Source of the DNA: an uncultured Fibrobacter sp.
GTDB taxonomy: Bacteria; Fibrobacterota; Fibrobacteria; Fibrobacterales; Fibrobacteraceae
Reading direction: 5' to 3'
DNA: 64,000 bases
Assembly: GCA_934700345.1 (NCBI GenBank)
Contig: CAKUXP010000002.1
Location: forward strand, 50,515 to 114,514
Part shown: positions 1-64,000 of the stretch, in pieces
Numbering within the stretch: the first letter of the stretch is position 1
How the letters are laid out: each line of letters opens with the position of its first letter
Program-made: the position numbers and the translations under genes
The notes under the pieces: model-generated
Database searches by the model: none
Seen by the model: the letters and a program-made list of their open reading frames with translations, nothing else
What the model was told of the DNA's origin: nothing

Positions 1-540
1 TGAGACGTCCCTTGACATCGTAGCCTGCGGCGTTGAAGTAGCGAAGCGCGGCAAAGCGGATTCCGCGGAGCTTGTCGTACCAGTTCAAAAACTTTTCGAT
101 GGCGAGCTTGGTGAAACCGTAATAGTTTTCGGGGACGGTCGGGTGCTTTTCATCGACGGGCATGTATTGGGGGGAACCATAGACGGCTGCGGAACTGGAA
201 AAGACGATGTACTTTACTTTGTGCGCTGCAGCCGCATTTAAAATGTTGACGGAACCGTTGATGTTGTTTACGCTGTACTTTTCGGGACTTGTCATGGATT
301 CGCCCGCAGCCTTGAATGCGGCGAGATGCACGAGCCCTTCGGGCTTGAAATTTTCAAAGAATGAGTCCAGATCTCTCGGATTTAAAATATCGCCTTGGGT
401 GAATCCCGCTTCCGGGAAAAGATTTTGGCGAAGTCCGGACGAAAGGTTGTCAAAGACGTGGACGTCATGCCCTGCGTCGAGAAGTTCCCGGACCGTGTGG
501 GAACCGATGTAGCCTGCGCCGCCGATCACTGCAATTTTCA
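1..540 (-). CDS. galE: UDP-glucose 4-epimerase, N-terminal ~180 aa (gene runs off the window start)
   Basis: Reverse complement of 538-540 is ATG. Translation begins MKIAVIGGAGYIGSHTVRELLDAGHDVHVFDNLSSG, the GxxGxxG NAD-binding Rossmann N-terminus typical of GalE. The frame stays open to position 1, so there is no stop in the window, which is why it is absent from the ORF track. Confidence 0.8.
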
Positions 541-847
541 TAAAATCCTCCGAAGTCAAGAGTCTTCTTGCCTGCAATTTAAAAATTATAGCTGTTTGGA
601 AATATCTATCTGTAAAATTTGGAATGGCGAAAATCATAAAAACCAAAAGATTCTTGAAAAATATTGACAAATATTTTTTTCCCTTATTGTTTTGAAGCCA
701 CTTTAAAATATAGGAGAAAAAAAATGAAAACGGTTTTGGCGTTGACATTGCTTTGCGGAATGGCTTTATTTTTGGTTGTTCACAGAATTTGGCGAGAGGG
801 ACTGCTACGAAGCGAAAGGCAAGGCGATTCGCGTCGGAAATTAAGCC

Positions 848-2608
848 TCACCCGATTCCGTCCAAAATTTCAAAACGTTCGTAGGCTGCTTCCAGGAGTT
901 TTTCCTTTTCGGAGAGGTTTTTTTGCGTTTCAATGAGTTTTGTCGGATTCGTATAGACTTCTTCCTTCCCTAGCAACTCTTGCAGGCCGGCGATTTCCTG
1001 TTCTAACTTTTCGATAGTTTCGGGAAGCCCTTGGTATTCGCGCTCTTCCTTGTAGCTGCGCTTCTTCTTTTCCCTAGGCCGTTCTTCGTTGGGTTTCTTT
1101 TCGGGACTTGTCGATGATTCCGCTTCCTTGATGCGTAATTTTTTCGCTTCCGCGTAATCGCTAAAGCCTCCGACGTTTTCATGGATGTCTCCGACGCCTT
1201 CGAATCCCAGGATTTCCGTGGCGACGTTGTCGAGAAAGTCCCGGTCGTGGCTGACCGTGATAACCGTTCCGTTGTATTCGGCGAGCAGATCGGCAAGCAG
1301 GTCGAGCGTTTCCATGTCGAGATCGTTTGTGGGTTCGTCGAGTACCAGCACGTTGGACGGATGAGAAAAAAGACAGGCGAGAAGTAGGCGGTTCCGCTCT
1401 CCGCCGGATAGCGCGCTGATCGGTCCGCGTGCGCGTTCCGCCGTAAAGAGAAAGTCTTGCAGGTAGCTCAATACGTGCTGTTTCTGTCCGTTCAGAACGA
1501 CATATTCCTGACCGTCCCCGATATTTTCGACAAGCGTCCTGTCTTCGCGTAGGCGGGTTCGCATCTGGTCAAAGTAGGCTATCTGGAGGTTCGTACCTAA
1601 TCGGACGGTTCCGGTTTGCGGGGCGAGTTCTCCTAGGAGAATCTTGAGAAGGGTCGTTTTGCCGCAGCCGTTCGGTCCGACGATTCCTATGCGGTCTCCG
1701 CGGGAAATCTCTGTCGAAAAATTCTGGATAAGGGGTTTTCCTTCGTAGGAATAGGAAATGTTCTCGGCGCGGACGACAATCCTTCCGGAACGTTCCGCTT
1801 CGGTGATTTGCATCTTGACGTTTCCCGTCCGGTTCCTGCGTTCGGCGCGTTCTTTTCGCATCTTGATCAAAGCCCTGACTCGGCCTTCGTTGCGAGTGCG
1901 CCTTGCCTGTATTCCCTTGCGAATCCAGACTTCCTCTTCGGCGAGCCTCTTGTCAAAAAGCTTGTTCGCCTTGGCTTCTTCGGCGAGTGCTTCGTCGCGA
2001 TGGCGTACAAATTCATCATAGGGAAAGTTCCAGGAGCGGATGCGTCCTCGGTCGAGTTCTAGAATCCGCGTGGCGAGCCTTCGGGCAAAGGCTCTGTCGT
2101 GGCTGATGAATAGGACTGCACATGAAATTCGTGCCAAAATCCCTTCTAGCCATTGGATGCTCGGAATGTCTAAGTGGTTGGTAGGTTCGTCAAGCAGAAG
2201 CAGGTCGGGTTCTTCGGCGAGAGCCTTTGCAAAGAGGACGCGACGCTTTTGGCCTCCGGAGAGAGAATTGTAAGAAACTTCGGGGTCAATACCGGTTTTT
2301 CCTAGGATGTCCTCGCCTGCGGTATGGCGTTCCGCTGTGTCTCCGATGACTATGCCGCGGACAGTTCCGCCTAGGTTGGCAGGAATTTCCTGGATGAGAC
2401 GCGCTGTGCGCAGCCCGATTTTTCGGATGATTTCGCCCGAGTTCGCTTCCATTTCGCCGGAAAGAATCTTGAGTAGCGTACTTTTTCCTTCACCGTTTCT
2501 GCCCATAAGGCATATGCGCTCGTTTTCCTGGATATCGAAGGATACCTTGTCTAAAAGGGGCGGGTCGCTAAAGCGAAGCGTTAAGTCTCTAACGGATAAC
2601 AGTGCCAT
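848..2608 (-). CDS. ABC-F family ATPase (two tandem ABC domains, Uup/EttA-like) with a C-terminal coiled-coil
   Basis: 586-aa ORF with two Walker A motifs (GRNGEGKST, GPNGCGKTT) and two ABC signature motifs (LSGGQKRRV, LSGGERNRL). It has no transmembrane domain and a K/E-rich C-terminal tail. Confidence 0.85.
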   Translation of the reverse strand: MALLSVRDLTLRFSDPPLLDKVSFDIQENERICLMGRNGEGKSTLLKILSGEMEANSGEIIRKIGLRTARLIQEIPANLGGTVRGIVIGDTAERHTAGEDILGKTGIDPEVSYNSLSGGQKRRVLFAKALAEEPDLLLLDEPTNHLDIPSIQWLEGILARISCAVLFISHDRAFARRLATRILELDRGRIRSWNFPYDEFVRHRDEALAEEAKANKLFDKRLAEEEVWIRKGIQARRTRNEGRVRALIKMRKERAERRNRTGNVKMQITEAERSGRIVVRAENISYSYEGKPLIQNFSTEISRGDRIGIVGPNGCGKTTLLKILLGELAPQTGTVRLGTNLQIAYFDQMRTRLREDRTLVENIGDGQEYVVLNGQKQHVLSYLQDFLFTAERARGPISALSGGERNRLLLACLFSHPSNVLVLDEPTNDLDMETLDLLADLLAEYNGTVITVSHDRDFLDNVATEILGFEGVGDIHENVGGFSDYAEAKKLRIKEAESSTSPEKKPNEERPREKKKRSYKEEREYQGLPETIEKLEQEIAGLQELLGKEEVYTNPTKLIETQKNLSEKEKLLEAAYERFEILDGIG

Positions 2609-3017
2609 GCGCTAAAGGTAGAAAAAAGACGCTCGTTGTGCCGGCTTGAATTAGTGCAGATTCTCTTTGTTTTTTTGGGGGGACTTCTTTCAAGTCTCGC
2701 TTTTTGCAACAGAAGTTTTTTCTGCTCCTCTTTTATCCATATCGGTTTCGCTTCCGCTTTTACTCAAAAGATTTCGCTTCTGACGGAAAGTTTTCCCTGG
2801 CTGTTTTTGAAAGCGGGAAGGAAAGAGCGTCGTCTTTTTTCGAAAACTTGCTGGAGTTTGAAAATATCGAGAATTCTTGAAAATACGAATGATGGAAAAA
2901 TTGCGGATGACGGCGACCGCTTTTCTCGTTATCGATATGGCCGTTCGTGTTAACGGTTGGATTCGACAGCCCATCTGTAAATTTTATAACTTTACGTAAA
3001 AGATAAAGGTGAATTTT

Positions 3018-4361
3018 ATGTCTGTCTTGATGCGTTCGGTTTCTGGAATCCGTGGAATTGTCGGTGATACGCTCACTCCGCAAGTTTTGACGAATCATGT
3101 GAAAGCCTTTCTGGAGGTAATCGGTGCGCGAAAAATCGTCATCGGGCGCGACAGCCGACCGACGGGCGAAGCGATTGCGTCTTTCGTTTCCGGGCTTTGC
3201 CGCTTGGCGGGAGCCGACGTCGTCGATGTGGGACTTGCGACAACTCCGAGCGTCGAACTCTTTGTGACAAAGCTTCATGCCGATGCGGGAATCATCGTGA
3301 CGGCGAGCCACAATCCGCTAGAATGGAACGCTCTCAAGTTTCTCGACCAGAGGGGAATTTTCCTCGGACCGGACGAAGTCAAGGAGCTTTTCGCTATTGC
3401 GGATTCGGGAAGGTTCATCTACCCGGATTATCGTCAGATGGGAACTTGCGAGAAGCTTGAAGACGCGGACGCTTTCCATATCGACGAGACGCTTGCGATT
3501 CCGTTTATGGATGTGAAGAGAATTCGGGAGAAGCGTTTCAAGGTGGCTATCGATGCCGTAAACGGTGCGGGTTCCCATATCGTCCCGCGACTTCTCGAAT
3601 CTCTCGGCTGCGACGTGGTGCGTGTCCACTGTGAACCGGACGGTACTTTCCCGCGAGGACCGGAACCGATTCCGTCGAACCTAAAGGATCTGGAAAAGGC
3701 TGTTCGGGAAAACGGGTGCGCTGTAGGATTTGCGCTCGACCCGGATGCGGATCGCTGTGCCCTTGTCGATGGAAACGGTCACGCTGTCGGCGAAGAATAT
3801 ACGCTTGCGATGGCGACAGAGGCTGTCCTTGCGAAGAAGAAAGGTCCCGTGTGCGTGAACCTTTCCACGTCTCGGATGAGTGCCGATATCGCGGAAAAGT
3901 TCGGCGTCGGGTTCTCCCGTGCGAAGGTGGGCGAAGTCAACGTAAGCCTGCAGATGATGCGGGAAGGCTGCGTTATCGGAGGCGAAGGAAACGGTGGCGT
4001 GATTTTGCCGGCAGTCCATTACGGTCGTGATTCGCTGGTCGCGGCGGCCATGGTCCTTTCGTGGATGGCGGAAAACGGCGGCGGTCCGGAAAAATTCAAG
4101 GCGGAACATCCACAATATGTAATGCCAAAGAAAAAGTTCCCGCTAGGGGAAAAACCCGTACAGGCTGTCTTTGAGGAGGTTCTGCGGGAATTTTCTGATT
4201 ATTCCGCAGACACGCGCGACGGTCTATGGCTAGGAAAAGGCAAGAGCTTTGTCCATGTCCGCGCGTCCAATACGGAGCCGGTCATCCGTGTCATCTCCGA
4301 GGCGCCGACCGAAGCGGAAGCGGAAGAACTCTGTGCGAAGGTTGAAGCGAAAATCCATTAA
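3018..4361 (+). CDS. Phosphoglucosamine mutase / phosphomannomutase family protein (alpha-D-phosphohexomutase); GlmM-like by its position next to glmS
   Basis: Active-site serine loop TASHNP, metal-binding DPDADR, and GEGNGG in the sugar-binding loop. AAAGG lies 8 nt upstream of the ATG at 3018; the track ORF starts at an upstream GTG at 3009. glmS follows 9 nt downstream. Confidence 0.75.
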   Translation: MSVLMRSVSGIRGIVGDTLTPQVLTNHVKAFLEVIGARKIVIGRDSRPTGEAIASFVSGLCRLAGADVVDVGLATTPSVELFVTKLHADAGIIVTASHNPLEWNALKFLDQRGIFLGPDEVKELFAIADSGRFIYPDYRQMGTCEKLEDADAFHIDETLAIPFMDVKRIREKRFKVAIDAVNGAGSHIVPRLLESLGCDVVRVHCEPDGTFPRGPEPIPSNLKDLEKAVRENGCAVGFALDPDADRCALVDGNGHAVGEEYTLAMATEAVLAKKKGPVCVNLSTSRMSADIAEKFGVGFSRAKVGEVNVSLQMMREGCVIGGEGNGGVILPAVHYGRDSLVAAAMVLSWMAENGGGPEKFKAEHPQYVMPKKKFPLGEKPVQAVFEEVLREFSDYSADTRDGLWLGKGKSFVHVRASNTEPVIRVISEAPTEAEAEELCAKVEAKIH

Positions 4362-4370
4362 GAGGTCGGT

Positions 4371-6203
4371 ATGTGCGGAATAGTCGGTTATATCGGAAAT
4401 CGCGATGCGGTGAATGTCCTTCTCGGCGGGCTGAAACGCCTGGAGTATCGCGGATATGATTCGTCGGGAGTCGCTGTAGCCCATCCGGACGGAACGCTCG
4501 AAATGGAAAAGGCGACAGGAAAAATCGCTTCGTTGGAAAAGAAGCTGAAGTCGCACCCTCTTGCGGCTCATATCGGAATTGCGCATACGCGCTGGGCGAC
4601 TCATGGTGCGCCGACCGAAAGAAATGCGCATCCCCAGGTGAGCTTTGACGGGAAGATTATGGTGGTGCACAACGGCATCATTGAAAATTACGTACAAATT
4701 AAGAAAAAGCTGGAAGCGGACGGGATAAAGTTTACTTCCGAAACGGATACAGAAGTCGTTGCGCATCTAATTGCAAAGCTTTACCGTGGCGATATCAAGT
4801 CCGCAATTTTGGAGGCTTTGAACAGGATCGAGGGAACCTTTGGGCTTGCGGTCCTTTGCGCAGAGGAACCGAATGTCTTAATCGGCGCGCGTCGCGGAAG
4901 TCCGCTGGTTTTAGGCCTTGGCGGCGACGGCGAATATTTTCTTGCAAGCGATGTGACCGCCATTGTCGATTATACGCAAAAAGTTGTCTATCTGAACGAT
5001 GATGATGTCGTCATCGCAAGCCGTACCGGTTATGAAATCATGACGGTTTCAAGCCATACGGTGAACCGCAATGTCGAAGAGGTGGAATTTGATGCCGATG
5101 CGGCAAGCAAGGGCGGATTCGAGCATTTTATGCTCAAGGAAATTTTCGAGCAACCCGAAGCGCTTCGCAATACGATGCGCGGACGTCTCCTTCTCTCCGA
5201 AGGTTCTGCAAAGCTTGCGGGACTTGATTCGAACCGCTTGGAACTTCGCAACCTGAACCGTATCATTATCACGGCCTGTGGAACGAGCTATTATGCGGGA
5301 ATGGTCGGGGAATATCTGATCGAAGACTTGGCCGGTGTTCCGGTGGAAGTCGAATACGCATCCGAATTCCGCTACCGCAATCCGATCATCAAGCCGGGAA
5401 CGCTCGTGCTAGTCATTTCGCAATCCGGCGAAACCGCCGATACGCTTGCCGCTCTCCGCGAAGCGAAAACAAAAGGCGCGACGGTTCTCGGCATCTGTAA
5501 CGCGGTCGGTTCGACGATTGCCCGCGAAAGCGATGGCGGAGTCTATCTGCATGCGGGACCGGAAATCGGTGTGGCGAGTACAAAGGCGTTTACGGCGCAG
5601 GTGACGGTTCTTGCGATGATTGCGCTTCTCCTCGGTCGGGAACGCCGCGTGTCCGCGGAACAGGGAATCGAACTTGCACGCTCCATTTCGAATATCCCGG
5701 GCGTTGTCGAGGAAACGCTGAAACTTTCCGAAAAAATCCGTGAAATTGCGAGAAAATACGCTCTTGCGAACAATTTTCTCTACCTCGGGCGGCATTACAA
5801 CTATCCCGTCGCCATGGAAGGCGCGCTCAAGCTGAAGGAAATCAGCTACATCCATGCGGAAGGCTATCCCGCAGCCGAGATGAAGCATGGGCCGATTGCG
5901 CTCATCGACGAGAACATGCCGGTGGTCGTTATCGCTCCGAAGGACAGCCTCTTTGACAAGGTCCTTTCGAATGTGCGGGAAATCAAGGCCCGTGGTGGCC
6001 GAATTATCGCCGTAACGACTTCCGACTGCACCGAGCTTTCCGAGTTTGCGGACGACATCATCTTTGTCCCCAAGATAAATCCGATGCTGATGCCTCTTGT
6101 CACCTGCGTTCCGCTCCAGCTGCTTGCCTACCACATCGCGGTTCTTCGCGGAAACGATGTCGATCAGCCGCGGAATCTTGCCAAAAGCGTGACCGTGGAA
6201 TAG
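4371..6203 (+). CDS. glmS: Glutamine--fructose-6-phosphate aminotransferase (isomerising)
   Basis: N-terminal MCGIVGY class-II glutamine amidotransferase nucleophile. Two SIS domains. Characteristic C-terminal VTVE. 610 aa. Confidence 0.95.
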   Translation: MCGIVGYIGNRDAVNVLLGGLKRLEYRGYDSSGVAVAHPDGTLEMEKATGKIASLEKKLKSHPLAAHIGIAHTRWATHGAPTERNAHPQVSFDGKIMVVHNGIIENYVQIKKKLEADGIKFTSETDTEVVAHLIAKLYRGDIKSAILEALNRIEGTFGLAVLCAEEPNVLIGARRGSPLVLGLGGDGEYFLASDVTAIVDYTQKVVYLNDDDVVIASRTGYEIMTVSSHTVNRNVEEVEFDADAASKGGFEHFMLKEIFEQPEALRNTMRGRLLLSEGSAKLAGLDSNRLELRNLNRIIITACGTSYYAGMVGEYLIEDLAGVPVEVEYASEFRYRNPIIKPGTLVLVISQSGETADTLAALREAKTKGATVLGICNAVGSTIARESDGGVYLHAGPEIGVASTKAFTAQVTVLAMIALLLGRERRVSAEQGIELARSISNIPGVVEETLKLSEKIREIARKYALANNFLYLGRHYNYPVAMEGALKLKEISYIHAEGYPAAEMKHGPIALIDENMPVVVIAPKDSLFDKVLSNVREIKARGGRIIAVTTSDCTELSEFADDIIFVPKINPMLMPLVTCVPLQLLAYHIAVLRGNDVDQPRNLAKSVTVE

Positions 6204-6210
6204 TTTTTCG

Positions 6211-7386
6211 ATGCCTGAAATTTCCGAATCCTACGAAGTCCATATCGGAGCATTTGAAGGTCCGATGGATCTCCTGCTGTATCTGGTGCAGCAGAGCGAG
6301 GTCAAGATCACGGACATCTCGATCGCCGAAATTGCGGACCAGTATCTCGCCTGGATCAAGAATCTTTCGCAGATGGATCTTTCTCAGGCCGGGGATTTTC
6401 TTGTCATGGCGAGCCGTCTCATGGCGATGAAGACGCGTGAACTTTTGCCAAAGGACGAGCGTACTCCCGAGGATGAGGAACAGATTGATTTTTCGCGGGA
6501 CGAATTCATCCGGCAAATGCTCGAATACCAGCGTTACAAGCAGGTGGCGAAGGAAATGCAGGAAATGGAGAACCGCAATTTCGGGACGTGCTACCGGGGA
6601 CGCCTGGAAAAAACGGAAAGCGAGGAGGATACGCTTGCCGATGCGAATGTCTGGCAGTTGTTTCGGGCATACCAAAAAACACTGAAAACACGCGGAAACG
6701 AAAATGTCCACCATATCGAACTGGACGATGTGACCATCGAGGACCGGCAACAGTTTATTTCGAACACGCTCCGCAGGGATGGACGCGTCCTGTTCGAAGA
6801 TCTTCTCGGGCGCGATCCGCTTCCGATCGTTACCGTGGTAACATTCATGGCGCTAATGGAAATGATCAAGACGGACGAGGTCGTTTTTCGCCAGAGTGAA
6901 CTTTTCGGAGCTATCTGGATCTACCGCAAAAAGGACAACCAGGAATTTGCCGAGGAAATGGCAAACGAAACGCGCCTCTACGAACCGGAGCGCGAGTTTA
7001 AAACCGGCATTGTCGAAAAGCTCCGAGAACGCGAACTTCTGCAGGGAGAAAATTCGGGTAGCGAAAGGGACGTTCCGCTCGACCAGGCGCTTCGTACGGT
7101 ATCCGCCCTGGTTGCGCAGGGAAAGAGCGTCGGTTCGGAAGACATCAACGCGCTGCTTTCCGGGAAGCTTGATTTTAAAACGCTAGAAGCGGAACTTTCA
7201 AGGCCGGACGAAAGACTGGTCGAACCGGAATTGCAAGCAATCGAGGATGCGGCTGAGCTTGTGGAAAATGCGGAAATCGAAGCGAGCCTTGCCGAAAATG
7301 TCGAACCGAACGAAAAATCCGCCGCGGAATCCGCAACGGATGACGAACGTCCGGAAAATCCGGAAGACGATTCCCCGGAACCCTAA
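6211..7386 (+). CDS. scpA: Segregation and condensation protein A (ScpA kleisin) with an ~140-aa acidic C-terminal extension
   Basis: N-terminus MDLLLYLVQQSEVKITDISIAEIADQYLAWI is the conserved ScpA start. At 391 aa it is longer than typical ScpA; the tail is E/D-rich and low-complexity. Confidence 0.7.
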   Translation: MPEISESYEVHIGAFEGPMDLLLYLVQQSEVKITDISIAEIADQYLAWIKNLSQMDLSQAGDFLVMASRLMAMKTRELLPKDERTPEDEEQIDFSRDEFIRQMLEYQRYKQVAKEMQEMENRNFGTCYRGRLEKTESEEDTLADANVWQLFRAYQKTLKTRGNENVHHIELDDVTIEDRQQFISNTLRRDGRVLFEDLLGRDPLPIVTVVTFMALMEMIKTDEVVFRQSELFGAIWIYRKKDNQEFAEEMANETRLYEPEREFKTGIVEKLRERELLQGENSGSERDVPLDQALRTVSALVAQGKSVGSEDINALLSGKLDFKTLEAELSRPDERLVEPELQAIEDAAELVENAEIEASLAENVEPNEKSAAESATDDERPENPEDDSPEP

Positions 7387-7661
7387 TCCCATTCGAGCCT
7401 TGGCGGCTCTTTTAGGTTCGGGTTGTTCTTTGCCGCTTCGAACTTCTTTTCAATTTCGGAGAGCCGGTTCTTTTCCTTTTCCCTCGCTTCGGCAAATTTT
7501 TTGTCCAGGTCCGCAGACCGCGTCTTTTCACTTTGGATAAAATCTTCCAGCGAAAGTTTTTCCTTTTTGAATTCCCTGTGTTCGAGAACCTTGCCCGAAT
7601 CCCTGTCGACGATCAAGATGCCGTGGCACATCGGGCATTCGATTTCGAGCGTTTGCGTCAT
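7383..7661 (-). CDS. Small hypothetical protein with an N-terminal CPxC knuckle and a K/E-rich helical tail
   Basis: Internal ATG at 7659-7661 gives a 93-aa product, MTQTLEIECPMCHG.... Its start overlaps the stop of the upstream peptidase gene as ATGA. The longer track ORF (148 aa) would run across the upstream gene. Confidence 0.4.
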   Translation of the reverse strand: MTQTLEIECPMCHGILIVDRDSGKVLEHREFKKEKLSLEDFIQSEKTRSADLDKKFAEAREKEKNRLSEIEKKFEAAKNNPNLKEPPRLEWD

Positions 7662-8383
7662 CAGTCGTCTCTCCGCCCGCCGAGAAGCCCTGCGCGGAGT
7701 GCCCAGTAGAGAAGCTGCATGATGGAGGAAATCGCTGCGGCGACATAGGTGAGGCCCGCTGCGAAAAGGACGCCCGCTACGACGTCGCGTTCCCTGCCCG
7801 GAGCGAGAATGTTCAGTCTCGCAAGACATTTCTTGGCGCGGGACGATGCGTCAAATTCGACGGGGACCGTCACCAACGTAAAAAGCGTTGCGATGCCGAA
7901 AAGAACCACGCCGACAATCGCGATGTTCTGCCCGACCGTCTTTCCGGCGGACATCAGGATGATTCCCAAAATGACGATCCACGGACCGAAATTGGAACCG
8001 ATGTTTGCTGCCGGAACGATGAACGAGCGGAGCCACATCGGAAAATAATTCTGGGCGTGCTGGATTGCATGTCCGACTTCGTGGGCGGCGACGCCTGCGG
8101 AACTTGCGCTGCGACCGTGATAGACGTCGCGCGAAAGGTTCAACGTCTTGTCTATGGGATTGTAGTAATCCGAGAGGAATCCGCTTGTTTCGCGGATCCG
8201 TACGTCATAGATTCCCGCATCGGCGAGGATCGCGGAAGCGACTTCCGCGCCGGTGAGACCGCTCCGGATCTGGACTTTTTGCCCGGCCTTGAAACGGGCG
8301 CTGACCAAAGCCGAGACTGCCCCGGAAACGAGAAGCGTAACGAGCAGGATGCCCATATAGAGAGGGTCGAACATCATTTTCAA
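7661..8383 (-). CDS. Membrane zinc metallopeptidase, YugP-like (Zn_peptidase_2 family)
   Basis: HEVGHAIQH zinc-binding motif, flanking hydrophobic helices, ~240 aa. This pattern is typical of the YugP / putative neutral zinc metallopeptidase family. Confidence 0.65.
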   Translation of the reverse strand: MKMMFDPLYMGILLVTLLVSGAVSALVSARFKAGQKVQIRSGLTGAEVASAILADAGIYDVRIRETSGFLSDYYNPIDKTLNLSRDVYHGRSASSAGVAAHEVGHAIQHAQNYFPMWLRSFIVPAANIGSNFGPWIVILGIILMSAGKTVGQNIAIVGVVLFGIATLFTLVTVPVEFDASSRAKKCLARLNILAPGRERDVVAGVLFAAGLTYVAAAISSIMQLLYWALRAGLLGGRRDD

Positions 8384-8453
8384 ATTCTCCTATTTTCCTT
8401 CACAAATTACACAAAATAAAGGAAAAAAGGAAGGCGAAAATCGGGAAAAACGT

Positions 8454-8753
8454 CTATTTTTCGTCCCAGAACGGTCCCTTGTCAGCGACCATTCTCTCGG
8501 AATCTTTCGTGTTGGAATCCTGTAGAAATGAATCCAGGGATGCGCCTAGGTCGGCGAATGTTTTTTCCAGGGGAACGAGAATCTGCAACAGGGAGTCGAG
8601 TCTCGGCAGCTGTTTGCAAGCCTCTAGGCGGGACAGGTATTGCTTGGAAAGTCCGCTGATCGCCGAAAGCTGTTCCTGGCTCAAACGCTTTTCGATGCGC
8701 CACTTGATAAGCGTCTTGCTCAGAGCATGTTGGACTTTCCGTGTATGATACAT
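8454..8753 (-). CDS. XRE-family helix-turn-helix transcriptional regulator
   Basis: Internal start MYHTRK at 8751-8753 (the longer track ORF has an implausible N-terminus). The HTH segment LSQEQLSAISGLSKQYLSRLE matches the XRE/Cro-C1 type. Confidence 0.55.
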   Translation of the reverse strand: MYHTRKVQHALSKTLIKWRIEKRLSQEQLSAISGLSKQYLSRLEACKQLPRLDSLLQILVPLEKTFADLGASLDSFLQDSNTKDSERMVADKGPFWDEK

Positions 8754-8910
8754 AAAAATAAACACTATGAAAAGTCCCGTGAATTTCCTGCAACCGAACG
8801 ATTGCAAAAGCAAAGGTCTTTTTTTTTGCCGAGAAAGGATATTTTCCTGTTTTTTGGGACAGAAAATTTTTATCTTAGCGGTAAATAGAATTTTATCCAT
8901 AAGGACGGTT

Positions 8911-9648
8911 ATGAAAAAACTGATTGCAATTGGTCTCTGTGCGGCGTTTCTCGCCGGCTGTAATGAAATCGGCGCATCCCGGAAGACATCCCTTGTGACG
9001 GAAAAGGAAAAGGTCAGCTATGCGCTCGGTTCCATCTTTGGAACGCAGGCTCATGCCCAGCTTGTCGCCCGTGATTCCATTGACTTGGACCTGGAAGTTT
9101 TCAAGCAGGCTTTCGTGGATCATTACGGCAAGGACAGTGCCAAGTACCTGCTTTCGGATTCCGCGGTAAAGGCCGTGCTTAACGACTTCTCCGCAAACCT
9201 CCAGGCGGAACGCAAAAAGAAGGATAGCATCGCCAGTGCGAAGACTTTGGAAGAGGGCCTTGCGTTCCTCGCAAAGAACAAGACCGCAGAAGGTGTCGTT
9301 GTTACGGAAAGCGGCCTCCAGTACAAGGTGATCACCGAGGGCAAGGGGGAATTCCCGAACGATTCCTCGACGGTTTCTGTCCACTATACGGGAAAGCTCC
9401 TGGACGGTTCGGAATTCGACAGTTCCGTTAAGCGCGGCCAGCCGGCGGAATTCCCGGTCCGCGCGGTCATTCCCGGCTGGACGGAACTCCTGAAGCTGAT
9501 GAAGACGGGCGGAAAGGTCGTCGCCTGGATTCCGAGCGAACTCGCATACGGCACATATGGCCGCCCTCCGCTGATTCCGGGCAACAGCGTCCTCGAATTC
9601 GAGGTGGAACTGCTGAGCGTCAATGCTCCGGATTCTGTGAAAAAGTAA
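8911..9648 (+). CDS. FKBP-type peptidyl-prolyl cis-trans isomerase lipoprotein (FkpA/FklB-like)
   Basis: Lipoprotein signal MKKLIAIGLCAAFLAGC with AAGGA 6 nt upstream of the ATG at 8911. FKBP_N dimerisation helix followed by the FKBP_C domain (VHYTGKLLDGSEFDSS, AYGTYG). Confidence 0.85.
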   Translation: MKKLIAIGLCAAFLAGCNEIGASRKTSLVTEKEKVSYALGSIFGTQAHAQLVARDSIDLDLEVFKQAFVDHYGKDSAKYLLSDSAVKAVLNDFSANLQAERKKKDSIASAKTLEEGLAFLAKNKTAEGVVVTESGLQYKVITEGKGEFPNDSSTVSVHYTGKLLDGSEFDSSVKRGQPAEFPVRAVIPGWTELLKLMKTGGKVVAWIPSELAYGTYGRPPLIPGNSVLEFEVELLSVNAPDSVKK

Positions 9649-9663
9649 TTTACGCTTTTTTGG

Positions 9664-9690
9664 AAGGCCCGCTTTCGGCGGGCTTTTGTC
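9664..9690 (+). terminator. Rho-independent terminator after the FKBP gene
   Basis: aaGGCCCGCtttcGGCGGGCtttt: a perfect 6-8 bp GC stem with a 4-5 nt loop and a T-run. Confidence 0.6.
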
Positions 9691-9698
9691 GTTAGATA

Positions 9699-11054
9699 AT
9701 GCAACGTTTTTTCTCCCGTATATTCCTTTCGTTGGCCGTTTTTCTTTGCGTTGCCTGTAAAAAAGGAACGATCGTAGAGCTTTCTTCGCAAATCGAATCG
9801 TTAAAAGCGGAACTTTCCCGGATTGACTCGGAACGCGATGCGTTTGAACGGGACCGCTTGCCGCCGCTTGCGATTTTGAGCGATACGGTCCATCCGGGGG
9901 AGGGACTGTATCAGGTTTTGGAGAGGCTCCGGGTTCGCTTCGACGACAGGCGCTCCATCGTACTGGCGATTCAGGATAGCGTGGAACTTTCGAATTTGCG
10001 GGTCGGGCAGGCGTTCCATGTGGCGCAGGATTCTGCGGGAAATGTGCAGGTCTTTCGTTATTCCCCGAATCCGGCGACGGTGCATCTCCTGCTTCGGGAC
10101 GCTCCTGGCGATGCGTGGGAATACAGGCTCGTCTCTAAACCGTTGACGGTCAAGCATTCCGTGTTCGAAGGTACGATTCTTTCGGGGGGGACTTTACACG
10201 GCACGCTTCTTTCGGTGGGAATTCCCGCCCGGATGTCGGGAATCGTCGCAGGGGTTCTCCAATGCAAGATTCCCTTTTCGAGTGTCCAGGCCGGGGACCG
10301 CTTCCGCATCATGCTTGAAGAATCGTTCTACCGGGACAGCATCTGGATTTCGGGCAAGGTGCTTTATGCCGAGTTTGAAGGGCGGACTGTAGGGCATCAC
10401 GAAGCGTTCCTGTACGAGGAGGACGATCCGAAGAGCACTTATAACGCACATTACACGGCAAGTGGCGAGGCTTTGATTTTCAATGGGCTTCGCTATCCGC
10501 TGGACCGTCTGCACATTACAAGCCCTTTCGGTTCGAGGATCCATCCGATTACCGGCAAGCGTAAGATGCATAGCGGTATCGATTATGGCAGTCCCAAAGG
10601 TTCACCGGTCTATGCGGTGGCGAAGGGAAGGGTCGTCGTTTCGGGTTTTGACGAGTTTAGCGGCAATAAAATCGCGATTCGCCATGCGGACAATTCGGTC
10701 AGTTACTACATGCACTTGAACTCCCGGGGCGTGGGTGTCGGACAGGAGGTCATGGGCGGGCAGATTATCGGGCGCGTAGGCAGCACGGGACGCAGCACGG
10801 GTCCGCACCTTCATCTCGGATTTAAGGACGCTCGCGGAAACTGGATCAATCCGAAGTCCAAGACGATGATTGCAACGCCGAAGCTCCAGGGGGAACGCCT
10901 ATCCCGCTTGCAGGGACAGGTTTCGCAAATTCGGATCGAAATCGAGAAAACCGAGGCGGTCGAACCGCAGGCGATCGAAGGCTCGACGGTAAAGGTCAAG
11001 CAGCGGGTCGTTTCAAAGCCCTGGAAACTCCCGGATGGCCATTCCACGCTTTAA
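9699..11054 (+). CDS. M23 family metallopeptidase lipoprotein (LytM-like murein endopeptidase) with an N-terminal coiled-coil
   Basis: Lipobox LCVACKK. M23 motifs HSGIDYGSPKGSPVYAVAKGRV and GPHLHLGF. 451 aa. Confidence 0.8.
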   Translation: MQRFFSRIFLSLAVFLCVACKKGTIVELSSQIESLKAELSRIDSERDAFERDRLPPLAILSDTVHPGEGLYQVLERLRVRFDDRRSIVLAIQDSVELSNLRVGQAFHVAQDSAGNVQVFRYSPNPATVHLLLRDAPGDAWEYRLVSKPLTVKHSVFEGTILSGGTLHGTLLSVGIPARMSGIVAGVLQCKIPFSSVQAGDRFRIMLEESFYRDSIWISGKVLYAEFEGRTVGHHEAFLYEEDDPKSTYNAHYTASGEALIFNGLRYPLDRLHITSPFGSRIHPITGKRKMHSGIDYGSPKGSPVYAVAKGRVVVSGFDEFSGNKIAIRHADNSVSYYMHLNSRGVGVGQEVMGGQIIGRVGSTGRSTGPHLHLGFKDARGNWINPKSKTMIATPKLQGERLSRLQGQVSQIRIEIEKTEAVEPQAIEGSTVKVKQRVVSKPWKLPDGHSTL

Positions 11055-12365
11055 TTCCCGGAGCGCTTCTGCCGGGGAGAAGCGCTTGACTTGCTTGCGC
11101 ATCGAGGAGTTCCAGTACGGCTGGACTTGCTGGCTGTATCCCGCGGTTCGCTTGGATGTCTTTCCGCTTGCCAGCTCGACCGCCTTTTGGAACGCGGAAT
11201 CCGCATCGGCGATATAGAAGTCCGGTTCAAACCCGTAGAGGTGATAGCTCTGGTAATTCTTGTCTAGGAAGAGGAACGAAGTGGCAACGCCGAAGGCGCT
11301 GTCGGGCGTTGTCACGTATGTCTGCCCGATACCCTTTCCGAAGGAGTTTGTTCCGACAACGGGAACTTTTAGGTTTGAAGTAAGTGCCGCAGCGAAGATT
11401 TCCGTGCAGCTCGCACTGCCGCTGTCGAGCATCATCACGTAATATCTGCCTGCTCCGATGCCGTCCTTTTCGACCGTAACGACCTGCTCGGACGAATCCC
11501 GCCCCTTTTTCCCGTAGCCCCATTTCCTCTCGACGATAACCGTGTCGCCGCGCTGGAGAACCGCCTTGGCCATGCGTACGCAAAGATCCACCGAACCGCC
11601 TCCGTTTCCGCGCAAGTCGAGAACCGTCGAAGCGGCTCCCTTGGTTCGGGAAAGCGCCTCTTCGAATTCAAGCGCAGTCCCGTCGGAATCGAATCCGTTC
11701 GTCTTTCCGACAAATTCCGTGATGCGGATAACCGGAATGTTTTCGGCGGAGTCGAGATATACCGTGGGGGAAATGACCGCCGTCCGGATCATTTCGATTG
11801 ACATCGTATCGTTTGAACGGGCAACGGAAAATGTAAACTCGTCCTTCTTCGCCGAAAGGATCGCTTTGTAGATAGAGTCGTTTCCGTTTAGCGGAACGTT
11901 GTCAACCGCAAGAAGAATGTCGCCTTTTAAAACTCCCGCCGAGGCTGCCGGTCCGACCCTGAAGACTGTCTTGACCCGGAGTTCGCCGTCGAGTTCCATG
12001 CCGAACGACTTGTCTTCCGTATCCGATTCCCGAATCGCCGAGGAGACCGCGGAATAGAAAGTGCGCGGGTAATAGGTCGTGAGCGGATCCGACATGGATT
12101 CATACATCACGATGACGTCCGCAACGTCTGCATATTTTTCGTTGATGATGGCTTTTAGCGGGCTTTCCAGATAGACTTCGGAATCTTCCAGTTCGTCCGC
12201 GGACTTGTAGTAATAGTAGTAGAGGAAGGAATAGTTAAACTGGAATTCCTTGCTCGCCTTGTCGGATACTTCGACCTGTGGCGAAACGGTATCGGTCGAG
12301 CATCCAAAAAAATATGCCGCGAGGGTGAGAGACGCCGCGGCGAGAAAAAGCTTGTTCTTTGGCAT
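11013..12365 (-). CDS. S41 family C-terminal processing peptidase (tail-specific protease) lipoprotein
   Basis: Lipobox FFGCST. PDZ-like segment, then LDLRGNGGG and a catalytic Ser/Lys region typical of Ctp/Prc. Its 3' end overlaps the convergent M23 gene by 42 nt. Confidence 0.8.
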   Translation of the reverse strand: MPKNKLFLAAASLTLAAYFFGCSTDTVSPQVEVSDKASKEFQFNYSFLYYYYYKSADELEDSEVYLESPLKAIINEKYADVADVIVMYESMSDPLTTYYPRTFYSAVSSAIRESDTEDKSFGMELDGELRVKTVFRVGPAASAGVLKGDILLAVDNVPLNGNDSIYKAILSAKKDEFTFSVARSNDTMSIEMIRTAVISPTVYLDSAENIPVIRITEFVGKTNGFDSDGTALEFEEALSRTKGAASTVLDLRGNGGGSVDLCVRMAKAVLQRGDTVIVERKWGYGKKGRDSSEQVVTVEKDGIGAGRYYVMMLDSGSASCTEIFAAALTSNLKVPVVGTNSFGKGIGQTYVTTPDSAFGVATSFLFLDKNYQSYHLYGFEPDFYIADADSAFQKAVELASGKTSKRTAGYSQQVQPYWNSSMRKQVKRFSPAEALRELKRGMAIREFPGL

Positions 12366-12369
12366 ACGG

Positions 12370-13122
12370 TTACGAATCGATTTTCAGTCCCTGCCTGTTG
12401 GCTAGGGCTTTGGGTAGCGGTTCCGAGAGTGGATTGTTTACCAGGGAAAGCGACTTGAGTGCGGAACATGCGGAAAGTTCTTCCGGGATGGAATCCAGCT
12501 CGTTTTCGTCGAGGACCAGTTCACGAAGCTTTTGCAGCTTGCCGATAGAGGCGGGCAGGGCGACCAGGCTGTTCCCCGAAATCATCAGGACTTCGAGACT
12601 TTCGAGATCTCCGATGCTTGCGGGAATCGTCGAAAGGTCATTGTTGTCCAGGTAGAGTTTTTCGAGCCGCTTCATCTTGCCCAGGGTCTCGGGAATTTTC
12701 GAAAGCATGTTGTCGTGCAGGGAAAGTTTTTCCACGTTTTCCCAGCCTCCGACTTCATCGGGCAGTCCGAACAGCTGGTTCCGCGCGATATTTACCTTTT
12801 TCAGGTTCTTGAGCGCGCCGATCTGCTTCGGAAGCTCGGACAGGCTGTTGTAGCCTAGATACAGGTTTTCGAGTTTGGATAGTTCGGCAATCGTTTCGGG
12901 AAGTTCCATCAGGTCGTTTTCGCTGACGGAAAGGCTCTGGAGGTTCTTGAGACGCCCGATTTCGTCGGGAAGCTCCACGAGCAGGTTTTGGTCGAGGACG
13001 AGCTCCTCTAAATCTTCGAGTTCGAAGAGCTGTGACGGGAGAAGGCGCAGATGCATTCCCACAAGGTCCAGTTTCTTCGCTTTTTCGGCTTTCGCCTTGG
13101 CAATGACTTCGAGAAGATTCAT
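12370..13122 (-). CDS. Leucine-rich repeat protein (~10 LRRs), no signal peptide
   Basis: Tandem LxxLxLxxNxLxxLPxxIGxL repeats of ~23 aa throughout. Sits 4 nt upstream of the S41 peptidase gene on the same strand. Confidence 0.75.
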   Translation of the reverse strand: MNLLEVIAKAKAEKAKKLDLVGMHLRLLPSQLFELEDLEELVLDQNLLVELPDEIGRLKNLQSLSVSENDLMELPETIAELSKLENLYLGYNSLSELPKQIGALKNLKKVNIARNQLFGLPDEVGGWENVEKLSLHDNMLSKIPETLGKMKRLEKLYLDNNDLSTIPASIGDLESLEVLMISGNSLVALPASIGKLQKLRELVLDENELDSIPEELSACSALKSLSLVNNPLSEPLPKALANRQGLKIDS

Positions 13123-13364
13123 AGTATCGACTCCATTTTTTCAAATGATAGCATTTTTGTGCATTTTGCGGACTTTTTGCGGCAAAAGAGCGGATATGTG
13201 GCAAGTTTTTTTTGTTCCAAGCAGGAATATTCAAGAGGTTGCAGGGCTCAGTAATTCGTTGATAGTAGGGATAACTCAGAAGCCAGAAGTTGGGTGATGT
13301 GTGAGGAATTGGCTGCCGAGCGGACTTTCCATGTCCCGAGTCCCTCGTACCGCTTTTCGAAAAG

Positions 13365-13399
13365 CCTAGACGTCTGCGGACTAATCCCTAATTTCTCAT
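13365..13399 (-). repeat. Dispersed copy (reverse orientation) of the AGACGTCT-centred repeat family that is clustered at 20.7-21.6 kb
   Basis: cctagacgtctgcggactaatccctaatttctcat matches the reverse complement of atgagaaattagg...ttagtccgcggacgtctaag found at 20703-20752 and 21083-21132. Confidence 0.45.
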
Positions 13400-13606
13400 G
13401 TTCTCGACCGTCCGCTTCCTAATTTTAATTCTTCTCCGACAGGAAAATTCAAAAAGCGTGTTTTTGCATACAGAAATGCGTTTTAAATGGTTTGTAAAAA
13501 TTTTGAAACATCTTTTTTCGTGGAAAATCTCGAAAATAAGTGATATTTTAATTATCTATGTATAGTATAGTCAAAACTCCGGGTCCGGAGTTACTAGAGG
13601 ATTAAA

Positions 13607-15490
13607 ATGGAACTGACGAAAGCGCAAGAACGTAGACTTTCTTTTGTGGCCAGCTTGCTGAGCTTGAACCCGAACGATCCGACGGATCGCATCAAGGCTT
13701 TAAGGCATTTGAACCTGGATGAAGAGGGATGTTTTCACGGATTCCAGTATTCCCAGGGATTCCTTGAAATTTTCATTTTTATTGACGAGTCGACCCCGCT
13801 CGAAAAGGCCGTGCACAATCTGGCGCACGACCTGAAACAGCTCCAGATAGCCGTTTTCCGTACAAGTGATCCGGACAATCCGTTCTTTATGTCGCTCCGC
13901 GAAGAAGCCGATCCGTGGGATGTCATCAAGATGGACGCTTCGGACGCGGAGGAGGACGGCGACCAGCCGGCGAGTCGTCCTTACATGGAAACGCTTGAAA
14001 TCACGGTACTTAGGACGCTTTCTAGCCGTTACGTGACCGATGCGGAAATGGAACGCACGCTCAAGGATATGCGCCGCAAGTTGAACATCTGGAAGTCCGA
14101 TGTCCGGGCGAAGCTTGAAATCCGGGCGGAACATGACGATCTCGCAAAGGATTTTCGCAACAACGACGACAAGCTCGATATCGTAATGCAGGACGAACCT
14201 CTCCACATGACGAGCAAGAGTGGCGAGCTTTTTGTCGGGTTCTGCCCGATCCGCACCATCTTCGACTACCACCAGTCTTTGGGAAAGCGTCTCAAGACAA
14301 AGCATAATATGGCGATTGTTTCGAGCAACATCCGCACGTATCTCGGAAACCTGACCCATACGAACGCAGCCCTTATCGATGCGTTCCAGGAAATGGAAAA
14401 GGCGAATGACGCAAGCGATTTCCCGTTCCTCCACAACGGCATGACGCTCACGGGCGACGATCTGCGCCTGAAGGACCGCGACGGCAAGAAGGTCCTGCAA
14501 ATCGAACGTCCGAAGATTATCAACGGGGCGCAGTCGCTTTTCACCTACGAAAGCTATTTCAAGAAGAGCAAGAATCCGGTGAATCCGTTCGTGCTGATCA
14601 AGGTCGTGGTACCGTATCCCGAAGCGGACGCGTTTTTGCGACAGGTGACGATGGCAAACAACCGCCAGAACCCGGTGTTCAGTTACCATCTTCGCGCTGC
14701 GGACGATTTGCAGTTCTTCATCTGGCAGCGTTACCAGGAAGAAGGCTTTACCTACGTCTATAAGGACGGTGTCCGCCTGAAGGCTCGCACGCGCAAGCTC
14801 GAAGTCCGTATGCGGCCCGAACTCGCGAAGACTCTCTTCATGATGGACGGGAAAATTTCCGAAAGCCGTTCCTCGGACTGCATCTTTGACAAGGAAAGCC
14901 TTTACCAGCATTGCTTCGGCGCATTCCTGCGGGTCGCTCCGGACAAGGAACGCGACTTTGTACGTAAAACCATCGCCTATACGAAGGCGTGGCAGCTTCT
15001 CACCCGGCTTCCGATCAAGAACAGAAACGTCGTTCCGGGAAAAGGAGTTTCGATCGAAGCGAACGATGCAAACCCGCTCACGCGCATCACGTGGAACGGT
15101 CGCTTGGAGGACAAGTTCCTCTTCCGCAGCGCGGTCCGCGATGTCGTCGTAGCGATTGCGCTTCGCCATTGGCTCATCTACGGCAATCCGATCCAGGATT
15201 TTGAATATCTGGTCGTAAACGAGATTGATTTCAACAATTCGCTGCTCAAGTATGCGTCGCATATTTACGGCGACTACCTGAAATCGATTCTCGTAAACGA
15301 ATTCAAGGACAACAAGGATTACTACGACACGATTACCACAATCGACAAGGATTCCGGCGAAAATGTGGAACGTCGCCTGTGGAAAGGCTTCGGCACGACC
15401 GCTACCTATGACAAGATCATGCAGATGCTCGTGGCGAAGGACAAGTCCTGGGAAAAATGCCTAGGCGATATCGATGTCTTTTTGAAGTAA
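13607..15490 (+). CDS. Hypothetical 627-aa cytoplasmic protein with no confident family assignment
   Basis: Long ORF with GAGGAT 6 nt upstream of the ATG and natural amino-acid composition. The 520-aa antisense ORF at 13700..15262 is R/L/V-rich and looks like a shadow. Preceded by a ~480-bp AT-rich non-coding leader. Confidence 0.6.
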   Translation: MELTKAQERRLSFVASLLSLNPNDPTDRIKALRHLNLDEEGCFHGFQYSQGFLEIFIFIDESTPLEKAVHNLAHDLKQLQIAVFRTSDPDNPFFMSLREEADPWDVIKMDASDAEEDGDQPASRPYMETLEITVLRTLSSRYVTDAEMERTLKDMRRKLNIWKSDVRAKLEIRAEHDDLAKDFRNNDDKLDIVMQDEPLHMTSKSGELFVGFCPIRTIFDYHQSLGKRLKTKHNMAIVSSNIRTYLGNLTHTNAALIDAFQEMEKANDASDFPFLHNGMTLTGDDLRLKDRDGKKVLQIERPKIINGAQSLFTYESYFKKSKNPVNPFVLIKVVVPYPEADAFLRQVTMANNRQNPVFSYHLRAADDLQFFIWQRYQEEGFTYVYKDGVRLKARTRKLEVRMRPELAKTLFMMDGKISESRSSDCIFDKESLYQHCFGAFLRVAPDKERDFVRKTIAYTKAWQLLTRLPIKNRNVVPGKGVSIEANDANPLTRITWNGRLEDKFLFRSAVRDVVVAIALRHWLIYGNPIQDFEYLVVNEIDFNNSLLKYASHIYGDYLKSILVNEFKDNKDYYDTITTIDKDSGENVERRLWKGFGTTATYDKIMQMLVAKDKSWEKCLGDIDVFLK

Positions 15491-15547
15491 TTTTCGTCGT
15501 TCTCCTAAAAGCGGAAAAGGTTCGAAGCGATTCGGGCCTTTTTATAT

Positions 15548-16708
15548 TTGACGGTGATGGCAAATCTGCTTTTAGCGGTCATTTACGTTTCGTTTATAAG
15601 TTTGGGACTGCCCGATTCGCTGCTCGGTGCGGCGTGGCCGTCTATCTACCCGGAACTCGGGACGCCTATCTCGTCCGCGGGCATTTTGTCGATGATTATC
15701 GCGGTGGGGACGGTCGTGTCGTCGCTTGTGAGTGACCGGGTGACGCGCCTTTGGGGGGCGGGAAAGGTAAACGCTTTTAGCGTGCTTCTGACCGCGATTG
15801 CGCTTTTCGGCTTTTCGTCGAGCGGTTCGTTTGGGGAACTTTGTCTATGGGCGGTACCCTATGGTCTCGGGGCGGGAGCCGTCGATGCCGCTCTCAACAA
15901 CTACGTCGCGCTTCATTATAAGAGCCGTCACATGAGCTGGCTCCATTGCATGTGGGGAATCGGAGCGACCCTCGGTCCATACGCGATGGGATATGCGCTT
16001 TCACACGGGATGAATTGGACTGGCGGCTACCGGATTATTTCGGTTGTCCAGTTCGGGCTTGTCGCCGTCCTGTTCGCAAGTCTCCCTTTGTGGAAAAGGC
16101 GTTCGGATATGGCGAACGAGAAAAAGTCGGAACCGTTGCCGCTGCGGAAAGCTCTTGGAATGCCCGGAGCGAAAGAGATGATGCTCTGCTTCTTTTGTTA
16201 CAGCGCCGTGGAGCAGACGACGGGACTTTGGGCGGCGAGCTATCTGAACGGTGCCCGTGACTTTTCGGCAGAGGTTTCCGCAAGTCTTGCCGGGCTTTTC
16301 TTCGTGGGGATAACGGTCGGGAGAGCACTTTCGGGATTTGTCACGATGCGCCTTTCCGACGACCAAATGATTCGGCTCGGGCTTTGTATCATTCTCGTTG
16401 GAATTTTCCTCTTGTTCTTGCCGGTGAAGACGCTTTCCTTGGCGGGGCTTGTCGCCATCGGGCTTGGCTGTGCGCCGGTTTATCCCTGTATCATCCATTC
16501 GACGCCGGAGCGTTTCGGGGCGGAAAATTCGCAGGCTTTTGTGGGAATCCAGATGGCGAGCGCCTATGTCGGGACGACCTTGATGCCTCCGCTATTCGGA
16601 CTTATCGCAAGAAATTTGGGCATTTCTCTTTTGCCTGTATATTTAATCCTGTTTCTGTCACTTATGCTCTCGATGCATTTGAAATTGACGAAAATCACCC
16701 GGAAATAA
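15548..16708 (+). CDS. MFS transporter
   Basis: About 12 predicted transmembrane helices, a charged central loop, and an N-terminal GLPDSLLGAAWP-type MFS signature. Confidence 0.8.
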   Translation: MTVMANLLLAVIYVSFISLGLPDSLLGAAWPSIYPELGTPISSAGILSMIIAVGTVVSSLVSDRVTRLWGAGKVNAFSVLLTAIALFGFSSSGSFGELCLWAVPYGLGAGAVDAALNNYVALHYKSRHMSWLHCMWGIGATLGPYAMGYALSHGMNWTGGYRIISVVQFGLVAVLFASLPLWKRRSDMANEKKSEPLPLRKALGMPGAKEMMLCFFCYSAVEQTTGLWAASYLNGARDFSAEVSASLAGLFFVGITVGRALSGFVTMRLSDDQMIRLGLCIILVGIFLLFLPVKTLSLAGLVAIGLGCAPVYPCIIHSTPERFGAENSQAFVGIQMASAYVGTTLMPPLFGLIARNLGISLLPVYLILFLSLMLSMHLKLTKITRK

Positions 16709-16819
16709 CTTTTTAACCACCTCTTTTAAAAATGATAAGCTATATTAAACGATTGAAAACGGTTTAATGACGCTGTATGAAAGTTCAGAAAGCCGAAATA
16801 ACACGCAGAAGGGATTTTT

Positions 16820-17956
16820 ATGATAAAATGGTGTGCGCTTGGCATTTTGACGGTTGCACTCTTGTCCGCTTGCGGTGACGATGTGACAAAGACCGTCGCA
16901 GGAGAACCGCAAGGCTTGGAAATTGCGGCGGACGTGGATTCGCTTCCCCTGTGCGATGCGAAAAATATCGGCGGGATGTTCTTAATTCCGAAAAAGGAAG
17001 AAGTCTATGTGTGCCTGGATTCGGGCTGGAAGAGCCTTACGCCGGATGTAAAAGGGCATTCCTGCATGACGGAGATGCTCCCGGACAGTTCGGGCAGCAA
17101 GATTGTCTGCGACGGGGATTCGCTCGGCGTCGTCTCTAACGGAAAGAACGGCAAGGACGGCGAAACCGGGGACGTTGGCGAAAACGGTGCCGCAGGCAAG
17201 ACGTGCCACTCGGCGGATAACGGCGACGGCTCGTTCTGGCAGATTTGCGGCGAAGATTCCGTGATGCTCTATAAGGCTTTTTGCCGGGATGTGTTTTATG
17301 ATCCGGACAGCGCCTTTTGCGATTCGCGGAATATGCGGCTATATCGGATGGTTCGAATCGGCGAGCAGGTGTGGATGGCGGAAAACTTGAACTATTCAGG
17401 ATATAAGACGTATGTTCGCGACAGTACGAGTGGTAAGAGTGGTTGGGGTTGTCTTTTTAGTAGTGGCGCCGATGGTAGCGGTAGGTTTTTGCTTGGGGTT
17501 TGCTATGAGAAGAATGGAGAGTATTGTGAAAAGTTTGGACGGCTTTATACAAACCGGGAGATTGAAACGCTCTGCCCTGCCGGTTGGCACATGCCGGATT
17601 CGACGGAATGGAAATCCCTGTTCGCTTTCGTGGCGGAAAATGGCGGGGGAAATGTGGGGGGCAGTCTGCGTTCTGTAAATGGCTGGAGTAAAAATATTCT
17701 GGCAACGGACGAGTTCGGCTTTGGAGCGCTTCCTGGCGGTTTTATGGAAGAACATTTTGACAAGCAGGGCTATTGTATTGAATCTAGGGATTTTTATAGA
17801 ATCTCTATCGAGGCGCGTTTTCTGAGTGCTGAAGGCGGTTATTTTGTTTTTGACAGTTATGACGCTCTTGACACTTTTTCCGATGGCGTAAGATATGTAG
17901 AGAACGAGGGCATTACGAAAGGTTCCTCGGTCCGGTGTATTCGGGACGATGGCTAG
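16820..17956 (+). CDS. Lipoprotein with a Fibrobacter-succinogenes-major-paralogous-domain (FISUMP / Fib_succ_major-like) C-terminal domain and a short collagen-like GXY tract
   Basis: Lipobox LLSACGDDVTKTV. GKN-GKD-GET-GDV-GEN-GAA-GK (7 GXY). C-terminal domain with VRIGEQVWMAENLNY and CPAGWHMPDSTEWKSLFAFV, which I recognise as the FISUMP paralog family signature. Confidence 0.6.
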   Translation: MIKWCALGILTVALLSACGDDVTKTVAGEPQGLEIAADVDSLPLCDAKNIGGMFLIPKKEEVYVCLDSGWKSLTPDVKGHSCMTEMLPDSSGSKIVCDGDSLGVVSNGKNGKDGETGDVGENGAAGKTCHSADNGDGSFWQICGEDSVMLYKAFCRDVFYDPDSAFCDSRNMRLYRMVRIGEQVWMAENLNYSGYKTYVRDSTSGKSGWGCLFSSGADGSGRFLLGVCYEKNGEYCEKFGRLYTNREIETLCPAGWHMPDSTEWKSLFAFVAENGGGNVGGSLRSVNGWSKNILATDEFGFGALPGGFMEEHFDKQGYCIESRDFYRISIEARFLSAEGGYFVFDSYDALDTFSDGVRYVENEGITKGSSVRCIRDDG

Positions 17957-17988
17957 CGGTCAAGGAATTTAACCAAGAGGATTTGTCG

Positions 17989-19257
17989 ATGAGAATAGGA
18001 AAGCTTTCCCTTGTAATCTGCACCGTGGCGTTCTTTATTGCCTGTAGCGATTCCGTGACGGAGGTCGTCCGCCCCGTGGAGACCGTCGTTCTTGGAAAGG
18101 CGGATTCCCTGCCGGAATGTTCCCCCGAAAACCAGGGACAGATGGCGGTAATTTCGGAAGACGCTTCGGCGTATGTCTGTGAAAATTCGAAATGGGAAAA
18201 TCTGGTATCAAAACCCGATGCGGAGCCTTGCGTCTTGATAGCCCTTTCGGACGGTTCCGGCTATAAAATCGTCTGCGGCGAGGACACGGTGGGAACGGTT
18301 TTGAACGGAATGGATGGACAGAACGGAGCAAAGGGCGAGCAGGGAAAAAGCGGCTTGGATGGACGGGACTGCTTTTTTATCGACAATGCCAACGGAACGA
18401 TTTTGCAGATTTGCGGCGAGGATTCGACCGTGCTTTCGAAAGCGCTGTGCGGCGGCGAACCCTATGACCCGGCGACGCATTTTTGCTATAGTGATAGGCT
18501 TTATGCGCAAGTCGTTTATGATACGCTTATCGATGCGCGCGACGGCTTCAGCTATCGGACGGTCAAAATCGGGAGCCAGACTTGGATGGCGGACAATCTT
18601 CGCTTTGTAACGGACAGCAGTTCTTGCTTGGACGATACGCTGCGTTGTCTGGAATATGGCCTCTACTATAAATGGTTTGACATGATTGATTCTATTGGTA
18701 AGTACAGAGGAACTCCTCTTATCTGTTCGAATCCTTATGGTATTGTTGATAACGGTGGTGAGGCGCGAGTTACGGAATGTAATCTGGAAACACCGGCGCG
18801 AGGCATTTGCCCGGAAGGCTGGCATATTCCGACATCCGAAGAATGGGCTTGGCTGTTTAACACTGTGGACCGGATGGCGTACGAAGGGATTGGCAAGGTT
18901 TTGAAGTCAAGAACGGGATGGGATTTCGTGGGAGGTGATAACGGAATCGACTTGTTTGGGTTTGACGCAAAGCCGACCGGTGCTAAAGGCGAACCAACTG
19001 AATATGGTGAAGGTGGCTGGGGTGAACGCGAAGCGGAAATAATGGATGATATTGCTTCTTTTTGGGCTGCGGACTTTTATCAAGGCGATTCTTCTTGGTG
19101 TGCGAGCGGCTCGTGCTTTGGCTACATTTTTGCCCAGCTAGCCGCAGGGAATGGAATGAGCCGTATATATTTATCTAGAATGTTCAAAAAAGTTGGCCGT
19201 GATTATGATAGGGAATTTTTATCAAGTGTCCGTTGTGTTCGAGATGAACAGGACTGA
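17989..19257 (+). CDS. FISUMP-like paralogous lipoprotein (second copy)
   Basis: Lipobox FFIACSDSVTEVV at an internal ATG at 17989 (the track ORF starts at GTG 17935 and overlaps the previous gene). GMD-GQN-GAK-GEQ-GKS-GLD-GRD (7 GXY). VKIGSQTWMADNLRF and CPEGWHIPTSEEWAWLFNTV. Confidence 0.6.
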   Translation: MRIGKLSLVICTVAFFIACSDSVTEVVRPVETVVLGKADSLPECSPENQGQMAVISEDASAYVCENSKWENLVSKPDAEPCVLIALSDGSGYKIVCGEDTVGTVLNGMDGQNGAKGEQGKSGLDGRDCFFIDNANGTILQICGEDSTVLSKALCGGEPYDPATHFCYSDRLYAQVVYDTLIDARDGFSYRTVKIGSQTWMADNLRFVTDSSSCLDDTLRCLEYGLYYKWFDMIDSIGKYRGTPLICSNPYGIVDNGGEARVTECNLETPARGICPEGWHIPTSEEWAWLFNTVDRMAYEGIGKVLKSRTGWDFVGGDNGIDLFGFDAKPTGAKGEPTEYGEGGWGEREAEIMDDIASFWAADFYQGDSSWCASGSCFGYIFAQLAAGNGMSRIYLSRMFKKVGRDYDREFLSSVRCVRDEQD

Positions 19258-19291
19258 AAATCAGAATTTTACTCCGAGGTAGGAATTTTCA

Positions 19292-20596
19292 ATGAAAACA
19301 GATAAACTCTTTTTGTCCAGTCTTTTGGTTGCGGCTTTTTTCGTCGCCTGCGGTGACGATGTGACGCGGGTAGTCTCTCCGTCCGGGATGGAAACGGTTT
19401 CGCTCGGGGAATGTTCAAGCGAGACTCTCGGAAAAATGCTCTATGTCGCCGAAAGGAAAAGCGCCTATGTTTGTGGCGATACCGGCTGGTTTCCGCTTGC
19501 TTCCCGCAGGGAAAAGCTCGCCTGTGATTTCGAAATCTTGGAGGATTCTTCGGGCTACCGGATGGTTTGCGACGGCGATTCCGTCGGCGTCATCTATCAT
19601 GGAAAGGACGGTGCGGATGGGACGCTTGGGGCAAATGGCGAGAACGGCTCTTTGGCAAGTTGCTCGATAATCGAAAAGGAGAACTGGATTTTTCTCCAGG
19701 TTTGCGGTTTGGATACGACTTTCCTTTACCAGGCGATTTGCGGGGGCGAGCCTTTTGACCCGAAGGCAAATTTTTGCTTTGAAGGCAAAATTTTCGAAAA
19801 ACCTGTTTTCGGGACTGTTACCGATTTGCGGGATTCCGAAGTCTATCGGACTGTTCGGATAGGAAAGCAGACTTGGATGGCGGAAGATTTGCGAAGGGAT
19901 ATTCCGGGTAGCGTTACAAATGATCCCAAAGCCTGTCTTACAACGGATACGAGTGCTTTTTGCACATATTGGAGGGGTAGGAAAAATGGACCTAGTGGTG
20001 TGGGTATGTGGATGTTTGATCGCGCCTTTGCGGATTCTGCCGCTGAATTGATTCTTAGTGCGGGACGCCTGTATGAAGCCGAAAGCCTTTCTGTCTCGGA
20101 CAAGGCCGGGCTGTGCCCTGCCGGATTCCATCTTCCGGACAGCAGCGAATGGAATGAATTGCTTGCTTTTGTAACGGCTCATAGCCAAGGTGTCGAGCCG
20201 CTGCTTGCGCTTTGGGCTAATTATGGTTGGGCGGGTTGTACTGAAGGCGGTTGGGGGTTTTTGACGCCAACAGGATCTGGTACTACTTCTGATGGGCAAA
20301 ACCGAGGGGTCAACGGCGTGGATTTGTTTGGCTTTTCGACTTTGCCTGTATGGACGCAGACGATAGATATTACTAGACAAAATTTAGACGCAGATTTTTC
20401 GGATATGTACGGAAATCTTTCTGCCTATATAACGGATGAAGGGTTGTTTACGATGCTAGCTGCTGATGGAGGCTTTCATTATCGTAACATCTTGGCGGGT
20501 GGTACTCCTTGTTTGACATGTACAGCGACGCGTGAAATTTCAGACCATTATGGAGTAGAAGTTTATAGAGGCTTTGTCCGTTGTGTGGGGGACTGA
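19292..20596 (+). CDS. FISUMP-like paralogous lipoprotein (third copy)
   Basis: Lipobox FFVACGDDVTRVV. GKD-GAD-GTL-GAN-GEN-GSL (6 GXY). VRIGKQTWMAEDLRR and CPAGFHLPDSSEWNELLAFV. Confidence 0.6.
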   Translation: MKTDKLFLSSLLVAAFFVACGDDVTRVVSPSGMETVSLGECSSETLGKMLYVAERKSAYVCGDTGWFPLASRREKLACDFEILEDSSGYRMVCDGDSVGVIYHGKDGADGTLGANGENGSLASCSIIEKENWIFLQVCGLDTTFLYQAICGGEPFDPKANFCFEGKIFEKPVFGTVTDLRDSEVYRTVRIGKQTWMAEDLRRDIPGSVTNDPKACLTTDTSAFCTYWRGRKNGPSGVGMWMFDRAFADSAAELILSAGRLYEAESLSVSDKAGLCPAGFHLPDSSEWNELLAFVTAHSQGVEPLLALWANYGWAGCTEGGWGFLTPTGSGTTSDGQNRGVNGVDLFGFSTLPVWTQTIDITRQNLDADFSDMYGNLSAYITDEGLFTMLAADGGFHYRNILAGGTPCLTCTATREISDHYGVEVYRGFVRCVGD

Positions 20597-20624
20597 ATAA
20601 GTTGGCCTACCCGGCCTGGGGCAA

Positions 20625-20670
20625 GGTAGGGGGACCTTTCCAAGTTGCGAAGGCCAAGGTCCCCCTTCCT
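20625..20670 (+). terminator. Strong GC-rich hairpin downstream of the third FISUMP gene (terminator-like, no T-run)
   Basis: aggtagggggacc-N20-ggtcccccttcct pairs at 12 of 13 positions with a G5/C5 core. Confidence 0.3.
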
Positions 20671-20947
20671 TGCAACCACCCCCAGGACCACGCTTATCAT
20701 CGAATGAGAAATTAGGAGTGAGGAATGAGGAGTTAGTCCGCGGACGTCTAAGTTTAGGGACTAGGGAACAGGGATTAGGGAATAGTCCGCGGACGTCTAA
20801 GTTTAGTGGACAGTGATTAGTGGGCAGAGACGCAGACGTCTAGGTTTTTGGGATGAAGGAGTAGGGATTAGTTTGCGGACGTCTAAGCTTTTGGGAAGCG
20901 GTACGAGGAACACGGGATTCAGAGCTTAGTTGAGAGTGCTTAGAATT
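20670..20947 (+). repeat. Direct repeat copy 1 (~278 bp) containing three GCGGACGTCTAAG / GCAGACGTCTAGG palindromic-core sub-motifs and an internal 50-bp sub-duplication
   Basis: ttgcaaccacccccaggaccacgcttatcatcgaatgagaaattaggagtgaggaatgaggagttagtccgcggacgtctaag ... cagagcttagttgagagtgcttagaatt is repeated at 21050-21295. Confidence 0.85.
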
Positions 20948-21049
20948 GGCGGTTAGATTCGGAACGAGAAATTTGAAGCGAACAGACTGTTATTAACAAC
21001 GGTCGATGATTAGCTAAGTTCTCTATACGAAGCTCTATGTTCCGATAAC

Positions 21050-21295
21050 TTGCAACAACCCCCAAGGCCACGCTTATCATCGAATGAGAAATTAGGAGTG
21101 AGGAATGAGGAGTTAGTCCGCGGACGTCTAAGTTTAGTGGACAGTGATTAGTGGGCAGTGAGCAGAGACGCAGACGTCTAGGTTTTTGGGATGAAGGAGT
21201 AGGGATTAGTTTGCGGACGTCTAAGCTTTTGGGAAGCGGTACGAGGAACACGGGATTCAGAGCTTAGTTGAGAGTGCTTAGAATTTAGAACAGCG
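21050..21295 (+). repeat. Direct repeat copy 2 (~246 bp), >90% identical to copy 1 apart from a 50-bp deletion and a 7-bp insertion
   Basis: Read directly from the sequence; the two copies lie 380 bp apart. Confidence 0.85.
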
Positions 21296-21610
21296 GGATT
21301 TAAATTGCTGAAAAACAGAATCTAGTCGTCTGCAAATTTCAGCACTAAGCTCTCAGCTCTGACAACGGCTCGCTCGACAGTCTAATCCCTAATCCCTTCT
21401 CCCTGTTCCCTAGCTGCTCGCTAGTCACTGATCACTGATTTCTAACTTCTGTCAACTACCAACTAAGCTCTAACCACTGATTCCTGACAACTTACAGTTC
21501 GCTAGACTGTCAATTCCTCATTGCTCATTGCTCATTGCTAATTCCTCCCTAATCCCTATTCCCTTCCCCCTAATCCTTGATAGCGGTTCGCTGAACAGCC
21601 CGCATCCTAA
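21296..21610 (+). repeat. Degenerate, mostly inverted units of the same repeat family (TTCGCT-A/C-GAC-A/T-GTC-T/A-AAT-T/C-CC...), low-complexity
   Basis: ctcgctcgacagtctaatccctaatccc, ttcgctagactgtcaattcctcattgctcattgctcattgc and ttcgctgaacagc resemble reverse complements of ggattaggg, gaggaatgagg and ttagtccgcggac from the forward copies. Confidence 0.4.
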
Positions 21611-21730
21611 AACAAACAGAGCAAAAATTATTACTTTCTATCGGCTTTTGTGGGCGGAAAGGCGCTTTTTCTGTATTTTGGAAAACGTTTTTTGCCCTGC
21701 ATGTATGATGACGTCCGGATTGAAACGAAA

Positions 21731-24700
21731 ATGAAAAGGCTTTTAGCCGTTTTTGCCCTGTTGGTGTCGCTGTCTCCTGCCGAGCCGGCGGATTCCGCTG
21801 TGTCCGAAAATGCGGTGAGTTCGGGCAAAAGTTCCGTCCAGTATATTCCGCTCCCGCCGAGCGTGACTCCTCTCTCGGATTTGGTCCCGAAGAGCGGTAT
21901 TGGCCAGAGCGACCGGCTGATGAATCCCCCGAAGAGCGAACGGTTCGAGCACAACATCGACTTTGAAAACCGCGAAATGGAAGTCTCCAAAAAGTATGTG
22001 AACCCGATAAGCCGCGATACGGCGGAAATGTGGTCTGCGACTTACCCCGAGATTGCCTCTTACGTTTCGGACATGTACGACATCGGATTCAACCGCCTGT
22101 GGCTGAACTCCTTTGCCGGTCAAAAGGACGGTGGCTATGCCGCCCCGGAAGGCGCAACGCTCTACGACATTGACATTCCCATCAACATGCCCTCGTGGAT
22201 GAAGGACTTTGGATTAGACAAGCCGAAGCTCATGCTGCAAGGGACGATGGATATCCGGCTTTCGGGCCGTGGAGAAAAGGACGATGCTCCGGGCAGCACC
22301 AAGGACAACCTGTTCCCTAGCCCGACACTTTCCTATGACCCGAGCTTTATGGTCAAGGGAAAAATCGGTCCGTATATCACCGTGGAAGTGAACAACGTGG
22401 AAAGCGGTCTCGGTGCGAAAAACCAGATTCGGGTCGTGTACGAGGAATCCTACAAGGATGAATTCGAGGATTACATCTTGCAGCGCATCGAGGCCGGTAC
22501 GACGTCGCTTGCGCTTCCCGGAACGGAACTCACGGGATATTCCGAAAATCACAAGGGACTGTTCGGCATCAAGGCCGAATGGAAGCTCGGAGACTGGTGG
22601 CTTACGACTATCGCTTCGCAGGACGGAGGAAGCCAGGAAAAGTACACGATCAACGCGAGCACAAGCACGACGGAATTCCAGATCCAGGACAAGCAGTTCG
22701 TCGCTTACCGCTACTACTTTTTAAATCAGGAAGCGCGTAGCAATTATGTCAGCGCGGGACTTGCCGGACGCAGCACGTCTCCGTATGCGGCGACGAACCT
22801 GAAGCTTTACCGCCGTGCACCGACCAACACGACGACGAATGTCGTGGAAAATATCACGGCGGTCTATGTGACGCCTTCGGGCGCGCGCGTCGAAAAGAAA
22901 ATCGACCGCCTGGTCCCGATGTCGGCAAACGACTATTCCTATGACAGCAAAACGGGCATCGTGAAAGTTCTCGGGGCGAACAAGAATACGCTTATCGCGG
23001 CGAGCTTCTCGGACGATGGGACGGGACGCTCCGGGACTACCGTGAACAACAATTCGAGGGTAGTCCTTATCCAGTGGGACGCGACGCTTTCGGAACTCGA
23101 AGGCATCGACAAGCTGATGCTTCGGAACGTCTATTCGGTCGGAATTTCGGACGAGAGTGCTTCGAGCTTCGTGCTCCGCTTAAAGAACAAGTCGGGCGTT
23201 TCGAGTTCCTACCTGAAGACTCTCGGACTGGTCGATTCGACGACGGGAACCGTTCTGACCGGCGACGCGACGATTTTTAAAAAGGACGCTTCGGGAACTT
23301 ACACGGGCGAAATGTGGTTGCCCTGCCGCCCGCTTTCGTGGTATTCCGGTGCGAATTCTTCGGCTCGAGCGCGGGAAAACTGCCTGGAGCCTTTCCGCAA
23401 CGTGGACTCTTCCGCGGCGATGGCGAATCTTTACTCGCTTCCCGTTTCGAACATCGCGTCTAAGTACACGAGCCGCTTCTACTTTGAAAGTGTCGGCAAG
23501 AGGCGCAACTCGGTCATCAGCGTGCGCGATCCGAATTCGAGCTATTCCGTCAGCGCTGGCAGCTGCATGGATATTTCGGAAGGCTCGGAAAAGTTGAAGG
23601 CCGGCTCGACGGTTCTCACCCGCGGCGTGGATTACGATGTGAACTACGAACTCGGGCAAATCGAACTTTTGAGCGAGACCGCTCTCGATCCGAACAAGGA
23701 AATCTCGGTGGAATTCGAGTGCGAACCCCTGTTCGAAATCGACAACAAGGTGCTGCTCGGCGCTCGCGCGGAACTTCCCCTTTCGCGGTATGGATTTGGA
23801 AACGGGTCGCTCTTCGGCATTACGGCTCTCTACAAGAGCCAGAGCACGACCGCTTCGACGCCGACGCTCGGGAGCGAACCTTATTCGAGCTTTCTCTGGG
23901 GCATGAACCTGCGCCTGCAGGATACGACGAAGTGGATGACGGATGTGGTGAACTGGATTCCCGGAATCGAAACGAAGGCCGCTTCGAACTGGCGCTTCGA
24001 AACGGAATTTGCGAGCAGCTATCACGATGCGAATACGAGCAGCGGCAAGACTGCGCTTCTCGAAGATTTTGAAAGCAGCGAATCGGGGCTTGTCTATCCG
24101 CTGTCTAGACTTTCCTGGTACCAGGCCTCGCCTCCGGGGGGCGTCGATACGGATCCGAGCACCTACATCGAAAGCCAGGATTACAAGCACAAGGGCGAAT
24201 TCATCTGGCACAGCAACAACACGGTTCTCTACAAGCACATCTACCCGACTGTAGGAAACAGCGATGTCGATAACCAGCGTTTAACGGTCCTGAAGCTCAC
24301 GCTCCGCCCGAACGACAACCTGATGGGGAACAGCTGGGGCGGTATCATGCGCCCGAATTCAAGTTATTACCAGGACCTGAGTGACATGAAGTATATCGAA
24401 GTCGTCGCGCGGGGAAATGTCGGAAGCATCTATTTGGATTTGGGGCTTGTGAGCGAAGACCTTTCCATCAACGGCGATGCGCCGAACGGGCAATATGACG
24501 GCGAAAACGATCTGGGAACGACGACGGCTTTGCACGATAAGGGTCTCGACGGACTTTCCGGGTCGGAAGAACATCTGACCGTCTGGGACTGCCGCATGAA
24601 CGGCTGCGTGAGCACCATCAAGACGAGTGCGAATTCCGATGCGACGAATACGGACATTGCGCGTGACAACTTCGACGACAGCCTCGACGATGCCAGCGAT

Positions 24701-27700
24701 CCGCCGGTAGCCATCAACGGGACGGAAGGCAACTCGGGCGAACGCGCTTATGATACGGAAGATATCAACAGGAACGGCTCACTCGACACGGACATCGGGT
24801 TTGTCCGCTACCGGATAGACCTTTCCGACAACGATGACGCCCATTTTGAAACGCTCAAGAACGGCTGGCGCAAATGGAAAATTCCGCTCGACCAGTTTGA
24901 CACGGTCGTTTCCAAAAACGGCGAAAGTTACCAGACGATTCTGGCCCAGGCGCAGTTTTCGAGGCTTTGGATGGGAAAGCTCAATAACGGCGTTGCCGAG
25001 GCGAAGGTGCAGATAGTGAAGCTTGGCGTGATGGGAAATTCCTGGGAAGCTTCAAACGTTTCGAGCAAGTTCGTCACCTCTTCGACGGGCGGTTCGCAGA
25101 CGGCAATCGTTGACGGCAGCGAAGTGGATATTTCGGGTTCGACGACGACATCCGACACGACCTACCTGAACGTTTCGACGATCAACAACCGCGAAAATTC
25201 GGGGACGTATTACAAAAGCCCGAACACCAAGACGGAACGCGACTCGGAGACGAACGCCGCGCTGAAGGAAACGGCCCTTGTCCTGACATATAAGAACCTT
25301 TCGCCGGGACAGTCGGTCGGTGCAACGCGGACTTTCGATTCGGACGAAAAGGACTTGACGAAGTACAAGACGCTCAAGATGGAAATCCACTATACGACCG
25401 ATGCGACGCGGACTCCGGTGCGATTCGCTTTCCAGTTCGGGGAAGGATCGCTGGAAGGTTCGACGGATTATTACGAGTGGAGCTTTAGGCCCGTGAAGAT
25501 CAACTGCTCGGCAGCGGAGCGGGCTGCGGATTGTCACGAACGGAACTGGCTCGCAAACGCGTTCTCCGAAAAGCTCTCCGCGTTTTCCGACCTGAAGAAG
25601 GGGCGCCGTCCACCGTTCCTCGAAGCGGTCGTCGATTCTATCGGCGGCGAAAGGGAAGAAGTCTTGAAGCTTGTCGGAAACCCTTCGACGACTTCGGTGG
25701 ACTGGATTCGCTTTGTGATTATCGCGGACGAGGACGCTTCGCCTGCGGATCTCGAAGGCGAATTCTGGATTGACGATTTGCGGCTTTCGGGAATGGATAA
25801 CGACTGGGGCTATGCATTCCGCACTTCGGGCCAGGCGAACTTTGCGGATTTCCTTTCGGTTTCCGCATCGGCGCGTTACCAGGACGGAAACTTTGCGACG
25901 CTTTCGACAAGCGGATCGTCGCCCAAGCCGACGCTTTCCGAAGCGGAATCCAAGCTGGACATCGCCGCGGATGCGAGCGTGAACTGGAACAAGTTCTTTG
26001 CCGACGAACAGGGATTCCACATGCCGATGAGCATCGGCTACAGCAGCACGACGGAGCGTCCCTACCTGAAGCCGACGGACGATTTGGAACTTTCGCATGA
26101 TAACCTGGGCGATTTTGCAAAGGATGTTTGGGACGGCAAGTTGACCGTTGAAAACGCCGACGAGGAACAGAAGATTCGCGACGACGCGGAGTCTCGCGGA
26201 TACCAGTCGTTCAGCCGTACGCGCCGCTTCAGCTTTAGTTACAGCAAGGATTACAAGGAAGAATCAAGCCCTGTCAAGGAAGTCCTTTCGCAGATTTTCC
26301 TGGAGCGTCCGGCGTGGAGCTACAGCTATACGGAGACCGAGTCCCGATCGACGACATCCGCGGATTCCTCCTATTCGTATCACACGATCATCGAATACAG
26401 CCTCGGAACCTTTAACCGATTCAACTACAAGCCTTTTAGCTTCTTGAAAAATTCGTCATGGGCGAAGAGCTTTTCCGATGCGTCGTTTGAACCGTGGCCG
26501 CAGACGATAGACCTCACCCTTTTCGACCTGAGCTATATCCGCTATGTGAACCAGGAGCGCGACCCGGACTTTACGGAACCGCAGACGGCAAAGACCGTCA
26601 CTTACACGGTGGATCTTTCGCACAAGGCAAATCTTCGTTGGAATATCTTCCCCTTTCTTTCGACAAGCTACAGCCTGAACATCTCTCGCGACATGTACGG
26701 TGGCGGTGACCAGGAAGATTTTGCAAAAGAGAATTTCTGGACGTTCAAGAACGGCGGATTGTTTGCCGCGGACGATATCTTCGACTTTGACCATACGGAC
26801 AGGAAAGTCTATGTCTCGCCGGACAGCGTCGTCATCATACCCTACGATACGGTCGCCGTGGTGAATGCAAAAGGCGATACAGCTTTAATCGACATGGACG
26901 ATCCGAGTACCTACCGGATTTTATACGACAGCACGGTCTATTACAAGGTTGATAGCGTCGGGCATCGCGAATACGGACGCGCTTACGGTATTCTCAAGAA
27001 TGAACGTAGCCGCAGCCAGCAGTTCAAGACGACGTTTAGTCCCGCAGTGATCCCCTTCCTTCCGATGTCATTCTCGTTTACGTCTTCGTTCCGGCAGCAA
27101 AAGACGATTCCCGACGAGTATGACCTGTACGATCCGACGATGATCGAGAAGAACTACTGGACGATTTCCCAGACGAACCGCTTCGAGTTTACGCCGTCTT
27201 TCCGCATTGTAAATTTCTTGAAACTTTTTGGCGACAAGAACGCGGCTGCGGGATTCTTCGAAAAGCTCAAGTGGCGTGACGTGAAGGCTGCGTGGACGGT
27301 CGATATCTCCACGGTGGGCGAGAACTTCACCCTGTCGCAACTCTATGAAGAACAGGGCGTGACACCGTTCCAGTATTACCTTTACGGCCTAGGCATCGGA
27401 AACGGCTACCGGAACCGCGGAATTTGGAACATCGTTTCGGGCGACATGGGACTTGACCATCGGAACGATTACACGCGTTTTGCGCAATACCGGAACGGAC
27501 ATGTCGATACGCTCGTTTACCAGGGGAACTTCACCCATTCGGTAAACCGGACGCTTAACCTCTCGACAGGATTCACGCTTCCGTTCTGGAATATAGGCAT
27601 TGTAACGGATATGCAGTGGAAACAGGACTTTAGCCAGTCGCGCGAATATCCGCTCTATACGGATTCGACGATTGTCTGGCCGAAGTGGGGCGTCGGCGTA

Positions 27701-28507
27701 ACCGTACCGAATTTCTCGCAGCGCGTCGGATTTTTGAACTCTTTCCGCAGTGTAAGCACGACGCATCGGGTCGATTATACGCATACGCGGGTTTCTAGGC
27801 CTTTCCAGAGCGCGGAAGACAGTTGGACAACGACATGGAATTTCAATCCGCTGATCCGCATCAGCTTTCTCACCCAGCAGAACATCCGTATCGAGGACAA
27901 TACCTATCTCAAACTGGAATTTACCGATCGGCGTCCCAAGCAGGAAGTCATCTCGCAGACGAACTGGCCGTCGAATGTCGAGGACCTTTCGGATACGACA
28001 AAGTATTTCTACACGCCTTGGATGCCGACCGCGCTTTACAAGGATTTCGGCTACAATGTCGGAAACGACTTGACGATTTCCTACCCGCTCAAGACGAAGC
28101 GCGGATTCCAGTTCTGGAAATGGTACTTCAAACTGAAAAACGATATCGATCTTCGCCTTACCGCCGGCTATGAATACACGAAGACGATTCGGGAATCCTA
28201 CGAGCCGGTTTCCGGCTACAACATGAACGAGAAAAACGAGGCGGCGGGCGATGTCTATCGGCGTTGGAACATCAACGGCAGTGATTACACGGTCTATTTT
28301 CCGAAGCTCGAAAAAACGGAGCGGACAGTTCCTTCGCGGGTTCACGAATGGTTTGTCCGCCCGAGCGCCGGTTACCAGTTCAACAAGATGGCGAGCATGA
28401 GCGCCTATATCGAATACCGTCAAATTCACGAAAAGCTCGACGACGAAACCGCTCACACGGAGCAGATCCTTTCGTTTGAAATCGCGCTTCTCCTGAGATT
28501 CAACTAG
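21731..28507 (+). CDS. Giant (~2260 aa) secreted outer-membrane protein, SprA/Sov-like (candidate type IX secretion translocon)
   Basis: Signal peptide MKRLLAVFALLVSLSPAEP at ATG 21731. The in-frame track ORF starts at 21650 (GTG). Size, abundant alternating aromatic and polar beta-strand-like segments, and S/T-rich loops are consistent with the SprA family (TIGR04189-like). The assignment is by size and composition, not by a named motif. Confidence 0.45.
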   Translation: MKRLLAVFALLVSLSPAEPADSAVSENAVSSGKSSVQYIPLPPSVTPLSDLVPKSGIGQSDRLMNPPKSERFEHNIDFENREMEVSKKYVNPISRDTAEMWSATYPEIASYVSDMYDIGFNRLWLNSFAGQKDGGYAAPEGATLYDIDIPINMPSWMKDFGLDKPKLMLQGTMDIRLSGRGEKDDAPGSTKDNLFPSPTLSYDPSFMVKGKIGPYITVEVNNVESGLGAKNQIRVVYEESYKDEFEDYILQRIEAGTTSLALPGTELTGYSENHKGLFGIKAEWKLGDWWLTTIASQDGGSQEKYTINASTSTTEFQIQDKQFVAYRYYFLNQEARSNYVSAGLAGRSTSPYAATNLKLYRRAPTNTTTNVVENITAVYVTPSGARVEKKIDRLVPMSANDYSYDSKTGIVKVLGANKNTLIAASFSDDGTGRSGTTVNNNSRVVLIQWDATLSELEGIDKLMLRNVYSVGISDESASSFVLRLKNKSGVSSSYLKTLGLVDSTTGTVLTGDATIFKKDASGTYTGEMWLPCRPLSWYSGANSSARARENCLEPFRNVDSSAAMANLYSLPVSNIASKYTSRFYFESVGKRRNSVISVRDPNSSYSVSAGSCMDISEGSEKLKAGSTVLTRGVDYDVNYELGQIELLSETALDPNKEISVEFECEPLFEIDNKVLLGARAELPLSRYGFGNGSLFGITALYKSQSTTASTPTLGSEPYSSFLWGMNLRLQDTTKWMTDVVNWIPGIETKAASNWRFETEFASSYHDANTSSGKTALLEDFESSESGLVYPLSRLSWYQASPPGGVDTDPSTYIESQDYKHKGEFIWHSNNTVLYKHIYPTVGNSDVDNQRLTVLKLTLRPNDNLMGNSWGGIMRPNSSYYQDLSDMKYIEVVARGNVGSIYLDLGLVSEDLSINGDAPNGQYDGENDLGTTTALHDKGLDGLSGSEEHLTVWDCRMNGCVSTIKTSANSDATNTDIARDNFDDSLDDASDPPVAINGTEGNSGERAYDTEDINRNGSLDTDIGFVRYRIDLSDNDDAHFETLKNGWRKWKIPLDQFDTVVSKNGESYQTILAQAQFSRLWMGKLNNGVAEAKVQIVKLGVMGNSWEASNVSSKFVTSSTGGSQTAIVDGSEVDISGSTTTSDTTYLNVSTINNRENSGTYYKSPNTKTERDSETNAALKETALVLTYKNLSPGQSVGATRTFDSDEKDLTKYKTLKMEIHYTTDATRTPVRFAFQFGEGSLEGSTDYYEWSFRPVKINCSAAERAADCHERNWLANAFSEKLSAFSDLKKGRRPPFLEAVVDSIGGEREEVLKLVGNPSTTSVDWIRFVIIADEDASPADLEGEFWIDDLRLSGMDNDWGYAFRTSGQANFADFLSVSASARYQDGNFATLSTSGSSPKPTLSEAESKLDIAADASVNWNKFFADEQGFHMPMSIGYSSTTERPYLKPTDDLELSHDNLGDFAKDVWDGKLTVENADEEQKIRDDAESRGYQSFSRTRRFSFSYSKDYKEESSPVKEVLSQIFLERPAWSYSYTETESRSTTSADSSYSYHTIIEYSLGTFNRFNYKPFSFLKNSSWAKSFSDASFEPWPQTIDLTLFDLSYIRYVNQERDPDFTEPQTAKTVTYTVDLSHKANLRWNIFPFLSTSYSLNISRDMYGGGDQEDFAKENFWTFKNGGLFAADDIFDFDHTDRKVYVSPDSVVIIPYDTVAVVNAKGDTALIDMDDPSTYRILYDSTVYYKVDSVGHREYGRAYGILKNERSRSQQFKTTFSPAVIPFLPMSFSFTSSFRQQKTIPDEYDLYDPTMIEKNYWTISQTNRFEFTPSFRIVNFLKLFGDKNAAAGFFEKLKWRDVKAAWTVDISTVGENFTLSQLYEEQGVTPFQYYLYGLGIGNGYRNRGIWNIVSGDMGLDHRNDYTRFAQYRNGHVDTLVYQGNFTHSVNRTLNLSTGFTLPFWNIGIVTDMQWKQDFSQSREYPLYTDSTIVWPKWGVGVTVPNFSQRVGFLNSFRSVSTTHRVDYTHTRVSRPFQSAEDSWTTTWNFNPLIRISFLTQQNIRIEDNTYLKLEFTDRRPKQEVISQTNWPSNVEDLSDTTKYFYTPWMPTALYKDFGYNVGNDLTISYPLKTKRGFQFWKWYFKLKNDIDLRLTAGYEYTKTIRESYEPVSGYNMNEKNEAAGDVYRRWNINGSDYTVYFPKLEKTERTVPSRVHEWFVRPSAGYQFNKMASMSAYIEYRQIHEKLDDETAHTEQILSFEIALLLRFN

Positions 28508-28509
28508 TA

Positions 28510-29067
28510 ATGAAACGGCAAAATTTATACCTGGATTCCTTTCTGACTTTTTTTAAAATCGGGCTGTTTACGCTCGGCGGCGGCTACGCCATGATTCCGC
28601 TGATCGAAGCGGAAATCATCGAAAAGAAACGGTGGATTGCCAAGGAAGATTTTTTGGATCTCTTGGCGATTGCGCAGAGCTGTCCCGGAATCTTTGCGGT
28701 GAACATCAGCATTTTCATCGGGTATCGGCTGAATCGCGTGAAAGGCGCGGTTGTAACGGCTCTCGGGACGGCTCTGCCGTCTTTTCTCATCATCCTTCTG
28801 GTTGCGCTTTTCTTTCACCAGTTTGAGGACAATGCAGCGGTCGCGGCGATGTTTCGCGGAATTCGTCCGGCGGTCGTCGCCCTGATTGCTGTCCCGACGT
28901 TTAACCTGGGAAAGAAGGCGAAGCTCAACCGCTTTACGATTTGGATTCCGATTGTAAGCGCTCTTTTAATCTGGCTTCTGGGTGTCTCGCCTATCTTGAT
29001 TATTTTGTGTGCAGGAATCGGCGGCTTCTTTTTCGGCAAGTTTACTCGGAAGGAGAATCAAAGGTGA
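28510..29067 (+). CDS. Chromate transporter (CHR) family, short-chain N-terminal-half homolog
   Basis: FLTFFKIGLFTLGGGYAMIPLIE is the conserved CHR motif. 185 aa, hydrophobic. ATG lies 2 nt after the stop of the SprA-like gene. Confidence 0.75.
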   Translation: MKRQNLYLDSFLTFFKIGLFTLGGGYAMIPLIEAEIIEKKRWIAKEDFLDLLAIAQSCPGIFAVNISIFIGYRLNRVKGAVVTALGTALPSFLIILLVALFFHQFEDNAAVAAMFRGIRPAVVALIAVPTFNLGKKAKLNRFTIWIPIVSALLIWLLGVSPILIILCAGIGGFFFGKFTRKENQR

Positions 29068-29642
29068 TTTTCCTTTCGCTCTTTGTAACGTTTTTTCAAA
29101 TCGGGCTTTTTGGTTTTGGCGGCGGCTACGGGATGCTTTCGCTCATCCAGCGGGAAGTCGTCTTCAATCACCGTTGGATGACTTCCGGCGAGTTTACGGA
29201 TATTGTCGCCATCAGCCAGATGACTCCCGGTCCGATTGGGATAAATTCTGCAACGTATGCCGGATTTACCGCGTTGCAGAATGCGGGAGCGGGAAAGCCC
29301 CTCTGCATCCTCGGAAGCTGTACCGCGACATTTGCGGTCGTACTGCCTTCGCTTATCCTGATGATTCTCATCAGCCGTTACCTGATGAAGTTCAAAGACC
29401 ATCCGGCTGTCCAGCATATATTTGAAGGCTTGCGCCCAGCGGTCGTCGGGCTTTTGGCAGCGGCGACGCTGATGCTCTTGACAAAGGAAAATTTCGGTTC
29501 GGCGCTTGAAAACATTCCGGAATTTGCGATTTCTGTCGGACTTTTTGTTCTGACCTTTGTCTGCACTAAATTTTTCAGGGTCGGTCCCATCAAGATGATT
29601 CTCGTGTCCGCATTGATTGGGCTTCTAGTCTATGGATTGTAA
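29064..29642 (+). CDS. Chromate transporter (CHR) family, short-chain C-terminal-half homolog
   Basis: GTG start at 29064 overlaps the TGA stop of the partner (GGTGA). FFQIGLFGFGGGYGMLSLIQ is a second CHR motif copy, giving a split ChrA pair as in YwrA/YwrB. The track ORF from 28941 has an implausible N-terminus. Confidence 0.7.
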   Translation: MIFLSLFVTFFQIGLFGFGGGYGMLSLIQREVVFNHRWMTSGEFTDIVAISQMTPGPIGINSATYAGFTALQNAGAGKPLCILGSCTATFAVVLPSLILMILISRYLMKFKDHPAVQHIFEGLRPAVVGLLAAATLMLLTKENFGSALENIPEFAISVGLFVLTFVCTKFFRVGPIKMILVSALIGLLVYGL

Positions 29643-29647
29643 TCATC

Positions 29648-31294
29648 TCATCTAGCGACTCGCAATGACCGGAAAGGTTCATTTGCATATCTGTAACAAA
29701 GTATGTAAGTGCCGCGTTGCAAACCGGATTTAGCACTTTCCCAAGCTTCCGAGGCGGATTTAGCTGAAACTTTAGACGATTTGAGTAGCTGTCCGTTAAG
29801 GTCGAATACCTGAATATGGAGCTCTTCGAAATTTACGCTTCGCCGATAGTTTGGAGTAATTTTGTCTAGGCCTGTGATTTCGAACAGGATTTTGTCGATA
29901 TTTACGTAGCTGTCGTCAATTGACAATCGAAGTTTTTGTATTCCTGGCGAAAGTTCTAGCTTGCCGGCTTCCACTTCGGAATAGGAGTCCCAGTTTTCTC
30001 CGCCTGGAATTTTTGCCTGTAGGCTTTGTTCCCCGATGGAAAGTGTTACGGACGATTCGTTCGTGTTCCCTGTTGCTCCCCATACGCTTATTGCGTATTT
30101 GCCCTTTGTTTTGACATTTAGCGTGTATTCAAAAAAGTCTCCGGTGGTTGTATAGCCTAGCGCAAATCCTTGGCCTGCTTTAACGACGCCAGCATCGTCT
30201 GTTCTGTAGCCTGTCGAGTCGCTTTTCCCGTCAGCGTCGCGAAAGGCGTTTATGTCGTAGTTTTCGGCTTCGATAATTCCTGGAATTTCAATCGGTCCTT
30301 GAAAAGGAAGGGCTTCGATTACGGTAGTCGTGTCGGAAACGTTGGCGACGACGATGTCCCCGCCATTGGGAATTGCATCGAAATAAATGTAGCCGTCGCG
30401 AAGTTCCGTTTCTAGAGGCGAACCTTTTTGAGTCGCCTTTACCGATTGCCAGTTGCCCGCATTTTTTATTCGGATGGAGAGCGGGTAGTCAAATTTAGAA
30501 AGGGATGTCTCCAGGGAATGACTTAGACGATAGGTTTCGCTGTTGGCGTTGCCTTCGATTTTGGTGATTTTTGCCGCATCGCGTTCTTTGGAATACATAA
30601 TCGCATTTCGAAAGGTCGTTACCCAGATTTTAGAATCGTTCTGCTTTGCCCAGCTTAACGCACCGTCGATTGCGGATGAGCTTGTAGGGGAATAGCCGCT
30701 ACCCTCGTCCACCTCGTGGATTAAGAAAGTTACCCAGCCGTTTTTATTGATCGCTTCCTGCATTTTTTGCTGGAAAGCCTGCGCGCTGTTTACGTTTCCG
30801 GTGTTTCCGCAGATGATGGAACTTATCCTGTTGTAATTTTGAGGCGTCTTGCCGTCGATTTGGCCGCTGCAAATTCGTCCGCCGATGTAGTTTTGGGATA
30901 TTAGAGATTCGTTCGGTACATTGCAATTAGGATATGTAATCGTATTGCAGGATTGGTTTGGAATTCGACTTTCGATAGTCTTCTTGGACGATGCGATTTC
31001 GTTATCGGGCATTGTTTGGGAATGTGTATCGGAGTGGCTGCCGATTTCGTATCCCCGTTCAACGAGTTCCTTGTATTTGCTGTAATTGGGGCTCCAGTTG
31101 TTTACGATATAAAAGCTAGCCTTATAACCGTATTTGTCAAAGATGGGGACGGCAATTGTCAGCTGGTTGGGAAGGTTGTCGTCAAATGTAAAAGTAGCGA
31201 CTCCGTTCCGAAAACCCGACCAGATCGCAATTTCTTGGGTCCATAGGAAATTCGAACCGAGTAAAAACGTTATGGTAAGGAAGATCTTTTTCAT
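29648..31294 (-). CDS. Secreted CE4 polysaccharide deacetylase with a CBM6/35-like domain and a Por (T9SS) type-A C-terminal sorting domain
   Basis: Signal peptide MKKIFLTITFLLGSNFLWTQE at the internal ATG 31294. TFDDN and SHSDTH are NodB/CE4 motifs. A galactose-binding-like segment (GDFFEYTLNVKTKGKYAISVWG). C-terminal ...IQVFDLNGQLL...GTYILCYR... resembles T9SS CTDs. The gene is visibly AT-richer than its neighbours. Confidence 0.65.
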   Translation of the reverse strand: MKKIFLTITFLLGSNFLWTQEIAIWSGFRNGVATFTFDDNLPNQLTIAVPIFDKYGYKASFYIVNNWSPNYSKYKELVERGYEIGSHSDTHSQTMPDNEIASSKKTIESRIPNQSCNTITYPNCNVPNESLISQNYIGGRICSGQIDGKTPQNYNRISSIICGNTGNVNSAQAFQQKMQEAINKNGWVTFLIHEVDEGSGYSPTSSSAIDGALSWAKQNDSKIWVTTFRNAIMYSKERDAAKITKIEGNANSETYRLSHSLETSLSKFDYPLSIRIKNAGNWQSVKATQKGSPLETELRDGYIYFDAIPNGGDIVVANVSDTTTVIEALPFQGPIEIPGIIEAENYDINAFRDADGKSDSTGYRTDDAGVVKAGQGFALGYTTTGDFFEYTLNVKTKGKYAISVWGATGNTNESSVTLSIGEQSLQAKIPGGENWDSYSEVEAGKLELSPGIQKLRLSIDDSYVNIDKILFEITGLDKITPNYRRSVNFEELHIQVFDLNGQLLKSSKVSAKSASEAWESAKSGLQRGTYILCYRYANEPFRSLRVAR

Positions 31295-31387
31295 GATTTG
31301 TTCCGATAAATTGGGTGTGGTTCCTCTCTTGAGATAAATCTTTTTTTTTTGAAATGACCGTGGCGTTTTGCTTCTTTTGTTGTATAG

Positions 31388-31409
31388 AACTACAACAAAC
31401 AAAAGTTTT
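31388..31409. promoter_or_regulatory. Perfect 8-bp inverted repeat TTGTTGTA-N6-TACAACAA in the divergent promoter region between the deacetylase and SPFH genes
   Basis: Read directly from the sequence; the surrounding region is AT-rich. Confidence 0.35.
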
Positions 31410-31463
31410 TTGCCTTTTTTCCAAAATTTTGTGTAAATTTTTGAAAAAAAAAGGAGTTGCACG

Positions 31464-32537
31464 ATGGGCATTCTAGATAAGCTAAAAGGCGAATTCATAG
31501 ACATTGTCGAATGGATTGAGAATGAGCCCGATGTCCTGGTATGGCGTTTTCCGCGTTACCAGAATGAAATCAAGGACGGGGCGCAGCTCATCGTTCGCAA
31601 AGGACAGCTTGCTGTCTTTGTCGCAAACGGGAAGGTGGCGGATGTCTTTTCGCCCGGGATGTATGAACTGAAGACCGAGAACCTGCCGATTCTTTCGACG
31701 ATTCTCGGCTGGAAATATGGATTTCACAGTCCATTCAAGGCTGAAGTCTATTTCATCAGTACTCGTTGCTTTATTAATTTAAAATGGGGAACGCGCAATC
31801 CCGTCATCGTTCGGGATGTCGCGCTTTCCATGGTGCGCATACGGGCTTTTGGCTCTTACGTGATCAAGGTGCAGGAACCGCGGATCCTGATTCGCGAACT
31901 TATCGGAACGCAAGGAAAGTTTTCCGTGGAGACGATTTCGGAACAGATTCGGAACCTGGTTGTTTCGAGTTTTGCGGATGTTGTCGGCGAAGCGAAGATT
32001 CCTGTGCTGGATTTAGCTGCTCATTATGACGAGCTATCGCAAAGATTGCTAACAAAAATTTCCGATGAGGTTAAGTCTTATGGGTTGATTTGTACGCAAA
32101 TGAAGGTGGAGAACATATCTCTTCCCGAAGAGACGGAACGTGCGATCGACAAGAGGGCGGCGATGAGTGCTGTCGGGGAATCGGATTTCTCTCGGTTTCA
32201 GGCTGCGATGGCTGCGGAAGCCGCTGCGAAAAATTCCGGGGAAGCCTCGGGCGGAATCGGGCTTGGCATCGGAATGGGAATGGCGCAGCAGGTCGCTCGG
32301 ACGTTTTCCGCTCCGCCTCCGTTGCCGCAAGCGGAAACGCTCTGGTATTACGCGGACGGAAATGATCGCCGAGGTCCTGTCCCGCAGAGCGAACTGAAGC
32401 GTCTCATCGAAACCGCTGCCATCGGGCGGAAAACACGGCTCTGGCGAGAGGGGCTTCCCGATTGGAAATTCGCCGGGGAACTTCCCGACTGGAAATTGCT
32501 CTTCCCGATGGAACCGCCCCCGCTTCCGAAGGACTGA
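31464..32537 (+). CDS. SPFH/band-7 domain protein (Band_7_1 / virion-core-like) with a C-terminal GYF-like (DUF4339) domain
   Basis: N-terminus MGILDKLKGEFIDIVEWIENEPDVLVWRF is typical of PF13421-type SPFH proteins. C-terminal TLWYYADGNDRRGPVPQSELKRLIETAAIGRKTRLWREGLPDWK is GYF/DUF4339-like. Confidence 0.65.
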   Translation: MGILDKLKGEFIDIVEWIENEPDVLVWRFPRYQNEIKDGAQLIVRKGQLAVFVANGKVADVFSPGMYELKTENLPILSTILGWKYGFHSPFKAEVYFISTRCFINLKWGTRNPVIVRDVALSMVRIRAFGSYVIKVQEPRILIRELIGTQGKFSVETISEQIRNLVVSSFADVVGEAKIPVLDLAAHYDELSQRLLTKISDEVKSYGLICTQMKVENISLPEETERAIDKRAAMSAVGESDFSRFQAAMAAEAAAKNSGEASGGIGLGIGMGMAQQVARTFSAPPPLPQAETLWYYADGNDRRGPVPQSELKRLIETAAIGRKTRLWREGLPDWKFAGELPDWKLLFPMEPPPLPKD

Positions 32538-32542
32538 TTCCG

Positions 32543-33187
32543 ATGGCGACCTGTAAATATTGCGGTGCGCCGCTTCTCGAAAACGTTCCGGTGTGCAGCT
32601 ACTGTCACGCAAAAATCGATGTCGATCTTTCGGCGAAAGGTTTCCAGACGGTCCATGCTCCGGAAAAATTTCGGATATGTCCGGTTTGCAAAAAGGAAAT
32701 GAATGTTTTAAACATCGGGCAGAAAGGCGATCCGTTTTTCATCGACCGCTGCCCGACATGCCTCGGAATTTTTCTGGATACCGGAGAGCTGGATGCGATT
32801 GTCCGCGAAACGGTTCCGTCCGTTCGCCACGTCAACATGGAAAAGTTGAAACAGTTGAAACGCGAAATGCTTGATTACAACAAGACGGTTTCCTATCGGG
32901 CGTGCCCGGTTTGCGGAAAGCTGATGAACCGGGAGAATTACGGAAAGTTTTCAGGCGTTATCGTCGATCGTTGCCGAGAACATGGCGTCTATCTGGATGC
33001 CGGGGAATTGCAGTTGATTCAGCGTTGGGTGGCTGCGGGCGGGAATCTGCAGACGCTTCCGGAGCCCTGTATTGCGAAACGTGCGGATGCATTCCGTCGG
33101 TCGGAACCTGAAGCGGATGTTTTCAAGAGGCGCTCAGCAAGATCCGTCGATTGGCTTCTCCAGAAACTGGTGGATTTGATATTCTAG
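32543..33187 (+). CDS. Double zinc-ribbon protein (two zf-TFIIB-like CxxC...CxxC modules)
   Basis: ATG at 32543, 3 nt after the SPFH stop. CKYCGAP...CSYCHAK; CPVCKKEM...DRCPTCLGIFLDTGELDAI; CPVCGKLM...DRCREHGVYLDAGELQLI. The second and third pairs match the zf-TFIIB (PF13453) pattern. Confidence 0.55.
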   Translation: MATCKYCGAPLLENVPVCSYCHAKIDVDLSAKGFQTVHAPEKFRICPVCKKEMNVLNIGQKGDPFFIDRCPTCLGIFLDTGELDAIVRETVPSVRHVNMEKLKQLKREMLDYNKTVSYRACPVCGKLMNRENYGKFSGVIVDRCREHGVYLDAGELQLIQRWVAAGGNLQTLPEPCIAKRADAFRRSEPEADVFKRRSARSVDWLLQKLVDLIF

Positions 33188-33199
33188 ATTTACGCCGCC

Positions 33200-33724
33200 A
33201 TGAAAAATTTGGAAGATTATATTGTGAGCGTCCTGGACTTTCCGAAGCCGGGGATTGTCTTTCGCGACATCACCGGAATCCTGGATTCGCCCGAAGGGCT
33301 CCATCTCGCTTTTGAACGTCTCTACAAGGCGCTTGAAAACATCGAATTCGATGTCGTCGCCGGGCTCGAAGCGAGGGGCTTTCTGTTTGGGGTGAGCCTC
33401 GCCGAGCATTTTCACAAGAGCTTTGTACCGATCCGGAAAAAGGGGAAGCTCCCGCGGGAAACGGTTTCTGCGACGTATGAACTGGAATACGGCAACGCGA
33501 CCATCGAAATGCACCGCGACGCGATAAGGCCCGGGCAGAAAGTGGTCCTCTTTGACGACCTGCTAGCGACCGGTGGAACGATGAACGCCGCGGCCTCCCT
33601 CGTGGAAACCGTCGGCGGAACCGTTGCGAAAACGCTTTTTATCGTGGAACTCTTTGACTTGGGCGGCAGACAGAAACTGTCAAAATACGATGTGACGTCC
33701 CTCGTCAAGCTTCCCGGACATTGA
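33200..33724 (+). CDS. apt: Adenine phosphoribosyltransferase
   Basis: 174 aa. PRPP-binding motif VVLFDDLLATGGT and N-terminal DFPKPGIVFRDIT. Confidence 0.9.
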   Translation: MKNLEDYIVSVLDFPKPGIVFRDITGILDSPEGLHLAFERLYKALENIEFDVVAGLEARGFLFGVSLAEHFHKSFVPIRKKGKLPRETVSATYELEYGNATIEMHRDAIRPGQKVVLFDDLLATGGTMNAAASLVETVGGTVAKTLFIVELFDLGGRQKLSKYDVTSLVKLPGH

Positions 33725-33748
33725 GAATTTTTATTCGACGGAGAAACC

Positions 33749-35170
33749 ATGTTGGAAAAACTCTTTAAAATCACCGAGAACCGTTCTAGCGTTCGAACCG
33801 AAATCCTGGCGGGTCTCACCACGTTCATGACGATGGCGTATATCCTTGCGGTAAACCCCAGCATCCTTTCCGCTTCGGGAATGCCCAAGGGCGGCGTTTT
33901 TATCGCGACGGCTCTCGCGGCGGCTCTTGGCTCGACGCTGATGGCGCTCTTTTCGAACTATCCCTTTGTCCTCGCTCCAGGTCTCGGGCTGAACGCGTTT
34001 TTCTCCTACACGGTTGTCATCACGATGGGATACAGCTGGCAATTTGCCCTGCTTGCCGTCTTTGTCGAAGGCATTGTCTTTCTTGCGCTTTCGCTCACCT
34101 CTGTCCGGGAAAGCCTTTTCAACGCGATTCCGCTTTCGCTCAAGTCCGCCGTGGCGGTGGGCATCGGGCTTTTCATCACGTTCATCGCGTTTCAAGGGGC
34201 AAAGATTGTCGTCAATTCCGATGCGACGCTCGTAACGGTCATCAACTTCCACCGGGCGGATTTTCACACGACGGGAATCTGGGCGCTTCTCGCGATCATC
34301 GGGACGATTGTCACGGGATTTCTCGTTTCGAAAAAAATTCGGGCGGGAATTTTGCTCGGCATGTTCATCACGTGGTTTCTAGGCGTTCTCGCGGAACTTG
34401 TAGGAATCTACGTGCCGGATGCTTCCAAAGGATTTTTCTCCGTGGTCCCGCATTTTGGAAACTACTTCAGCGATTTGGGCAAGACTTTTTCGGAATTCGG
34501 GTCGATAGCCTTTGCCATTTTCCATCCGTCGTCTTGGACGCATTCGGTAAACGGCGCCGTGGATTTTTCGGGCTGGACCCTCGTCAAATCCTTGGACTTC
34601 TTTGTCGTGATGTTCGCCTTTTTCTTTGTCGATTTGTTTGATACGCTCGGAACGCTCATCGGCGTTTCGCTCAAAGGCGGCTTCCTGGATGCGAACGGAA
34701 AGCTTCCTCGGATTTCGGGCGCCCTCTATGCGGATTCCATCGCGACTTCGGTTGGAGCCGTTCTCGGAACTTCGACCACGACGACTTTTGTCGAAAGCGC
34801 AGCGGGCGTCGCCGCCGGGGGAAAGACCGGGTTCACGTCCATCTTCGCCGCGTTCCTGTTCATTGTATCAATTGTTTTCGCTCCGGTATTCTTGGCGATT
34901 CCCGGGTTTGCGACGGCTCCGGCCCTGGTCATTGTCGGCTTTTACATGATAAGCTCCGTATCGAAAATCGAGTTCAAGGATTATTCCAAGGCGATTCCCG
35001 CGTTCCTGTGCATTGTCGCGATGCCTCTAACCTACTCGATTTCGGACGGGATCATGTTCGGCGTAATCTCCTACACGGTGCTGAACTTTGTCCTCGGAAA
35101 GCGGAAGGATATCCATTGGATCATGTACATTCTGACCGTGCTCTTCGTGCTGAAATACGCTTTGATGTAG
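33749..35170 (+). CDS. NCS2 family nucleobase permease (AzgA/PbuG-like adenine/guanine/hypoxanthine permease)
   Basis: ILAGLTTFMTMAYILAVNPSIL and an ~14-TM architecture typical of the AzgA subfamily. Adjacent to apt. Confidence 0.8.
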   Translation: MLEKLFKITENRSSVRTEILAGLTTFMTMAYILAVNPSILSASGMPKGGVFIATALAAALGSTLMALFSNYPFVLAPGLGLNAFFSYTVVITMGYSWQFALLAVFVEGIVFLALSLTSVRESLFNAIPLSLKSAVAVGIGLFITFIAFQGAKIVVNSDATLVTVINFHRADFHTTGIWALLAIIGTIVTGFLVSKKIRAGILLGMFITWFLGVLAELVGIYVPDASKGFFSVVPHFGNYFSDLGKTFSEFGSIAFAIFHPSSWTHSVNGAVDFSGWTLVKSLDFFVVMFAFFFVDLFDTLGTLIGVSLKGGFLDANGKLPRISGALYADSIATSVGAVLGTSTTTTFVESAAGVAAGGKTGFTSIFAAFLFIVSIVFAPVFLAIPGFATAPALVIVGFYMISSVSKIEFKDYSKAIPAFLCIVAMPLTYSISDGIMFGVISYTVLNFVLGKRKDIHWIMYILTVLFVLKYALM

Positions 35171-35190
35171 CGAATCGTTTTTTGGAAAAG

Positions 35191-35218
35191 GACCGTCTTG
35201 CTGGCGGTCTTTTTTTTT
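35191..35218 (+). terminator. Rho-independent terminator after the permease gene
   Basis: GACCGtcttgctggCGGTC followed by a 9-T run. Confidence 0.6.
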
Positions 35219-35240
35219 GTGTGCACAATGCTTTGAAAAA

Positions 35241-35354
35241 TCGTTTCGACTTGTTATATTTCGATTCTCATAAAGAGGTTTTTAAATCAATGCATTTACG
35301 CGTCTTTTTCCTGTTGCTTCTTGTGTCCCTGGGGAACGTTCTTGCCGTGCAGTT
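35241..35354 (+). repeat. Cassette X copy 1: 5'UTR + RBS + signal peptide (MHLRVFFLLLLVSLGNVLAVQ), 114 bp
   Basis: 112 of 114 positions are identical to 36731-36844. The two copies are fused to completely different downstream coding sequence. Confidence 0.9.
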
Positions 35355-36366
35355 GCCCCAAGCGGTTTTTGCAGTTGGAAAGACTCAATACATAGAAACA
35401 GAGAAAAAACAAAACTACAGAATCTGTCTAGAAAATAATCAAAAAGGATTTTGGGATGGATCCATTCCGTTTGTGATGTCGACGGAAAATTGCCTTTTGG
35501 TGACCACTCCAAATCGAACAGGAAGTTTTTTGTTCGTACACTTTAACGATTCGATTTCCTCAGATAGCATTTGGCTTTTAAACAACCAAAAATTAATCGA
35601 TTTGTCAAAAGACGTTCATTTGTTGTGGAGTTTGGATTCCGTTGTTGGACCGTTCAACAAAAGACGCGTGTATGGTTCGTATAAAGCGACTCGATTGAAC
35701 AAGATTCTTGTCGTCGATCGAACGGAAGCGACGGTTGGCGAAGTAAAATATCTGTGTGATTATTTTGGAGTGGCTTACAAAGCTTCTAATTCGTGGTATC
35801 CAGACAATAACGCGTTAAATCATCCCGATATGCCACAAGATCCGGGGTTTGCCACAGTTCCTAATTACGCTAACAATAGAAGTAAACTGGAAGGTTTTGA
35901 AATTTCTTCGTATGCAAACGGAGCGGATACAACCAAAAACGGGTATCGGCTTCCTACTCGAGATGAATGGGTTGCTTTACAGAGAGGCGCTTCTAAAAAA
36001 GATTATTATTGGGGAAATGACACGGATTCACTAACCATTTCCCAATATGAATGGTATAGGTCCGCCAAGGAACGAGTTCATGATGTCGGGTTGTTGAAAC
36101 CAAATCCGTACGGATTATATGATGTCATGGGAAATGCGATTGAATACACTTTACAGGGACGCGAATGTGTCAGCAAGGATGAAAAATCTCGAGAATGCTT
36201 TATAAAAGACGATTTAAAACAACACGAGGCAAAGAACGTTTGCTATACGCGTATAAAATATAATGCGGATAAAAAAATACAAACAAAGGAGTGTCGTGTC
36301 GGATTTTCCCTAAACGAATTTTGGGGCTTCAGATTGGTCCGCCAGCTTTTTATAGATAATCATTAG
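35290..36366 (+). CDS. Secreted FGE-sulfatase/SUMF1-domain protein (paralog A), AT-rich body
   Basis: Signal peptide from cassette X. NGYRLPTRDEWVALQRG, PNPYGLYDVMGNAIEYT and C-terminal GFRLVRQLF are hallmark FGE-sulfatase domain motifs. The true start is the ATG at 35290; the track ORF from 35008 overlaps the permease. Confidence 0.7.
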   Translation: MHLRVFFLLLLVSLGNVLAVQLPQAVFAVGKTQYIETEKKQNYRICLENNQKGFWDGSIPFVMSTENCLLVTTPNRTGSFLFVHFNDSISSDSIWLLNNQKLIDLSKDVHLLWSLDSVVGPFNKRRVYGSYKATRLNKILVVDRTEATVGEVKYLCDYFGVAYKASNSWYPDNNALNHPDMPQDPGFATVPNYANNRSKLEGFEISSYANGADTTKNGYRLPTRDEWVALQRGASKKDYYWGNDTDSLTISQYEWYRSAKERVHDVGLLKPNPYGLYDVMGNAIEYTLQGRECVSKDEKSRECFIKDDLKQHEAKNVCYTRIKYNADKKIQTKECRVGFSLNEFWGFRLVRQLFIDNH

Positions 36367-36683
36367 ATGGTAAAAAACATGAAAGCCAAAATAATTCTTT
36401 TTCAAGCCTTGACGGTGTTGGCTTTTTCGGTGGTGGCCGAAATGTCTCGCTTCTTTCATGCTGCCTATACTATATTTTTCTGTAAAGATAAGTTTTGCCG
36501 ATGTTACGAAAACCAATGGGATTGTCTGCATCGTCTGTCGGAAGAGAGCTGCGCGGATCCTGAAATGTGGAGGATTGACTGATGAAAATTTTTACTTGGT
36601 TCACCGTTCTTTTTCTAGTATTGAGCGAAGTCTTTGCGCTGGAGTACAATGCCGTATTCAATGCGAAGGGTGTGCCGCTTTGA
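36367..36683 (+). pseudogene. Two gene remnants. The first is the 5' end of a paralog-B-like gene (MKAKIILFQALTVLAFSVVAE...). The second is a truncated paralog-C-like start (MKIFTWFTVLFLVLSEVFALEYNAVFNAKGVPL*) preceded by cassette Y.
   Basis: ggtaaaaaacatgaaagccaaaataattcttttt parallels ggtaaaaaccatgaaaatcaaaataatccttttt at 41477. Positions 36504-36673 are ~88% identical to 42876-43046 (cassette Y plus the first ~30 codons of paralog C), then stop abruptly at TGA 36681-36683. Confidence 0.55.
36504..36673 (+). repeat. Cassette Y copy 1: 5'UTR (GGAGG RBS) plus start of a paralog-C-like ORF, truncated
   Basis: Read directly: acgaaaaccaatgggattgtctgca(t/c)cgtctgtcggaagagagctg(c/t)gcggatcctgaaatgtggaggattgac(t/c)gatga(a/g)aattttta... 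is shared with 42876-43046. Confidence 0.85.
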
Positions 36684-36730
36684 AAAAAAACGAAAACTAG
36701 TCTTTTTTTTGTAAACAAAGTTTTGGAAAT

Positions 36731-36844
36731 TCGTTTCGGCTTATTATATTTCGATTCTCATAAAGAGGTTTTTAAATCAATGCATTTACGCGTCTTTTTC
36801 CTGTTGCTTCTTGTGTCCCTGGGGAACGTTCTTGCCGTGCAGTT
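36731..36844 (+). repeat. Cassette X copy 2
   Basis: See copy 1. The two copies are 1490 bp apart. Confidence 0.9.
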
Positions 36845-39797
36845 CCCCCATTCGAAATGGAACCTCGCCACCTATCACGGAGCCTACGCGATATTCGGCG
36901 AGGGCTTTGTCTCCGTGACGGACGGAGGCTCCGACTATTGGCATGTGCAGCTGACTAGGAGCGGCATCGAGCTGCGTGCCGGGAAAACCTACGAAGTACG
37001 GTTCTTCCTGCAGGGCGTAAGCGCGAGGCGTTATGTGGAGGTCCGCATCGGCAGGGACGGTTTTCCGTACGACGCGTTTGCCGAGTTCGGCGAGGTCGTG
37101 GCGACCGCGAACGGAAGGACGGTGACGAGAACTTTCACGATGCAGTCGGGAAGCGTAAGCAACGCCCGGTTCGAGTTCAATCTGGGCAAGGCTACGGGAA
37201 CGGTATATGTCGCCGACATTAGCCTGGACTGCCTCGATTGCGGCGATGATGTCGGAGCCGGCGATTTGCCGGTGTTTCCCGGGGAAAACCTGGACTATGC
37301 GGTCGTAGCCGATACGGTCGATTTCCGGGACGGCTCCATGTCCTTGGGGAGCGTGTTCGGGACAAGGCTTGAACTGGGGGCGGACTCCAAAGTCTTCGGC
37401 GATGTCGATGTCGCGGCGGCGTGCTTCCTTCGGGAACGCACAAAAATTGATGGCGGCTTGCGCTACGGGCGTCCGTGCGCGGAGCAGAACGGCGTGTCCG
37501 CGAAGACGAAAAGCGCCGCCAAACTATCGAAACCCGCATTCGGCGTCCCGAATATCGTTCCCGGGATTTCCCCGGTTTCTGTCGGATTGAAACAGTCCGC
37601 CGAGCTTCCTCCCGGGAGTTACGGGACTTTCTATGCCGCGGCGAAGTCCAGAATCCGTTTTTCTTCGGGAGCTTACGCGTTCCAGTACTTTTACACGGAA
37701 CCCGATGCTGAAATAATTTTTGACTTGTCCGCTGGGCCGGTTACGGTCGGCGTGTCCGGAAGCGTTCGCTTTGGCGACAGGAACCGGTTCTCCGTTATCG
37801 GTGGAAACCCGAGCGAAATTTTGTGGAACGTTTCCGGGGAAAGAGTCGATATGGGGACCGACGGCCTTTATTTCGGAAAATTTGTCGCCCCGGATGCCTG
37901 CGTGCGCATCCCCTCCCGTTCGCATCTCGTCGGTGGCGTCTATGCGAGAAAGTTCGCGATCGAGCCGCAATCGACCGTGTCCAGGGAACCTCGCGCCAGG
38001 GAAATCTCCCACAGCGAAGAGCACTTCGGGCCATTTTTCGAACCGGGAAGGTTTCGCTACCGTTCCCAGGTTTCGCCTTCCCTGTCCAGGATAGAGATGT
38101 TCGTCTATGCGGACAGCCTCCAGGTCACGGTGAATGGAGGCCCTTCAAGGGTCGTTGAGCTTTCGTCTTCGGAAGTTTCTGTCAAAGTGTCGCTCAGGCG
38201 GAACCCGGTGGCGGGGTTCCCTTCCGAAGCGTTCCGCAGCAGCTATCGGTTTGACTTTCTGAAAAATGCGAATTACCGCATCTACTGGAATCCGCAGACG
38301 CCGTGCAGGCAGGGTTGCGACGGGATGACCGCGGCGACGGCCGTCGGCGATTTTGGAAAGGCTCTCGAAACGGCAAGAACGACCGGTCGGGAAATCAACA
38401 TGGCCGGCGGGACCTGGAACGCCTCGGAAAGTTTCCCGGACAGCGTCGTCTCCTGGAAAGTGGGCTTCGAGCTTGTCGGCAACACAGAAAACCTGGGGGA
38501 CCTGTCTTCCGAAAACGACCTGCCCCTGATCGATTTGGGAAATGCCTCCCACATCGAGATAGAGGGGCGCTCTCCGCGCAGCCTGACCGGTTTCCGCATC
38601 GCGAACGGATACAATGCCGGTGACGGCGGCGCAATTTATTCGAACAGCCAGAAGCTCGGGCTTAAAAATCTTCTGGTTTCTTCGTCAAAATCTGGAGGTG
38701 CTGGCGGTGCGGTCTTTGCTTCCGATACGATAAATTTGGAAAATGTCCGTATTTTAAAAAGCTCGTCATTTGGAAACGGAGGAGCTGTTTCTGTCGGCGG
38801 ATTCGCAAAGTTTCTCAACGTTCTGTTTACGGAAAATACTTCTGCAAAAAATGGTGGGGCGCTTGGATTGAATGGTGCAAATGCTTATATTGGAAATGGC
38901 ATATTTTATGGAAATCGATCCGGACTTTCTGGCGGAGCGGTTTACAATGAAAATTCTTTGCTCAATATATGGAATTCAACGTTTTTTGCAAATTTGGCAA
39001 CTACGGCAAACGGAGCTCTTGGGGGAAATGCAAAAGGAATGATTGGAAATAGCATTTTTTGGAAAAATATCACTTCTAAATGCAGCTCAGAAGATTGTTC
39101 TTCGGAGGTCGTTGTTGGTTATTCCGCTACAAATTCCTCCTTTACAAATGCTTATGTTGGCAATAACATTTATGTTGGTGATCCGAAGTTTGCGGATGAA
39201 AAAAATCCAGAAGGCAGAAATGCATATATGGATTATGATGCAGGAATCAACTTGTCCGAGGACTCTCCTCTTTTAAAAGCGGGAATAGCGGATATAAATG
39301 TTCCGACTGACGATTTACTGTCGGAAATTCGAAATATGGCGAATATTGCCTTGGGTGCCTATGCGTATGCAAAACCTAAGCGTGAAACATCTTTTGGTGT
39401 ATTAGATAAGGATGGATCGGTTGTTTCAATAAAGCCTTCAATTCCCTTGATAAATGCAATTTCTGGAGATTATTACAGGGAATATCTAGCGACATCGCCT
39501 TATGCTCGTGTTTGGAAGGCGACGGTTAAAAAGCACAAGAAAACAAAAAAAGATAAGGCTCATGTCAAAATGTGGGTAGTGAACAGACGTGGTGAAAAAA
39601 TTACAAAAGAACCCGTAGAATTTGAAGTTTACCGAAATGGGGAAGAGAACGGTCGCTATGTATTTCAAACGATGACCAAAACTGCCGGTAAACCGGTTTT
39701 ATTTTCGATGCGCCCTGAAGATGCTGGAAATTATAAGGATGCTATTGTTTTATATATGAAGTCTGTTTCTGATTATTTCTATTACGAGGCGGAATAG
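36780..39797 (+). CDS. Large secreted surface protein (1006 aa): N-terminal CBM4/9-like domain, central repetitive region, parallel beta-helix with Pmp/GGA-type repeats. The C-terminal ~380 aa are compositionally distinct (AT-rich).
   Basis: Signal peptide from cassette X (ATG 36780; the track ORF from 36723 includes UTR). The CBM-like region is WHVQLTRSGIELRAGKTYEVRFFLQG. The beta-helix shows repeated GGAIYSN / GGAGGAVFAS / NGGAVSVG / NGGALGLN / SGGAVYNE. G+C drops abruptly near 38640. Confidence 0.6.
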   Translation: MHLRVFFLLLLVSLGNVLAVQFPHSKWNLATYHGAYAIFGEGFVSVTDGGSDYWHVQLTRSGIELRAGKTYEVRFFLQGVSARRYVEVRIGRDGFPYDAFAEFGEVVATANGRTVTRTFTMQSGSVSNARFEFNLGKATGTVYVADISLDCLDCGDDVGAGDLPVFPGENLDYAVVADTVDFRDGSMSLGSVFGTRLELGADSKVFGDVDVAAACFLRERTKIDGGLRYGRPCAEQNGVSAKTKSAAKLSKPAFGVPNIVPGISPVSVGLKQSAELPPGSYGTFYAAAKSRIRFSSGAYAFQYFYTEPDAEIIFDLSAGPVTVGVSGSVRFGDRNRFSVIGGNPSEILWNVSGERVDMGTDGLYFGKFVAPDACVRIPSRSHLVGGVYARKFAIEPQSTVSREPRAREISHSEEHFGPFFEPGRFRYRSQVSPSLSRIEMFVYADSLQVTVNGGPSRVVELSSSEVSVKVSLRRNPVAGFPSEAFRSSYRFDFLKNANYRIYWNPQTPCRQGCDGMTAATAVGDFGKALETARTTGREINMAGGTWNASESFPDSVVSWKVGFELVGNTENLGDLSSENDLPLIDLGNASHIEIEGRSPRSLTGFRIANGYNAGDGGAIYSNSQKLGLKNLLVSSSKSGGAGGAVFASDTINLENVRILKSSSFGNGGAVSVGGFAKFLNVLFTENTSAKNGGALGLNGANAYIGNGIFYGNRSGLSGGAVYNENSLLNIWNSTFFANLATTANGALGGNAKGMIGNSIFWKNITSKCSSEDCSSEVVVGYSATNSSFTNAYVGNNIYVGDPKFADEKNPEGRNAYMDYDAGINLSEDSPLLKAGIADINVPTDDLLSEIRNMANIALGAYAYAKPKRETSFGVLDKDGSVVSIKPSIPLINAISGDYYREYLATSPYARVWKATVKKHKKTKKDKAHVKMWVVNRRGEKITKEPVEFEVYRNGEENGRYVFQTMTKTAGKPVLFSMRPEDAGNYKDAIVLYMKSVSDYFYYEAE

Positions 39798-39799
39798 CG

Positions 39800-41476
39800 A
39801 TGTTTGGAGATTTGGTGAAATGGTGTCTGCTTCTTTCTTTTTTTATGACTTTGATTGCTTGTGATGACGACAAGGTCACTGGGAATACGCGTAAAGAAGA
39901 TTGCGATGAAAGCAACAACCCAAATTGCTATAAGACTATACCGGGAGTTTCTCCGATAAGTGGTGATTATGATTATAAGTCATATGATGATGGGGATGTG
40001 GTCACGTTCCAATGGGACCAGACGCTGGCTTGGTTTCTTCAATCCGAAAATCACCAATATGGTTATGATCGAGATCCTTTTTCAAATTTAGAAGATTATG
40101 TGGAACGCGGAAAGGATGTGTATATGTCTGTCCTAAAAGGTGAAATGGCAAAAGTGAAAATTGTTGTAGACCAAAATTCAAAAAAGATTTATCGAGTGCA
40201 TCGAATTAGTGAAAATAAAGAAATTTTAGAAAAAAATATTATCGTTGGAACGGATGTGTGTCAAGAAAAAAGCTGTGTAAAAGAATACGCCTTGCCTGTT
40301 GGACATTATGCTGTATTTTATGATGAATTGGATAAAAAAAGATATTTGCACATAATTGAATACTCAAAAAAGACGAACGATATTTATTTTGTGCAGCTTG
40401 GAGATGAATATGGAAATACATGCAATATCGGAAATGCTAATGGATGTTATACCAAGAAATCTGTTCAGGACAATTATAACCGAGTGATGGCTCAGGTGGT
40501 AACTGAGGGAAATTTTATCGAAGTCGATCCGACAAAGATGGATTTGGAAACGGCAGGACCGAATAACATTCTTATTGTTGATTTGAATAGTACGAAAGAC
40601 TCAAAATTACCGCTTGTCAATCAAATCTATGATAAAATTTTAGCAAGCAAGGAATTTGGCTATGGGAATGAAGAGGAAAAATATAACGAGATTAGAGAAA
40701 AATATGAAAACGGTGAAGTAGATGTTTCTATCTTCAATTATGCTGTCGAAGCTTATAATTCCGCTGTGTTACGGCATCGGCAGAAGCATATTGTTTTAGC
40801 GATTAACGAAATGCGGATACGATGGAAATTTTTTATAGGGGATGATTACTCTTTAGGCAATTTGAGTGCGTTTGAACGCGCTTGTGAAGTGGATGAAGAT
40901 GTTTGTCAATCGGGTTCTTTGGCTATGACATTGGAAAGTAGCTGTGGCGATAAGGACGTCCCTATAAAATTGAGTGTTGCAAAAACAAAAGACAACGATC
41001 AGTTTATTCCTAAGATTTCTGGATTTGGGGCTTTAAAAAATGGTTGCGAATACAGTATCTATGCGGATGTTTATCCTTTTGTCCCCGATGATCCGAATGC
41101 CGCCCAAATAACCATCACTAACTATAAATCGGAAAAAGATAAAACGGTAATTGGTGGCATGGTATGGGGAAGTCATTTGAATGGTTCTGCTTCACTGAAT
41201 ACGATTGTTCATGAAATCGGTCATTCGTTTGGTTTGACGGATTTACATAAGGATCCAAATGACCCTTCCAATGCTCCAGAACGTTATTACTATTTTGCCT
41301 TTAATGAAGGCAATATCATGGCGAGCTATGTGCCGTCCGGAGAACGGCTTCGTTATCGACCGCTTTTTGTTGTAAATACGGGGACTAACGATAGGATTCT
41401 TTTAGGAAATGGGTGGTATGCCACCGAAAACCAGTGGGATTGTGTCCGTTCAACAAGTAAATGTTATAAAAAGTAG
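39800..41476 (+). CDS. AT-rich lipoprotein with an HExxHxxGxxD putative zinc-metallopeptidase motif
   Basis: Lipobox FFMTLIACDDD. HEIGHSFGLTDLH near the C-terminus. Starts 3 nt after the previous stop. Markedly AT-rich; the ORF itself is confident but the function is not. Confidence 0.5.
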   Translation: MFGDLVKWCLLLSFFMTLIACDDDKVTGNTRKEDCDESNNPNCYKTIPGVSPISGDYDYKSYDDGDVVTFQWDQTLAWFLQSENHQYGYDRDPFSNLEDYVERGKDVYMSVLKGEMAKVKIVVDQNSKKIYRVHRISENKEILEKNIIVGTDVCQEKSCVKEYALPVGHYAVFYDELDKKRYLHIIEYSKKTNDIYFVQLGDEYGNTCNIGNANGCYTKKSVQDNYNRVMAQVVTEGNFIEVDPTKMDLETAGPNNILIVDLNSTKDSKLPLVNQIYDKILASKEFGYGNEEEKYNEIREKYENGEVDVSIFNYAVEAYNSAVLRHRQKHIVLAINEMRIRWKFFIGDDYSLGNLSAFERACEVDEDVCQSGSLAMTLESSCGDKDVPIKLSVAKTKDNDQFIPKISGFGALKNGCEYSIYADVYPFVPDDPNAAQITITNYKSEKDKTVIGGMVWGSHLNGSASLNTIVHEIGHSFGLTDLHKDPNDPSNAPERYYYFAFNEGNIMASYVPSGERLRYRPLFVVNTGTNDRILLGNGWYATENQWDCVRSTSKCYKK

Positions 41477-41485
41477 GTAAAAACC

Positions 41486-42856
41486 ATGAAAATCAAAATA
41501 ATCCTTTTTCTCGCCATTGCGGTGCAGGCCTTTGCCGCCAAGGATTCTCTCTACGAAATCAATGGAACGGTTTTTAACAAGGAACACGGGCCGAGAGGTC
41601 CCAAGGCGATAGTCAAGGTTTCCCGTACTGTACCGAGGATAAAGCCGCTCCGCGCAAGCGAGGATTCGTTTCAGGTTTCCTTGAGAAAAGGTGGAGATGA
41701 GCGTTGGCTTGAAATGGAAAAGAATACGGTCTATTCCGTCTGTGTCGATGATGATGGCGGCTTTTGGAAAGTTGAAGATTTCAAGTACGAAAAAGAGGGA
41801 AGTTCATGCATTAGATTGCATTCCGGGAATTACGTGAAAAACGGGAAAATTCAGTATGCGACCAGGATGGGCAACGGTTACACTTTTCAGTTGTTGGTCG
41901 GAATGAAGTACATCGATCTCAGGGGGAAAAAACATCTTTTGGGGTATTTAGAGCTGGGCGAAGGCTTCTATTACAAGGAAGGCCTTTGGTATCCGATCGA
42001 TCCGGGAAGGTACGAAGCTATGGACAAGGTTCTGGCTGTGGATAAGTATATGGTCACCGAATGCGAATTTGTTCAGGCTCTGTGGGACTCCATTCCTGCG
42101 CAAGCCAAAAGGGAGTACCAGAGGAATCATCCCTTTTGGATAGAGAAAAAAAAGACCATGACGAAAAACGGATTTTGCGATGCGCATGATTCCGCGGTGG
42201 TCCGTGTCAATTTGTACTATGCCCTTGTCTATGCGAATCTTCGAAGTGTTCGGGACGGTTTTCAACCGGTCTATTCTTTCGAATGGACGGATAATGGATA
42301 CGGCCTTGCGGAAGACGGCAGCTTTGTCATTTCCGATGTCAATTTTCACGTAGAAAACTCGGCTGTCCGCGTGAGGATAGATACAAGCGCGAACGGCTAT
42401 CGTTTGCCCTATTACGATGAATGGATGGCGTTGGGACGCGCCGGACATGATTATACGTTTTATGTATGGGGCCGTGATGGCGATTCCGCAATTGCCGCTC
42501 GGCACGCTTGGTTTGGCGTCCGGGACCCGGAAGACAAGTATTTAAAAATGAACAGGAACGATTGGAATGAACGAAGCCGCTTGGAACGTTCTTGCGGGAA
42601 ATGGCTACAAAAATCTAAGCCGGTAGGAATGCTGAAACCGAATGACTACGGATTGTATGACATGTTTGGTCTTGTGTGCGAAAACGTTATCATGGAAAAA
42701 CACCAGGTATATTTCCATGGGGTTGCGGCTACCTGCAAGGGCGGCTTTTTGGCGGATACCCTCAAGGCGTTGAACTTTAAAGCGAAGTGCAGGACTGATT
42801 TTTTTGATCCGGAAAGACTTTTCCAAGGATTGCGCCTGGTCAGGCAAATCAAGTGA
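41486..42856 (+). CDS. Secreted FGE-sulfatase/SUMF1-domain protein (paralog B)
   Basis: Signal peptide MKIKIILFLAIAVQAFAA. VTECEFVQALWD, ANGYRLPYYDEWMALGRAG, KPNDYGLYDMFGLVCENV and C-terminal GLRLVRQIK. Confidence 0.7.
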   Translation: MKIKIILFLAIAVQAFAAKDSLYEINGTVFNKEHGPRGPKAIVKVSRTVPRIKPLRASEDSFQVSLRKGGDERWLEMEKNTVYSVCVDDDGGFWKVEDFKYEKEGSSCIRLHSGNYVKNGKIQYATRMGNGYTFQLLVGMKYIDLRGKKHLLGYLELGEGFYYKEGLWYPIDPGRYEAMDKVLAVDKYMVTECEFVQALWDSIPAQAKREYQRNHPFWIEKKKTMTKNGFCDAHDSAVVRVNLYYALVYANLRSVRDGFQPVYSFEWTDNGYGLAEDGSFVISDVNFHVENSAVRVRIDTSANGYRLPYYDEWMALGRAGHDYTFYVWGRDGDSAIAARHAWFGVRDPEDKYLKMNRNDWNERSRLERSCGKWLQKSKPVGMLKPNDYGLYDMFGLVCENVIMEKHQVYFHGVAATCKGGFLADTLKALNFKAKCRTDFFDPERLFQGLRLVRQIK

Positions 42857-42875
42857 TGGTGCAAAATGTTGAAAT

Positions 42876-43046
42876 TACGAAAACCAATGGGATTGTCTGC
42901 ACCGTCTGTCGGAAGAGAGCTGTGCGGATCCTGAAATGTGGAGGATTGACCGATGAGAATTTTTACCTGCTTCGCCGTTCTTTTTCTGGCGTTGAACAAA
43001 ATCTTTGCGTTGGAGTACCATGTCGTATTCGATGCGAAGGGGCGGC
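42876..43046 (+). repeat. Cassette Y copy 2 (intact; drives paralog C)
   Basis: See copy 1 at 36504-36673. Confidence 0.85.
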
Positions 43047-44281
43047 TTATCGGAAAAACAGAGGGCTCGGCAAAGATCGGTTACGAGAATTTCGGGAAAG
43101 GCGCCTATTTTGTACTCCGTAAAGGCACTGCGGATAAAAAATCGCCGGAATATAAACGCTCCGTTCCCGCCTTAGAATCTGGTCGGACAAGGTGGTATGA
43201 GGCGGAAAAAAATGAACATGTCAAGATTTGCCCGTCCAATTCGTCGAGCGGAGGAGTTTGGCTTGCCAAGATTCAAGCCGAGGTGGATGCTTCAAACTGT
43301 CTCGGTGTCTTTACGGGTCAATTTGTCCGGAGTCTTTTCGCCCTGTATGTTCCGGACACTTTGAAAATGGAATCTGCGGATACGAGCTGGATTCTTGTCG
43401 GACAAAAAATCGCGCCCATTTCGAAGGGAACGCATCGTTTCTTCGAGGGGAAAGAAGCTCCGCTTCGAAAGATGCAAAATCCGGAATCGGGATATCGAGA
43501 TATAAATTTCTCTTATGATTTGATTGTCGATGCTATGGAGTTCCGTGTGGGCGATGCGGAATGGTTGATTGGTTCGGCTGAAACAGACTCTTTGATAGGA
43601 AAGGACTTGGATTTCATTGATGAACGGAAACTTTTTAACCGAAGTTCCTTGCCCATGGAAACATCGGAAATATATCGCCTGGCAAACGCCCGCAGCGCAC
43701 GTGACGGCCTAGATTCCGTGTACAGGCTTTTACCAAAGGATGTGTGGGAAAAAAGCGGGCTTCCCTTTTTGGACATTTCCGAACGGAGAAATTTAGTCCT
43801 TGTACTTGACACTTCTGCGAATGGCTACCGAGCGCCTTTTTTTGAAGAATGGGCCGCTCTGCAACGCGCAGGAGGTTCGGGAGATTTCTTCTGGGGTAAC
43901 GATAATTCTCTGTCTGGAGAAGCGATCAAATACGAACAACTGTTTGGGGATACGGCCTCTGCCTTTTGCCGTCCGTCGGGCCAAAAGACGCCGAATCCGT
44001 ATGGCCTGTACGATGTCTATGGAAATGCTTTGGAATATGTCTTGAAACGGTCCGTATCGTCGGGGCGTTATTACCACATGATCGAATGCCAAACGGATTT
44101 TAAATATGACCGCAGCCCGGTGTGTTCTCTGTTCTTTGACATGGTCGGCTACAGGGCGAGCAAGAGGCGAAAAATCTGCATCGGAGAGTTTGATGCAGAG
44201 GGAAATGTCTCCGAGACATGCACGCCCTATATGAAGCGGACCTTTGTCAAAGGCTTCCGCCTTGTGCGAAAGCTGCGGTGA
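42953..44281 (+). CDS. Secreted FGE-sulfatase/SUMF1-domain protein (paralog C)
   Basis: Signal peptide MRIFTCFAVLFLALNKIFA. ANGYRAPFFEEWAALQRAG, PNPYGLYDVYGNALEYV and C-terminal GFRLVRKLR. Confidence 0.7.
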   Translation: MRIFTCFAVLFLALNKIFALEYHVVFDAKGRLIGKTEGSAKIGYENFGKGAYFVLRKGTADKKSPEYKRSVPALESGRTRWYEAEKNEHVKICPSNSSSGGVWLAKIQAEVDASNCLGVFTGQFVRSLFALYVPDTLKMESADTSWILVGQKIAPISKGTHRFFEGKEAPLRKMQNPESGYRDINFSYDLIVDAMEFRVGDAEWLIGSAETDSLIGKDLDFIDERKLFNRSSLPMETSEIYRLANARSARDGLDSVYRLLPKDVWEKSGLPFLDISERRNLVLVLDTSANGYRAPFFEEWAALQRAGGSGDFFWGNDNSLSGEAIKYEQLFGDTASAFCRPSGQKTPNPYGLYDVYGNALEYVLKRSVSSGRYYHMIECQTDFKYDRSPVCSLFFDMVGYRASKRRKICIGEFDAEGNVSETCTPYMKRTFVKGFRLVRKLR

Positions 44282-44300
44282 GGTCGCAGTAATTATTCCC

Positions 44301-44729
44301 TCAGATATAATACATATATCCCGAGGATTTTTTGGAAATGAGTTTGTCTAAGGTGATGCTTTTTAGGACCGCGGAAAGCGCTTCGTCGATTTTGTCGTAA
44401 AGCCCGATGCGCAGGGCCTTTCGAAACGGAGTTTCTTCTGCTGTCGGGAGCGGCGGATCGATGATTTTCAGGTCGCCTTCCAGGGCTTCCAGAATGCTGT
44501 CGAGGTGAATGTCGGCGGGAGGCTTGGCGAGAACGAATCCGCCGCTCGAACCCTTGATGGATCGGATGAATCCCGCACGCTTCAGGACGATGGCGATTTG
44601 CCCGAGATAGGTTGAAGATATCTGCTGCCTTTCCGAAATTTCGGCAAGGGTCGTGTGCGAGTTTGGCCCCTGCTCCGCGATATCGATTAAAAAGCGGATG
44701 CCGTAGCGTCCCTTGGTGGAAATCTTCAT
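44301..44729 (-). CDS. Rrf2-family transcriptional regulator (no Cys cluster)
   Basis: MKISTKGRYGIRFLIDIAEQG... is a typical Rrf2 winged-helix N-terminus. Start ATG 44727-44729 overlaps the stop of the upstream Rrf2 gene (ATGA). Confidence 0.8.
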   Translation of the reverse strand: MKISTKGRYGIRFLIDIAEQGPNSHTTLAEISERQQISSTYLGQIAIVLKRAGFIRSIKGSSGGFVLAKPPADIHLDSILEALEGDLKIIDPPLPTAEETPFRKALRIGLYDKIDEALSAVLKSITLDKLISKKSSGYMYYI

Positions 44730-45154
44730 CCGATGAAAACTCCTTGCACTCCGCGGTAAATGGTCGCAAGGTCTTCGAGCGATACCGTCTTGAGGGTGGC
44801 TTCGAGCGCGCCGCTCACCTTGTCCCAGACCTCCTTGGATTCGCAAGCTTCCTTGCGTGGACATTCGCCGCCGTTTTGGCAGGGAACGGACCGGAGCGAC
44901 GTCTCCATCTTGCTTAGAATGTCATACGCGGAAATCTCCCCGGGTTTCTTGGCGAGCCTGTACCCGCCTTGTACGCCGCGGGTTCCGGTGATGAATCCCG
45001 CCTTTTTGAGCGGAATGAAAAGCTGTTCCAGGTAGCCTTCCGAAAGCTTTGTCTCTTCGGCAATCGAATGGATGCTGCGAGGCTTCTCGGAAGTCCCCGT
45101 GGCGAGATTTAAAAGTGCTTCAATGGCGTATTGTCCGCGGGTGGAAATCTTCAT
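44726..45154 (-). CDS. Rrf2-family transcriptional regulator with three Cys (CQNGGECPRKEAC), an IscR/NsrR-like Fe-S type
   Basis: MKISTRGQYAIEALLNLATG... with the cysteine triad in the position used for cluster ligation in IscR/NsrR. Start at 45154 overlaps the OMP gene stop (ATGA). Confidence 0.8.
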   Translation of the reverse strand: MKISTRGQYAIEALLNLATGTSEKPRSIHSIAEETKLSEGYLEQLFIPLKKAGFITGTRGVQGGYRLAKKPGEISAYDILSKMETSLRSVPCQNGGECPRKEACESKEVWDKVSGALEATLKTVSLEDLATIYRGVQGVFIG

Positions 45155-45699
45155 CTGCTGACGTCGATGGCTTTTAATCCCGGGCGGGAATTGGCAAACA
45201 GGATTCCCAGCGAGATGCCGAACCCGTGTTCGGTCTCCTTGGCGAACGTCCACTGGTAGGAACCCTTGATGCGGAAGGAGATGAACGATTCGCGGAAAAA
45301 GTAAAGTCCCGCGTTGGCTTCTACGGTCGGTCCGAACCGGTCGCCGAACGTATCGAGAATGTCGTCTTCGGGAAGCGCGCTTACGCCGGCCATGCCGCCG
45401 ACAAAGGGTGTGATGCTTGCCGGGAGAAGCATTTGCTGCAGACCGAGCTTTACGTTAAATCCGTTTCCCGGGAACGAGTAGCCGATGTCGCTCGTTAGGC
45501 TCGTGTAGGGGAGAAGCTGGATGTTCGAAACAAAGTTCACTACGCCGAATGCCGAGCGTTCGTCGCTCCAGGAATCGTTTACGGGTTTGAATGCTCCGAG
45601 TTCAAGGCCAAAACTCGAAAACGGGTTATAGACGGGACGTCCTTCGCCTGCGAAAGCCGCGATAGCCAGAGAACCGATAAAAAGAATCCATTTTTTCAT
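45151..45699 (-). CDS. Small secreted outer-membrane beta-barrel-like protein
   Basis: Signal peptide MKKWILFIGSLAIAAFAGEG at ATG 45699. Alternating hydrophobic beta-strand pattern with G/Y/F-rich segments, 182 aa. First gene of a three-gene translationally coupled unit. Confidence 0.45.
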   Translation of the reverse strand: MKKWILFIGSLAIAAFAGEGRPVYNPFSSFGLELGAFKPVNDSWSDERSAFGVVNFVSNIQLLPYTSLTSDIGYSFPGNGFNVKLGLQQMLLPASITPFVGGMAGVSALPEDDILDTFGDRFGPTVEANAGLYFFRESFISFRIKGSYQWTFAKETEHGFGISLGILFANSRPGLKAIDVSR

Positions 45700-45717
45700 A
45701 TTGAATCTCCAATCACA

Positions 45718-45783
45718 GAACATTCTGCAAGGTAGCAAAATAACAAATGCGAAAAGCGTTCTACTAGGAATTGCGGAACATTC
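45718..45783. promoter_or_regulatory. Two copies of GAACATTC (45718-45725 and 45776-45783) in the promoter region of the OMP-Rrf2-Rrf2 operon
   Basis: cacaGAACATTCtgc and gcgGAACATTCgga, 58 bp apart. Each has a dyad-like gaa..ttc core. These are candidate Rrf2 operator half-sites. Confidence 0.2.
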
Positions 45784-45862
45784 GGATAATGCGCCTAAAA
45801 TCCTATCTGGGCGGAATGTTTTCTATATTAAGTGGAAACCAAAACTTAACAGAAGGATATCT

Positions 45863-46474
45863 ATGTCTAAAATTCTGCGCATCTTTGCTCTTTCTGCCTT
45901 GGCGATGGCTTTTGTGGCCTGCTCTAGCGGCGGTAAAAAGGTTACCCGCATCGAATCGGATTCCGTGGTCGATCTTTCCGGAAAGTGGAACGATACGGAT
46001 TCCCGTCTTGTCGCGGAAGAGATGATCCAGGACTGCATCGCGCGTCCTTGGTATGGCAAGCTCCTCCAGAACAAGAACGGCGAACTTCCGACGGTCGTCA
46101 TCGGCAGTGTCCGCAACAAGAGCCACGAACACATCAACGTGGAAACCTTTATCAAGGATATGGAGCGCGCCCTTATCAACTCGGGCAAGGTCGATTTCGT
46201 CGCGAACGCCGAAGAACGCGGCGAACTTCGCGCGGAACTCGCAAGCCAGTCCGGCAATGCGACCGAGGAAACCCGCAAGGAAGCCGGCCAGGAAATCGGC
46301 GCGGACCTGATGCTCACGGGAAGCCTGAATTCAATCGTTGACCAGGAAGGCGGCGAACAGGTCGTCTTCTACCAGATTGACTTGCAGCTCGTCGATATCC
46401 AGACCCACAAGACTGTCTGGATCGGTGACAAGAAAATCAAGAAGTATATGAGCAAAAGCTCGGTCAAGATGTAA
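45863..46474 (+). CDS. LpoB-like lipoprotein (penicillin-binding-protein-activator LpoB / COG3417-like fold)
   Basis: Lipobox AFVACSSGG at ATG 45863. VVIGSVRNKSHEHINVETFIKDMERALINSGKVDFV...GADLMLTGSL follows the LpoB C-terminal domain pattern. Confidence 0.45.
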   Translation: MSKILRIFALSALAMAFVACSSGGKKVTRIESDSVVDLSGKWNDTDSRLVAEEMIQDCIARPWYGKLLQNKNGELPTVVIGSVRNKSHEHINVETFIKDMERALINSGKVDFVANAEERGELRAELASQSGNATEETRKEAGQEIGADLMLTGSLNSIVDQEGGEQVVFYQIDLQLVDIQTHKTVWIGDKKIKKYMSKSSVKM

Positions 46475-46486
46475 TCGGTATTCGCC

Positions 46487-47899
46487 ATGAAGAAAATCCG
46501 CTTTTCTCTACTTGCAATCTGTCTGTTCCTTTTTGCCTCCTGTGCCAACAAGTCGATGACTCGGTACGAGGAACTTTCAAAACCGATGGCGAAAGGCGGA
46601 TTTTCCGCTGCGATTGATGCCGTTCAGAAAAACCAGAAAAAACTTTACGGTTCCAATTCGGAATTTCTTTATCACTTTGACCTGGCGACCCTCTATCATT
46701 ACGATGGCAATTACCGGAAAAGCGCTGACGAGTTCGAAAAGGCGAAGCAGGTCTATGACGACCTCTATACAAAGTCCGTAACCAACGAAGCCGCTTCTGT
46801 CTTGACAAACGACAATGTCCGTCCGTATCGGGCGAGACCTTTTGAAATCCTTTCCCTTTACGAAATGAACATCGTAAACTATCTCGCGATGGGAGATGTC
46901 GATGGAGCGCTTGTTGAAGCCCGGGCTTCGGATATCGCTTTGCAACAGCTGTACCAGAAGAGTGACAAGAAGACGAATGATGCCGGATATTTGCGCTACC
47001 TGATCGCTCTGGTATATGAAATGGGCGGAGAAACGGACAATGCCGCAATATCCTATTACAAGACGGTTCGTGCCTATTCCGAGGAACCGACGAAGCTTCC
47101 CGCCGAGGCGCAGGCGTTTATCGTAAACCGCCTCGAAAAGAGCGGTCGAGCAAATGATATTTCGACTTTGAACTTTCCGAATTCGAATGTTTCGGAGACG
47201 GTCCCGATGTATGTCGATAACGCGAACGGTGAAATCGTCGTCATTGGCTATGCGGGCCACAGTGCGATTCTCGGGGAATGGATGCTTTCGGGAACCTATG
47301 TGCGCGGCGGGATTCTGAACGTGATGGGAAAGAATCCGCAATCGGGAAAAGTGGAAAGTCTGACGATTCCGTTCCCGGCGACCGCTGTCGGAAGCCACGG
47401 TGGAACGACATTTTCTGTCACGATTGCAATTCCGGAACGCAAGGATGTTCCGTATCATGTAGAGAACTTTGAAATTTTGCTGGACGGAAAACCTTTGGGC
47501 TACCAGCCGGAAGTTTTTTTGGACAATACGAAAAACCTGGTCAAGAATCTGGAAGACGAGCGCGCGGTGACGCTCGGACGGACCGCGGTTCGCGTTCTTA
47601 CCCGGACTATCGCTGCGCAGACCGCCAAAAAGCAGATGGAGACGAACAATGTCCTGCTGAATCTTGTGACGAGCATCGGCACGGACGTCGCAGCAGCCCA
47701 ATTGGAACAGGCCGATCTGCGGGTTGCGCTTTTCCTTCCGCATGATGTCCGCATGGCGCGGATTCCGGCGACTCCGGGTACGCACAAGGTAACGGTTCTT
47801 GCGACAAACCGGAACGGCGGTGCGGTCAAGCGTTACGAGTTTACGGCGAATGTCAAGCCCGGCAAAAAGGCGCTGGTCGTTGTTCCCGCAATCCGATAA
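46487..47899 (+). CDS. Hypothetical lipoprotein (470 aa), helical TPR-like N-terminal half, beta-rich C-terminal half
   Basis: Lipobox LFASCANK. Begins 13 nt after the LpoB-like gene. No family assigned. Confidence 0.5.
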   Translation: MKKIRFSLLAICLFLFASCANKSMTRYEELSKPMAKGGFSAAIDAVQKNQKKLYGSNSEFLYHFDLATLYHYDGNYRKSADEFEKAKQVYDDLYTKSVTNEAASVLTNDNVRPYRARPFEILSLYEMNIVNYLAMGDVDGALVEARASDIALQQLYQKSDKKTNDAGYLRYLIALVYEMGGETDNAAISYYKTVRAYSEEPTKLPAEAQAFIVNRLEKSGRANDISTLNFPNSNVSETVPMYVDNANGEIVVIGYAGHSAILGEWMLSGTYVRGGILNVMGKNPQSGKVESLTIPFPATAVGSHGGTTFSVTIAIPERKDVPYHVENFEILLDGKPLGYQPEVFLDNTKNLVKNLEDERAVTLGRTAVRVLTRTIAAQTAKKQMETNNVLLNLVTSIGTDVAAAQLEQADLRVALFLPHDVRMARIPATPGTHKVTVLATNRNGGAVKRYEFTANVKPGKKALVVVPAIR

Positions 47900-48333
47900 T
47901 TTATGCAGACGGAAGAAATCCTGACACGGTTTGACGACATCGCGCTTTCTTTCGTCTTCGATTCCTTCTCCCAAAACGATTTTGAATTTTGGGGCGGGAA
48001 CAGGGTTGCGTTCAAACTTTGAATTTTCCGTCTTGGACTATACCGAAATCTGCCCACTTGAAAGTTTGACCCGATAGCTTCCGCCCTTTCGATACACCAT
48101 TTAGAAGAATGCGCAGGAAAATGCTCTAACGGAATATCTTTGAACGTCTCGAGCATGGCTATTGGTGAACCTCGACCGGTTCGATGCGGAATTTTCCGAA
48201 GTGCTATCCGGGAAAGCGGCCTTTCGAAATTGGAATTTGAACGCTAGATAGCGCGGAAAGCCTTGGAGCGCGCGAATCGGTAAGACGAAACTCGTCGAAA
48301 AAAATCCACTGCTAGGATTAGTCGCTAGAGTCG

Positions 48334-48996
48334 CTAGATGTTTCGCAAGACTTCTTGGGAGGTTTGTGGCGCGAGTTCCGTATCCATGACGAAATGCCGG
48401 ACCTCGTTCGGGTTGATGCGTGCATATTCGGAAAGGGCCTGCCCGATGCCTGTGCGGATGTAGTAGTTGTCGTCCTTGGCGCAGTGCAGGCAGCAGGACT
48501 TGAGAAGATCCCAGTCCGTATGGTCGCGGTATTGCAGCTGGAAAAGGATGACGCTGCGGCGGACCCAAATGTTCGGGTCGCGAATCCACGTGGCGATCTT
48601 GTGGCGGATCGGAGGAATTCTCCAGGCGAGGTTGCCGAGAACGCTTGTGGCGATTGTATCGACCGTGTCTTTCCACGGGCGTGTCTTGATGAGTGTCTTC
48701 AGGAAGTTGAGGTGCTGTCCGCCGAGAAGAGCCTTGTGCTTGAACAGGTAGTCGCAGGCGGCGTATTGGACTTCGCGGTAAGGCTGGGCCCACATGTCGG
48801 AAACCCTTGCCGCCAGTTCGTCCCCGTTCTTGGGCGGATACTTGTCGAAAATCGGGTAGGTGGCTTCACGACGCTTGATGACGCTTACCCCGAGAAAGTC
48901 AAAGGAATCGCGCATACTTTTTGACATCGTACGCGCTTCTTCTTCGTTTGAGCGTGCTCGGAGCGTTAAAAGAATTTCTTGTGTGAATCGGAGCAT
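48334..48996 (-). CDS. DNA alkylation repair protein (AlkC/AlkD-like HEAT-repeat glycosylase family)
   Basis: HEAT-like helical repeats. W/R-rich segments (WAQPYREVQYAACDYL, IRDPNIWVRRSVILFQL) resemble the PF08713 DNA_alkylation family. Confidence 0.5.
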   Translation of the reverse strand: MLRFTQEILLTLRARSNEEEARTMSKSMRDSFDFLGVSVIKRREATYPIFDKYPPKNGDELAARVSDMWAQPYREVQYAACDYLFKHKALLGGQHLNFLKTLIKTRPWKDTVDTIATSVLGNLAWRIPPIRHKIATWIRDPNIWVRRSVILFQLQYRDHTDWDLLKSCCLHCAKDDNYYIRTGIGQALSEYARINPNEVRHFVMDTELAPQTSQEVLRNI

Positions 48997-49207
48997 TTGC
49001 GTAAAAAATACAACACTATTTCAAGAATTTCTAGGTCTTGACAAATAGATTTTTTTAATTTAAATGTTGTTCGCTGATTTTATAATCAGGGTCGGCTCTG
49101 AAAATCGCCTTGGTAAGGAAAGCTCCGCTTGGGTTCTTGCAAAGTTTCCTTATCGGTTTCTGGAAAATGAATTTTTGGAGAGTCCCATAGAATCCCTAGC
49201 ATTTTTG

Positions 49208-49957
49208 ATGAACACGATGGAAAATACACCGATAGAAAATCTCCCCGTGATAGAAGTCCCCCCCGAGTTGCGCGGTCTTTCCGACGAAGAAATCCTGGCG
49301 CTTCATCCGGTCGATCCCGAAAAGCGCGACCGCTTTCGCCTTTCCAAGAAGGAACGCGCTGCGAAGAAGCTCGCCAGGGAACAGGCGAAGTTTCGCCGCC
49401 TAATGGAACAGTATGAGAATCGAGATAGGATTGTCCATTCATCGAGACCGATGCCCAAGATGTCGGATTTCGACGGGAATGCGGCAACTCAAGCCGCTAG
49501 GCGTTCTACGGTGACGCCCGCCCCTCGGAAAACCCTTTTTGTCCCGAGCCAGATGAAAAAAACGGTTACTGCGCAGGCTCCTATTGCCGTTCCGGCAAAG
49601 TCTGTTCCTGCTCCGCTGCCGCCTAGGCAAAGTTCGGGCCGCGTACTTGTCGGTTCGTTTGGCGGGGCAAAGTTCGGCGCAGCCAAGACGCAGATTATTT
49701 CCGAGGACGAACTGGCGAAGAAACGCGCCGCGGAAGAGGCGAAGCGCAAACGCGAACTGGCGAAAAAGCGCACAGCGATGGAGCGCGCCGCCCTCGAACG
49801 CACAGTGTTGACAGCCCCCGAAGTTCCGCAAAAGCTCGATCCGAATTCCCTGTTCAAGCCGGACTCGCCGCTGGGAACGGCGCAGACGCCGGAAATACCG
49901 GGAGTGCCTGTGAAGCGCAAGCGCGGTCGTCCGCGGAAAAATCCGCTTCCCGAATAG
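49208..49957 (+). CDS. Hypothetical low-complexity protein ending in an AT-hook (KRKRGRPRKNP)
   Basis: Internal starts MNTMENT at 49208/49217 (the track ORF from 49064 is longer). A/K/R/P-rich and predicted disordered. A TTGACA-N17-TAAATG promoter-like sequence lies at 49039-49067. Confidence 0.4.
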   Translation: MNTMENTPIENLPVIEVPPELRGLSDEEILALHPVDPEKRDRFRLSKKERAAKKLAREQAKFRRLMEQYENRDRIVHSSRPMPKMSDFDGNAATQAARRSTVTPAPRKTLFVPSQMKKTVTAQAPIAVPAKSVPAPLPPRQSSGRVLVGSFGGAKFGAAKTQIISEDELAKKRAAEEAKRKRELAKKRTAMERAALERTVLTAPEVPQKLDPNSLFKPDSPLGTAQTPEIPGVPVKRKRGRPRKNPLPE

Positions 49958-50031
49958 CTTTAACCTGGTTTTTTTTACTTTTTTCTCCGTAATTCGCAAT
50001 TTTTGGCAAGGATTGAATATATCTTTGTGGT

Positions 50032-52002
50032 ATGCGATATGGTGATATTTCCAGCTATCAGAGCGGTGTTGCGGTTCCCCTGTTTTCGTTGCGTTCCAAG
50101 GATAGCGTCGGCATTGGCGAATTTTTGGATTTGGTGCCTTTTGGCGTTTGGGCGAAGAAATGCGGATTGAATGTTATCCAGATTCTCCCGGTGAACGATA
50201 CTGGTTACGAATCTTCTCCCTATAGCGCACGTAGCGCCTTTGCGCTTAACCCGGCGTTTATCCGTTTGCAGATAATCATCGGTGCAGAACGCTTTATGCC
50301 GGAAATAACGGCCCTGCAGGAGAAATATGCATCGGAAACGAAGGTCCGCTACCAGGAAATCGCTCGGGAAAAGCGAGTCATTCTCCGGAAAATTTTCGAT
50401 TCGCGCTATGCGCTTCTAGAACACAACGTTGCATTCCTCAAGTGGGTCGATGCGAATCCGTGGGCAAAACCCTATGCGGTCTATGCGGTTCTCAAGGAAA
50501 GGAATCGGGAAGCTAGCTGGAAAAGCTGGGCGGAAGATGTAAATCCGTCGCCAGCCCGCGTGAGCGCCTTGTTCCGCAAGATGCACAAGGATTCGCTGTT
50601 TCAATGCTGGATGCAGTTTGAAGCGGAAGCCCAGTTCAAGGTGACATCCGACAAGCTGACCGAAAGCGGCGTTTACCTGAAAGGAGATATTCCGATTCTC
50701 CTGAACGAGGACAGTGCGGATGTCTGGTATAACCGCAAGTACTTTTCCCTCTCCGACCGGGCCGGGGCGCCTCCCGATATGTTCAGCTATAGCGGGCAGA
50801 ACTGGGGCTTTCCGACGTATCGCTGGGATGTTCTGGAACAGGACGGTTTCAAGTGGTGGTGCAACCGCCTTGCCGAAGCGGCGAAATTCTATCATGCTTA
50901 CCGCATTGATCATGTTCTGGGCTTTTTCCGAATTTGGGCGATTCCCGAAAATCAGCGGACGGGAGTCCTCGGGCACTTTTCGCCGGCGATTCCGCTTACG
51001 GAAACGGCCCTCTTCGCGTCGGGATTCAAGAGGGAAACGCTCGGCTATCTGCAAAACCCGAATTTTTCCAGGGGGCAGCTTCGGGAGTTCCTGGGCGAGG
51101 CTACGGACGCCTGCATCGAAAGGTTCTTTGAACTTCTGCCGTTTACGAGCGACCGCTACGTCTTGAAAGAAGGGTTCCGCTGTGAAAGTGCGATCGTCGA
51201 TTCCGATGAAGAACAATCCGTAAAGGACGGGCTTTTGAAAGTCTTGTGGAACCGCGTCTTTGTGCCGGGGACGAAAGACGGAAACTACTACCCGTTCTGG
51301 TATTGGTATAACGCTCCGGTTCTCGGGACGCTTCCGCAAAGCGAGCAGGAATTGCTTCGGAATTTAATCCGTGCGAACGAAGCCGCTCAGGAATCCCTGT
51401 GGTATGCGAACGGGAAAAAACTTCTCTCCGTTCTAGCCAAGGCGACGGATATGACCGTCTGCGCCGAAGACCTGGGAGCCGTTCCGCGTTGTGTGCCTCA
51501 GGTTCTTTCGGAACTTCGGATTAATTCGCTTCGCGTGGAACGCTGGGCGAGAAACTGGGATGCGCCTTCCCAACCGTATTACGAACTTTCGGAATACCCG
51601 AGACTTTCGGTCGCGACGACAAGTGTCCACGATACGTCAACTCTGCTAGGCCTCTGGAAGGAAAAGGATTTTGATAAAAACTATTTCTGGTCGAGCCATC
51701 TACACTTAGACGGTCCCGCCCCGGAATCCCTGACACCGGATACGGTCAAGCTTCTTATTCGGAATATCTTCAAGGCGAACAGTCTCTTCTGCATTCCGCC
51801 ACTCCAGGATTTTCTTGCTCTAAGCGCGCGCTTTTCGCCTGCGAATCCCGAGGAGGAACGCGTCAATACGCCGGGAACGGTCGGCCCGCAGAACTGGACC
51901 TATCGGATGCCGTGCACAATCGAGGAGTTGGAAGAAAACGTCGCGCTGGTCCGCGAAATTGCCTGCCTGACGGATGAACGCTCCAGGCGTTCCCTCGTCT
52001 GA
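50032..52002 (+). CDS. malQ: 4-alpha-glucanotransferase (amylomaltase, GH77)
   Basis: 656 aa. LPVNDTGYESSPYSARSAFALNP and overall GH77 pattern. Confidence 0.9.
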   Translation: MRYGDISSYQSGVAVPLFSLRSKDSVGIGEFLDLVPFGVWAKKCGLNVIQILPVNDTGYESSPYSARSAFALNPAFIRLQIIIGAERFMPEITALQEKYASETKVRYQEIAREKRVILRKIFDSRYALLEHNVAFLKWVDANPWAKPYAVYAVLKERNREASWKSWAEDVNPSPARVSALFRKMHKDSLFQCWMQFEAEAQFKVTSDKLTESGVYLKGDIPILLNEDSADVWYNRKYFSLSDRAGAPPDMFSYSGQNWGFPTYRWDVLEQDGFKWWCNRLAEAAKFYHAYRIDHVLGFFRIWAIPENQRTGVLGHFSPAIPLTETALFASGFKRETLGYLQNPNFSRGQLREFLGEATDACIERFFELLPFTSDRYVLKEGFRCESAIVDSDEEQSVKDGLLKVLWNRVFVPGTKDGNYYPFWYWYNAPVLGTLPQSEQELLRNLIRANEAAQESLWYANGKKLLSVLAKATDMTVCAEDLGAVPRCVPQVLSELRINSLRVERWARNWDAPSQPYYELSEYPRLSVATTSVHDTSTLLGLWKEKDFDKNYFWSSHLHLDGPAPESLTPDTVKLLIRNIFKANSLFCIPPLQDFLALSARFSPANPEEERVNTPGTVGPQNWTYRMPCTIEELEENVALVREIACLTDERSRRSLV

Positions 52003-52007
52003 TTCCT

Positions 52008-53453
52008 ATGGCGAACAGTTCAACGGATTTTGCCAGCTTCCCGGAATGGGTGAAGTCGGCGGTCTTTTACCAGGTCTTTCCGGATCGATTTGCGCGCAGC
52101 CCGCGTTATTCCGCGCCGGGGCATTTTAGAAATTGGGGTTCAAAGCCTGAAACGTCCGGGTTTTGCGGAGGAAATCTCCGAGGGATTCTGGAACATCTCG
52201 ATTATATCCAGCGGGTCGGGGCGAATGCGATTTACCTTTGCCCGATTTTTATGAGCGCGGCGAATCATCGCTACCACACGGTCGATTATTTTCGGATAGA
52301 TCCTGTTTTAGGTACGCTTGAAGATTTCGACGAGCTGGTGCGCGAAATCCATCGTCGCGGGATGCGCCTGATTCTCGACGGGGTTTTCAACCACTGTTCG
52401 CGCGGATTCTTTCCTTTTTTGAGCGTGATGGAAGAGGGCGAAGCGTCTCCGTTCAGGGACTGGTTCCACATCCATTCGTTCCCGGTCAAGGCTTATTCGG
52501 GGCGCCCGAATTACGAATGCTGGTGGGGAATGCCTCCGCTCCCCAAGTTCAATACGGACAATGTCGAGGTCCGGGAATACTTGATGCGCGTTGCCGAATA
52601 CTGGTTGCATCGCGGAATCGACGGCTGGCGACTGGATGTTCCGAATGAAATCGACGATGACGGTTTTTGGCGCGAGTTCCGCTTGCGGGTCAAAAGGATC
52701 AATCCCGAAGCGTATATCGTCGGGGAAATCTGGGAAGATCCTTCTCGCTGGCTTGCCGGCGACCAGTTCGACGGCGTAATGAACTATCCGGTGCGAAAGC
52801 TTGCCCTGGATTTTCTTTTTCCGCAAGGAATGCGCTCGGCGGACGCGGTTTCGACAGGCGATACGACGGGGGCTGCAGGCAAGGAAGTCGGCCTTTCCGA
52901 ATTTTGCAAGAAGTTTCAGGCGCTTTTTGAACGGGATCTTTTTGGCGTCCAGATGAACCTTTTCGGGAGCCATGATACGGCTCGCTTGCGGACTCTTGCC
53001 GGGAAAAATCCGGACGGTGCGATCCTCGCCTGTGCGCTTCTCCTGTGCCTGCCCGGAGCGATTTCCATGTATTACGGTGACGAAATCGGGATGGAAGGCG
53101 GCAAGGACCCAGATAACCGGCGCTGTTTTCCGTGGCAGGAAATGCCCGAGGCGGAGAATTCCGAAATATTTCGTCTGGTGCGGACCTTTCTGTCGTTTCG
53201 CAAACGCGAAGCCGCGATGACGCAAGGAGCTTTTTTGATCCGTCCCGAAGGACAGGGTATTCTCGTTTGCCGGACGTATGAAAACACGGTCGTGGAACTT
53301 CGGCTGGGATTTCCCGGTGCGGCTCCCTTGCCTGGAATTTCGGCGCGGACCGAGATCGTTTACGAGAAAAATCGCAAGCCAATCGAAAATGTGGCTGGCT
53401 ATTTCGTGGCAAAAGGCGGAATCGTTCTCACCAAAAGGATTCTCTCTTACTAA
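52008..53453 (+). CDS. GH13 alpha-amylase-family glycoside hydrolase (neopullulanase/cyclomaltodextrinase-like catalytic domain)
   Basis: GH13 conserved regions LILDGVFNH, DGWRLDVPNEI, GEIWE and FGSHDT. Confidence 0.8.
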   Translation: MANSSTDFASFPEWVKSAVFYQVFPDRFARSPRYSAPGHFRNWGSKPETSGFCGGNLRGILEHLDYIQRVGANAIYLCPIFMSAANHRYHTVDYFRIDPVLGTLEDFDELVREIHRRGMRLILDGVFNHCSRGFFPFLSVMEEGEASPFRDWFHIHSFPVKAYSGRPNYECWWGMPPLPKFNTDNVEVREYLMRVAEYWLHRGIDGWRLDVPNEIDDDGFWREFRLRVKRINPEAYIVGEIWEDPSRWLAGDQFDGVMNYPVRKLALDFLFPQGMRSADAVSTGDTTGAAGKEVGLSEFCKKFQALFERDLFGVQMNLFGSHDTARLRTLAGKNPDGAILACALLLCLPGAISMYYGDEIGMEGGKDPDNRRCFPWQEMPEAENSEIFRLVRTFLSFRKREAAMTQGAFLIRPEGQGILVCRTYENTVVELRLGFPGAAPLPGISARTEIVYEKNRKPIENVAGYFVAKGGIVLTKRILSY

Positions 53454-53500
53454 ATTTGAACGGCACTTTAGGTTTTTTACGCCTTTAAGGAAAAGATCAG

Positions 53501-56095
53501 ATGAAGAAAAAAATATTCGGTTTGCGCGAGGTTATCATTCTCGCTATCCTACTTCTTTCGTGCTACACGATCATTCCTTCGATTCGCGTCCATTCCAAGA
53601 CTGGCGAGGCGAAAAAGGAATACGTGAAGCAAAATCCGAAGGTCGCTGCGAAGGCGGTGAACTTTGGACTTGACCTAGCTGGCGGTACGAGCATCACGCT
53701 GCAGATCGACGGCAAGGGACTGAAGGATGAAGACATCAAGGATGTCCAGCAGCAGTCCCTCGAAATTGTGCGGAACCGCGTGGACCAGTTCGGCCTATCC
53801 GAACCGCTAATTTCCCCATCGGGCAAGGACCGCATCATCGTCGAACTTGCGGGCGTGGATGATTCCACGGCGAAGAGCCTTGTCGGTAGCACGGCAAAGC
53901 TCGAATTCAAGATTCTCGCGGAACAGGAAAAGTTCGGGCAGGTTATTTCTGTCATCGACAACTACCTGTTAAACCGCGGAGCGATTGCGGATTCAAATGT
54001 CGCGGCTGCTTCGAGCGATTCGTCGAAGGCTTCCGAAAGGACCGCGGAAGTTTCGGATGCGGAACTCTTTGCCGGCAATGCAGCGGGCAAGACGGACTCT
54101 GCTTCGAAACCGGACAGCGTGTCTGTAAGCGAAAAATCCCAGGGCGTTGCGCTTTCTGCCCTGTATATGTCTTTTGGAAACGGTGGCTTTGTCGCCCAGG
54201 AACAGATCGAAACCATCAAGAAGCTTTTGTCGGACCGCACCGTGCAGAGCCTGATTCCGCATGATGTCGTTTTCGCCTGGGGGTCGGGACTTGAAAAGGT
54301 AAATGGCTCTGCTGTCAAGGCCAAGCGTCTTTATCTGCTCAAGCGGCGTGCGGAAATGAGCGGTGAATACGTCTCCGATGCGCGTCCTTACCGTGTAAGC
54401 GACGGTACGAATTCCGGTGAAGTCGCCGTGAGCCTCAAGTTCGCAGGCATCGGTCCGAAACGCTTTGGCGCAATTACCGCGGCGAACATCGGCAAGCAGA
54501 TGGCGATAGTTCTCGACGACCAGGTGATAAGCGCCCCGGTCATTCGCGACCGCATCCCGAACGGCGAAGCCCAGATTACAGGTCTTGACGATATGGCGGA
54601 AGCGAACCGTCTTGCAGTCGTTCTCCGTTCCGGCGCCCTCAAGGCTCCGATGAATATCATCGAAAGCCGTACAATCGGAGCGACTCTTGGCGAAGACAAC
54701 ATCCGCTCCGGATTCGGATCCGCCCTGATAGGACTTCTGATTACCGTGCTCTTTATGATTATGTATTATCGCTTTGGCGGTCTTATCGCAAGCGCGGGTC
54801 TTATCTGCAACGCTTTGATTACCGCCGCAGTGCTTTCCGTGTTCCATGCGACGATGACGCTTCCGGGAATCGCCGGTATGATTTTGACCGTCGGCATGTC
54901 GATTGACGCGAACGTGATTATTTTCGAGCGCGTGCGAGAAGAACTCCGCGAAGGTAACAAGGCGCGCATGGCAATTGCCAAGGGCTACGAAAGGGCGTTC
55001 AGCGCGATCTTCGATTCGAACTTGACGACTTTCCTCACCGCGCTCATTCTCTACAAGGTCGGTTCCGCTTCGGTCAAGGGTTTTGGTCTCACGTTGATGA
55101 TCGGTATCGCGGCTTCGATGTTTACCGCGTTGACGGTTACGCGCGCTATTTTTGACATCAAGCTTGCCAAGCAGGATTCGAATACGATTTCGATCGGAAA
55201 CGGAATTTCCGCTTTGAACAATGCGCAACTTACGATTATCAGCCGGGCGAAGATCTTTGGGACGATTTCCGCCATCCTGATTCTCGCGGCGTGTGGACTT
55301 GCGATTTTCAAGGGATTCAACTTCAGCATTGACTTCACGGGCGGTACGGTTTTCCGCGTCCAGTATAATGATTCCAAGGATCACATCCAGGACTTGAACG
55401 ATGTCCTTGCCAAGTTTAACGTAACCGATGGAACGGTACGCGCCGTGGGCGGCACATCCATCCAGAACGCTTACGAAGTTTCCGTGAAGAGCGAAAAGGG
55501 ACAGGATGTCGTGAAGGCTATCGATTCCGACGATAATGTCCACATCCTTTCCCAGAACGATGTCGGTGCGACAATCGGGAAGGAGCTGCGCTTCAACGCG
55601 ATTCTTGCCGTCATCTTCGCGTGGATTGCGATTTGTCTCTACGTGTGGTTCCGCTTCGGAAAGCTCGGTCTGGGCTTCGGTCTCGGGGCGATTATCGGTC
55701 TGATTCACGATACGGTTATCACCATCGGCTTGATTTCCCTCCTGGGACTTTCTGTCGATGGCGCCTTGATAGCGGCGCTCCTTACGATGATCGGTTACTC
55801 GGTGAACGATACGATTATCAACTACGACCGCATTCGTGAAAATGTTCGCTTGCATGGTTCCGCGAACTTTGCTGGTCTTGTCGATACGTCGGTTTCGCAG
55901 TGCTTAAGCCGGACCGTTATTACATCGTTCTCGACGCTTTTTGTGTGCGTCATCCTTGCGGTGATGGGCGGTTCCTCGATTCGCGACTTCGGTATCGTGA
56001 TGTCGTTCGGTGTGCTGATTGGAACATATTCTTCCATCTTCATCTGCTCGCCGTTTGTCGTGTGGTTCAATTCTCGGATCCGCCGCATCGTGTAA
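53501..56095 (+). CDS. secDF: Protein translocase subunit SecDF (fused)
   Basis: 864 aa. N-terminal TM, large periplasmic domain, 6 TM (SecD), second periplasmic domain, 6 TM (SecF). Conserved LDLAGGTSITLQ. Confidence 0.9.
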   Translation: MKKKIFGLREVIILAILLLSCYTIIPSIRVHSKTGEAKKEYVKQNPKVAAKAVNFGLDLAGGTSITLQIDGKGLKDEDIKDVQQQSLEIVRNRVDQFGLSEPLISPSGKDRIIVELAGVDDSTAKSLVGSTAKLEFKILAEQEKFGQVISVIDNYLLNRGAIADSNVAAASSDSSKASERTAEVSDAELFAGNAAGKTDSASKPDSVSVSEKSQGVALSALYMSFGNGGFVAQEQIETIKKLLSDRTVQSLIPHDVVFAWGSGLEKVNGSAVKAKRLYLLKRRAEMSGEYVSDARPYRVSDGTNSGEVAVSLKFAGIGPKRFGAITAANIGKQMAIVLDDQVISAPVIRDRIPNGEAQITGLDDMAEANRLAVVLRSGALKAPMNIIESRTIGATLGEDNIRSGFGSALIGLLITVLFMIMYYRFGGLIASAGLICNALITAAVLSVFHATMTLPGIAGMILTVGMSIDANVIIFERVREELREGNKARMAIAKGYERAFSAIFDSNLTTFLTALILYKVGSASVKGFGLTLMIGIAASMFTALTVTRAIFDIKLAKQDSNTISIGNGISALNNAQLTIISRAKIFGTISAILILAACGLAIFKGFNFSIDFTGGTVFRVQYNDSKDHIQDLNDVLAKFNVTDGTVRAVGGTSIQNAYEVSVKSEKGQDVVKAIDSDDNVHILSQNDVGATIGKELRFNAILAVIFAWIAICLYVWFRFGKLGLGFGLGAIIGLIHDTVITIGLISLLGLSVDGALIAALLTMIGYSVNDTIINYDRIRENVRLHGSANFAGLVDTSVSQCLSRTVITSFSTLFVCVILAVMGGSSIRDFGIVMSFGVLIGTYSSIFICSPFVVWFNSRIRRIV

Positions 56096-56115
56096 TTTTT
56101 ACAAATAATTTCCGA

Positions 56116-56150
56116 AAGACCTAGGCACTTGCCCGGGTCTTTTTTATTTT
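56116..56150 (+). terminator. Rho-independent terminator after secDF
   Basis: aagacctaggc-actt-gcccgggtctt (11-bp stem with one mismatch and one G-U) followed by ttttttatttttg. Confidence 0.55.
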
Positions 56151-56190
56151 TGGGACGAACCCGAAGCGTCCATCATCTAAGAAGGCTCGT

Positions 56191-57111
56191 ATGCACAAGT
56201 ATTATAAAATCGAGAATGGCCGCATCACGCAAGCCGAGGACGAAGATTCTGCGGACATCGTGCTGATGGGAAGCCCGAGCCCGGAACAGCGGGGCGCCCT
56301 GGTGAAGAAGTACGAAATCGCCGAGCATACAATCGCTTCCGCATTTGACAACGACGAGCTTTCCCGTGTGGAATATGACGACGATTTCATCACGATAGTT
56401 TTCAAGAAACCGCGCAACTACACGTCGGCGGACAATTTCGAATTTCGCGTAGAATCTTTCGGAATATTCCTTTTTTCGGATTGGGTGCTGCTTCTTTCGG
56501 ATGCGGAACTTCCACTGATGGATCCGCGCCGCTTTTCGAAAATCGACAGCCTGAATACTTTTGTCATCAAGCTTTTGAACTATTCCGTCTATCATTTCAA
56601 CGAGCACTTGAAAATCATTAGCCGAATAAGCGACGAACTGGAGGACAAGCTCCAGAATACGCTTGACAATAAATATCTGCAATATATGTTCACGCTGAAC
56701 AAGGGATTGATTTACTATGTCAGCGCGCTAAATTCCAACGAGGCCCTTTTGAAAAAGTTGCAGATGGGACGCGGAATGCATTTTGATGAAAACGAACGCG
56801 AACTTTTGGACGACGTGGTGATTGAAAACAGGCAAAGTTTGCAGCAGGCGGAAATCTACGCGAACATTCTTGCTTCGTTGATGGATGCGCGGGCGAGCGT
56901 CGTGAACAACAACATGAACGCCTTGATGAAAACGCTAAACGTTATCACGATTGCGATTACGATTCCGACTTTCGTCGCAAGTATTTTCGGGATGAACGTT
57001 GCGTTTCCCTTTGGCCTTGGTCCGGAAAATCCCTATTCGTTCTGGATTATTGCGGCGATTTTTGTCCTCTCGGTTGCCGGAGTCCTTTTTGTGTGGCGCA
57101 AGCGCAAGTAG
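56191..57111 (+). CDS. corA: CorA-family magnesium/cobalt transporter
   Basis: Two C-terminal TM helices with the FGMNV (GMN) signature, preceded by a soluble N-terminal domain. Confidence 0.75.
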   Translation: MHKYYKIENGRITQAEDEDSADIVLMGSPSPEQRGALVKKYEIAEHTIASAFDNDELSRVEYDDDFITIVFKKPRNYTSADNFEFRVESFGIFLFSDWVLLLSDAELPLMDPRRFSKIDSLNTFVIKLLNYSVYHFNEHLKIISRISDELEDKLQNTLDNKYLQYMFTLNKGLIYYVSALNSNEALLKKLQMGRGMHFDENERELLDDVVIENRQSLQQAEIYANILASLMDARASVVNNNMNALMKTLNVITIAITIPTFVASIFGMNVAFPFGLGPENPYSFWIIAAIFVLSVAGVLFVWRKRK

Positions 57112-57117
57112 CTTCCG

Positions 57118-58857
57118 ATGAAAAAAATTTCCAGGCTGTTCATCGTCAATTCCTATGTTCCTAAAATTTTACTCGCCGCGTTTATCGGTTTTGTGACGGG
57201 TGTCGTCGCTGTCGTCTTCCGGCTCTGTCTGGAACATACATCTTTATTTGTGCACAATACGTTCACCGGTTGGACGCTTTATGCGGCTCCGGCTGTCGGC
57301 GGGCTTCTTTGCGGTCTGTTCCTGTTTGTCGTGACGAAAACCCCCGAGGCTTCCGGGCAGGGGACTGATCGTTCCATTTACGCGTTTCACCATCACGGCG
57401 GAGTTCTTAGGAAGCGCATTGCTCCGGTGAAGCTTATCGCTAGTACGATTACGCTCGGCAGCGGTGGCAGCGCAGGCTATGAAGGTCCCGTCTCGCAAAT
57501 AGGCTCGGGAATAGCCGGCTTGATTTGTCGCCTTTTTAAGATGCCGCGAGCGGTTCGTCGGCAGTTCGGTCTTGCTGGAATGGCCGCAGGTCTCGGTGCA
57601 ATTTTCAAGGCGCCGCTTTCGGGGGCTCTGACTTCGGTCGAAATTCTCTATCGCGAGGATTTTGAAAGCAGTGCGTTTGGAACGTCGATTGTCGCTTCGG
57701 TTGTCGGATTTGCCGTATATTCCAGTGTTTTTGGAACGGCTCCCACGTTCAATGTGCCGAACTTTTATTTTGCCAATGGTGTCGAACTTTTGTTTTGTGC
57801 ATTCCTCGGATTGATTTGTGTTCCGCTGTCGTTCGCTTATGTAAAATGCTATTATGCGGTCGAGGATTTTTTCTCCCGGTGGAACGTCCCGAATTGGTTA
57901 AAACCCGCAATCGGTGGCATTATATGTGGAATCGTCGCTATCGGATTTCCGCAGGCAATGGGCGGAACCTGGGATTACGTGGAAAGCATGACCCGCTTGG
58001 TGGATCCTGCGTGCGCGCCTTCTGTGGTTTTTCTTCTCGGACTTGTCCTTGCGAAAATTCTCGCCACCTCCTTTACCGTGGGAAGCGGAGGATCGGGCGG
58101 AGTCTTTGGACCATCGCTCTTTTTGGGAGGTGTCATCGGGGCCGCATTTGCCGTCGCCGTCGAAACGCTTGCGCCGGGAATCCTGCGGGAACCCGGAGCG
58201 ATGCCGCTTGTGGGCATGGGAGCATTTTTTGCCGGTGCCGCCAAGGCTCCGCTCGCCGGGGTCGTCATGGTTTGCGAAATGACGGGCAGTTACCAGCTTT
58301 TGCCGGGAATCATGATCGCCGCGGTCGTCCATGTCGCTTTTAGTCGCAAGTGGAGCATCTACCGCAGCCAGGTCCTCAACAAGTTCGCATCTCCCGTTCA
58401 CAGGCTTGAAATGGACCCGGATCTCTTGCGAACGATTTCCGTCGAATCCGTGATGCAAAAGACTCCCGTACTGGAACTTTCGGCGTCAAAGACCTTCCAC
58501 GAGGCAGAACGTGAAATTGACGCTTTCAATATGGAACATGTCGATTCGGCGATCGTCCATTCCTACCCTGTTTTCGAGGACGGAAAGTATATCGGAATTC
58601 TGGACTGGAGTCTCGCCTTGCAGAACATCGTTTCGATAGAAGGCTCGGCTTCTGTACTGCTTGTCGCAGATTGTGTTTCACGATCTCCGCTTTTGCCGGC
58701 GAGCTCCGATTTGCACACGGCGATGAAGTTCATGCTCAAACATTCCCTGAACGAAGTCTATGTCAAGAACTCTGCAGGAAAAATCGAAGGTGTCCTTTCG
58801 ACAGAGGTTATCCTTGACACCTACGACCGCGTTGTCCGGGAAAGCTTTAAAAACTGA
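57118..58857 (+). CDS. ClC-family voltage-gated chloride channel / H+-Cl- antiporter with C-terminal CBS pair
   Basis: GSGGSAGYEGP, GKAPLSG and GGVFGPSLFLG selectivity-filter motifs. CBS-like C-terminus. Confidence 0.8.
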   Translation: MKKISRLFIVNSYVPKILLAAFIGFVTGVVAVVFRLCLEHTSLFVHNTFTGWTLYAAPAVGGLLCGLFLFVVTKTPEASGQGTDRSIYAFHHHGGVLRKRIAPVKLIASTITLGSGGSAGYEGPVSQIGSGIAGLICRLFKMPRAVRRQFGLAGMAAGLGAIFKAPLSGALTSVEILYREDFESSAFGTSIVASVVGFAVYSSVFGTAPTFNVPNFYFANGVELLFCAFLGLICVPLSFAYVKCYYAVEDFFSRWNVPNWLKPAIGGIICGIVAIGFPQAMGGTWDYVESMTRLVDPACAPSVVFLLGLVLAKILATSFTVGSGGSGGVFGPSLFLGGVIGAAFAVAVETLAPGILREPGAMPLVGMGAFFAGAAKAPLAGVVMVCEMTGSYQLLPGIMIAAVVHVAFSRKWSIYRSQVLNKFASPVHRLEMDPDLLRTISVESVMQKTPVLELSASKTFHEAEREIDAFNMEHVDSAIVHSYPVFEDGKYIGILDWSLALQNIVSIEGSASVLLVADCVSRSPLLPASSDLHTAMKFMLKHSLNEVYVKNSAGKIEGVLSTEVILDTYDRVVRESFKN

Positions 58858-59246
58858 ATGAAAAGTCGCTCCGGCTGTGCGTGAGTCCAAATGGAAAGTT
58901 GGCATCAGGGAAAGCTGGTAATTTCTCTTTGCGACATAGGAATCCTTCCGTCCCTGGAGTTTCCGGGCATTCCGCCTCTGTTTTCCGCCACCGGTCTTTA
59001 GGATGATTTCTGCGTTAGGTAGAGAAAAAGAAGGTTATTAAAATCCCTGTCGAGAACAGATCGTCTGCGCTATCGGGATGTCATGATGCAGAGACTGCTT
59101 TCGAGAAAAAGTTCGCTCGAGACTGGGAAAATGTTTCTAAGGCGTAAAAGATTTTCGTGGCGGAGTTCGTACTTTTCGGTTAGGTTGTCGTGAATTGACA
59201 CGCTGTCTGGTTCGAAAAGCATTTGACCGGAAACGGAAATTAATTT

Positions 59247-60206
59247 TTAGAAATGCCTTTTTCCGCAGATGTTTTCGATGTCAATCTGGAAAACGGCGGT
59301 GTTGTCGATTGCCCTGTCGATATAGGCTTCGCCTTCTTTTTGAAAATTCGGGCTGTATTTTTTGACGAGCCTTTGCAGGGCGAAACGCGGATCCTTCGCC
59401 CTTCGGATGCGGCCAAAAACGATGCAGCTTTCGAATGCGGAAGAAAACTGTTCGGGATGTACTTTGGAATTCCGGACAACGGTAAAACATACCTTGGAAT
59501 CGCGTTCAAATGCAAAAAATTTTTCACCGCAATCCTTAACCCCGTGGAAGTAGAGTCTCTTTCCGTCAAAGGCGAAGTTTAGCGGAACTCCGTAAGGATA
59601 GCCTATCGAATTTGTCGTCGAAAGGATTCCGTATTCACTGTTTTTTAAAATATCTTCGGCTTCGTGCAGTGATATTTGGCGATCTTTTCTGCGCATTGGC
59701 GGAAATGCGGAGAGCGAGCCAAAGGAAAAATCTTCGACGTGGACAGGCTTTTCGTTGAGCAGGGCCTCGACAAGGACGCCTTTTTGATAGGAAAGCTTTA
59801 GGGAAAAGAAGGGCGCCTCCCTGTCGAGAAGCGTAAGGAAAATCCGGTCGCCGTCCCAATGCGGAAGCTCGGCAAACTTTTCCTTGGGAATCCATTCCAG
59901 GATGCCTTCGTCGCATTCGCGAATCTTTCCGGAGAACTTCGTCGCTCGAAAAAGATGCATAAATTCGATTTCTGCCATCTCATCGCTCTGGAAAGTGACG
60001 ATTCCGGAGTAGCGCAGGGCTTTCAGTTTAAGACCGGTCTCTTCGAAAACTTCGCGCCTTATGCAATCCTCGGGGCTTTCACCCTCTTCAAATTTTCCGC
60101 CGATTCCAATCCACTTGTCGTGATTGATATCGTTCTTCTTTTTGACGCGGTGTAGAAGCAGGTAGGAACCGTTCTGTTCGATGTAGCAGAGGGTCGTGTT
60201 GATCAT
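59247..60206 (-). CDS. NUDIX hydrolase (MutT-like) fused to a pyridoxamine-5'-phosphate-oxidase-like FMN-binding domain
   Basis: NUDIX box GGKFEEGESPEDCIRREVFEETGL in the N-terminal half. The C-terminal half (EYGILSTTNSIGYPYGVPLNFAFDGKRLYFHG) resembles the PNPOx-like split-barrel. Confidence 0.6.
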   Translation of the reverse strand: MINTTLCYIEQNGSYLLLHRVKKKNDINHDKWIGIGGKFEEGESPEDCIRREVFEETGLKLKALRYSGIVTFQSDEMAEIEFMHLFRATKFSGKIRECDEGILEWIPKEKFAELPHWDGDRIFLTLLDREAPFFSLKLSYQKGVLVEALLNEKPVHVEDFSFGSLSAFPPMRRKDRQISLHEAEDILKNSEYGILSTTNSIGYPYGVPLNFAFDGKRLYFHGVKDCGEKFFAFERDSKVCFTVVRNSKVHPEQFSSAFESCIVFGRIRRAKDPRFALQRLVKKYSPNFQKEGEAYIDRAIDNTAVFQIDIENICGKRHF

Positions 60207-60281
60207 GCGGGAAATTTAGAATTAAAATAGAAGAGGCGGATTTCTTTTTGAAATCCGCCACGTTTAAAATAATTTGTACGC

Positions 60282-60959
60282 TTATTTTATTTCTTCTCCG
60301 CTTAGGAGATTCATCCCGTGGCGCATTCCCGTTTCGGCAAAGATAACCCAGCCGGCGACGTTGCTCGCATGATCCCCGATTCGTTCCAGGTATTTGGCGA
60401 CCATTACCGAGTTGATGACGCTTTCCGCATCGTTTAAATTGTTGCGGATGGATTCGATCAGCTCCTTTTTTGCCGCAGAGAAAAGGGCATCGACTTCATC
60501 GTCGCTGTCGATGACATGGTGCGCAAGATTCAAGTCTTTGCGAACAAAGGCGTCAACGCTTTGCGTAAGCATCTTGACCGTTGCGGCTCCCATCGGTGGA
60601 ATGGCGGAAAGCTTTGCCGGGGAACCGTCCGTTTCGGAAGCTTCGAAAATGATTTCCGAAATGTCGGCTGCCTGATCCCCGATGCGTTCCAAATCGCTGA
60701 CCATCTTGAGCGAGGCGGAAATCAGTCGCAGATCACGGGCGACGGGCTGTTGGCTCAGGAGAAGCCGAAGGCAGAGCGTTTCGATGTCCTTCATCTTTTG
60801 GTCGATATCCTTGTCGCCGGCGATGACTTTTTGGGCAAGAGGCTTGTTGAATTTTAGAAGCGCTTCGATGGAAAAACTAAGCGACTCTTCGACCATTGCG
60901 CCCATTTCGATGATGCCGTTGTTTAAAATTTCGAGTTGAGAGTCAAAACGATTTCGCAT
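60282..60959 (-). CDS. phoU: Phosphate transport system regulator PhoU
   Basis: Two PhoU repeats with the (E/D)xxxD motif (ERIGDQAADI and ERIGDHASNV). Located 3' of pstB. Confidence 0.85.
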   Translation of the reverse strand: MRNRFDSQLEILNNGIIEMGAMVEESLSFSIEALLKFNKPLAQKVIAGDKDIDQKMKDIETLCLRLLLSQQPVARDLRLISASLKMVSDLERIGDQAADISEIIFEASETDGSPAKLSAIPPMGAATVKMLTQSVDAFVRKDLNLAHHVIDSDDEVDALFSAAKKELIESIRNNLNDAESVINSVMVAKYLERIGDHASNVAGWVIFAETGMRHGMNLLSGEEIK

Positions 60960-61714
60960 TATCCGAATCTCCCTGTGATGTAATCTTCCGTACGTTTGTC
61001 CTTGGGCATGGAAAAAAGCGCTTCTGTCTTATCGACTTCGACGACTTCGCCTAAGAGAAAAAATGCGGTTCTGTCCGAGACGCGCGTTGCCTGCTGCATA
61101 TTGTGCGTGACCATGACGATCGTGTAGTTCTGCTTCAATTCCAAAACGAGATCCTCGATTTTGGATGTCGAAATGGGATCTAGCGCGCTGGTGGGTTCGT
61201 CCATCAGGAGAACTTCCGGGGCAACGGCTAGGGCTCGCGCAATGCAAAGACGCTGTTGCTGTCCACCGGAAAGTCCGAGTGCATTTTTCTTGAGACGGTC
61301 CTTGAGTTCTTCCCAGACGCCGGAACCTTTTAGGGACTTTTCCACAATTTCATCTAGGTCTGCCTTGGAACGGATGCCGTGCGTGCGCGGTCCGAAGGCA
61401 ATATTGTCGTAAATGCTCATCGGGAATGGATTCGGTTTCTGGAATACCATGCCGACACGCTTGCGGAGAATGTTTACGTCCATGTCGCCGTAAATGTTTT
61501 CTCCATCGAGTTTGAGATCGCCCGTGATTTTACAGCCTTCGACGAGGTCGTTCATCCGGTTAAGCGATTTGAGAAGCGTACTTTTTCCGCAGCCGGAAGG
61601 CCCGATGAAAGCCGTAATTTCGTTGGCGTGAATATTTAAATTCACATTTTTAAGCGCATGGAAATTGCCATAGTGCAAATTCATGTTTTGAATCGTGATT
61701 TTATCGTTTTCCAT
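60959..61714 (-). CDS. pstB: Phosphate ABC transporter ATP-binding protein
   Basis: Walker [19 protein letters not shown] signature, and the PstB-specific N-terminus. Confidence 0.9.
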
Positions 61715-61716
61715 TT

Positions 61717-62568
61717 TTATACTTTCCCGATTTTGTGAGCGAATTTGTTTGAAATCCAGTTGATGAGAAGAACCACCGCGATGAGGATGACGGAGGTGGC
61801 ATAGGCTTCGCCGGTGTGTAGGCCTTCGCGGGAAAGTTCATACATGTGGACGGCAAGCGTTCTGCCCGATGAAAAGATTCCTTTTGGAAAATCGGCAACG
61901 GTTCCTGCCGTATAAATTAACGCGGCGGTTTCTCCGACGACGCGCCCGACAGAAAGGATGATGCCCGCTAGGATTCCGGGTATCGCTGCTGGGAGGACGA
62001 TGGAACGGACTGTACGGAGTTTTCCTGCGCCTAGGCCGTAGGAACCTTCCCGGTAGCTGTCGGGAACGGCTTTCAGCGCTTCTTCTGTCGTGCGCATAAC
62101 CAGCGGGAGAATCATGATGGATATGGTTAAAATTCCCGACAGGAGCGAATAGCCGAAGTGCAGCGCCGTGGCAAAAAAGAGCATTCCGAAAAGCCCGTAG
62201 ATGATGGATGGAATTCCCGAAAGCGTCTCCGTCGTTAGCCGGACGATTTCCACGATCTTGTTTCCGCGACTGGCGTATTCCACAGTATAGATCGCTGCGA
62301 AAATTCCGAGCGGTCCCGCGATAAGAAGCGATCCGAGAACGATGATAATCGTGTTTAGAATTGAAGGTAGAAAAGATACGTTTTCGGAATTGTATGTTAG
62401 CGAAAAGAGGGATGGTTTGAGAAACGGAATACCCTTAGCGAGAATATAGACGATTAAAAATCCAAGAGAAAGGATCGTGACTAGAATGGAGAGTGTGACT
62501 GCGATCCGCAATAGAAGGGACAGCGGAGACCTCCTGTAGATTTTGAATATTTGAAGAATCTTTTTCAT
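61717..62568 (-). CDS. pstA: Phosphate ABC transporter permease PstA
   Basis: 6-TM ABC permease with EAA loop. Second permease in the operon order. Confidence 0.85.
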
Positions 62569-63437
62569 TGGAAGGCTCTCTTTTTGAGGATGGAGAAAAG
62601 CAGATTGATAACCAGGATGAATGCGAACAGAACAACACCGGTTGCAATCAAGGCTTCGCGGTGAAGGTCTGTTGCGTATCCCATTTCGAGAACGATGTTT
62701 GCCGTGAGGGTTCGGACACCGGCGAGAATTCCGGTTGGCATTCGAGCCTGGTTTCCTGCGACTAGAATGACTGCCATTGTTTCGCCGATCGCTCGACCGA
62801 ATCCAAGAATTATTCCTGCGACGATACCCGATGTCGCTGCCGGAAGGACTGCGAAGAAAACGCTGCGCTCGTGGGTCGCTCCGAGCGCGAGCGCGCCTTC
62901 GTAATAGCTATTGGGGACTGCCCGCAATGCGGCTTCCGAAACAGAGATTATTGTTGGCAGGATCATGATTCCGAGCAGGATGGATGCGGCAAGGATGCTC
63001 GCTCCGCTTCCTCCGAAGTTTTGCCGGACAAATGGTACGATAACGACCAATCCGAAGAATCCATAGACGACGGACGGAATGCCTGCGAGAAGATCTACTG
63101 CCGGCTTTAGTTTTTTATGGATTTTGTTGGAACAGAATCGGGAAAGGTAGATAGCGGAAAGAAGTCCGACTGATACGCCGATGGCGAGAGCTCCGAGTGT
63201 TACATAGATACTTCCCAGAATCATCGGAAAAATTCCATAGACAGCCGGCTCATCTGTCGGAGTCCATTCCTTTCCGAACAGAAAGTCTGTTACTCCGATC
63301 TTGAGAATGGCGGGGACGCCATTTGCAAAGAGAAATATGCAAATCAGGGCAACGAAGAGAATGCTCGCAAGTGCCGAAAACAAGAATACGCCTGATGCCG
63401 TTTTTTCCTTGAGCTTATTGTATGTCTGAACTTTCAT
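62565..63437 (-). CDS. pstC: Phosphate ABC transporter permease PstC
   Basis: Internal start MKVQTYNK at 63437. 6-TM permease. First permease in the operon. ATGA overlap with pstA. Confidence 0.8.
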   Translation of the reverse strand: MKVQTYNKLKEKTASGVFLFSALASILFVALICIFLFANGVPAILKIGVTDFLFGKEWTPTDEPAVYGIFPMILGSIYVTLGALAIGVSVGLLSAIYLSRFCSNKIHKKLKPAVDLLAGIPSVVYGFFGLVVIVPFVRQNFGGSGASILAASILLGIMILPTIISVSEAALRAVPNSYYEGALALGATHERSVFFAVLPAATSGIVAGIILGFGRAIGETMAVILVAGNQARMPTGILAGVRTLTANIVLEMGYATDLHREALIATGVVLFAFILVINLLFSILKKRAFQ

Positions 63438-63504
63438 ATTGAATCCTTGGAAATCCGTATAGGAAAATGGTTTTCCGAAAATTTCGGAAAACCATTGAAA
63501 TGCG

Positions 63505-64000
63505 TTACTTGATGGTTGTCGTAAGCCTTGCCGCAAGCGCTACTTCGGAAATTTTCTTTTCGCTGTAGAGTGTAACTTGCGCCTTGCTGCGGGAACCGAT
63601 TTTCTTGACAAGTCCCACGGCCCAGCCGAGTTCATCCGAGTCCTTGTTCAATTCGTCGCGATCCTTGATGTATTCGATTTCAACGAACGCCTTATCCAGG
63701 ATTCCTGCGGTCGGAATTTCTACGCCTGCATAGACGGGGTAGTATTTGGTGTCCTGTGCGTAATCGGATGCGGTAGCTTCCTTGTTCTGAATCGATTCTG
63801 CATTGACGTCCTTGTCCTTTCCGGTTACGATTGCTGCAGCTTCGCCATAGACGGTGAATTTTTCGGCGAGCTTGACATTTGCCCGGAGGCTTCCGCGGTG
63901 CGTCACTACGGCGGTGTATTGGATCGGGTCGATGATATTGGCGCGGTATCCTAGTCCGAGCTTGAACGATTTGTTCAGCTTGATGTCGTCGGTAACGCGG
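63505..64000 (-). CDS. Partial ORF (C-terminal part), beta-strand-rich, possibly an outer-membrane porin preceding the pst genes
   Basis: The frame is open to the window end. Alternating polar/hydrophobic pattern (…VTLYSEKKISEVALAARLTTTIK*). Does not resemble PstS. Confidence 0.3.
   Translation of the reverse strand, partial: RVTDDIKLNKSFKLGLGYRANIIDPIQYTAVVTHRGSLRANVKLAEKFTVYGEAAAIVTGKDKDVNAESIQNKEATASDYAQDTKYYPVYAGVEIPTAGILDKAFVEIEYIKDRDELNKDSDELGWAVGLVKKIGSRSKAQVTLYSEKKISEVALAARLTTTIK

What the first reader, a model, noticed from the sequence alone, without database searches (positions are those of the whole stretch)
13123..15490. Orphan 627-aa cytoplasmic protein behind a 480-bp AT-rich leader with no recognisable family
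I cannot place this large ORF in a known family from sequence, and it has no operon partners. It is preceded by the longest AT-rich non-coding stretch in the window, which also carries a copy of the dispersed repeat.

Local features (...FPFLHNGMTLTGDDLRLKD...KIINGAQSLFTYESY..., an acidic N-terminal third, W-rich C-terminal third) are faintly reminiscent of large standalone nucleic-acid-targeting or abortive-infection-type proteins (AIPR / DGQHR-like xNGxQx loops). I cannot substantiate that. Single large orphan genes in AT-rich contexts are a common form for defence or stress effectors.
Basis: inference. Interest (0 to 1): 0.55.

Follow-up and report, generated by a model that had tools for sequence, protein, structure and literature searches.

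The report
Core-gene AIPR (AbiU-like) protein of Fibrobacteraceae
The "orphan" 627-aa gene belongs to the known AIPR/AbiU phage-resistance protein family, but in Fibrobacter and its relatives it behaves like a strongly conserved, vertically inherited core gene and not like a mobile defence gene.

Summary
The ORF (13607-15490, +) and its 484-bp AT-rich leader are real. The claim of "no recognisable family" is wrong. Pfam AIPR scores 67.8 bits (cut-off 25) and PADLOC AbiU gives E=9e-20. A Fibrobacterota-only profile aligns with ordinary ~590-aa AIPR proteins over almost the full length (E=1.8e-34). The model shows weak similarity to two folds: FokI-type nuclease domains, and ParB/DUF262 domains as in BrxU and SspE. 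All residues invariant in the family's AIPR core are kept. The family's N-terminal D-Q-K positions read H44 and non-basic residues, and these are themselves invariant.

The gene does not behave like a defence gene. At least 118 species genomes carry it. It lies next to the same LRR gene in 57 of 61 independently anchored loci. It co-diverges with its neighbours at one third of their rate. Its dN/dS is 0.01-0.03, and its codon bias is strong and native. It appears on no phage or plasmid, and no defence genes lie nearby in the window. The AT-rich leader is a conserved divergent promoter spacer, lengthened here by a repeat insertion.

My best reading is an AIPR protein fixed, and probably exapted, in Fibrobacteraceae. 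Its biochemical function is untested. Interest is modest.

The parts
13123..13606 (.). Divergent intergenic spacer (484 bp, GC 0.397) between the LRR gene (-) and the AIPR gene (+). It has a conserved LRR-proximal end (~13123-13200), a variable middle (~13200-13490) and a conserved AIPR-proximal end.
   Evidence: the same spacer has a median of 266 bp and GC 0.24-0.33 in 80 related loci; alignment of the closest spacers.
13334..13396 (-). One copy of a dispersed intergenic repeat (core TAGTCCGCRGACGTCTA at 13367-13383) inserted in the variable middle of the spacer. It accounts for much of the extra length compared with relatives.
   Evidence: 6 copies in the window against 0.02 expected; among the 80 spacers compared, only this one has the exact repeat core, while L008 and L018 carry several diverged repeat copies at the same place.
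13492..13606 (+). AIPR-proximal promoter / 5'-UTR region, nearly invariant among relatives whose protein is at least 93% identical.
13502..13518 (+). Conserved upstream element TTTGAAAC-N4-TTTTT (family consensus tTTTGAAACTATTTTTA..Gtg.aAA), 52-112 nt upstream of the ATG in orthologs. It is a candidate promoter or operator. Its function is inferred.
   Evidence: found in 50 distinct upstream regions; a single occurrence in the 64-kb window.
13576..13591 (+). 5'-UTR stem-loop (ACUCCG/CGGAGU, 6 bp) just upstream of the Shine-Dalgarno sequence. Other lineages have a hairpin of different sequence at the same place.
   Evidence: 68 distinct UTRs, mean z -1.8, 62% with z < -1.5.
13596..13601 (+). 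Shine-Dalgarno sequence AGAGGA (family consensus GAGGA), 5 nt before the ATG.
13607..15490 (+). Coding sequence of the 627-aa AIPR-family protein, including the stop codon.
13607..14311 (+). N-terminal domain (residues 1-235), predicted alpha/beta. The family's D...QxK positions are occupied by H44 (13736-13738) and by non-basic residues, with an invariant D60-E61 pair at 13784-13789. Assignment of the FokI-type (PD-(D/E)xK) fold to this domain is inferred.
13919..13987 (+). Clade-specific acidic loop (residues 105-127), with low model confidence. It is the only relaxed segment of the protein.
   Evidence: pLDDT < 50 for residues 109-126; absent from ordinary AIPR proteins; conservation 0.75 against 0.90-0.96 elsewhere.
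14312..14866 (+). AIPR core (residues 236-420; the Pfam match covers residues 240-387) with the invariant motifs SNIRxYLG, FPFxHNGMTL, PKIINGAQS, VTMANNRQNPV and LRAxD. It is proposed to be ParB/Srx-like.
14867..15487 (+). C-terminal, mainly helical domain (residues 421-627), shared with ordinary AIPR proteins. It has two clade-specific, conserved beta-hairpin insertions (residues ~471-498 and ~568-592).
15514..15543 (+). Terminator-like hairpin (13 bp) followed by a U-rich tail, between the AIPR stop codon and the MFS gene.
   Evidence: The consensus scan did not report it.
12370..13122 (-). Divergently transcribed 250-aa cytoplasmic leucine-rich-repeat protein. It is the conserved neighbour of the AIPR gene throughout Fibrobacteraceae. 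A functional link is not shown.
   Evidence: Pfam LRR_8 etc.. AIPR adjacent in 57 of 61 LRR-anchored loci.
13700..15262 (-). 520-aa antisense ORF. It is an in-phase shadow of the AIPR gene caused by avoidance of TTA, CTA and TCA codons, and is not a gene.
   Evidence: dS is not reduced.

Best explanation
The ORF is a monocistronic gene for an AIPR-family (Pfam PF10592, AbiU1-like) protein with three modules:
1. An N-terminal alpha/beta domain of FokI-type restriction-endonuclease fold. The family's usual D...QxK positions are replaced by H44 and non-basic residues, next to an invariant D60-E61 pair.
2. The AIPR core, related to the ParB/Srx superfamily, with every family-invariant residue intact.
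3. A helical C-terminal domain.

Ordinary AIPR/AbiU genes are mobile and are often linked to restriction-modification or recombinase genes. This clade is instead a fixed, vertically inherited, very strongly conserved chromosomal gene of Fibrobacteraceae, with more distant orthologs elsewhere in Fibrobacterota.

The most likely mode of action, which is inferred and not shown, runs through the intact AIPR core. I propose that the protein binds nucleic acid or nucleotides, that the rewired N-terminal domain and the clade-specific insertions provide new and conserved interactions, and that it now serves a conserved cellular nucleic-acid function rather than classical suicidal abortive infection.

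Shown: family membership, domain layout, conservation pattern, synteny and vertical descent. Inferred: the fold assignment of each domain, loss of canonical nuclease chemistry, and the cellular role.
For: Family membership:
- Pfam AIPR 67.8 bits against a cut-off of 25. PADLOC AbiU E=9e-20.
- A Fibrobacterota-only profile against 45 ordinary AIPR proteins gives probability 99.9%, E=1.8e-34 over 498 columns spanning residues 29-619.
- The best match in BFVD is itself an 'AIPR protein', E=3e-8.

Folds:
- This matches the published description of AbiU1/AIPR as a ParB-superfamily nuclease domain fused to other nuclease domains (PMC3632139), and the AlphaFold view of AbiUi as FokI-like (PMC13064643).

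Core intact, N-terminal site rewired but maintained:
- All core motif residues, and H44, D60 and E61, are invariant in 98 distinct sequences. The N-terminal domain is nearly as conserved as the core, 0.94 against 0.96.
- No Lys or Arg occurs in residues 52-62 under either alignment.

Fixed and vertical:
- At least 118 species-representative genomes carry it.
- An AIPR gene is present in 57 of 61 LRR-anchored metagenome loci.
- Distance matrices co-vary with the LRR gene (r 0.84) and the M23 gene (r 0.78, Mantel p 0.001), at about one third of their rate.
- dN/dS is 0.010-0.027, against 0.07-0.14 for the neighbours.
- Nc is 42.4, the second-strongest codon bias of 29 genes.
- There is a conserved, gene-specific upstream element.

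Not mobile or defence-like in context:
- No phage hit, and plasmids match only the core at about 25% identity.
- The neighbours in the window are peptidases, an LRR protein, an MFS transporter and lipoproteins.
- Ordinary AIPR genes lie among recombinases, IS elements and a toxin gene on plasmids.
Against: - No experiment bears on this clade, and the AIPR family itself has no established biochemical mechanism.
- The profile comparison with a DUF262 protein was not significant (E 0.018, probability 2.6%).
- An invariant His plus an Asp-Glu pair could still form a metal site, so nuclease activity is not excluded. BamHI-type enzymes also lack the Lys (my own knowledge).
- Loss of the D-Q-K triad is common in the family, in 35-49% of close relatives, so it does not by itself indicate a change of function.
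- Strong conservation does not exclude an immune role.
- In many Fibrobacter genomes the DNA just downstream is variable and holds HipA-type toxin and ATPase genes. The LRR-AIPR spacer is an insertion hotspot.
- Four of 61 LRR-anchored loci show no AIPR gene within 3.8-4.5 kb. These could be true absences.
Confidence: 0.5

Rival explanations
1. It is a functional anti-phage protein of the AbiU type that has become fixed in the lineage. The protein senses infection and then cleaves or degrades nucleic acid or nucleotides through the AIPR core, or through a non-canonical H/D/E metal site in the N-terminal domain. It was kept in all Fibrobacteraceae because their phages impose constant selection.
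For: - Family membership and the PADLOC AbiU hit.
- AbiUi alone confers modest phage resistance and delays phage transcription in Lactococcus (Dai 2001, as reviewed in PMC13064643).
- The structural neighbours BrxU, SspE and DndI are all defence proteins.
- The region downstream is variable and rich in toxin and ATPase genes in many Fibrobacter genomes.
- Fibrobacter is reported to be rich in defence systems (PMC11834463).
[quoted passage not shown] Its identity with this gene is unverified.
Against: - dN/dS of 0.01-0.03 applies over the whole length, including any putative sensor surface, with no diversifying region apart from a short acidic loop.
- The gene shows near-universal presence and co-divergence with its neighbours.
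- No relatives of this clade occur on phages or plasmids.
- No defence genes lie nearby in this window.
- The canonical nuclease triad is absent.
Confidence: 0.3
2. The LRR gene and the AIPR gene form a two-gene module that shares a divergent promoter region. The cytoplasmic LRR protein would act as the recognition subunit, in the manner of an NLR, and the AIPR protein as the effector or signal-processing subunit.
For: - The divergent LRR-AIPR arrangement is kept across Fibrobacteraceae, in 57 of 61 anchored loci and nearly all of 80 genome loci.
- The two proteins' distances co-vary with r 0.84.
- The LRR protein has no signal peptide and consists only of LRR repeats.
Against: - The S41 and M23 peptidase genes are equally syntenic, so the adjacency may reflect only a conserved gene block. 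LRR and M23 co-vary just as well, r 0.875.
- In the more distant orthologs (45-53% identity) no LRR gene is adjacent.
- Several lineages tolerate insertions of 1.5-4 kb between the two genes.
- The LRR gene evolves about three times faster.
Confidence: 0.12
3. It is a horizontally acquired, stand-alone defence or stress effector sitting in foreign AT-rich DNA, typical of a defence island.
For: - The leader is AT-rich and carries a mobile-looking repeat.
- The family is usually mobile.
Against: - The gene has GC of about 0.54 and GC3 of 0.69, and is among the most codon-adapted genes of the window.
- The AT-rich spacer is ancestral and conserved.
- The gene is vertically inherited.
- No defence genes flank it here.
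Confidence: 0.04

Closest known systems
AIPR family (Pfam PF10592; 'AbiU1/AIPR/COG1479' of Makarova et al.)
   Same: - It passes the Pfam threshold.
- It has the same three-part, roughly 600-aa architecture over nearly the full length.
- It has the same invariant core motifs: NIR, HNG, NGAQ[ST], NNRQNPV and LRAxD.
   Different: - It is only 21-22% identical to the nearest ordinary members over the full-length alignment (27-29% in the best local segment).
- It has clade-specific insertions: an acidic loop at 105-127, 8 aa before SNIR, and hairpins at ~471-498 and ~568-592.
- The N-terminal D-Q-K positions are replaced.
- It is vertically inherited, near-universal and under very strong constraint within one bacterial family, whereas ordinary members are patchy, mobile and linked to R-M or recombinase genes.
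AbiUi (AbiU1) of Lactococcus lactis plasmid pND001
   Same: - It hits the PADLOC AbiU model (E=9e-20) across the end of the N-terminal region and the core.
- It is a single gene of similar size.
- Its predicted nuclease-like N-terminal domain resembles FokI.
   Different: - The match covers only profile positions 188-373 of 537.
- AbiUi is plasmid-borne and gives modest phage resistance by delaying phage transcription. Nothing comparable has been tested here.
- The genomic behaviour is the opposite: chromosomal, fixed and conserved.
ParB/Srx-superfamily defence proteins with a DUF262/DGQHR domain (GmrSD/BrxU, SspE, DndB, DndI)
   Same: - The strand-Gly-helix motif LLNGAQ[TS] lines up with V(L/I)DGQQR.
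- The literature places AIPR and the N-terminal part of DndB in one ParB-like family.
   Different: - The Arg of DGQ(H/Q)R is absent (NGAQS).
- There is no DUF1524/HNH nuclease domain.
- The order of nuclease-like and ParB-like modules is reversed.
- The profile comparison was not significant.
- There is no link to phosphorothioation or BREX genes.
FokI / N.BspD6I-type PD-(D/E)xK nuclease domains
   Different: The catalytic signature is not present in this clade (H44 ... I-D-E, with no Lys), and no DNA-recognition domains of FokI type are present.

Membership tests
AIPR family (PF10592) | Score at or above the curated Pfam gathering threshold | tested here: met
   67.8 bits against 25, E=1.8e-18, residues 240-387 = profile positions 3-150 of 308. 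All 51 relatives carry the precomputed PF10592 tag.
AIPR family (PF10592) | Family-invariant core residues (N..R of NIR; F.F.HNG; P..LNG.Q; T...N.Q of TxNNRQNPV; LRAxD) | tested here: met
   The invariant columns of 45 ordinary members are all present here and are invariant in 98 Fibrobacteraceae sequences.
AIPR family (PF10592) | Shared full-length architecture (N-terminal alpha/beta domain + core + helical C-terminal domain, ~590-630 aa) | tested here: met
   hhalign of the Fibrobacterota-only profile A4 against the ordinary-member profile A2 gives probability 99.9%, E=1.8e-34, 498 columns, residues 29-619. The profile search finds ~590-aa proteins aligned over profile positions 5-617.
AIPR family (PF10592) | Typical genomic behaviour: patchy, mobile, linked to restriction-modification or other defence genes | tested here: not met
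   The gene has vertical descent, is near-universal, and has no defence neighbours in the window. Compare the plasmid-borne members, and the literature. This is a habit of the family, not a formal criterion for membership.
AIPR family (PF10592) | Anti-phage (abortive infection) phenotype | not testable with these tools
   This needs phage challenge of a knockout or of a heterologous host.
AbiU (PADLOC PDLC02357; Lactococcus AbiUi) | Match to the AbiU profile | tested here: met
   E=9e-20, 69.3 bits, but the match is partial: residues 174-381 = profile positions 188-373 of 537.
AbiU (PADLOC PDLC02357; Lactococcus AbiUi) | Delays phage transcription and lowers the efficiency of plaquing | not testable with these tools
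   The phenotype is known only for the lactococcal protein.
PD-(D/E)xK nucleases (FokI-type catalytic domain) | Restriction-endonuclease-like alpha/beta fold | tested here: inconclusive
   [not shown]
PD-(D/E)xK nucleases (FokI-type catalytic domain) | Catalytic D ... (D/E/Q)xK signature | tested here: not met
   The family's D-Q-K maps to H44/I59/E61 in the MAFFT alignment or H44/I57/I59 in hhalign. There is no Lys or Arg in residues 52-62. Ordinary relatives keep D-Q-K in 51-65% of cases.
ParB/Srx superfamily (DUF262 / DGQHR / DndB-like) | ParB/Srx-like fold of the core | tested here: inconclusive
   [not shown]
ParB/Srx superfamily (DUF262 / DGQHR / DndB-like) | DGQ(H/Q)R phosphate-binding motif | tested here: not met
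   The equivalent segment reads NGAQS (family: NGAQT) and lacks the Arg. Alignment to VLDGQQRITS of a GmrSD-type protein gave only E 0.018, probability 2.6%.
HEPN (claimed for the N-terminus of AIPR proteins in PMC3506569) | Conserved Rx4-6H motif in a helical domain | tested here: not met
   [not shown]

The most novel reading that the evidence does not exclude
An abortive-infection-family protein (AIPR/AbiU) has been domesticated in Fibrobacteraceae into a conserved, possibly essential, cellular nucleic-acid-handling protein. Its nuclease-like domain would have been converted into a regulatory or interaction module, and it may work together with the divergently encoded cytoplasmic LRR protein. 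That would be the first documented exaptation of this family. It would also give a stable, single-copy model for working out what the AIPR core does biochemically.
Probability: 0.3. Interest if true: 0.6.

Novelty: new variant of a known kind. Interest (0 to 1): 0.4.

Why it matters
1. The AIPR/AbiU family is widespread (3,614 clusters at 50% identity) and is routinely counted as a defence system. Yet no solved structure is detectable and the reviewed literature gives no established mechanism. A clade that is single-copy, stably inherited and highly constrained in a cultivable genus (Fibrobacter) is a convenient system for genetic and biochemical study.

2. Automated defence annotation tools such as PADLOC would label this core gene 'AbiU' in every Fibrobacter genome. 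That may inflate defence-system counts for a lineage already reported as unusually defence-rich. This is a practical caveat for surveys.

3. If the gene really has been exapted, it adds a case to the recurring theme of ParB/Srx-type conflict proteins being recruited to housekeeping roles.

If instead it is simply a fixed defence gene, the finding is ordinary.

Tried and rejected
- **RNA element in the leader.** Rfam found nothing in 12800-15800 at E up to 1, and nothing in the whole window at gathering scores. So the leader shows no known riboswitch or sRNA.
- **NCBIfam.** No meaningful hit.
- **Solved relatives by sequence.** None with the single protein or with a 45-member family profile.
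- **Foldseek against PDB.** Nothing significant.
- **AFDB50 fold search.** The library was not available.
- **Sigma-70 promoter and terminator consensus scan.** It gave no convincing promoter for the gene and missed the downstream hairpin. The hairpin was found by folding.
- **Antisense 520-aa ORF as an overlapping gene.** Rejected. The frame is the in-phase shadow, and the gene has the lowest TTA/CTA/TCA frequency of 29 genes. The frame stays open in most orthologs for that reason. Synonymous divergence is not reduced.
- **First hhalign between A1 and A2.** Discarded as circular, because A1 contained two A2 members. It was repeated with A4.
- **Profile comparison with a DUF262 protein.** Not significant.
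- **HEPN N-terminal domain.** Not supported.
- **R-M or defence genes elsewhere in the window.** None among the proteins scanned.
- **Taxonomy look-ups for the Fibromonas names.** They failed, so placement of the 52-54% clade rests on the sources' own labels.
- **The upstream element as an ECF-type or Bacteroidetes-type promoter.** Considered, but spacing and the -10 region are ambiguous. It is left as a candidate promoter or operator.
Full report
**1. The observation**

The window holds a 627-aa ORF at 13607..15490 on the + strand. Upstream, a 250-aa gene on the minus strand ends at 13122. So 13123-13606 is a 484-bp divergent intergenic spacer. Its GC is 0.397 against 0.509 for the window, and the lowest 300-nt value is 0.367.

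The spacer carries one reverse-strand copy of a dispersed repeat. The core TAGTCCGCAGACGTCTA is at 13367-13383. Five further copies cluster at 20734-21223, and 0.02 matches are expected by chance.

The composition remarks hold. The N-terminal third has pI 4.8, and five of the eight Trp residues lie in the C-terminal third. There is no hydrophobic segment.

Two details do not hold. The spacer is the longest AT-rich intergenic stretch, but a longer non-coding region exists (20597-21649, 1053 bp, GC 0.47). The most AT-rich DNA of the window lies inside genes near 40 kb.

The gene is probably monocistronic. Its upstream neighbour is divergent. A 13-bp hairpin with a U-rich tail (15514-15543) lies between its stop codon and the MFS transporter gene 57 bp downstream.

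**2. The protein belongs to a known family**

The statement that the protein fits no family is wrong.
- Pfam AIPR (PF10592) matches residues 240-387 with 67.8 bits, against a curated cut-off of 25.
- The PADLOC AbiU model matches residues 174-381 with E=9e-20.
- NCBI names close relatives 'AIPR family protein'.

An alignment of Fibrobacterota sequences only (A4) was compared with 45 ordinary ~590-aa AIPR proteins (A2). It gives probability 99.9% and E=1.8e-34 over 498 columns, covering residues 29-619. An earlier comparison was circular and is disregarded. All three parts of the protein are therefore homologous to the family, not only the Pfam core.

The family-invariant core residues are all present. 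They lie in the motifs NIR, F.F.HNG, P..LNG.Q, T..NNRQNPV and LRAxD.

**3. Anatomy of the protein**

An AlphaFold2 model built on 25 sequences has mean pLDDT 77. Foldseek against PDB found nothing. No solved relative is detectable by sequence.

- They are followed by ParB/DUF262 defence proteins: BrxU/GmrSD 5.9, SspE 5.4 and DndI 5.3.
- ParB nucleases follow at 4.6.

The best viral model is itself an AIPR protein (E=3e-8).

This agrees with the literature. [quoted passage not shown] An AlphaFold model of lactococcal AbiUi was likened to FokI (PMC13064643).

The tool does not show which residues align. The assignment of the FokI-like fold to residues 1-235 and the ParB-like fold to the core is my inference. 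It rests on domain sizes and on the sequence signatures described next. An older claim of an N-terminal HEPN domain (PMC3506569) finds no support here.

**4. The N-terminal site**

Ordinary family members have G[IV]D[GA]F ... LYL[FY]QFKWS in two consecutive strands. This is a D...QxK signature of the PD-(D/E)xK type.

In the Fibrobacterota clade the same strands read GCFHGF ... LEIFIFIDES.
- The Asp aligns with H44 in both the MAFFT and hhalign alignments.
- The Q and K align with I59 and E61 in MAFFT, or with I57 and I59 in hhalign.
- No Lys or Arg occurs anywhere in residues 52-62.

So the canonical chemistry is absent, whichever alignment register is used.

The domain is not decaying. H44, D60 and E61 are invariant in 98 distinct Fibrobacteraceae sequences. 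The N-terminal domain is almost as conserved as the core, 0.94 against 0.96. Only a clade-specific acidic loop (residues 105-127, low pLDDT) is relaxed.

Two cautions apply. A His plus an Asp-Glu pair could still bind a metal. Loss of the D-Q-K triad is also frequent in the family at large: it is intact in only 23 of 45 and 53 of 82 close relatives. The constant module of the family is the AIPR core.

The clade also has an 8-residue insertion before SNIR. It has two conserved beta-hairpin insertions in the C-terminal domain.

**5. Evolutionary behaviour**

This is where the gene departs from what the family name suggests.

Distribution. A scan of one genome per species found 118 genomes encoding a relative. 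The 80 loci kept are essentially all Fibrobacter, Hallerella or Fibrobacteraceae, at 79-100% identity and constant length. They include F. intestinalis ATCC 43854 and many F. succinogenes MAGs. The window itself matches a Hallerella MAG at 100%. More distant orthologs (45-54%) come from sources labelled Fibromonas, Fibromonadaceae or Fibrobacterales.

Synteny. In nearly all Fibrobacteraceae loci the same LRR gene lies immediately upstream and divergent, preceded by the S41 and M23 peptidase genes. The downstream side varies. It holds an MFS transporter in the window's lineage, and HipA-type toxin, ATPase and NYN genes in others.

Independent test. I anchored a metagenome scan on the LRR gene instead of the AIPR gene. 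Of 61 loci with at least 900 nt on the relevant side, 57 carry the AIPR gene. The other four show insertions or unrelated genes within 3.8-4.5 kb. Other loci have insertions of 1.5-4 kb at this spot, so those four may not be true absences.

Co-divergence. All-against-all protein distances of AIPR co-vary with those of LRR (r 0.84) and M23 (r 0.78, Mantel p 0.001). This is nearly as tight as LRR with M23 (r 0.875). AIPR evolves at about one third of their rate: mean p-distance 0.09 against 0.245 and 0.291.

Selection. In unsaturated comparisons dN/dS is 0.010-0.027 for AIPR, against 0.07-0.14 for its neighbours.

Composition. The gene has the second-strongest codon bias of 29 window genes (Nc 42.4, GC3 0.69). 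It has the lowest frequency of the rare codons TTA, CTA and TCA. That explains the 520-aa antisense 'ORF' at 13700-15262 as a shadow.

Mobility. No phage record matches. Plasmid AIPR genes match only the core at about 25% identity. Those plasmid genes sit among recombinases, IS elements and a toxin gene.

Neighbourhood. None of the window genes I scanned, either flanking the AIPR gene or in the low-GC stretch at 29-44 kb, belongs to a restriction or defence family.

**6. The leader**

The spacer between the LRR and AIPR genes is AT-rich in all relatives (median 266 bp, GC 0.24-0.33). So it is an ancestral divergent promoter region and not a mark of foreign DNA.

Among the closest relatives it has three parts.
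- A conserved LRR-proximal end.
- A variable middle, where repeat copies have inserted. There is one copy here and several in L008 and L018.
- A nearly invariant 115-bp AIPR-proximal end (13492-13606).

Across the family an element with consensus tTTTGAAACTATTTTTA..Gtg.aAA lies 52-112 nt before the ATG. In the window it occurs only once, at 13502-13518. It is followed by a hairpin whose sequence differs between lineages but which is usually present (68 distinct UTRs, mean z -1.8). In the window the hairpin is at 13576-13591. A strong Shine-Dalgarno sequence comes next.

I regard the element as a candidate promoter or operator. Its type could not be settled.

**7. Interpretation**

Three things are shown:
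- membership of the AIPR family;
- a three-module layout shared with the family;
- an evolutionary regime of fixation, vertical descent and very strong constraint.

Three things are inferred:
- the fold of each module;
- loss of canonical nuclease activity;
- what the protein does.

My preferred reading is that an AIPR protein became fixed early in this lineage and was probably recruited to a conserved cellular role involving nucleic acids or nucleotides. It would act through the intact ParB-like core. The rewired N-terminal domain and the new insertions would provide conserved interactions. The uniform, housekeeping-like constraint over the whole 627 residues is what tips me this way. An infection sensor under arms-race pressure would be expected to show at least one diversifying surface.

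The main rival is a fixed but genuine AbiU-type defence protein. I cannot exclude it, and I give it about 0.3. A two-gene LRR-AIPR module is possible but weakly supported.

**8. Verdict**

The finding is real, but 'no family' mis-describes it. It is a divergent clade of a known family, so I rate it a new variant of a known kind.

It is of modest interest as an apparently domesticated member of an abortive-infection family whose mechanism is unknown. It is also a practical warning: defence-annotation pipelines will score this core gene as 'AbiU' in every Fibrobacter genome.

Noticed in passing
window 20597-21649: A 1053-bp non-coding region upstream of a 2285-aa ORF (21650-28507) is packed with repeats. 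There are five copies of a 61-nt unit containing TAGTCCGCGGACGTCTAAG, duplicated blocks of 110-143 nt about 340-380 bp apart, and G-rich (AGGGATTAGGGA) and C-rich (TCCCTAATCCCT) tracts that form long-range inverted repeats. There is no Rfam match. It is the same repeat family as the copy in the AIPR leader.
   Followed up: partly
L015-L017, L044, L047, L050, L061, L062, L103, L108, L116, L119, L127, L139 (the spacer equivalent to window 13123-13606): The LRR-AIPR spacer is an insertion hotspot. Different lineages carry there a DUF4423 + Fib_succ_major gene pair (3.35 kb), a metallo-beta-lactamase-fold gene (F. intestinalis), or a WYL/WCX regulator with a DUF3990 protein.
   Followed up: partly
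L009-L012, L014, L018 (record titles): Genome records titled Alistipes onderdonkii, Senegalimassilia, Sodaliphilus, Eggerthellaceae, Methanomethylophilaceae and Oscillospiraceae (all 'H076xx-L1_cleanbin' bins) carry this AIPR gene at 94-99% identity. They also carry the syntenic Fibrobacteraceae neighbours. These contigs look mislabelled or mis-binned.
   Followed up: no
window 13700-15262 (-), and also 46577-47974 (-) and 53993-55855 (-): Very long antisense ORFs shadow several genes. They arise because TTA, CTA and TCA codons are rare (13.8 per 1000 in the window). The AIPR gene is the extreme case at 3.2 per 1000, and the frame stays open for at least 400 codons in 76 of 98 orthologs.
   Followed up: yes
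window 35008-44281: A patch of low-GC genes (GC3 0.33-0.37 for 35008-36366 and 39800-41476; 300-nt GC down to 0.30 at 40151-40450). It includes three FGE-sulfatase-domain paralogs and a CBM_4_9 protein, and is flanked by 148-nt and 184-nt direct repeats (35213/36703 and 36504/42875). It may have been acquired or duplicated recently.
   Followed up: partly
window 13502-13518, and orthologous positions in about 50 distinct loci: A gene-specific conserved upstream element TTTGAAAC-N4-TTTTT is followed by a lineage-variable 5'-UTR hairpin. Its type (primary-sigma, ECF-like or operator) is unresolved.
   Followed up: partly
L167-L169 (P0050 loci), positions 100-2166 of L167: The closest non-Fibrobacterota AIPR protein lies 35 bp downstream of a 688-aa gene with a faint Helicase_C hit on the same strand. 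This suggests that ordinary members of this subfamily work with a helicase-like partner, which the Fibrobacterota clade lacks.
   Followed up: no
L005 13192-15443: In a Fibromonas-type contig, an EcoRI-type methylase gene and a GmrSD_N/HNH gene lie about 3 kb downstream of the AIPR ortholog, separated from it by polyprenyl synthase and isocitrate dehydrogenase genes. It is the only defence-like neighbourhood seen for the distant orthologs.
   Followed up: no
literature: PMC8406330 and PMC11834463: [quoted passage not shown] Fibrobacter is reported to have one of the highest defence-system counts in the rumen, a figure that may include this core gene if it was scored as AbiU.
   Followed up: partly

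Follow-up and report, generated by a model that had tools for sequence, protein, structure and literature searches.

Small non-coding repeats on a 7-nt lattice fill the spacer upstream of a sprA-like gene in gut Fibrobacteraceae

The approximately 1.1 kb upstream of the sprA-like gene (positions 20597-21730 of the window, the 64,000-nt stretch of DNA analyzed here) consists of small non-coding repeats piled together. We consider it probable, at roughly 70%, that the repeats nested here are members of a family of short, dispersed intergenic sequences common to gut Fibrobacteraceae (Hallerella/Fibrobacter). The building blocks would be tandem heptamers, a 13-nt core (GCRGACGTCTARG), a tail module, an AGCGAAC-type end module, and a 91-nt hairpin. 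The arrangement is best read as a BIME/NIME-like mosaic, with an architecture that appears closest to cyanobacterial SDR-in-heptamer repeats. Full-text literature searches found no paper on Fibrobacter repeats, and the family is apparently a new, undescribed one among bacterial interspersed repeats.

The array spans from the end of the last FISUMP gene to a conserved 154-nt sequence next to sprA. The absence of a plausible ORF, noted in the preliminary description, was borne out: ORFs within 20597-21649 encode only 44-103 aa, and the four small ORFs of the region gave zero Pfam matches at E ≤ 1. On the forward strand, NAG (mostly TAG) recurs at 7-nt intervals, and indels of 7, 7, 7, 21, and 49 nt between strains are incompatible with a coding region. 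Nearly the whole region lies in a strict 7-nt lattice (TRF tracts of period 7/14), a feature absent from the preliminary description. Lag-7 identity is 0.40-0.53 in the region (about 0.42 overall) versus 0.25-0.26 in flanking CDS, and over 20696-21606 it is 0.44 (z = 13.9 versus shuffles). Five Fibrobacteraceae genomes show a lag-7/14 excess in intergenic DNA and none in CDS. The tandem heptamer tracts have the general form NAGNNNN, and the core occupies three heptamers, TAGTCCG CGGACGT CTAAGTT, in the same 7-nt register.

Seven GCRGACGTCTARG cores lie on the + strand of the region, starting at 20740, 20789, 20832, 20875, 21120, 21170, and 21213, and an eighth is found elsewhere in the window on the - strand (13365-13377). 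By chance, 0.28 cores are expected per window, and eight were reached in none of 100 shuffles. The seven forward cores are distributed over two direct repeats of about 90-95% identity, one of them with an internal duplication of about 50 bp as first described, which align in two parts (20648-20757 with 21028-21137 at 89% identity, and 20805-20947 with 21143-21285 at 95%) and differ by an extra 49-nt module in copy 1 and one additional heptamer in copy 2. The copies were thought to hold three cores each; copy 1 has four, spaced by 49, 43, and 43 nt, and copy 2 has three, spaced by 50 and 43 nt. Nor are the cores perfect 8-bp palindromes throughout, as had been supposed. The palindrome AGACGTCT occurs in just two of the seven, the remaining five being GGACGTCT with the 6-bp palindrome GACGTC inside, which a 10-bp palindrome, GTCCGCGGAC, overlaps in three of those five. 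As a building block, the core would combine the 7-nt register with the overlapping palindromes GTCCGCGGAC and GACGTC. Conservation of the exact 13-mer across species is equally compatible with binding by a host protein.

Heptamer stacking and motif searches resolve copy 1, on the + strand, into a series of tract-plus-core units. A GAGNAAT/TAGGAGT-type tract of TRF period 7/14 (20699-20739) leads to core 1 (GCGGACGTCTAAG, 20740-20752), followed by the 49-nt (7 × 7) module (20748-20796), a TAGGGAA-type tract with core 2 (20789-20801) delimited by its presence or absence among strains. A TAGTGGA/CAGTGAT-type tract, one heptamer shorter than in copy 2 (20802-20831), precedes core 3, the variant GCAGACGTCTAGG that includes AGACGTCT (20832-20844). 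Core 4, again GCGGACGTCTAAG (20875-20887), is followed by tail A (CTTTTGGGAAGCGGTACGAGGAACACGGGAT) and an AGAGCTT/TAGTTGA heptamer tract (20888-20947); tail A also lies 3' of the core at many other loci. Between the long direct repeats is a 102-nt spacer with an AGCGAAC-type end module (20948-21049, +). The second repeat (21050-21295, +; cores at 21120-21132, 21170-21182, and 21213-21225) is the counterpart of the single copy in strains L109, L110, and L111. The core outside the region belongs to a solitary element in a divergent intergenic region (13334-13399, -), comprising heptamers, core GCAGACGTCTAGG, and tail A; a diverged variant takes its place in L112 and L117.

The strong G5/C5 hairpin seen at the start of the region was confirmed as part of a dispersed 91-nt module, H2 (20605-20695, +), identified by its fold and by copies elsewhere, which begins 9 nt past the FISUMP stop codon. 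An 18-bp inner G5/C5 stem lies inside an outer CCTGGGG/CCCCAGG stem, and positions 20613-20688 fold at -46 kcal/mol (z = -2.8). Copies with 90%-96% identity are present at L100, L052, L007, L073, L055, and L093; their consensus fold has -40.9 kcal/mol and 27 pairs, two of them with compensatory double changes. H2 is followed by a T-run in three other loci, and the window's H2 has none. The hairpin may end or stabilize the upstream FISUMP transcript.

A convincing fold is limited to this hairpin module. H2 alone has a conserved fold, and the suggested structured non-coding RNA is not supported for the core and heptamer arrays by Rfam, RNAalifold, pair counting, or folding. Rfam searches of the whole window at gathering scores and of the region at E ≤ 1 returned chance-level matches only, the best being Dictyostelium class I RNA (E = 0.19) and mir-423 (E = 0.79). 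Thirteen "core to AGCGAAC" units gave a consensus of -0.9 kcal/mol with no compensatory pairs, so the covariation proposed as a check is absent from the core units, and neither the forward nor the inverse array folds better than shuffles (z = -0.5 and -1.5, respectively). A proposed stem, GAARCGGT/ACYGTTTC, was 73.6% paired and was rejected because 483 of 500 shuffles matched it.

The degenerate units reported in inverted orientation were substantiated by 14 inverted-repeat pairs joining 20747-21290 to 21382-21580 with 76%-88% complementarity. They form an inverse block (21296-21577, -) with a decayed core at 21321-21333 (the reverse complement of GCAGACGACTAGA), AGCGAAC-type modules at 21361-21382 and 21486-21511, and CTAATCC, TCACTGA, ATTGCTC, and TCCCTAA tracts of strain-variable copy number. 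The forward block with its perfect cores is the younger and is segregating in the population, and the inverse block with decayed cores is the older. Within the latter, 85 nt (21462-21546) share 97.6% identity with an unlinked locus, L056, and about 83% with L007, L065, L034, and L013. The sequence next to sprA (21578-21731, +) aligns in all five strains compared and contains the last AGCGAAC-type module (21579-21601). Presumably it holds the sprA promoter and 5' leader; a sigma-70 scan of this stretch found nothing convincing, and promoter-like (3 versus 1.4 ± 1.1 shuffled) and terminator-like (3 versus 2.1 ± 1.7) signals were near shuffle expectation.

Strain-to-strain differences in the local array involve entire heptamers, entire tract-plus-core modules, and one block of 387 nt. 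In strains with an identical 434-aa neighbor protein, the spacer measures 501, 747, 784, 796, or 1135 nt, and indels at the locus are 7, 7, 7, 21, 49, and 387 nt, the last flanked on both sides by identical repeats that include cores. The sequences compared all come from metagenome assemblies, in which repeats may be chimeric, and 6 of 10 break within the array. The 49-nt module is present in the window, L111, L113, and L115 and absent in L109, L110, L114, and L118. Among the compared strains, L113 alone shares the 102-nt spacer, followed there by the start of a transposase-like (IS-like) ORF that abuts the array at the contig end. L112 has none of the seven forward cores, yet the 154 nt before sprA are kept. 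Strains that are nearly identical elsewhere carry different arrays here, which marks the array as rapidly evolving repeat DNA, not a switch devoted to sprA.

Many unlinked intergenic sites contain the modules, in differing combinations. The genome-wide copy check proposed in the preliminary description found the extended core at more than 108 loci among the matches listed, mainly in five Fibrobacteraceae genomes, where the flanks of cores share modules with the window. Predicted CDS are largely avoided: 114 of the 116 cores in these genomes are external to them, and cores with one mismatch have a density about 90 times higher between genes than within CDS. Decayed cores are common, and core matches in other phyla are chance hits, mostly within ORFs. 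The genes flanking the cores are ordinary, diverse, and unrelated. Identical modules occur in differing order and combination across loci and strains, and related loci add TGTCATT hairpin doublets. Such dispersed, intergenic, mosaic, and strain-polymorphic modules support the initial suggestion of a REP/BIME-like cluster.

At L060, a composite element of about 240 bp lies about 15 nt past a stop codon and antisense to both neighbors, and the window's orthologous site (49958-50031) is empty. In this one filled/empty pair, no terminal inverted repeats were found at the composite's ends, and the insertion lies in a T-run, so that 3-4 T may or may not have been duplicated. Clustering of 437 predicted neighbors (about 0.5 Mb sampled) revealed no recurrent transposase or recombinase near the repeats and no RAYT gene. 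Among 145 neighbors of 100-260 aa, no transposase figured in the 25 most frequent of 111 matched Pfam families, and what the clustering and this listing yielded was housekeeping families and FISUMP paralogs. A strict MITE is not supported, since neither terminal inverted repeats nor a convincing target-site duplication turned up in this pair, and no parent IS among the sampled neighbors; of the original "protein binding sites or mobile miniature elements," the REP/BIME-like sense is supported, and neither the strict MITE nor the sprA operator array is. A phage link was rejected, a viral-contig scan yielding two chance matches without family features.

There was no replication-strand bias: of 65 intergenic regions, 27 had their cores on the G-rich strand. 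A "nearest gene" pattern in convergent and divergent regions arises because the core lies near the 5' end of the composite element. Between co-directional neighbors, sense orientation was seen in 16 intergenic regions versus 7 (p = 0.09), a weak tendency that leaves room for a role at the transcript level. A restriction-modification idea was dismissed, as the frequencies of GACGTC (observed/expected 1.14) and CCGCGG are ordinary.

We propose that the heptamer tracts would change by replication slippage and that the array may also change through unequal recombination between cores. New loci would be seeded by a putative trans-acting mobilization or recombination activity recognizing core DNA. 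Recent copying is suggested by the sequence identities between loci, 90%-96% for H2 and 97.6% for the 85-nt piece. Because neither a linked transposase or recombinase nor terminal inverted repeats were found, and the T-run duplication is ambiguous, mobility itself is something that we infer.

Among other explanations, the cores could be genome-wide binding or action sites of a host DNA protein (nucleoid-associated, topoisomerase, recombinase, or methyltransferase-linked), and the arrays could be kept as organizers or insulators of chromosomal domains, as proposed for Escherichia coli BIMEs, which bind IHF, Pol I, and gyrase (PMC3184786). The 13-mer is exact in all seven local copies and in five genomes while flanking heptamers vary, its overlapping palindromes are typical of dimer binding sites, and it does not fold as RNA. 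However, conspecific strains do without all seven forward cores here, decayed cores are common, GACGTC and CCGCGG have ordinary frequencies, and no protein is known to bind the core, so that we regard this reading as unlikely, if one that deserves weight. We find it quite unlikely that the elements work at the RNA level, as modules of 3' UTRs or between cistrons, where the hairpin would terminate or stabilize the FISUMP transcript and the purine-rich GGA/GGG heptamers would recruit an RNA-binding protein or adopt G-quadruplex structures. The position and energy of the hairpin, the T-runs at three other H2 loci, the 16:7 sense bias, the L060 filled site just past a stop codon, and TAGGGAN × 4 tracts matching the G3N4 quadruplex pattern, as read from the sequence, would fit this proposal. 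Yet the L060 element is antisense to both neighbors, the orientation bias falls short of significance (p = 0.09), no T-run follows the hairpin in the window, and the inverse block is antisense upstream of sprA. Moreover, neither folding beyond expectation nor covariation is seen apart from the hairpin, and many tract types (CAGTGAT, GAGCTTA, AATGAGC) are without GGA or GGG.

Regularly spaced palindromic cores upstream of sprA had also suggested an operator array that would let a dimeric regulator control the sprA-like gene. The same cores adjoin many unrelated genes, however; roughly 480 nt separate the first candidate sprA start codon, the ATG at 21701, from the closest exact core, and core number varies between strains despite the identical neighbor protein, L112 having none of the seven forward cores while its 154 nt next to sprA are kept. 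We judge this very improbable, and sprA does not have a dedicated regulator in the array. To a CRISPR-like array, a structured ncRNA gene, or a coding-gene remnant we assign the slightest chance of all. A 23-nt repeat with 26-nt "spacers" resembles the first, and a survey annotated 29 "CRISPRs" in F. succinogenes S85 (PMC4852346), but the "spacers" are low-complexity heptamer tracts recurring at other loci, and no Cas-type Pfam domains lie within ±10 kb of the array. A 103-aa ORF on the - strand might recall a degraded coding gene, an outcome that the preliminary description had itself envisaged; the gene remnant is contradicted by the translated ORFs, which have no Pfam match at E ≤ 1, and by the frame-breaking 7-nt indel steps, and the region has no Rfam match that would mark an ncRNA gene.

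Read as a nest of dispersed repeats, the region adds to the catalog of bacterial interspersed repeats from a phylum not known to have characterized ones. The family breaks short-read assemblies, its repeat-spacer look could mimic CRISPR arrays, and the array offers a fast-evolving strain marker for gut Hallerella/Fibrobacter. The tempting idea that it regulates sprA, a type IX secretion translocon gene, is removed as unsupported.

Several known systems share parts of this design. BIMEs are enterobacterial mosaics of REP sequences, and REPINs are mobilized by RAYT transposases (PMC3184786; PMC3116915). Like BIMEs, the repeats described here are extragenic, multi-copy, variable mosaics with conserved linkers, often just past genes, and the family includes hairpin modules (H2 in the window and the TGTCATT doublets in related loci). 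In contrast, the repeated core is no stem-loop (z = -0.5, no consensus structure), the heptamer lattice has no BIME counterpart, and, unlike REPINs, no RAYT gene was seen near the repeats. Neisserial NIMEs are described as RS units with 20-bp dRS3 repeats at their borders (Parkhill et al. 2000, in PMC3184786). NIMEs and the present array share short conserved repeats that bound variable units and long, recombination-prone intergenic arrays, whereas NIME units are complex sequence of 50-150 bp and the units here are tandem heptamers of about 30 nt. dRS3 is an integration target of phage or IS110 type; nothing points to such a target here, and the two viral-contig matches were chance. Pneumococcal BOX elements are modular (boxA-boxB(n)-boxC). 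The present array is likewise modular with a strain-variable number of internal units, but it has no sequence relation to BOX, no pairing terminal modules, and a 7-nt lattice.

The closest architecture is that of the Nostocaceae, in which SDR elements of 21-27 nt reportedly sit in tandem heptamer (STRR) repeats, and Nostoc SDR4-6 are said to share a hairpin backed by compensatory changes. Both systems place a very short conserved element (here 13-21 nt) within tandem heptamer tracts, are scattered through intergenic DNA in mosaic or nested combinations, and keep to a single coherent lineage. The likeness is architectural only, as the host here is a member of the Fibrobacterota (Hallerella) and there is no sequence similarity; unlike SDR4-6, the core has no supported fold, and it separates heptamer tracts of different types, whereas Nostoc's interrupts one homogeneous tract. 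It is a speculative and rather doubtful extension of this analogy that Fibrobacteraceae and heterocystous cyanobacteria independently acquired 7-nt-lattice intergenic DNA propagating a short conserved element. If so, a general process, neither ordinary transposition nor passive slippage, would both write heptamer tracts and disperse a 13-27-nt element, with templated or reiterative polymerase or reverse-transcriptase activity, or a recombinase on the palindromic core, as candidates. The "CRISPRs" of F. succinogenes S85 and of cyanobacteria (PMC4852346) might then be mis-called arrays of this kind. With its conserved core set into a 7-nt lattice, the present family provides a second case, from a phylogenetically distant host, of the Nostoc architecture, and the likeness opens a cross-phylum comparison of how very small elements arise and move.

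The repeat array (window 20597-21730) belongs to a gut member of the Fibrobacteraceae. As the preliminary description had it, three upstream genes are of the Fib_succ_major (FISUMP) type and the 2268-aa downstream gene carries SprA_N (precomputed Pfam annotation of public contigs), and the region itself lacks a plausible ORF, its reading frames reaching merely 44-103 aa with zero Pfam matches. Encoded at 19292-20596 is a 434-aa protein whose exact sequence recurs on 22 public contigs; among them are NCBI MAG GCA_050872465.1 ("Hallerella sp.") and assemblies from human-gut metagenomes in which gene order matches that of the window. Candidate starts of the sprA-like gene are GTG 21650 (longest ORF), ATG 21701 (public gene calls, 2268 aa) and ATG 21732, whose N-terminus, MKRLLAVFALLVS, looks like a signal peptide. 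Elsewhere in the window, the gap at 47900-48333 has fragmentary similarity to two intact genes of a related-species locus (L060, 1066-2425) and resembles the remains of a decayed gene.

Both long direct repeats (copies 1 and 2, forming the forward block) are confirmed, with 89% identity between 20648-20757 and 21028-21137 and 95% between 20805-20947 and 21143-21285. The + strand of the region holds a 13-nt core, GCRGACGTCTARG, at seven positions, against a chance expectation of 0.28 per window; both copies contain it as claimed, but copy 1 has four and copy 2 three, rather than three apiece. Likewise, the 8-bp palindrome AGACGTCT exists but is perfect in only two of the seven cores; the remaining five read GGACGTCT, overlapped in three by a 10-bp palindrome, GTCCGCGGAC. 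Inverted units do follow, with 14 inverted-repeat pairs connecting the forward block to 21382-21580, and the hairpin at the region's start is indeed strong (-46 kcal/mol). An eighth core (13365-13377, - strand) lies in a solitary element (13334-13399) within a divergent region (13123-13606) adjoining a gene of the AIPR (abortive-infection) type, 13607-15490. A diverged variant takes the place of this element in L112 and L117, public contigs with the window's locus, where the remaining spacer is conserved.

The preliminary description did not mention a 7-nt lattice that runs through the region. Thirteen tracts of period 7 or 14 were found with TRF, and inside the region lag-7 identity runs at 0.40-0.53, versus 0.25-0.26 in the flanking genes (0.44 over 20696-21606; z = 13.9 versus shuffles). 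Arranged seven heptamers to a line, the opening 98 nt fill two 49-nt rows that both close with TAGTCCG CGGACGT, and the next row opens with CTAAGTT; the core is thus three particular heptamers in register with their neighbours. Most heptamers follow the pattern NAGNNNN, so the forward strand shows TAG, CAG or GAG at 7-nt intervals.

Scanning one genome per species, we detected the extended core at no fewer than 108 loci and, among the matches listed, about two thirds fall in five genomes: an uncultured Fibrobacter MAG, the Hallerella MAG, and bins titled Senegalimassilia, Oscillospiraceae and Alistipes, which are probably mislabelled since they contain FISUMP paralogues. These three bins (CAVJTH01, CAVKXR01, CAVKGV01; "cleanbin" H07xxx; titled Senegalimassilia sp., Oscillospiraceae bacterium and Alistipes onderdonkii) bear Fibrobacteraceae repeat modules, some copies being 90-96% identical to the window's hairpin. 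In the five genomes, cores are flanked as in the window, by heptamer tracts 5' and by the tail CTTTTGGGAAGCGGTACGAGGGACACGGGAT and then an AGCGAAC-type motif 3'. Gene prediction by codon usage, trained on these sequences, leaves 114 of 116 cores among the matches listed outside any predicted gene; for cores with one mismatch, intergenic density exceeds genic density about 90-fold, and a lag-7/14 excess marks the intergenic but not the coding DNA of all five genomes. Chance core matches in other phyla, among those listed, fall mostly within ORFs. The 91-nt hairpin module (20605-20695, starting 9 nt after the FISUMP stop codon) recurs at six further loci with 90-96% identity, and 85 nt of the inverse block (21296-21577) match an unlinked conspecific locus at 97.6% identity. 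Genes beside cores are ordinary and varied, ABC transporters, triosephosphate isomerase, SHMT and EF-Tu among them.

Another family of repeats (TGTCATT, stem, CTTGAC-like loop, complementary stem; e.g. L002 1086-1143, L007 6492-6576 and L103 3916-4055 among related loci) is abundant in related genomes and absent from the 64-kb window; its stems covary (CCCCGG, CCCGTG, ATCGGG, GCCGGG) and it often forms head-to-head doublets. Across window and family loci (565 kb pooled), GTCGAC, GTATAC, CTCGAG and GAGCTC are strongly under-represented (observed/expected 0.08-0.31), suggestive of pressure from restriction-modification systems; no such depletion affects GACGTC or CCGCGG in this pool.

The array is unstable and varies among strains. 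Five contigs spanning the spacer encode an identical FISUMP protein, and the spacer measures 1135 nt in the window, 796 nt in L111, 784 nt in L110, 747 nt in L109 and 501 nt in L112. In their alignment, three tracts differ by one heptamer and a fourth by three, a 49-nt tract-plus-core module is present or absent, and L112 has other modules in place of the whole forward block. A 387-nt block bounded by identical core-containing repeats occurs in the window alone, 102 nt of it being otherwise seen only in L113, a Hadza-derived strain. Variants specific to the window's first copy occur independently in L113 and L115 (another public contig of this locus), a finding that speaks for a genuine duplication and against an assembly error. 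The 154 nt preceding ATG 21732 align in all five strains, and six of ten contigs end within the array. L113 (11615-11823) continues from the equivalent of window 20940-21018 into a transposase-like ORF start, MAKKHPWELSDEFWNLVEP, and the contig end, which by its sequence is an IS-like insertion inside the array. Gain or loss is seen at another orthologous site too: about 15 nt past a stop codon, a composite element of some 240 bp is present in a related species (88% nucleotide identity) and missing from the window.

Dispersal, mosaicism and indels of whole heptamers and modules are observed, and cores grade from perfect to decayed. Such a pattern probably arises by slippage within heptamer tracts and unequal recombination between cores, with a putative activity recognizing the palindromic core at the DNA level and seeding new sites. 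The inverse block, with decayed cores, is at least partly present in every strain, which, set beside the perfect cores of the polymorphic forward block, suggests two insertion ages. Among 437 predicted neighbours (Pfam on 145, the 25 most frequent of 111 families) no transposase was found beside the repeats, and the MITE-like elements proposed earlier lose ground, as neither terminal inverted repeats nor clear target duplications were found in the one filled/empty comparison; core orientation is unrelated to GC skew and weakly related to gene direction. Given these results, two alternatives remain live, namely that cores are binding sites for a host protein and that the hairpin has a 3'-UTR role. 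The hairpin module is the sole conserved fold (27 pairs, -40.9 kcal/mol, compensatory changes at two pairs). A structured non-coding RNA is otherwise not supported, as Rfam returned nothing above chance, the forward and inverse arrays show no folding beyond that of shuffled sequences, and thirteen core-to-end units lack a consensus structure; a stem that we had proposed failed the shuffle control. Nor do the cores form an operator array for sprA: they are dispersed, their number at the locus varies and one conspecific strain lacks them, and the array has no specific link to that gene. CRISPR was rejected, the "spacers" being recurring low-complexity tracts with no Cas domains within 10 kb on either side. 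F. succinogenes S85 has 29 annotated "CRISPRs", the top per-genome figure of any phylum, with cyanobacteria second (PMC4852346); these may be core-plus-heptamer arrays miscalled as CRISPRs.

The feature is real and was rightly suspected of being REP/BIME-like, and it is part of a repeat family, apparently undescribed, that a distinctive heptamer lattice sets apart; we found no paper describing Fibrobacter repeats. Like BIMEs and NIMEs, the array is mosaic, extragenic and recombination-prone (PMC3184786), and the hairpin doublets at related loci resemble REPINs (PMC3116915). The core does not form a stem-loop, a search beside the repeats turned up no RAYT gene (437 neighbours; Pfam on 145, the 25 most frequent of 111 families), and the host lineage differs. 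Neither these systems nor the Nostoc repeats are homologues, several of their defining features being absent from the array. The closest architectural parallel is offered by Nostoc, whose small dispersed repeats, according to Elhai et al. in 2008, a study that PMC5861425 cites, are reportedly embedded in tandem heptamers.

Follow-up and report, generated by a model that had tools for sequence, protein, structure and literature searches.

Polymorphic toxin loci of the CDI (cdiA-CT/cdiI) and Rhs types hold arrays of orphan CT/immunity modules. O-antigen and capsule loci, like mosaic surface-protein alleles, are low in G+C, variable between strains, bordered by conserved flanks, and exchanged by homologous recombination. 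Enzymes with the FGE fold have as their hallmark a catalytic cysteine pair (Cys-x4-Cys) upstream of a terminal GFR motif. The FGE fold of PorK lacks both catalytic cysteines (PMC12421860), and FGE-type domains are frequent targets of DGRs (PMC11661182).

We analyzed a 64-kb stretch of a metagenome scaffold from an uncultured Fibrobacter sp. (the window; overall G+C 0.509). It contains a locus flanked by a purine/xanthine-type permease gene on one side and two Rrf2 regulator genes on the other. All features described below lie on the plus strand. The locus comprises a truncated paralog A (positions 35290-36366, 358 aa), the beta-helix protein BH (36780-39797), the lipoprotein LP, here of type LP2 (39800-41476, 558 aa), and the paralogs B (41486-42856, 456 aa) and C (42953-44281, 442 aa). 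An earlier note on this DNA had described A, B, and C as secreted SUMF1-domain proteins, and all three exceed the Pfam FGE-sulfatase cut-off of 23.3 bits (PF03781; A, 48.9 bits, 9e-13; B, 44.5 bits, 2e-11; C, 24.0 bits, 3.5e-5), C only barely. The sharp G+C alternation it reported is likewise present, with measured values between 0.59 and 0.38 (BH N-part 0.588, BH C-part 0.399, LP 0.376, A 0.396, B 0.475, and C 0.486). We propose, with a probability of roughly 0.75, that the locus is one haplotype of decayed tandem three-gene units (BH, LP, and an FGE-fold protein), which would have been shaped by duplication, deletion, and recombination and not by programmed shuffling.

BH is a CBM/beta-helix protein as previously suggested (CBM_4_9, 7e-10), with a length of 1005 rather than 1006 aa. 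Its conserved N-part (BHn, 621 codons, 36780-38641) comprises a signal peptide, a CBM4 domain, a DUF7305 ice-binding-type beta-helical domain, and the start of a PMP-repeat beta-helix; the type-2 C-part (BHc2, 38642-39797) contains the remaining beta-helix and a C-terminal beta-sandwich. The CBM4 domain is found by Pfam (CBM_4_9, 39.9 bits; cut-off 25.9), by sequence matches in the PDB, and by Foldseek matches to CBM4 structures (E = 1e-7), and a structure model (pLDDT 81.6) has folds matching CBM4 and ice-binding protein. BH shares with chlamydial Pmp and other PMP-repeat beta-helix proteins the GGAI-type PMP repeats (Pfam PF02415 matches in homologues), a ∼25-residue beta-strand periodicity, seen in the secondary structure, and a family expanded into paralogues. 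Unlike these proteins, it has no detected autotransporter barrel, carries N-terminal CBM4 and DUF7305/ice-binding-like domains, and is encoded next to LP and FGE-fold genes.

The AT-rich lipoprotein with a metzincin-like motif described in the earlier note is confirmed by its base composition, a LIAC lipobox, and the sequence HEIGHSFGLTD, which fits the metzincin zinc-binding motif HExxHxxGxx(H/D). Residues H471, E472, H475, G478, and D481 are invariant across 23 homologues of LP2, and the motif is also carried by the related LP1 and LP3. Structure modeling predicts for LP2 a metzincin catalytic-domain fold of the adamalysin/fragilysin kind; LP2 is a lipoprotein with a predicted metzincin-type zinc-peptidase domain. 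Sequence identity with adamalysin/fragilysin metzincins (ADAMs, snake-venom metalloproteases, B. fragilis MPII, BFT) is just 9-12%, and LP2, unlike them, has a lipoprotein anchor, an N-terminal region that is long and beta-rich, and, at its C terminus, a QWDC...C motif specific to its family.

No Cys-x4-Cys is found among the last 80 residues of A, B, or C, as judged by eye and not from a structure-based alignment. Having an FGE-sulfatase domain that lacks the catalytic cysteine pair, they resemble PorK/GldK and TvpA, and weak matches to GldK models are detected for the FGE-fold proteins. Unlike PorK/GldK and TvpA, A, B, and C are not lipoproteins, lie outside the T9SS core, and show no retroelement diversification. 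Among solved structures, A has its best match in the Treponema denticola variable protein TvpA (2y3c, E = 7e-10), as would suit the possibility that an RT encoded elsewhere in the genome mutagenizes A, B, and C in their FGE/C-type-lectin fold. We dropped this reading, which has hardly any chance of being correct: the window contains no template/variable repeat pair, the 3' ends of A, B, and C are not repeated within its 64 kb, its larger ORFs include no RT, and when A, B, and C are each aligned across 5-7 orthologues, substitutions are evenly spread, with no hypervariable codons or C-terminal patch.

Three unit types can be distinguished in Fibrobacter, c1-LP1-A, c2-LP2-B, and c3-LP3-C, named for the BH C-part, the lipoprotein, and the FGE-fold protein. 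Among 53 other metagenomic loci, no complete triad is discordant: of the 33, 16 are c3-LP3-C, 14 c2-LP2-B, and 3 c1-LP1-A; an LP2-like gene is followed by a B-like gene in 14/14 surveyed triads, LP3 by a C-like gene in 16/16, and BHc2 always occurs together with LP2 and B. The units of L084, L100, and L102 are concordant too. The three C-parts, BHc1, BHc2, and BHc3, are homologues with 30-36% identity, equal length, and one architecture. BHn is 90-97% identical among strains whose C-parts share only ∼30% identity, with a sharp step at residue ∼621, and hybrid BH proteins (P0023, P0040, and P0043) show ∼90% identity up to residue ∼620-660 and ∼30% beyond. The unit is conserved in Fibrobacter, its three types are ancient, and their parts always travel together. 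BH, LP, and the FGE-fold protein likely make up, or process, a carbohydrate-binding complex at the cell surface, and the exposed C-terminal part of BH is likely under diversifying pressure, so that whole matching sets would be exchanged. A literature search on Fibrobacter and formylglycine returned no description of the unit.

This organization resembles CDI/Rhs loci in that a large secreted protein has a conserved 5' part and a variable 3' part that meet at a sharp boundary, the partner gene downstream varies together with it, 3' fragments and partner genes that have been displaced accumulate beside the active copy, and exchange is possible via short homologous stretches. It differs in that the variable parts are divergent homologues, two partner genes (LP and FGE-fold) are co-exchanged, all products are exported, and no toxin, immunity, or delivery family is detected. 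We weighed a polymorphic effector/immunity-like system, in which the BH C-part and/or the LP metallopeptidase acts as the effector and the matching FGE-fold protein as its protective partner; we regard this as unlikely. Equally doubtful is the corollary that orphan FGE-fold genes are retained against neighbors' variants, as are the orphan modules of CDI/Rhs. Besides the sharp boundary and the perfect co-variation with downstream genes, such a system would account for the single complete BH-LP pair and up to three FGE-fold types per haplotype, for the recurrence of orphan modules (a gene 3' fragment with a partner gene) in several species, for purifying selection on the orphans, and for the modeled similarity of the LP fold to fragilysin and adamalysin toxins. 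It is at odds with C-parts that are homologous and share one architecture instead of being unrelated toxin domains, with the failure of PADLOC to find any known defense system, with a unit that has no delivery apparatus gene, and with LP itself, which as a lipoprotein probably stays with the producing cell. Orphans also decay in places: C carries a frameshift in L086 and L090 and has been deleted from L096, and L104 has no A. There is a small chance that Fibrobacter has in this triad a polymorphic surface system not described before, with a matching set swapped behind a homogenized N-part and displaced FGE-fold genes kept to bind or neutralize the variants of neighbors. If true, this would represent effector/immunity-like or self/non-self recognition with an FGE-fold specificity partner.

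Evidence for the preferred reading, a decayed array of three-gene units, comes from the repeats that the earlier note had named cassettes X and Y. The permease gene ends in a terminator-like hairpin (GACCG...CGGTC followed by a T9 run, 35190-35218, read from the sequence), and the first X copy (X1, 35213-35360) starts within the T-run of this hairpin; the same junction is found in L082 and L104. X1 contains a sigma-70-like promoter (TTGAAA-16-TATATT, 35233-35260), an RBS, an ATG at 35290, and a BH-type signal peptide. The second copy (X2, 36703-36850) is the native 5' end of BH, with a promoter-like site (TTGGAA-16-TATATT, 36723-36750) and an ATG at 36780. A and BH do share their UTR, RBS, and signal peptide, as had been noticed: the two copies are 93.2% identical over 148 nt (E = 4e-59), with a 101-nt perfectly identical run (35254-35354 and 36744-36844) spanning the -10 box, RBS, ATG, and signal peptide. 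Another terminator-like element (A8...T8, 36674-36702, also read from the sequence) separates the C remnant described below from X2, and its T-run and following bases resemble the permease terminator/X1 junction; in L092, this element likewise comes after a C remnant. Rfam matched no structured RNA anywhere in the window, the shared leader included.

X1 meets the body of A at 35355-35360 via a CCCCA microhomology, generating an in-frame fusion of the BH signal peptide with A residues 71-406. The closest homologue, P0001 from L082, is 406 aa long and 99% identical over the body of A, but has a different 70-residue N terminus (the contigs with P0001 all stop ∼290 nt past A), and full-length A with its own N terminus is likewise found in L096, L098, L099, and Fibrobacter intestinalis. 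The X-A join in the window, L086, and L087 is one common deletion junction. The dN/dS ratio of A is 0.12-0.17, pointing to purifying selection, and given this ratio of ∼0.13 and the retention of promoter and signal peptide, truncated A may be functional and not debris.

Cassette Y is present twice, ahead of C and of a 33-codon C remnant (36582-36683, within and after the first Y copy), with 89.8% identity over 167 nt (Y1, 36504-36670; Y2, 42875-43041; E = 1e-59). This much of the earlier description holds, whereas Y is not a cassette that drives these genes: it consists of the last ∼80 nt of the LP3 gene and the overlapping start of C. In Y1, the 3' end of LP3 runs through a TGATG stop/start overlap into the opening ∼30 codons of C; this copy shares 95% identity with the intact LP3/C junction found in L098, where the two genes overlap by one base. 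Y2 comprises an LP3-tail fragment (42875-42953, with an in-frame stop ahead) and the start of C. The interval between A and BH was also rightly said to repeat the B/C junction in miniature, as it contains a stub of the B start (36369-36426, 79% identical to 41476-41533 over 58 nt, E = 2e-7) followed by Y1. A chimeric 71-codon ORF (36367-36582) runs from this B-type start and signal peptide stub through 77 nt for which no source was found (36427-36503) into the LP3 tail (36504-36582), and its final 25 amino acids, YENQWDCLHRLSEESCADPEMWRID, are identical to the LP3 C terminus in L098. On these comparisons, the C gene in the window is an orphan, its native partner being BHc3-LP3. C 3' remnants are found in L096 and L098.

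The earlier note had taken X and Y for portable 5' cassettes; under active shuffling, such promoter/signal-peptide cassettes would be placed repeatedly before different bodies and so vary the secreted proteins. We consider this quite improbable. The promoter-like site, RBS, and signal peptide within X and its identical core, the seemingly gene-converted X copies, a hybrid Y copy on one contig, L092, as unequal crossover would give, and the structural differences between strains are what shuffling would predict. Set against these, only two bodies (BH and truncated A) are seen behind X and only C behind Y, the window, L086, and L087 have one deletion junction in common where X meets A, and the arrangement is constant across samples. 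In agreement with the earlier note, we find no recombinase among the called genes of the window (ORFs of ≥250 aa include neither recombinase nor RT), nor any DGR, and its inverted repeats are only chance-level (20-24 nt), which does not suit an invertible promoter or shufflon. An exact search of the JGI metagenome collection with the X core gave no match, which carries little weight as the lineage is seemingly absent there. Because X1 is a leftover BH 5' end, joined to A by one in-frame deletion, and Y an LP3 tail with the start of C, X and Y appear to be retained gene ends and not mobile cassettes.

We next compare haplotypes in other strains, the closest of which are metagenome assemblies and not isolates, whereas the F. 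intestinalis genome is isolate-derived. At least five haplotypes exist between the permease and Rrf2 genes. The window arrangement is collinear over 14.5 kb at ∼98.5% identity in L086 and L087 and is matched in part by L088-L090. The sister strain L082 (96-98% nucleotide identity) and F. intestinalis have the order BH-LP-A, L104 and L105, of a sister lineage, have permease-X-BH(c2)-LP2-B-Y-C, corresponding to the window minus a 1490-bp unit, and in L098 the FGE-fold genes are ordered C-A-B. Each haplotype contains exactly one complete BH-LP pair. Debris consisting of an LP tail and an FGE-fold gene is found in L102, L110, and L147, and in L157 BH is shortened to 141 aa ahead of a B-type gene. 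In the L082-type haplotype, a 140-nt tail beyond the B stub has no match among the compared sequences, and a synteny search with the flanking permease in one-genome-per-species contigs returned best matches of ∼65% identity, none with the locus downstream.

A metagenome assembly chimera, with the repeats marking false joins between co-existing strains, would be consistent with the origin of the window from a metagenome scaffold, with several related contigs that end inside X or Y, and with the abrupt G+C shifts. We rejected this explanation, for which we see next to no likelihood: L086 and L087 come from other samples and are independent assemblies made by a different assembler, the junctions have 5-nt microhomology, well under assembler k-mer sizes, and the G+C steps occur in every haplotype and in the F. 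intestinalis genome. Recurring at ∼98.5% identity in independent assemblies, the arrangement is real and stable. Several samples have it in fixed form, and its orphan pieces are debris, such as the frameshifted C in L086.

The earlier proposal of a strain-variable recombination mosaic is supported by the haplotypes, by the L092 hybrid Y, and by divergence that ranges from 0 to 9% in sharp blocks among strains sharing the arrangement. Comparing the window with L086/L087, we find 0 mismatches across BH-LP2 and 5-9% divergence in A, B, and C, and dS varies from 0 to 0.22. The signal-peptide part of X2 equals that of X1 in the window, unlike in L087, and the X copies appear to be gene-converted. 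Together with the hybrid Y, this indicates that homologous recombination still uses the X and Y repeats as substrates. Because strains differ in unit types, orders, and deletions and because allele divergence is patchy, homologous recombination is seen to reshape the locus in the population. The earlier note had named a static arrangement and an old tandem duplication with uniform divergence as evidence against its own view; the arrangement is indeed static within the clone and the tandem duplication old, but the divergence is not uniform. As in O-antigen/capsule loci, the variable segment is AT-rich (G+C 0.34-0.40 versus 0.51 for the genome), and alternative allelic sets occupy one fixed chromosomal site with patchy divergence between close strains; unlike in these loci, a protein triad takes the place of sugar-biosynthesis genes, and one breakpoint lies inside a structural gene.

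In the history we propose, this species would once have carried several units in tandem, the first 1.9 kb of which (promoter, signal peptide, and BH N-part) became homogenized. Deletions and homologous exchanges would then have reduced each strain to a single complete BH-LP pair with orphan FGE-fold genes and fragments. The window retains an intact type-2 unit, X2-BH(c2)-LP2-B. In the degenerate unit upstream, a single in-frame deletion at the CCCCA microhomology has taken out BH, LP1, and A codons 1-70, so that A codon 71 now follows in frame on X1, which supplies the BH promoter, RBS, and signal peptide; the unit continues with the 58-nt B stub and then Y1, with its LP3 tail and 33 C codons. 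On the downstream side of the intact unit, a second LP3 tail precedes the intact orphan C (Y2). The order C-A-B in L098 and A-B'-C' before the intact unit in the window are not derivable by simple deletions from a 1-2-3 array, and extra duplications or insertions must therefore be assumed; the order of events cannot be reconstructed from present haplotypes.

For annotation, our findings imply that 5' ends shared by unrelated genes can be deletion scars, which comparison with sister strains settles. They also highlight a conserved, uncharacterized triad of CBM4/beta-helix, metzincin-fold lipoprotein, and FGE-fold protein in fibre-degrading Fibrobacter. The variable site sits in a human- and animal-gut Fibrobacter lineage, in which the unit types are exchanged at one chromosomal site. 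Loci of this kind usually point to surfaces that phages, hosts, or competitors see, which makes this locus a candidate strain-typing marker and a lead on how Fibrobacter cells interact with substrates or among themselves.

The mosaic of genes to the right of the permease gene (33749-35170, plus strand) is best read as wreckage left by an array of tandem paralogous units of three genes each, with the repeated segments X and Y being gene ends that survived. Each unit comprises a CBM4/beta-helix protein (BH), a metzincin-fold lipoprotein (LP) and a secreted protein of the FGE fold, of which there are three paralogs (A, B and C). The window encodes, all on the plus strand, A (35290-36366, 358 aa), a 71-codon ORF (36367-36582), a 33-codon ORF (36582-36683), BH (36780-39797, 1005 aa), LP (39800-41476, 558 aa), B (41486-42856, 456 aa) and C (42953-44281, 442 aa). 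A, B and C match Pfam FGE-sulfatase, C barely over the cut-off; BH contains CBM_4_9, and the metallopeptidase matches of LP are all below threshold. The right border of the variable locus, conserved in every haplotype, consists of two adjoining Rrf2-family regulator genes and, after them, a 182-aa gene (44301-45253, minus strand).

The window derives from a 175-kb metagenome scaffold. An assembly chimera can be ruled out, since 14.5 kb spanning the locus are collinear, at about 98.5% identity, in two contigs, L086 and L087, that come from independent assemblies of other samples, and the arrangement is thus a genuine, recurrent haplotype. Matches to the part containing BH, the type 2 lipoprotein (LP2) and B are present in shorter contigs (L088 to L095), of which L088-L090 reach through C too. 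At the point equivalent to 44281/44293, other strains that share the arrangement have an insertion of 2.5 kb (L086 14482-17013, also L087 and L088). Two minus-strand genes lie on it, one of them encoding an Eco57I restriction-enzyme domain; the insertion is missing from the window.

BH, LP and an FGE-fold gene also occur together in F. intestinalis, Fibrobacter sp. UWEL and other contigs. Among 53 further metagenomic loci, all complete triads (33 of 33) are concordant for the type of the BH C-terminus (c1 to c3), the lipoprotein and the FGE-fold protein (16 c3-LP3-C, 14 c2-LP2-B and 3 c1-LP1-A). The lipoprotein variants share less than 30% identity with one another, and all contain an HExxHxxGxxD and a C-terminal QWDC motif. 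The predicted model of BH is all-beta (pLDDT 81.6) and consists of the CBM4 domain, a domain resembling the beta-helix of ice-binding proteins, a second helix with ∼25-residue periodicity and a C-terminal sandwich. Any function suggested for the unit draws solely on such folds and on export signals.

The earlier note had described X and Y as 5' cassettes shuffled in front of divergent gene bodies. Both repeats are real and far above chance: X (35213-35360 and 36703-36850) spans 148 nt at 93% identity (E=4e-59), and Y (36504-36670 and 42875-43041) spans 167 nt at 90% (E=1e-59). X includes a perfectly identical run of 101 nt from the -10 box to the signal peptide, with a predicted sigma-70-like site in both copies. 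The start of the 71-codon ORF matches the start of B over 58 nt at 79%. Cassette shuffling is not borne out, as X in front of A traces to a deletion join and Y to a gene junction.

Across the body, the closest relative of A, P0001 (406 aa), is 99% identical; its 70-residue N-terminus is a different one and includes a signal peptide of its own. More distant A orthologues, including that of F. intestinalis, differ from the window protein in the same way. A sister-strain contig (L082, 96-98% nucleotide identity) has the order permease, X, BH, a 513-aa lipoprotein (LP1) and full-length A. The N-terminus retained in relatives and this gene order indicate that A in the window is the product of a deletion that starts just past the sequence for the BH signal peptide, extends to codon 70 of A and leaves an in-frame join at a CCCCA microhomology. 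A sister lineage (L104/L105) reads permease, X, BH, LP2, B, Y and C, which is the window arrangement without its 1490-bp first unit. In L082, BH has a TAA at 7404-7406 where relatives have CAA (Gln), giving ORFs of 656 and 349 aa, and may be a pseudogene or reflect an assembly or sequencing error. Past a 150-nt B stub, L082 11367-11507 matches none of the sequences compared and opens a forward ORF (MSSRFLQVDSVLKADGF...); all contigs with this haplotype stop there.

In the upstream half of Y, the encoded peptide, YENQWDCLHRLSEESCADPEMWRID, ends at a stop codon and exactly matches the C-terminus of a 515-aa lipoprotein, LP3, at locus L098, where LP3 is complete and its stop codon shares one base with the start codon of C. 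By this sequence match, Y corresponds to the junction between the LP3 and C genes. An LP3 stub stands ahead of intact C in copy 2 and ahead of 33 C codons in copy 1, and the 71-codon ORF is chimeric, combining the B start with the LP3 tail.

Every haplotype contains a single complete BH-LP pair with the matching FGE-fold gene next to it and orphans after. Downstream of X, c1-LP1-A is followed by B, an LP3 stub and C in L099, and by the same genes with C cut to its last ∼80 nt in L096; c3-LP3-C is followed by A, B and a C 3' remnant in L098, and c2-LP2-B by an LP3 stub and C in L104. In the window, truncated A, a B stub, an LP3 stub and a C stub precede c2-LP2-B, an LP3 stub and C. Comparable debris, an LP tail with an FGE-fold gene, is found in other species (L102, L110 and L147), and a Fibrobacter-like contig (L157 8977-10868) represents an independent loss of BH-LP with the partner gene kept: BH has shrunk to a 141-aa ORF holding the signal peptide and most of CBM4, immediately upstream of a complete B-type FGE-fold gene. 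In an ∼88%-identical lineage, a minus-strand gene of 755-816 aa with weak Peptidase_M6 and DUF4859 matches lies between permease and X (L096 7485-9758, L098 7502-9952, L099 7518-9785); the window, L082 and L104 lack this gene.

Across strains of the lineage, BH is ∼90-97% identical up to residue ∼621-660 and ∼30% beyond. The first 1.9 kb of BH have a G+C of 0.59, and the remainder of BH as well as LP and A have 0.38-0.40, compared with 0.51 for the whole window. In all haplotypes, as in F. intestinalis, the variable segment is AT-rich. The elevated G+C of the BH N-terminal part (36851-38641; 0.57-0.60 in L098 and L099) is a peculiarity of this lineage, the F. intestinalis value being that of the local genome (0.45); one hypothetical cause would be GC-biased gene conversion between tandem copies.

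Window and L086/L087 show no mismatches over BH and LP2 and differ by 5-9% in blocks over A, parts of B, and Y copy 2 with C; synonymous divergence within the common arrangement ranges from 0 to 0.22. The signal-peptide part of the second X copy equals the first in the window and L086 and has L082-type variants in L087, which fits gene conversion. In L092, B is followed by a Y that starts as copy 2 and ends as copy 1, with a C stub and terminator, the expected outcome of unequal exchange between Y copies. The dN/dS ratios of A, B and C are 0.12-0.21, truncated A included. In L086 and L090, one G is missing from a G4 run at about codon 29 of C (L086 ∼13240, equivalent to window ∼43040), which shifts the frame. 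In these two contigs, gene callers return a 468-aa product from a start further upstream, and it is at this site that the truncated remnant of C in Y copy 1 departs from C.

Consistent with the earlier note, which saw no recombinase, a check of the genes called within the 21 kb surrounding the locus, and of another 20 ORFs of at least 250 aa, found neither a recombinase nor a reverse-transcriptase domain. The window repeat search returned no meaningful inverted repeat, and no Rfam or PADLOC family matched. The best solved-structure relative of A is the DGR variable protein TvpA; we rejected a DGR, as we found no template repeat in the window and no hypervariable patch among orthologues. Elsewhere in the window, three tandem genes (16820-20596; 378, 440 and 434 aa), each with Fib_succ_major (PF09603), form a second paralogue cluster, and a 250-aa leucine-rich-repeat protein (12370-13122, minus strand) adjoining a 627-aa abortive-infection-related AIPR protein (13607-15490) may constitute a small defence islet (12370-15490).

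Under the wreckage reading, the ancestral state would have been a tandem array of paralogous BH-LP-FGE-fold units whose common 5' region was homogenised, after which deletions would have thinned out the units and homologous exchange between strains would have remodelled them. The suggestion that recombination diversifies a surface-protein locus holds at the population level, where haplotypes differ and divergence is patchy. One active set with kept orphan partners resembles polymorphic toxin loci, and by this analogy the Fibrobacter locus might, with low probability, encode an effector/partner or recognition system.
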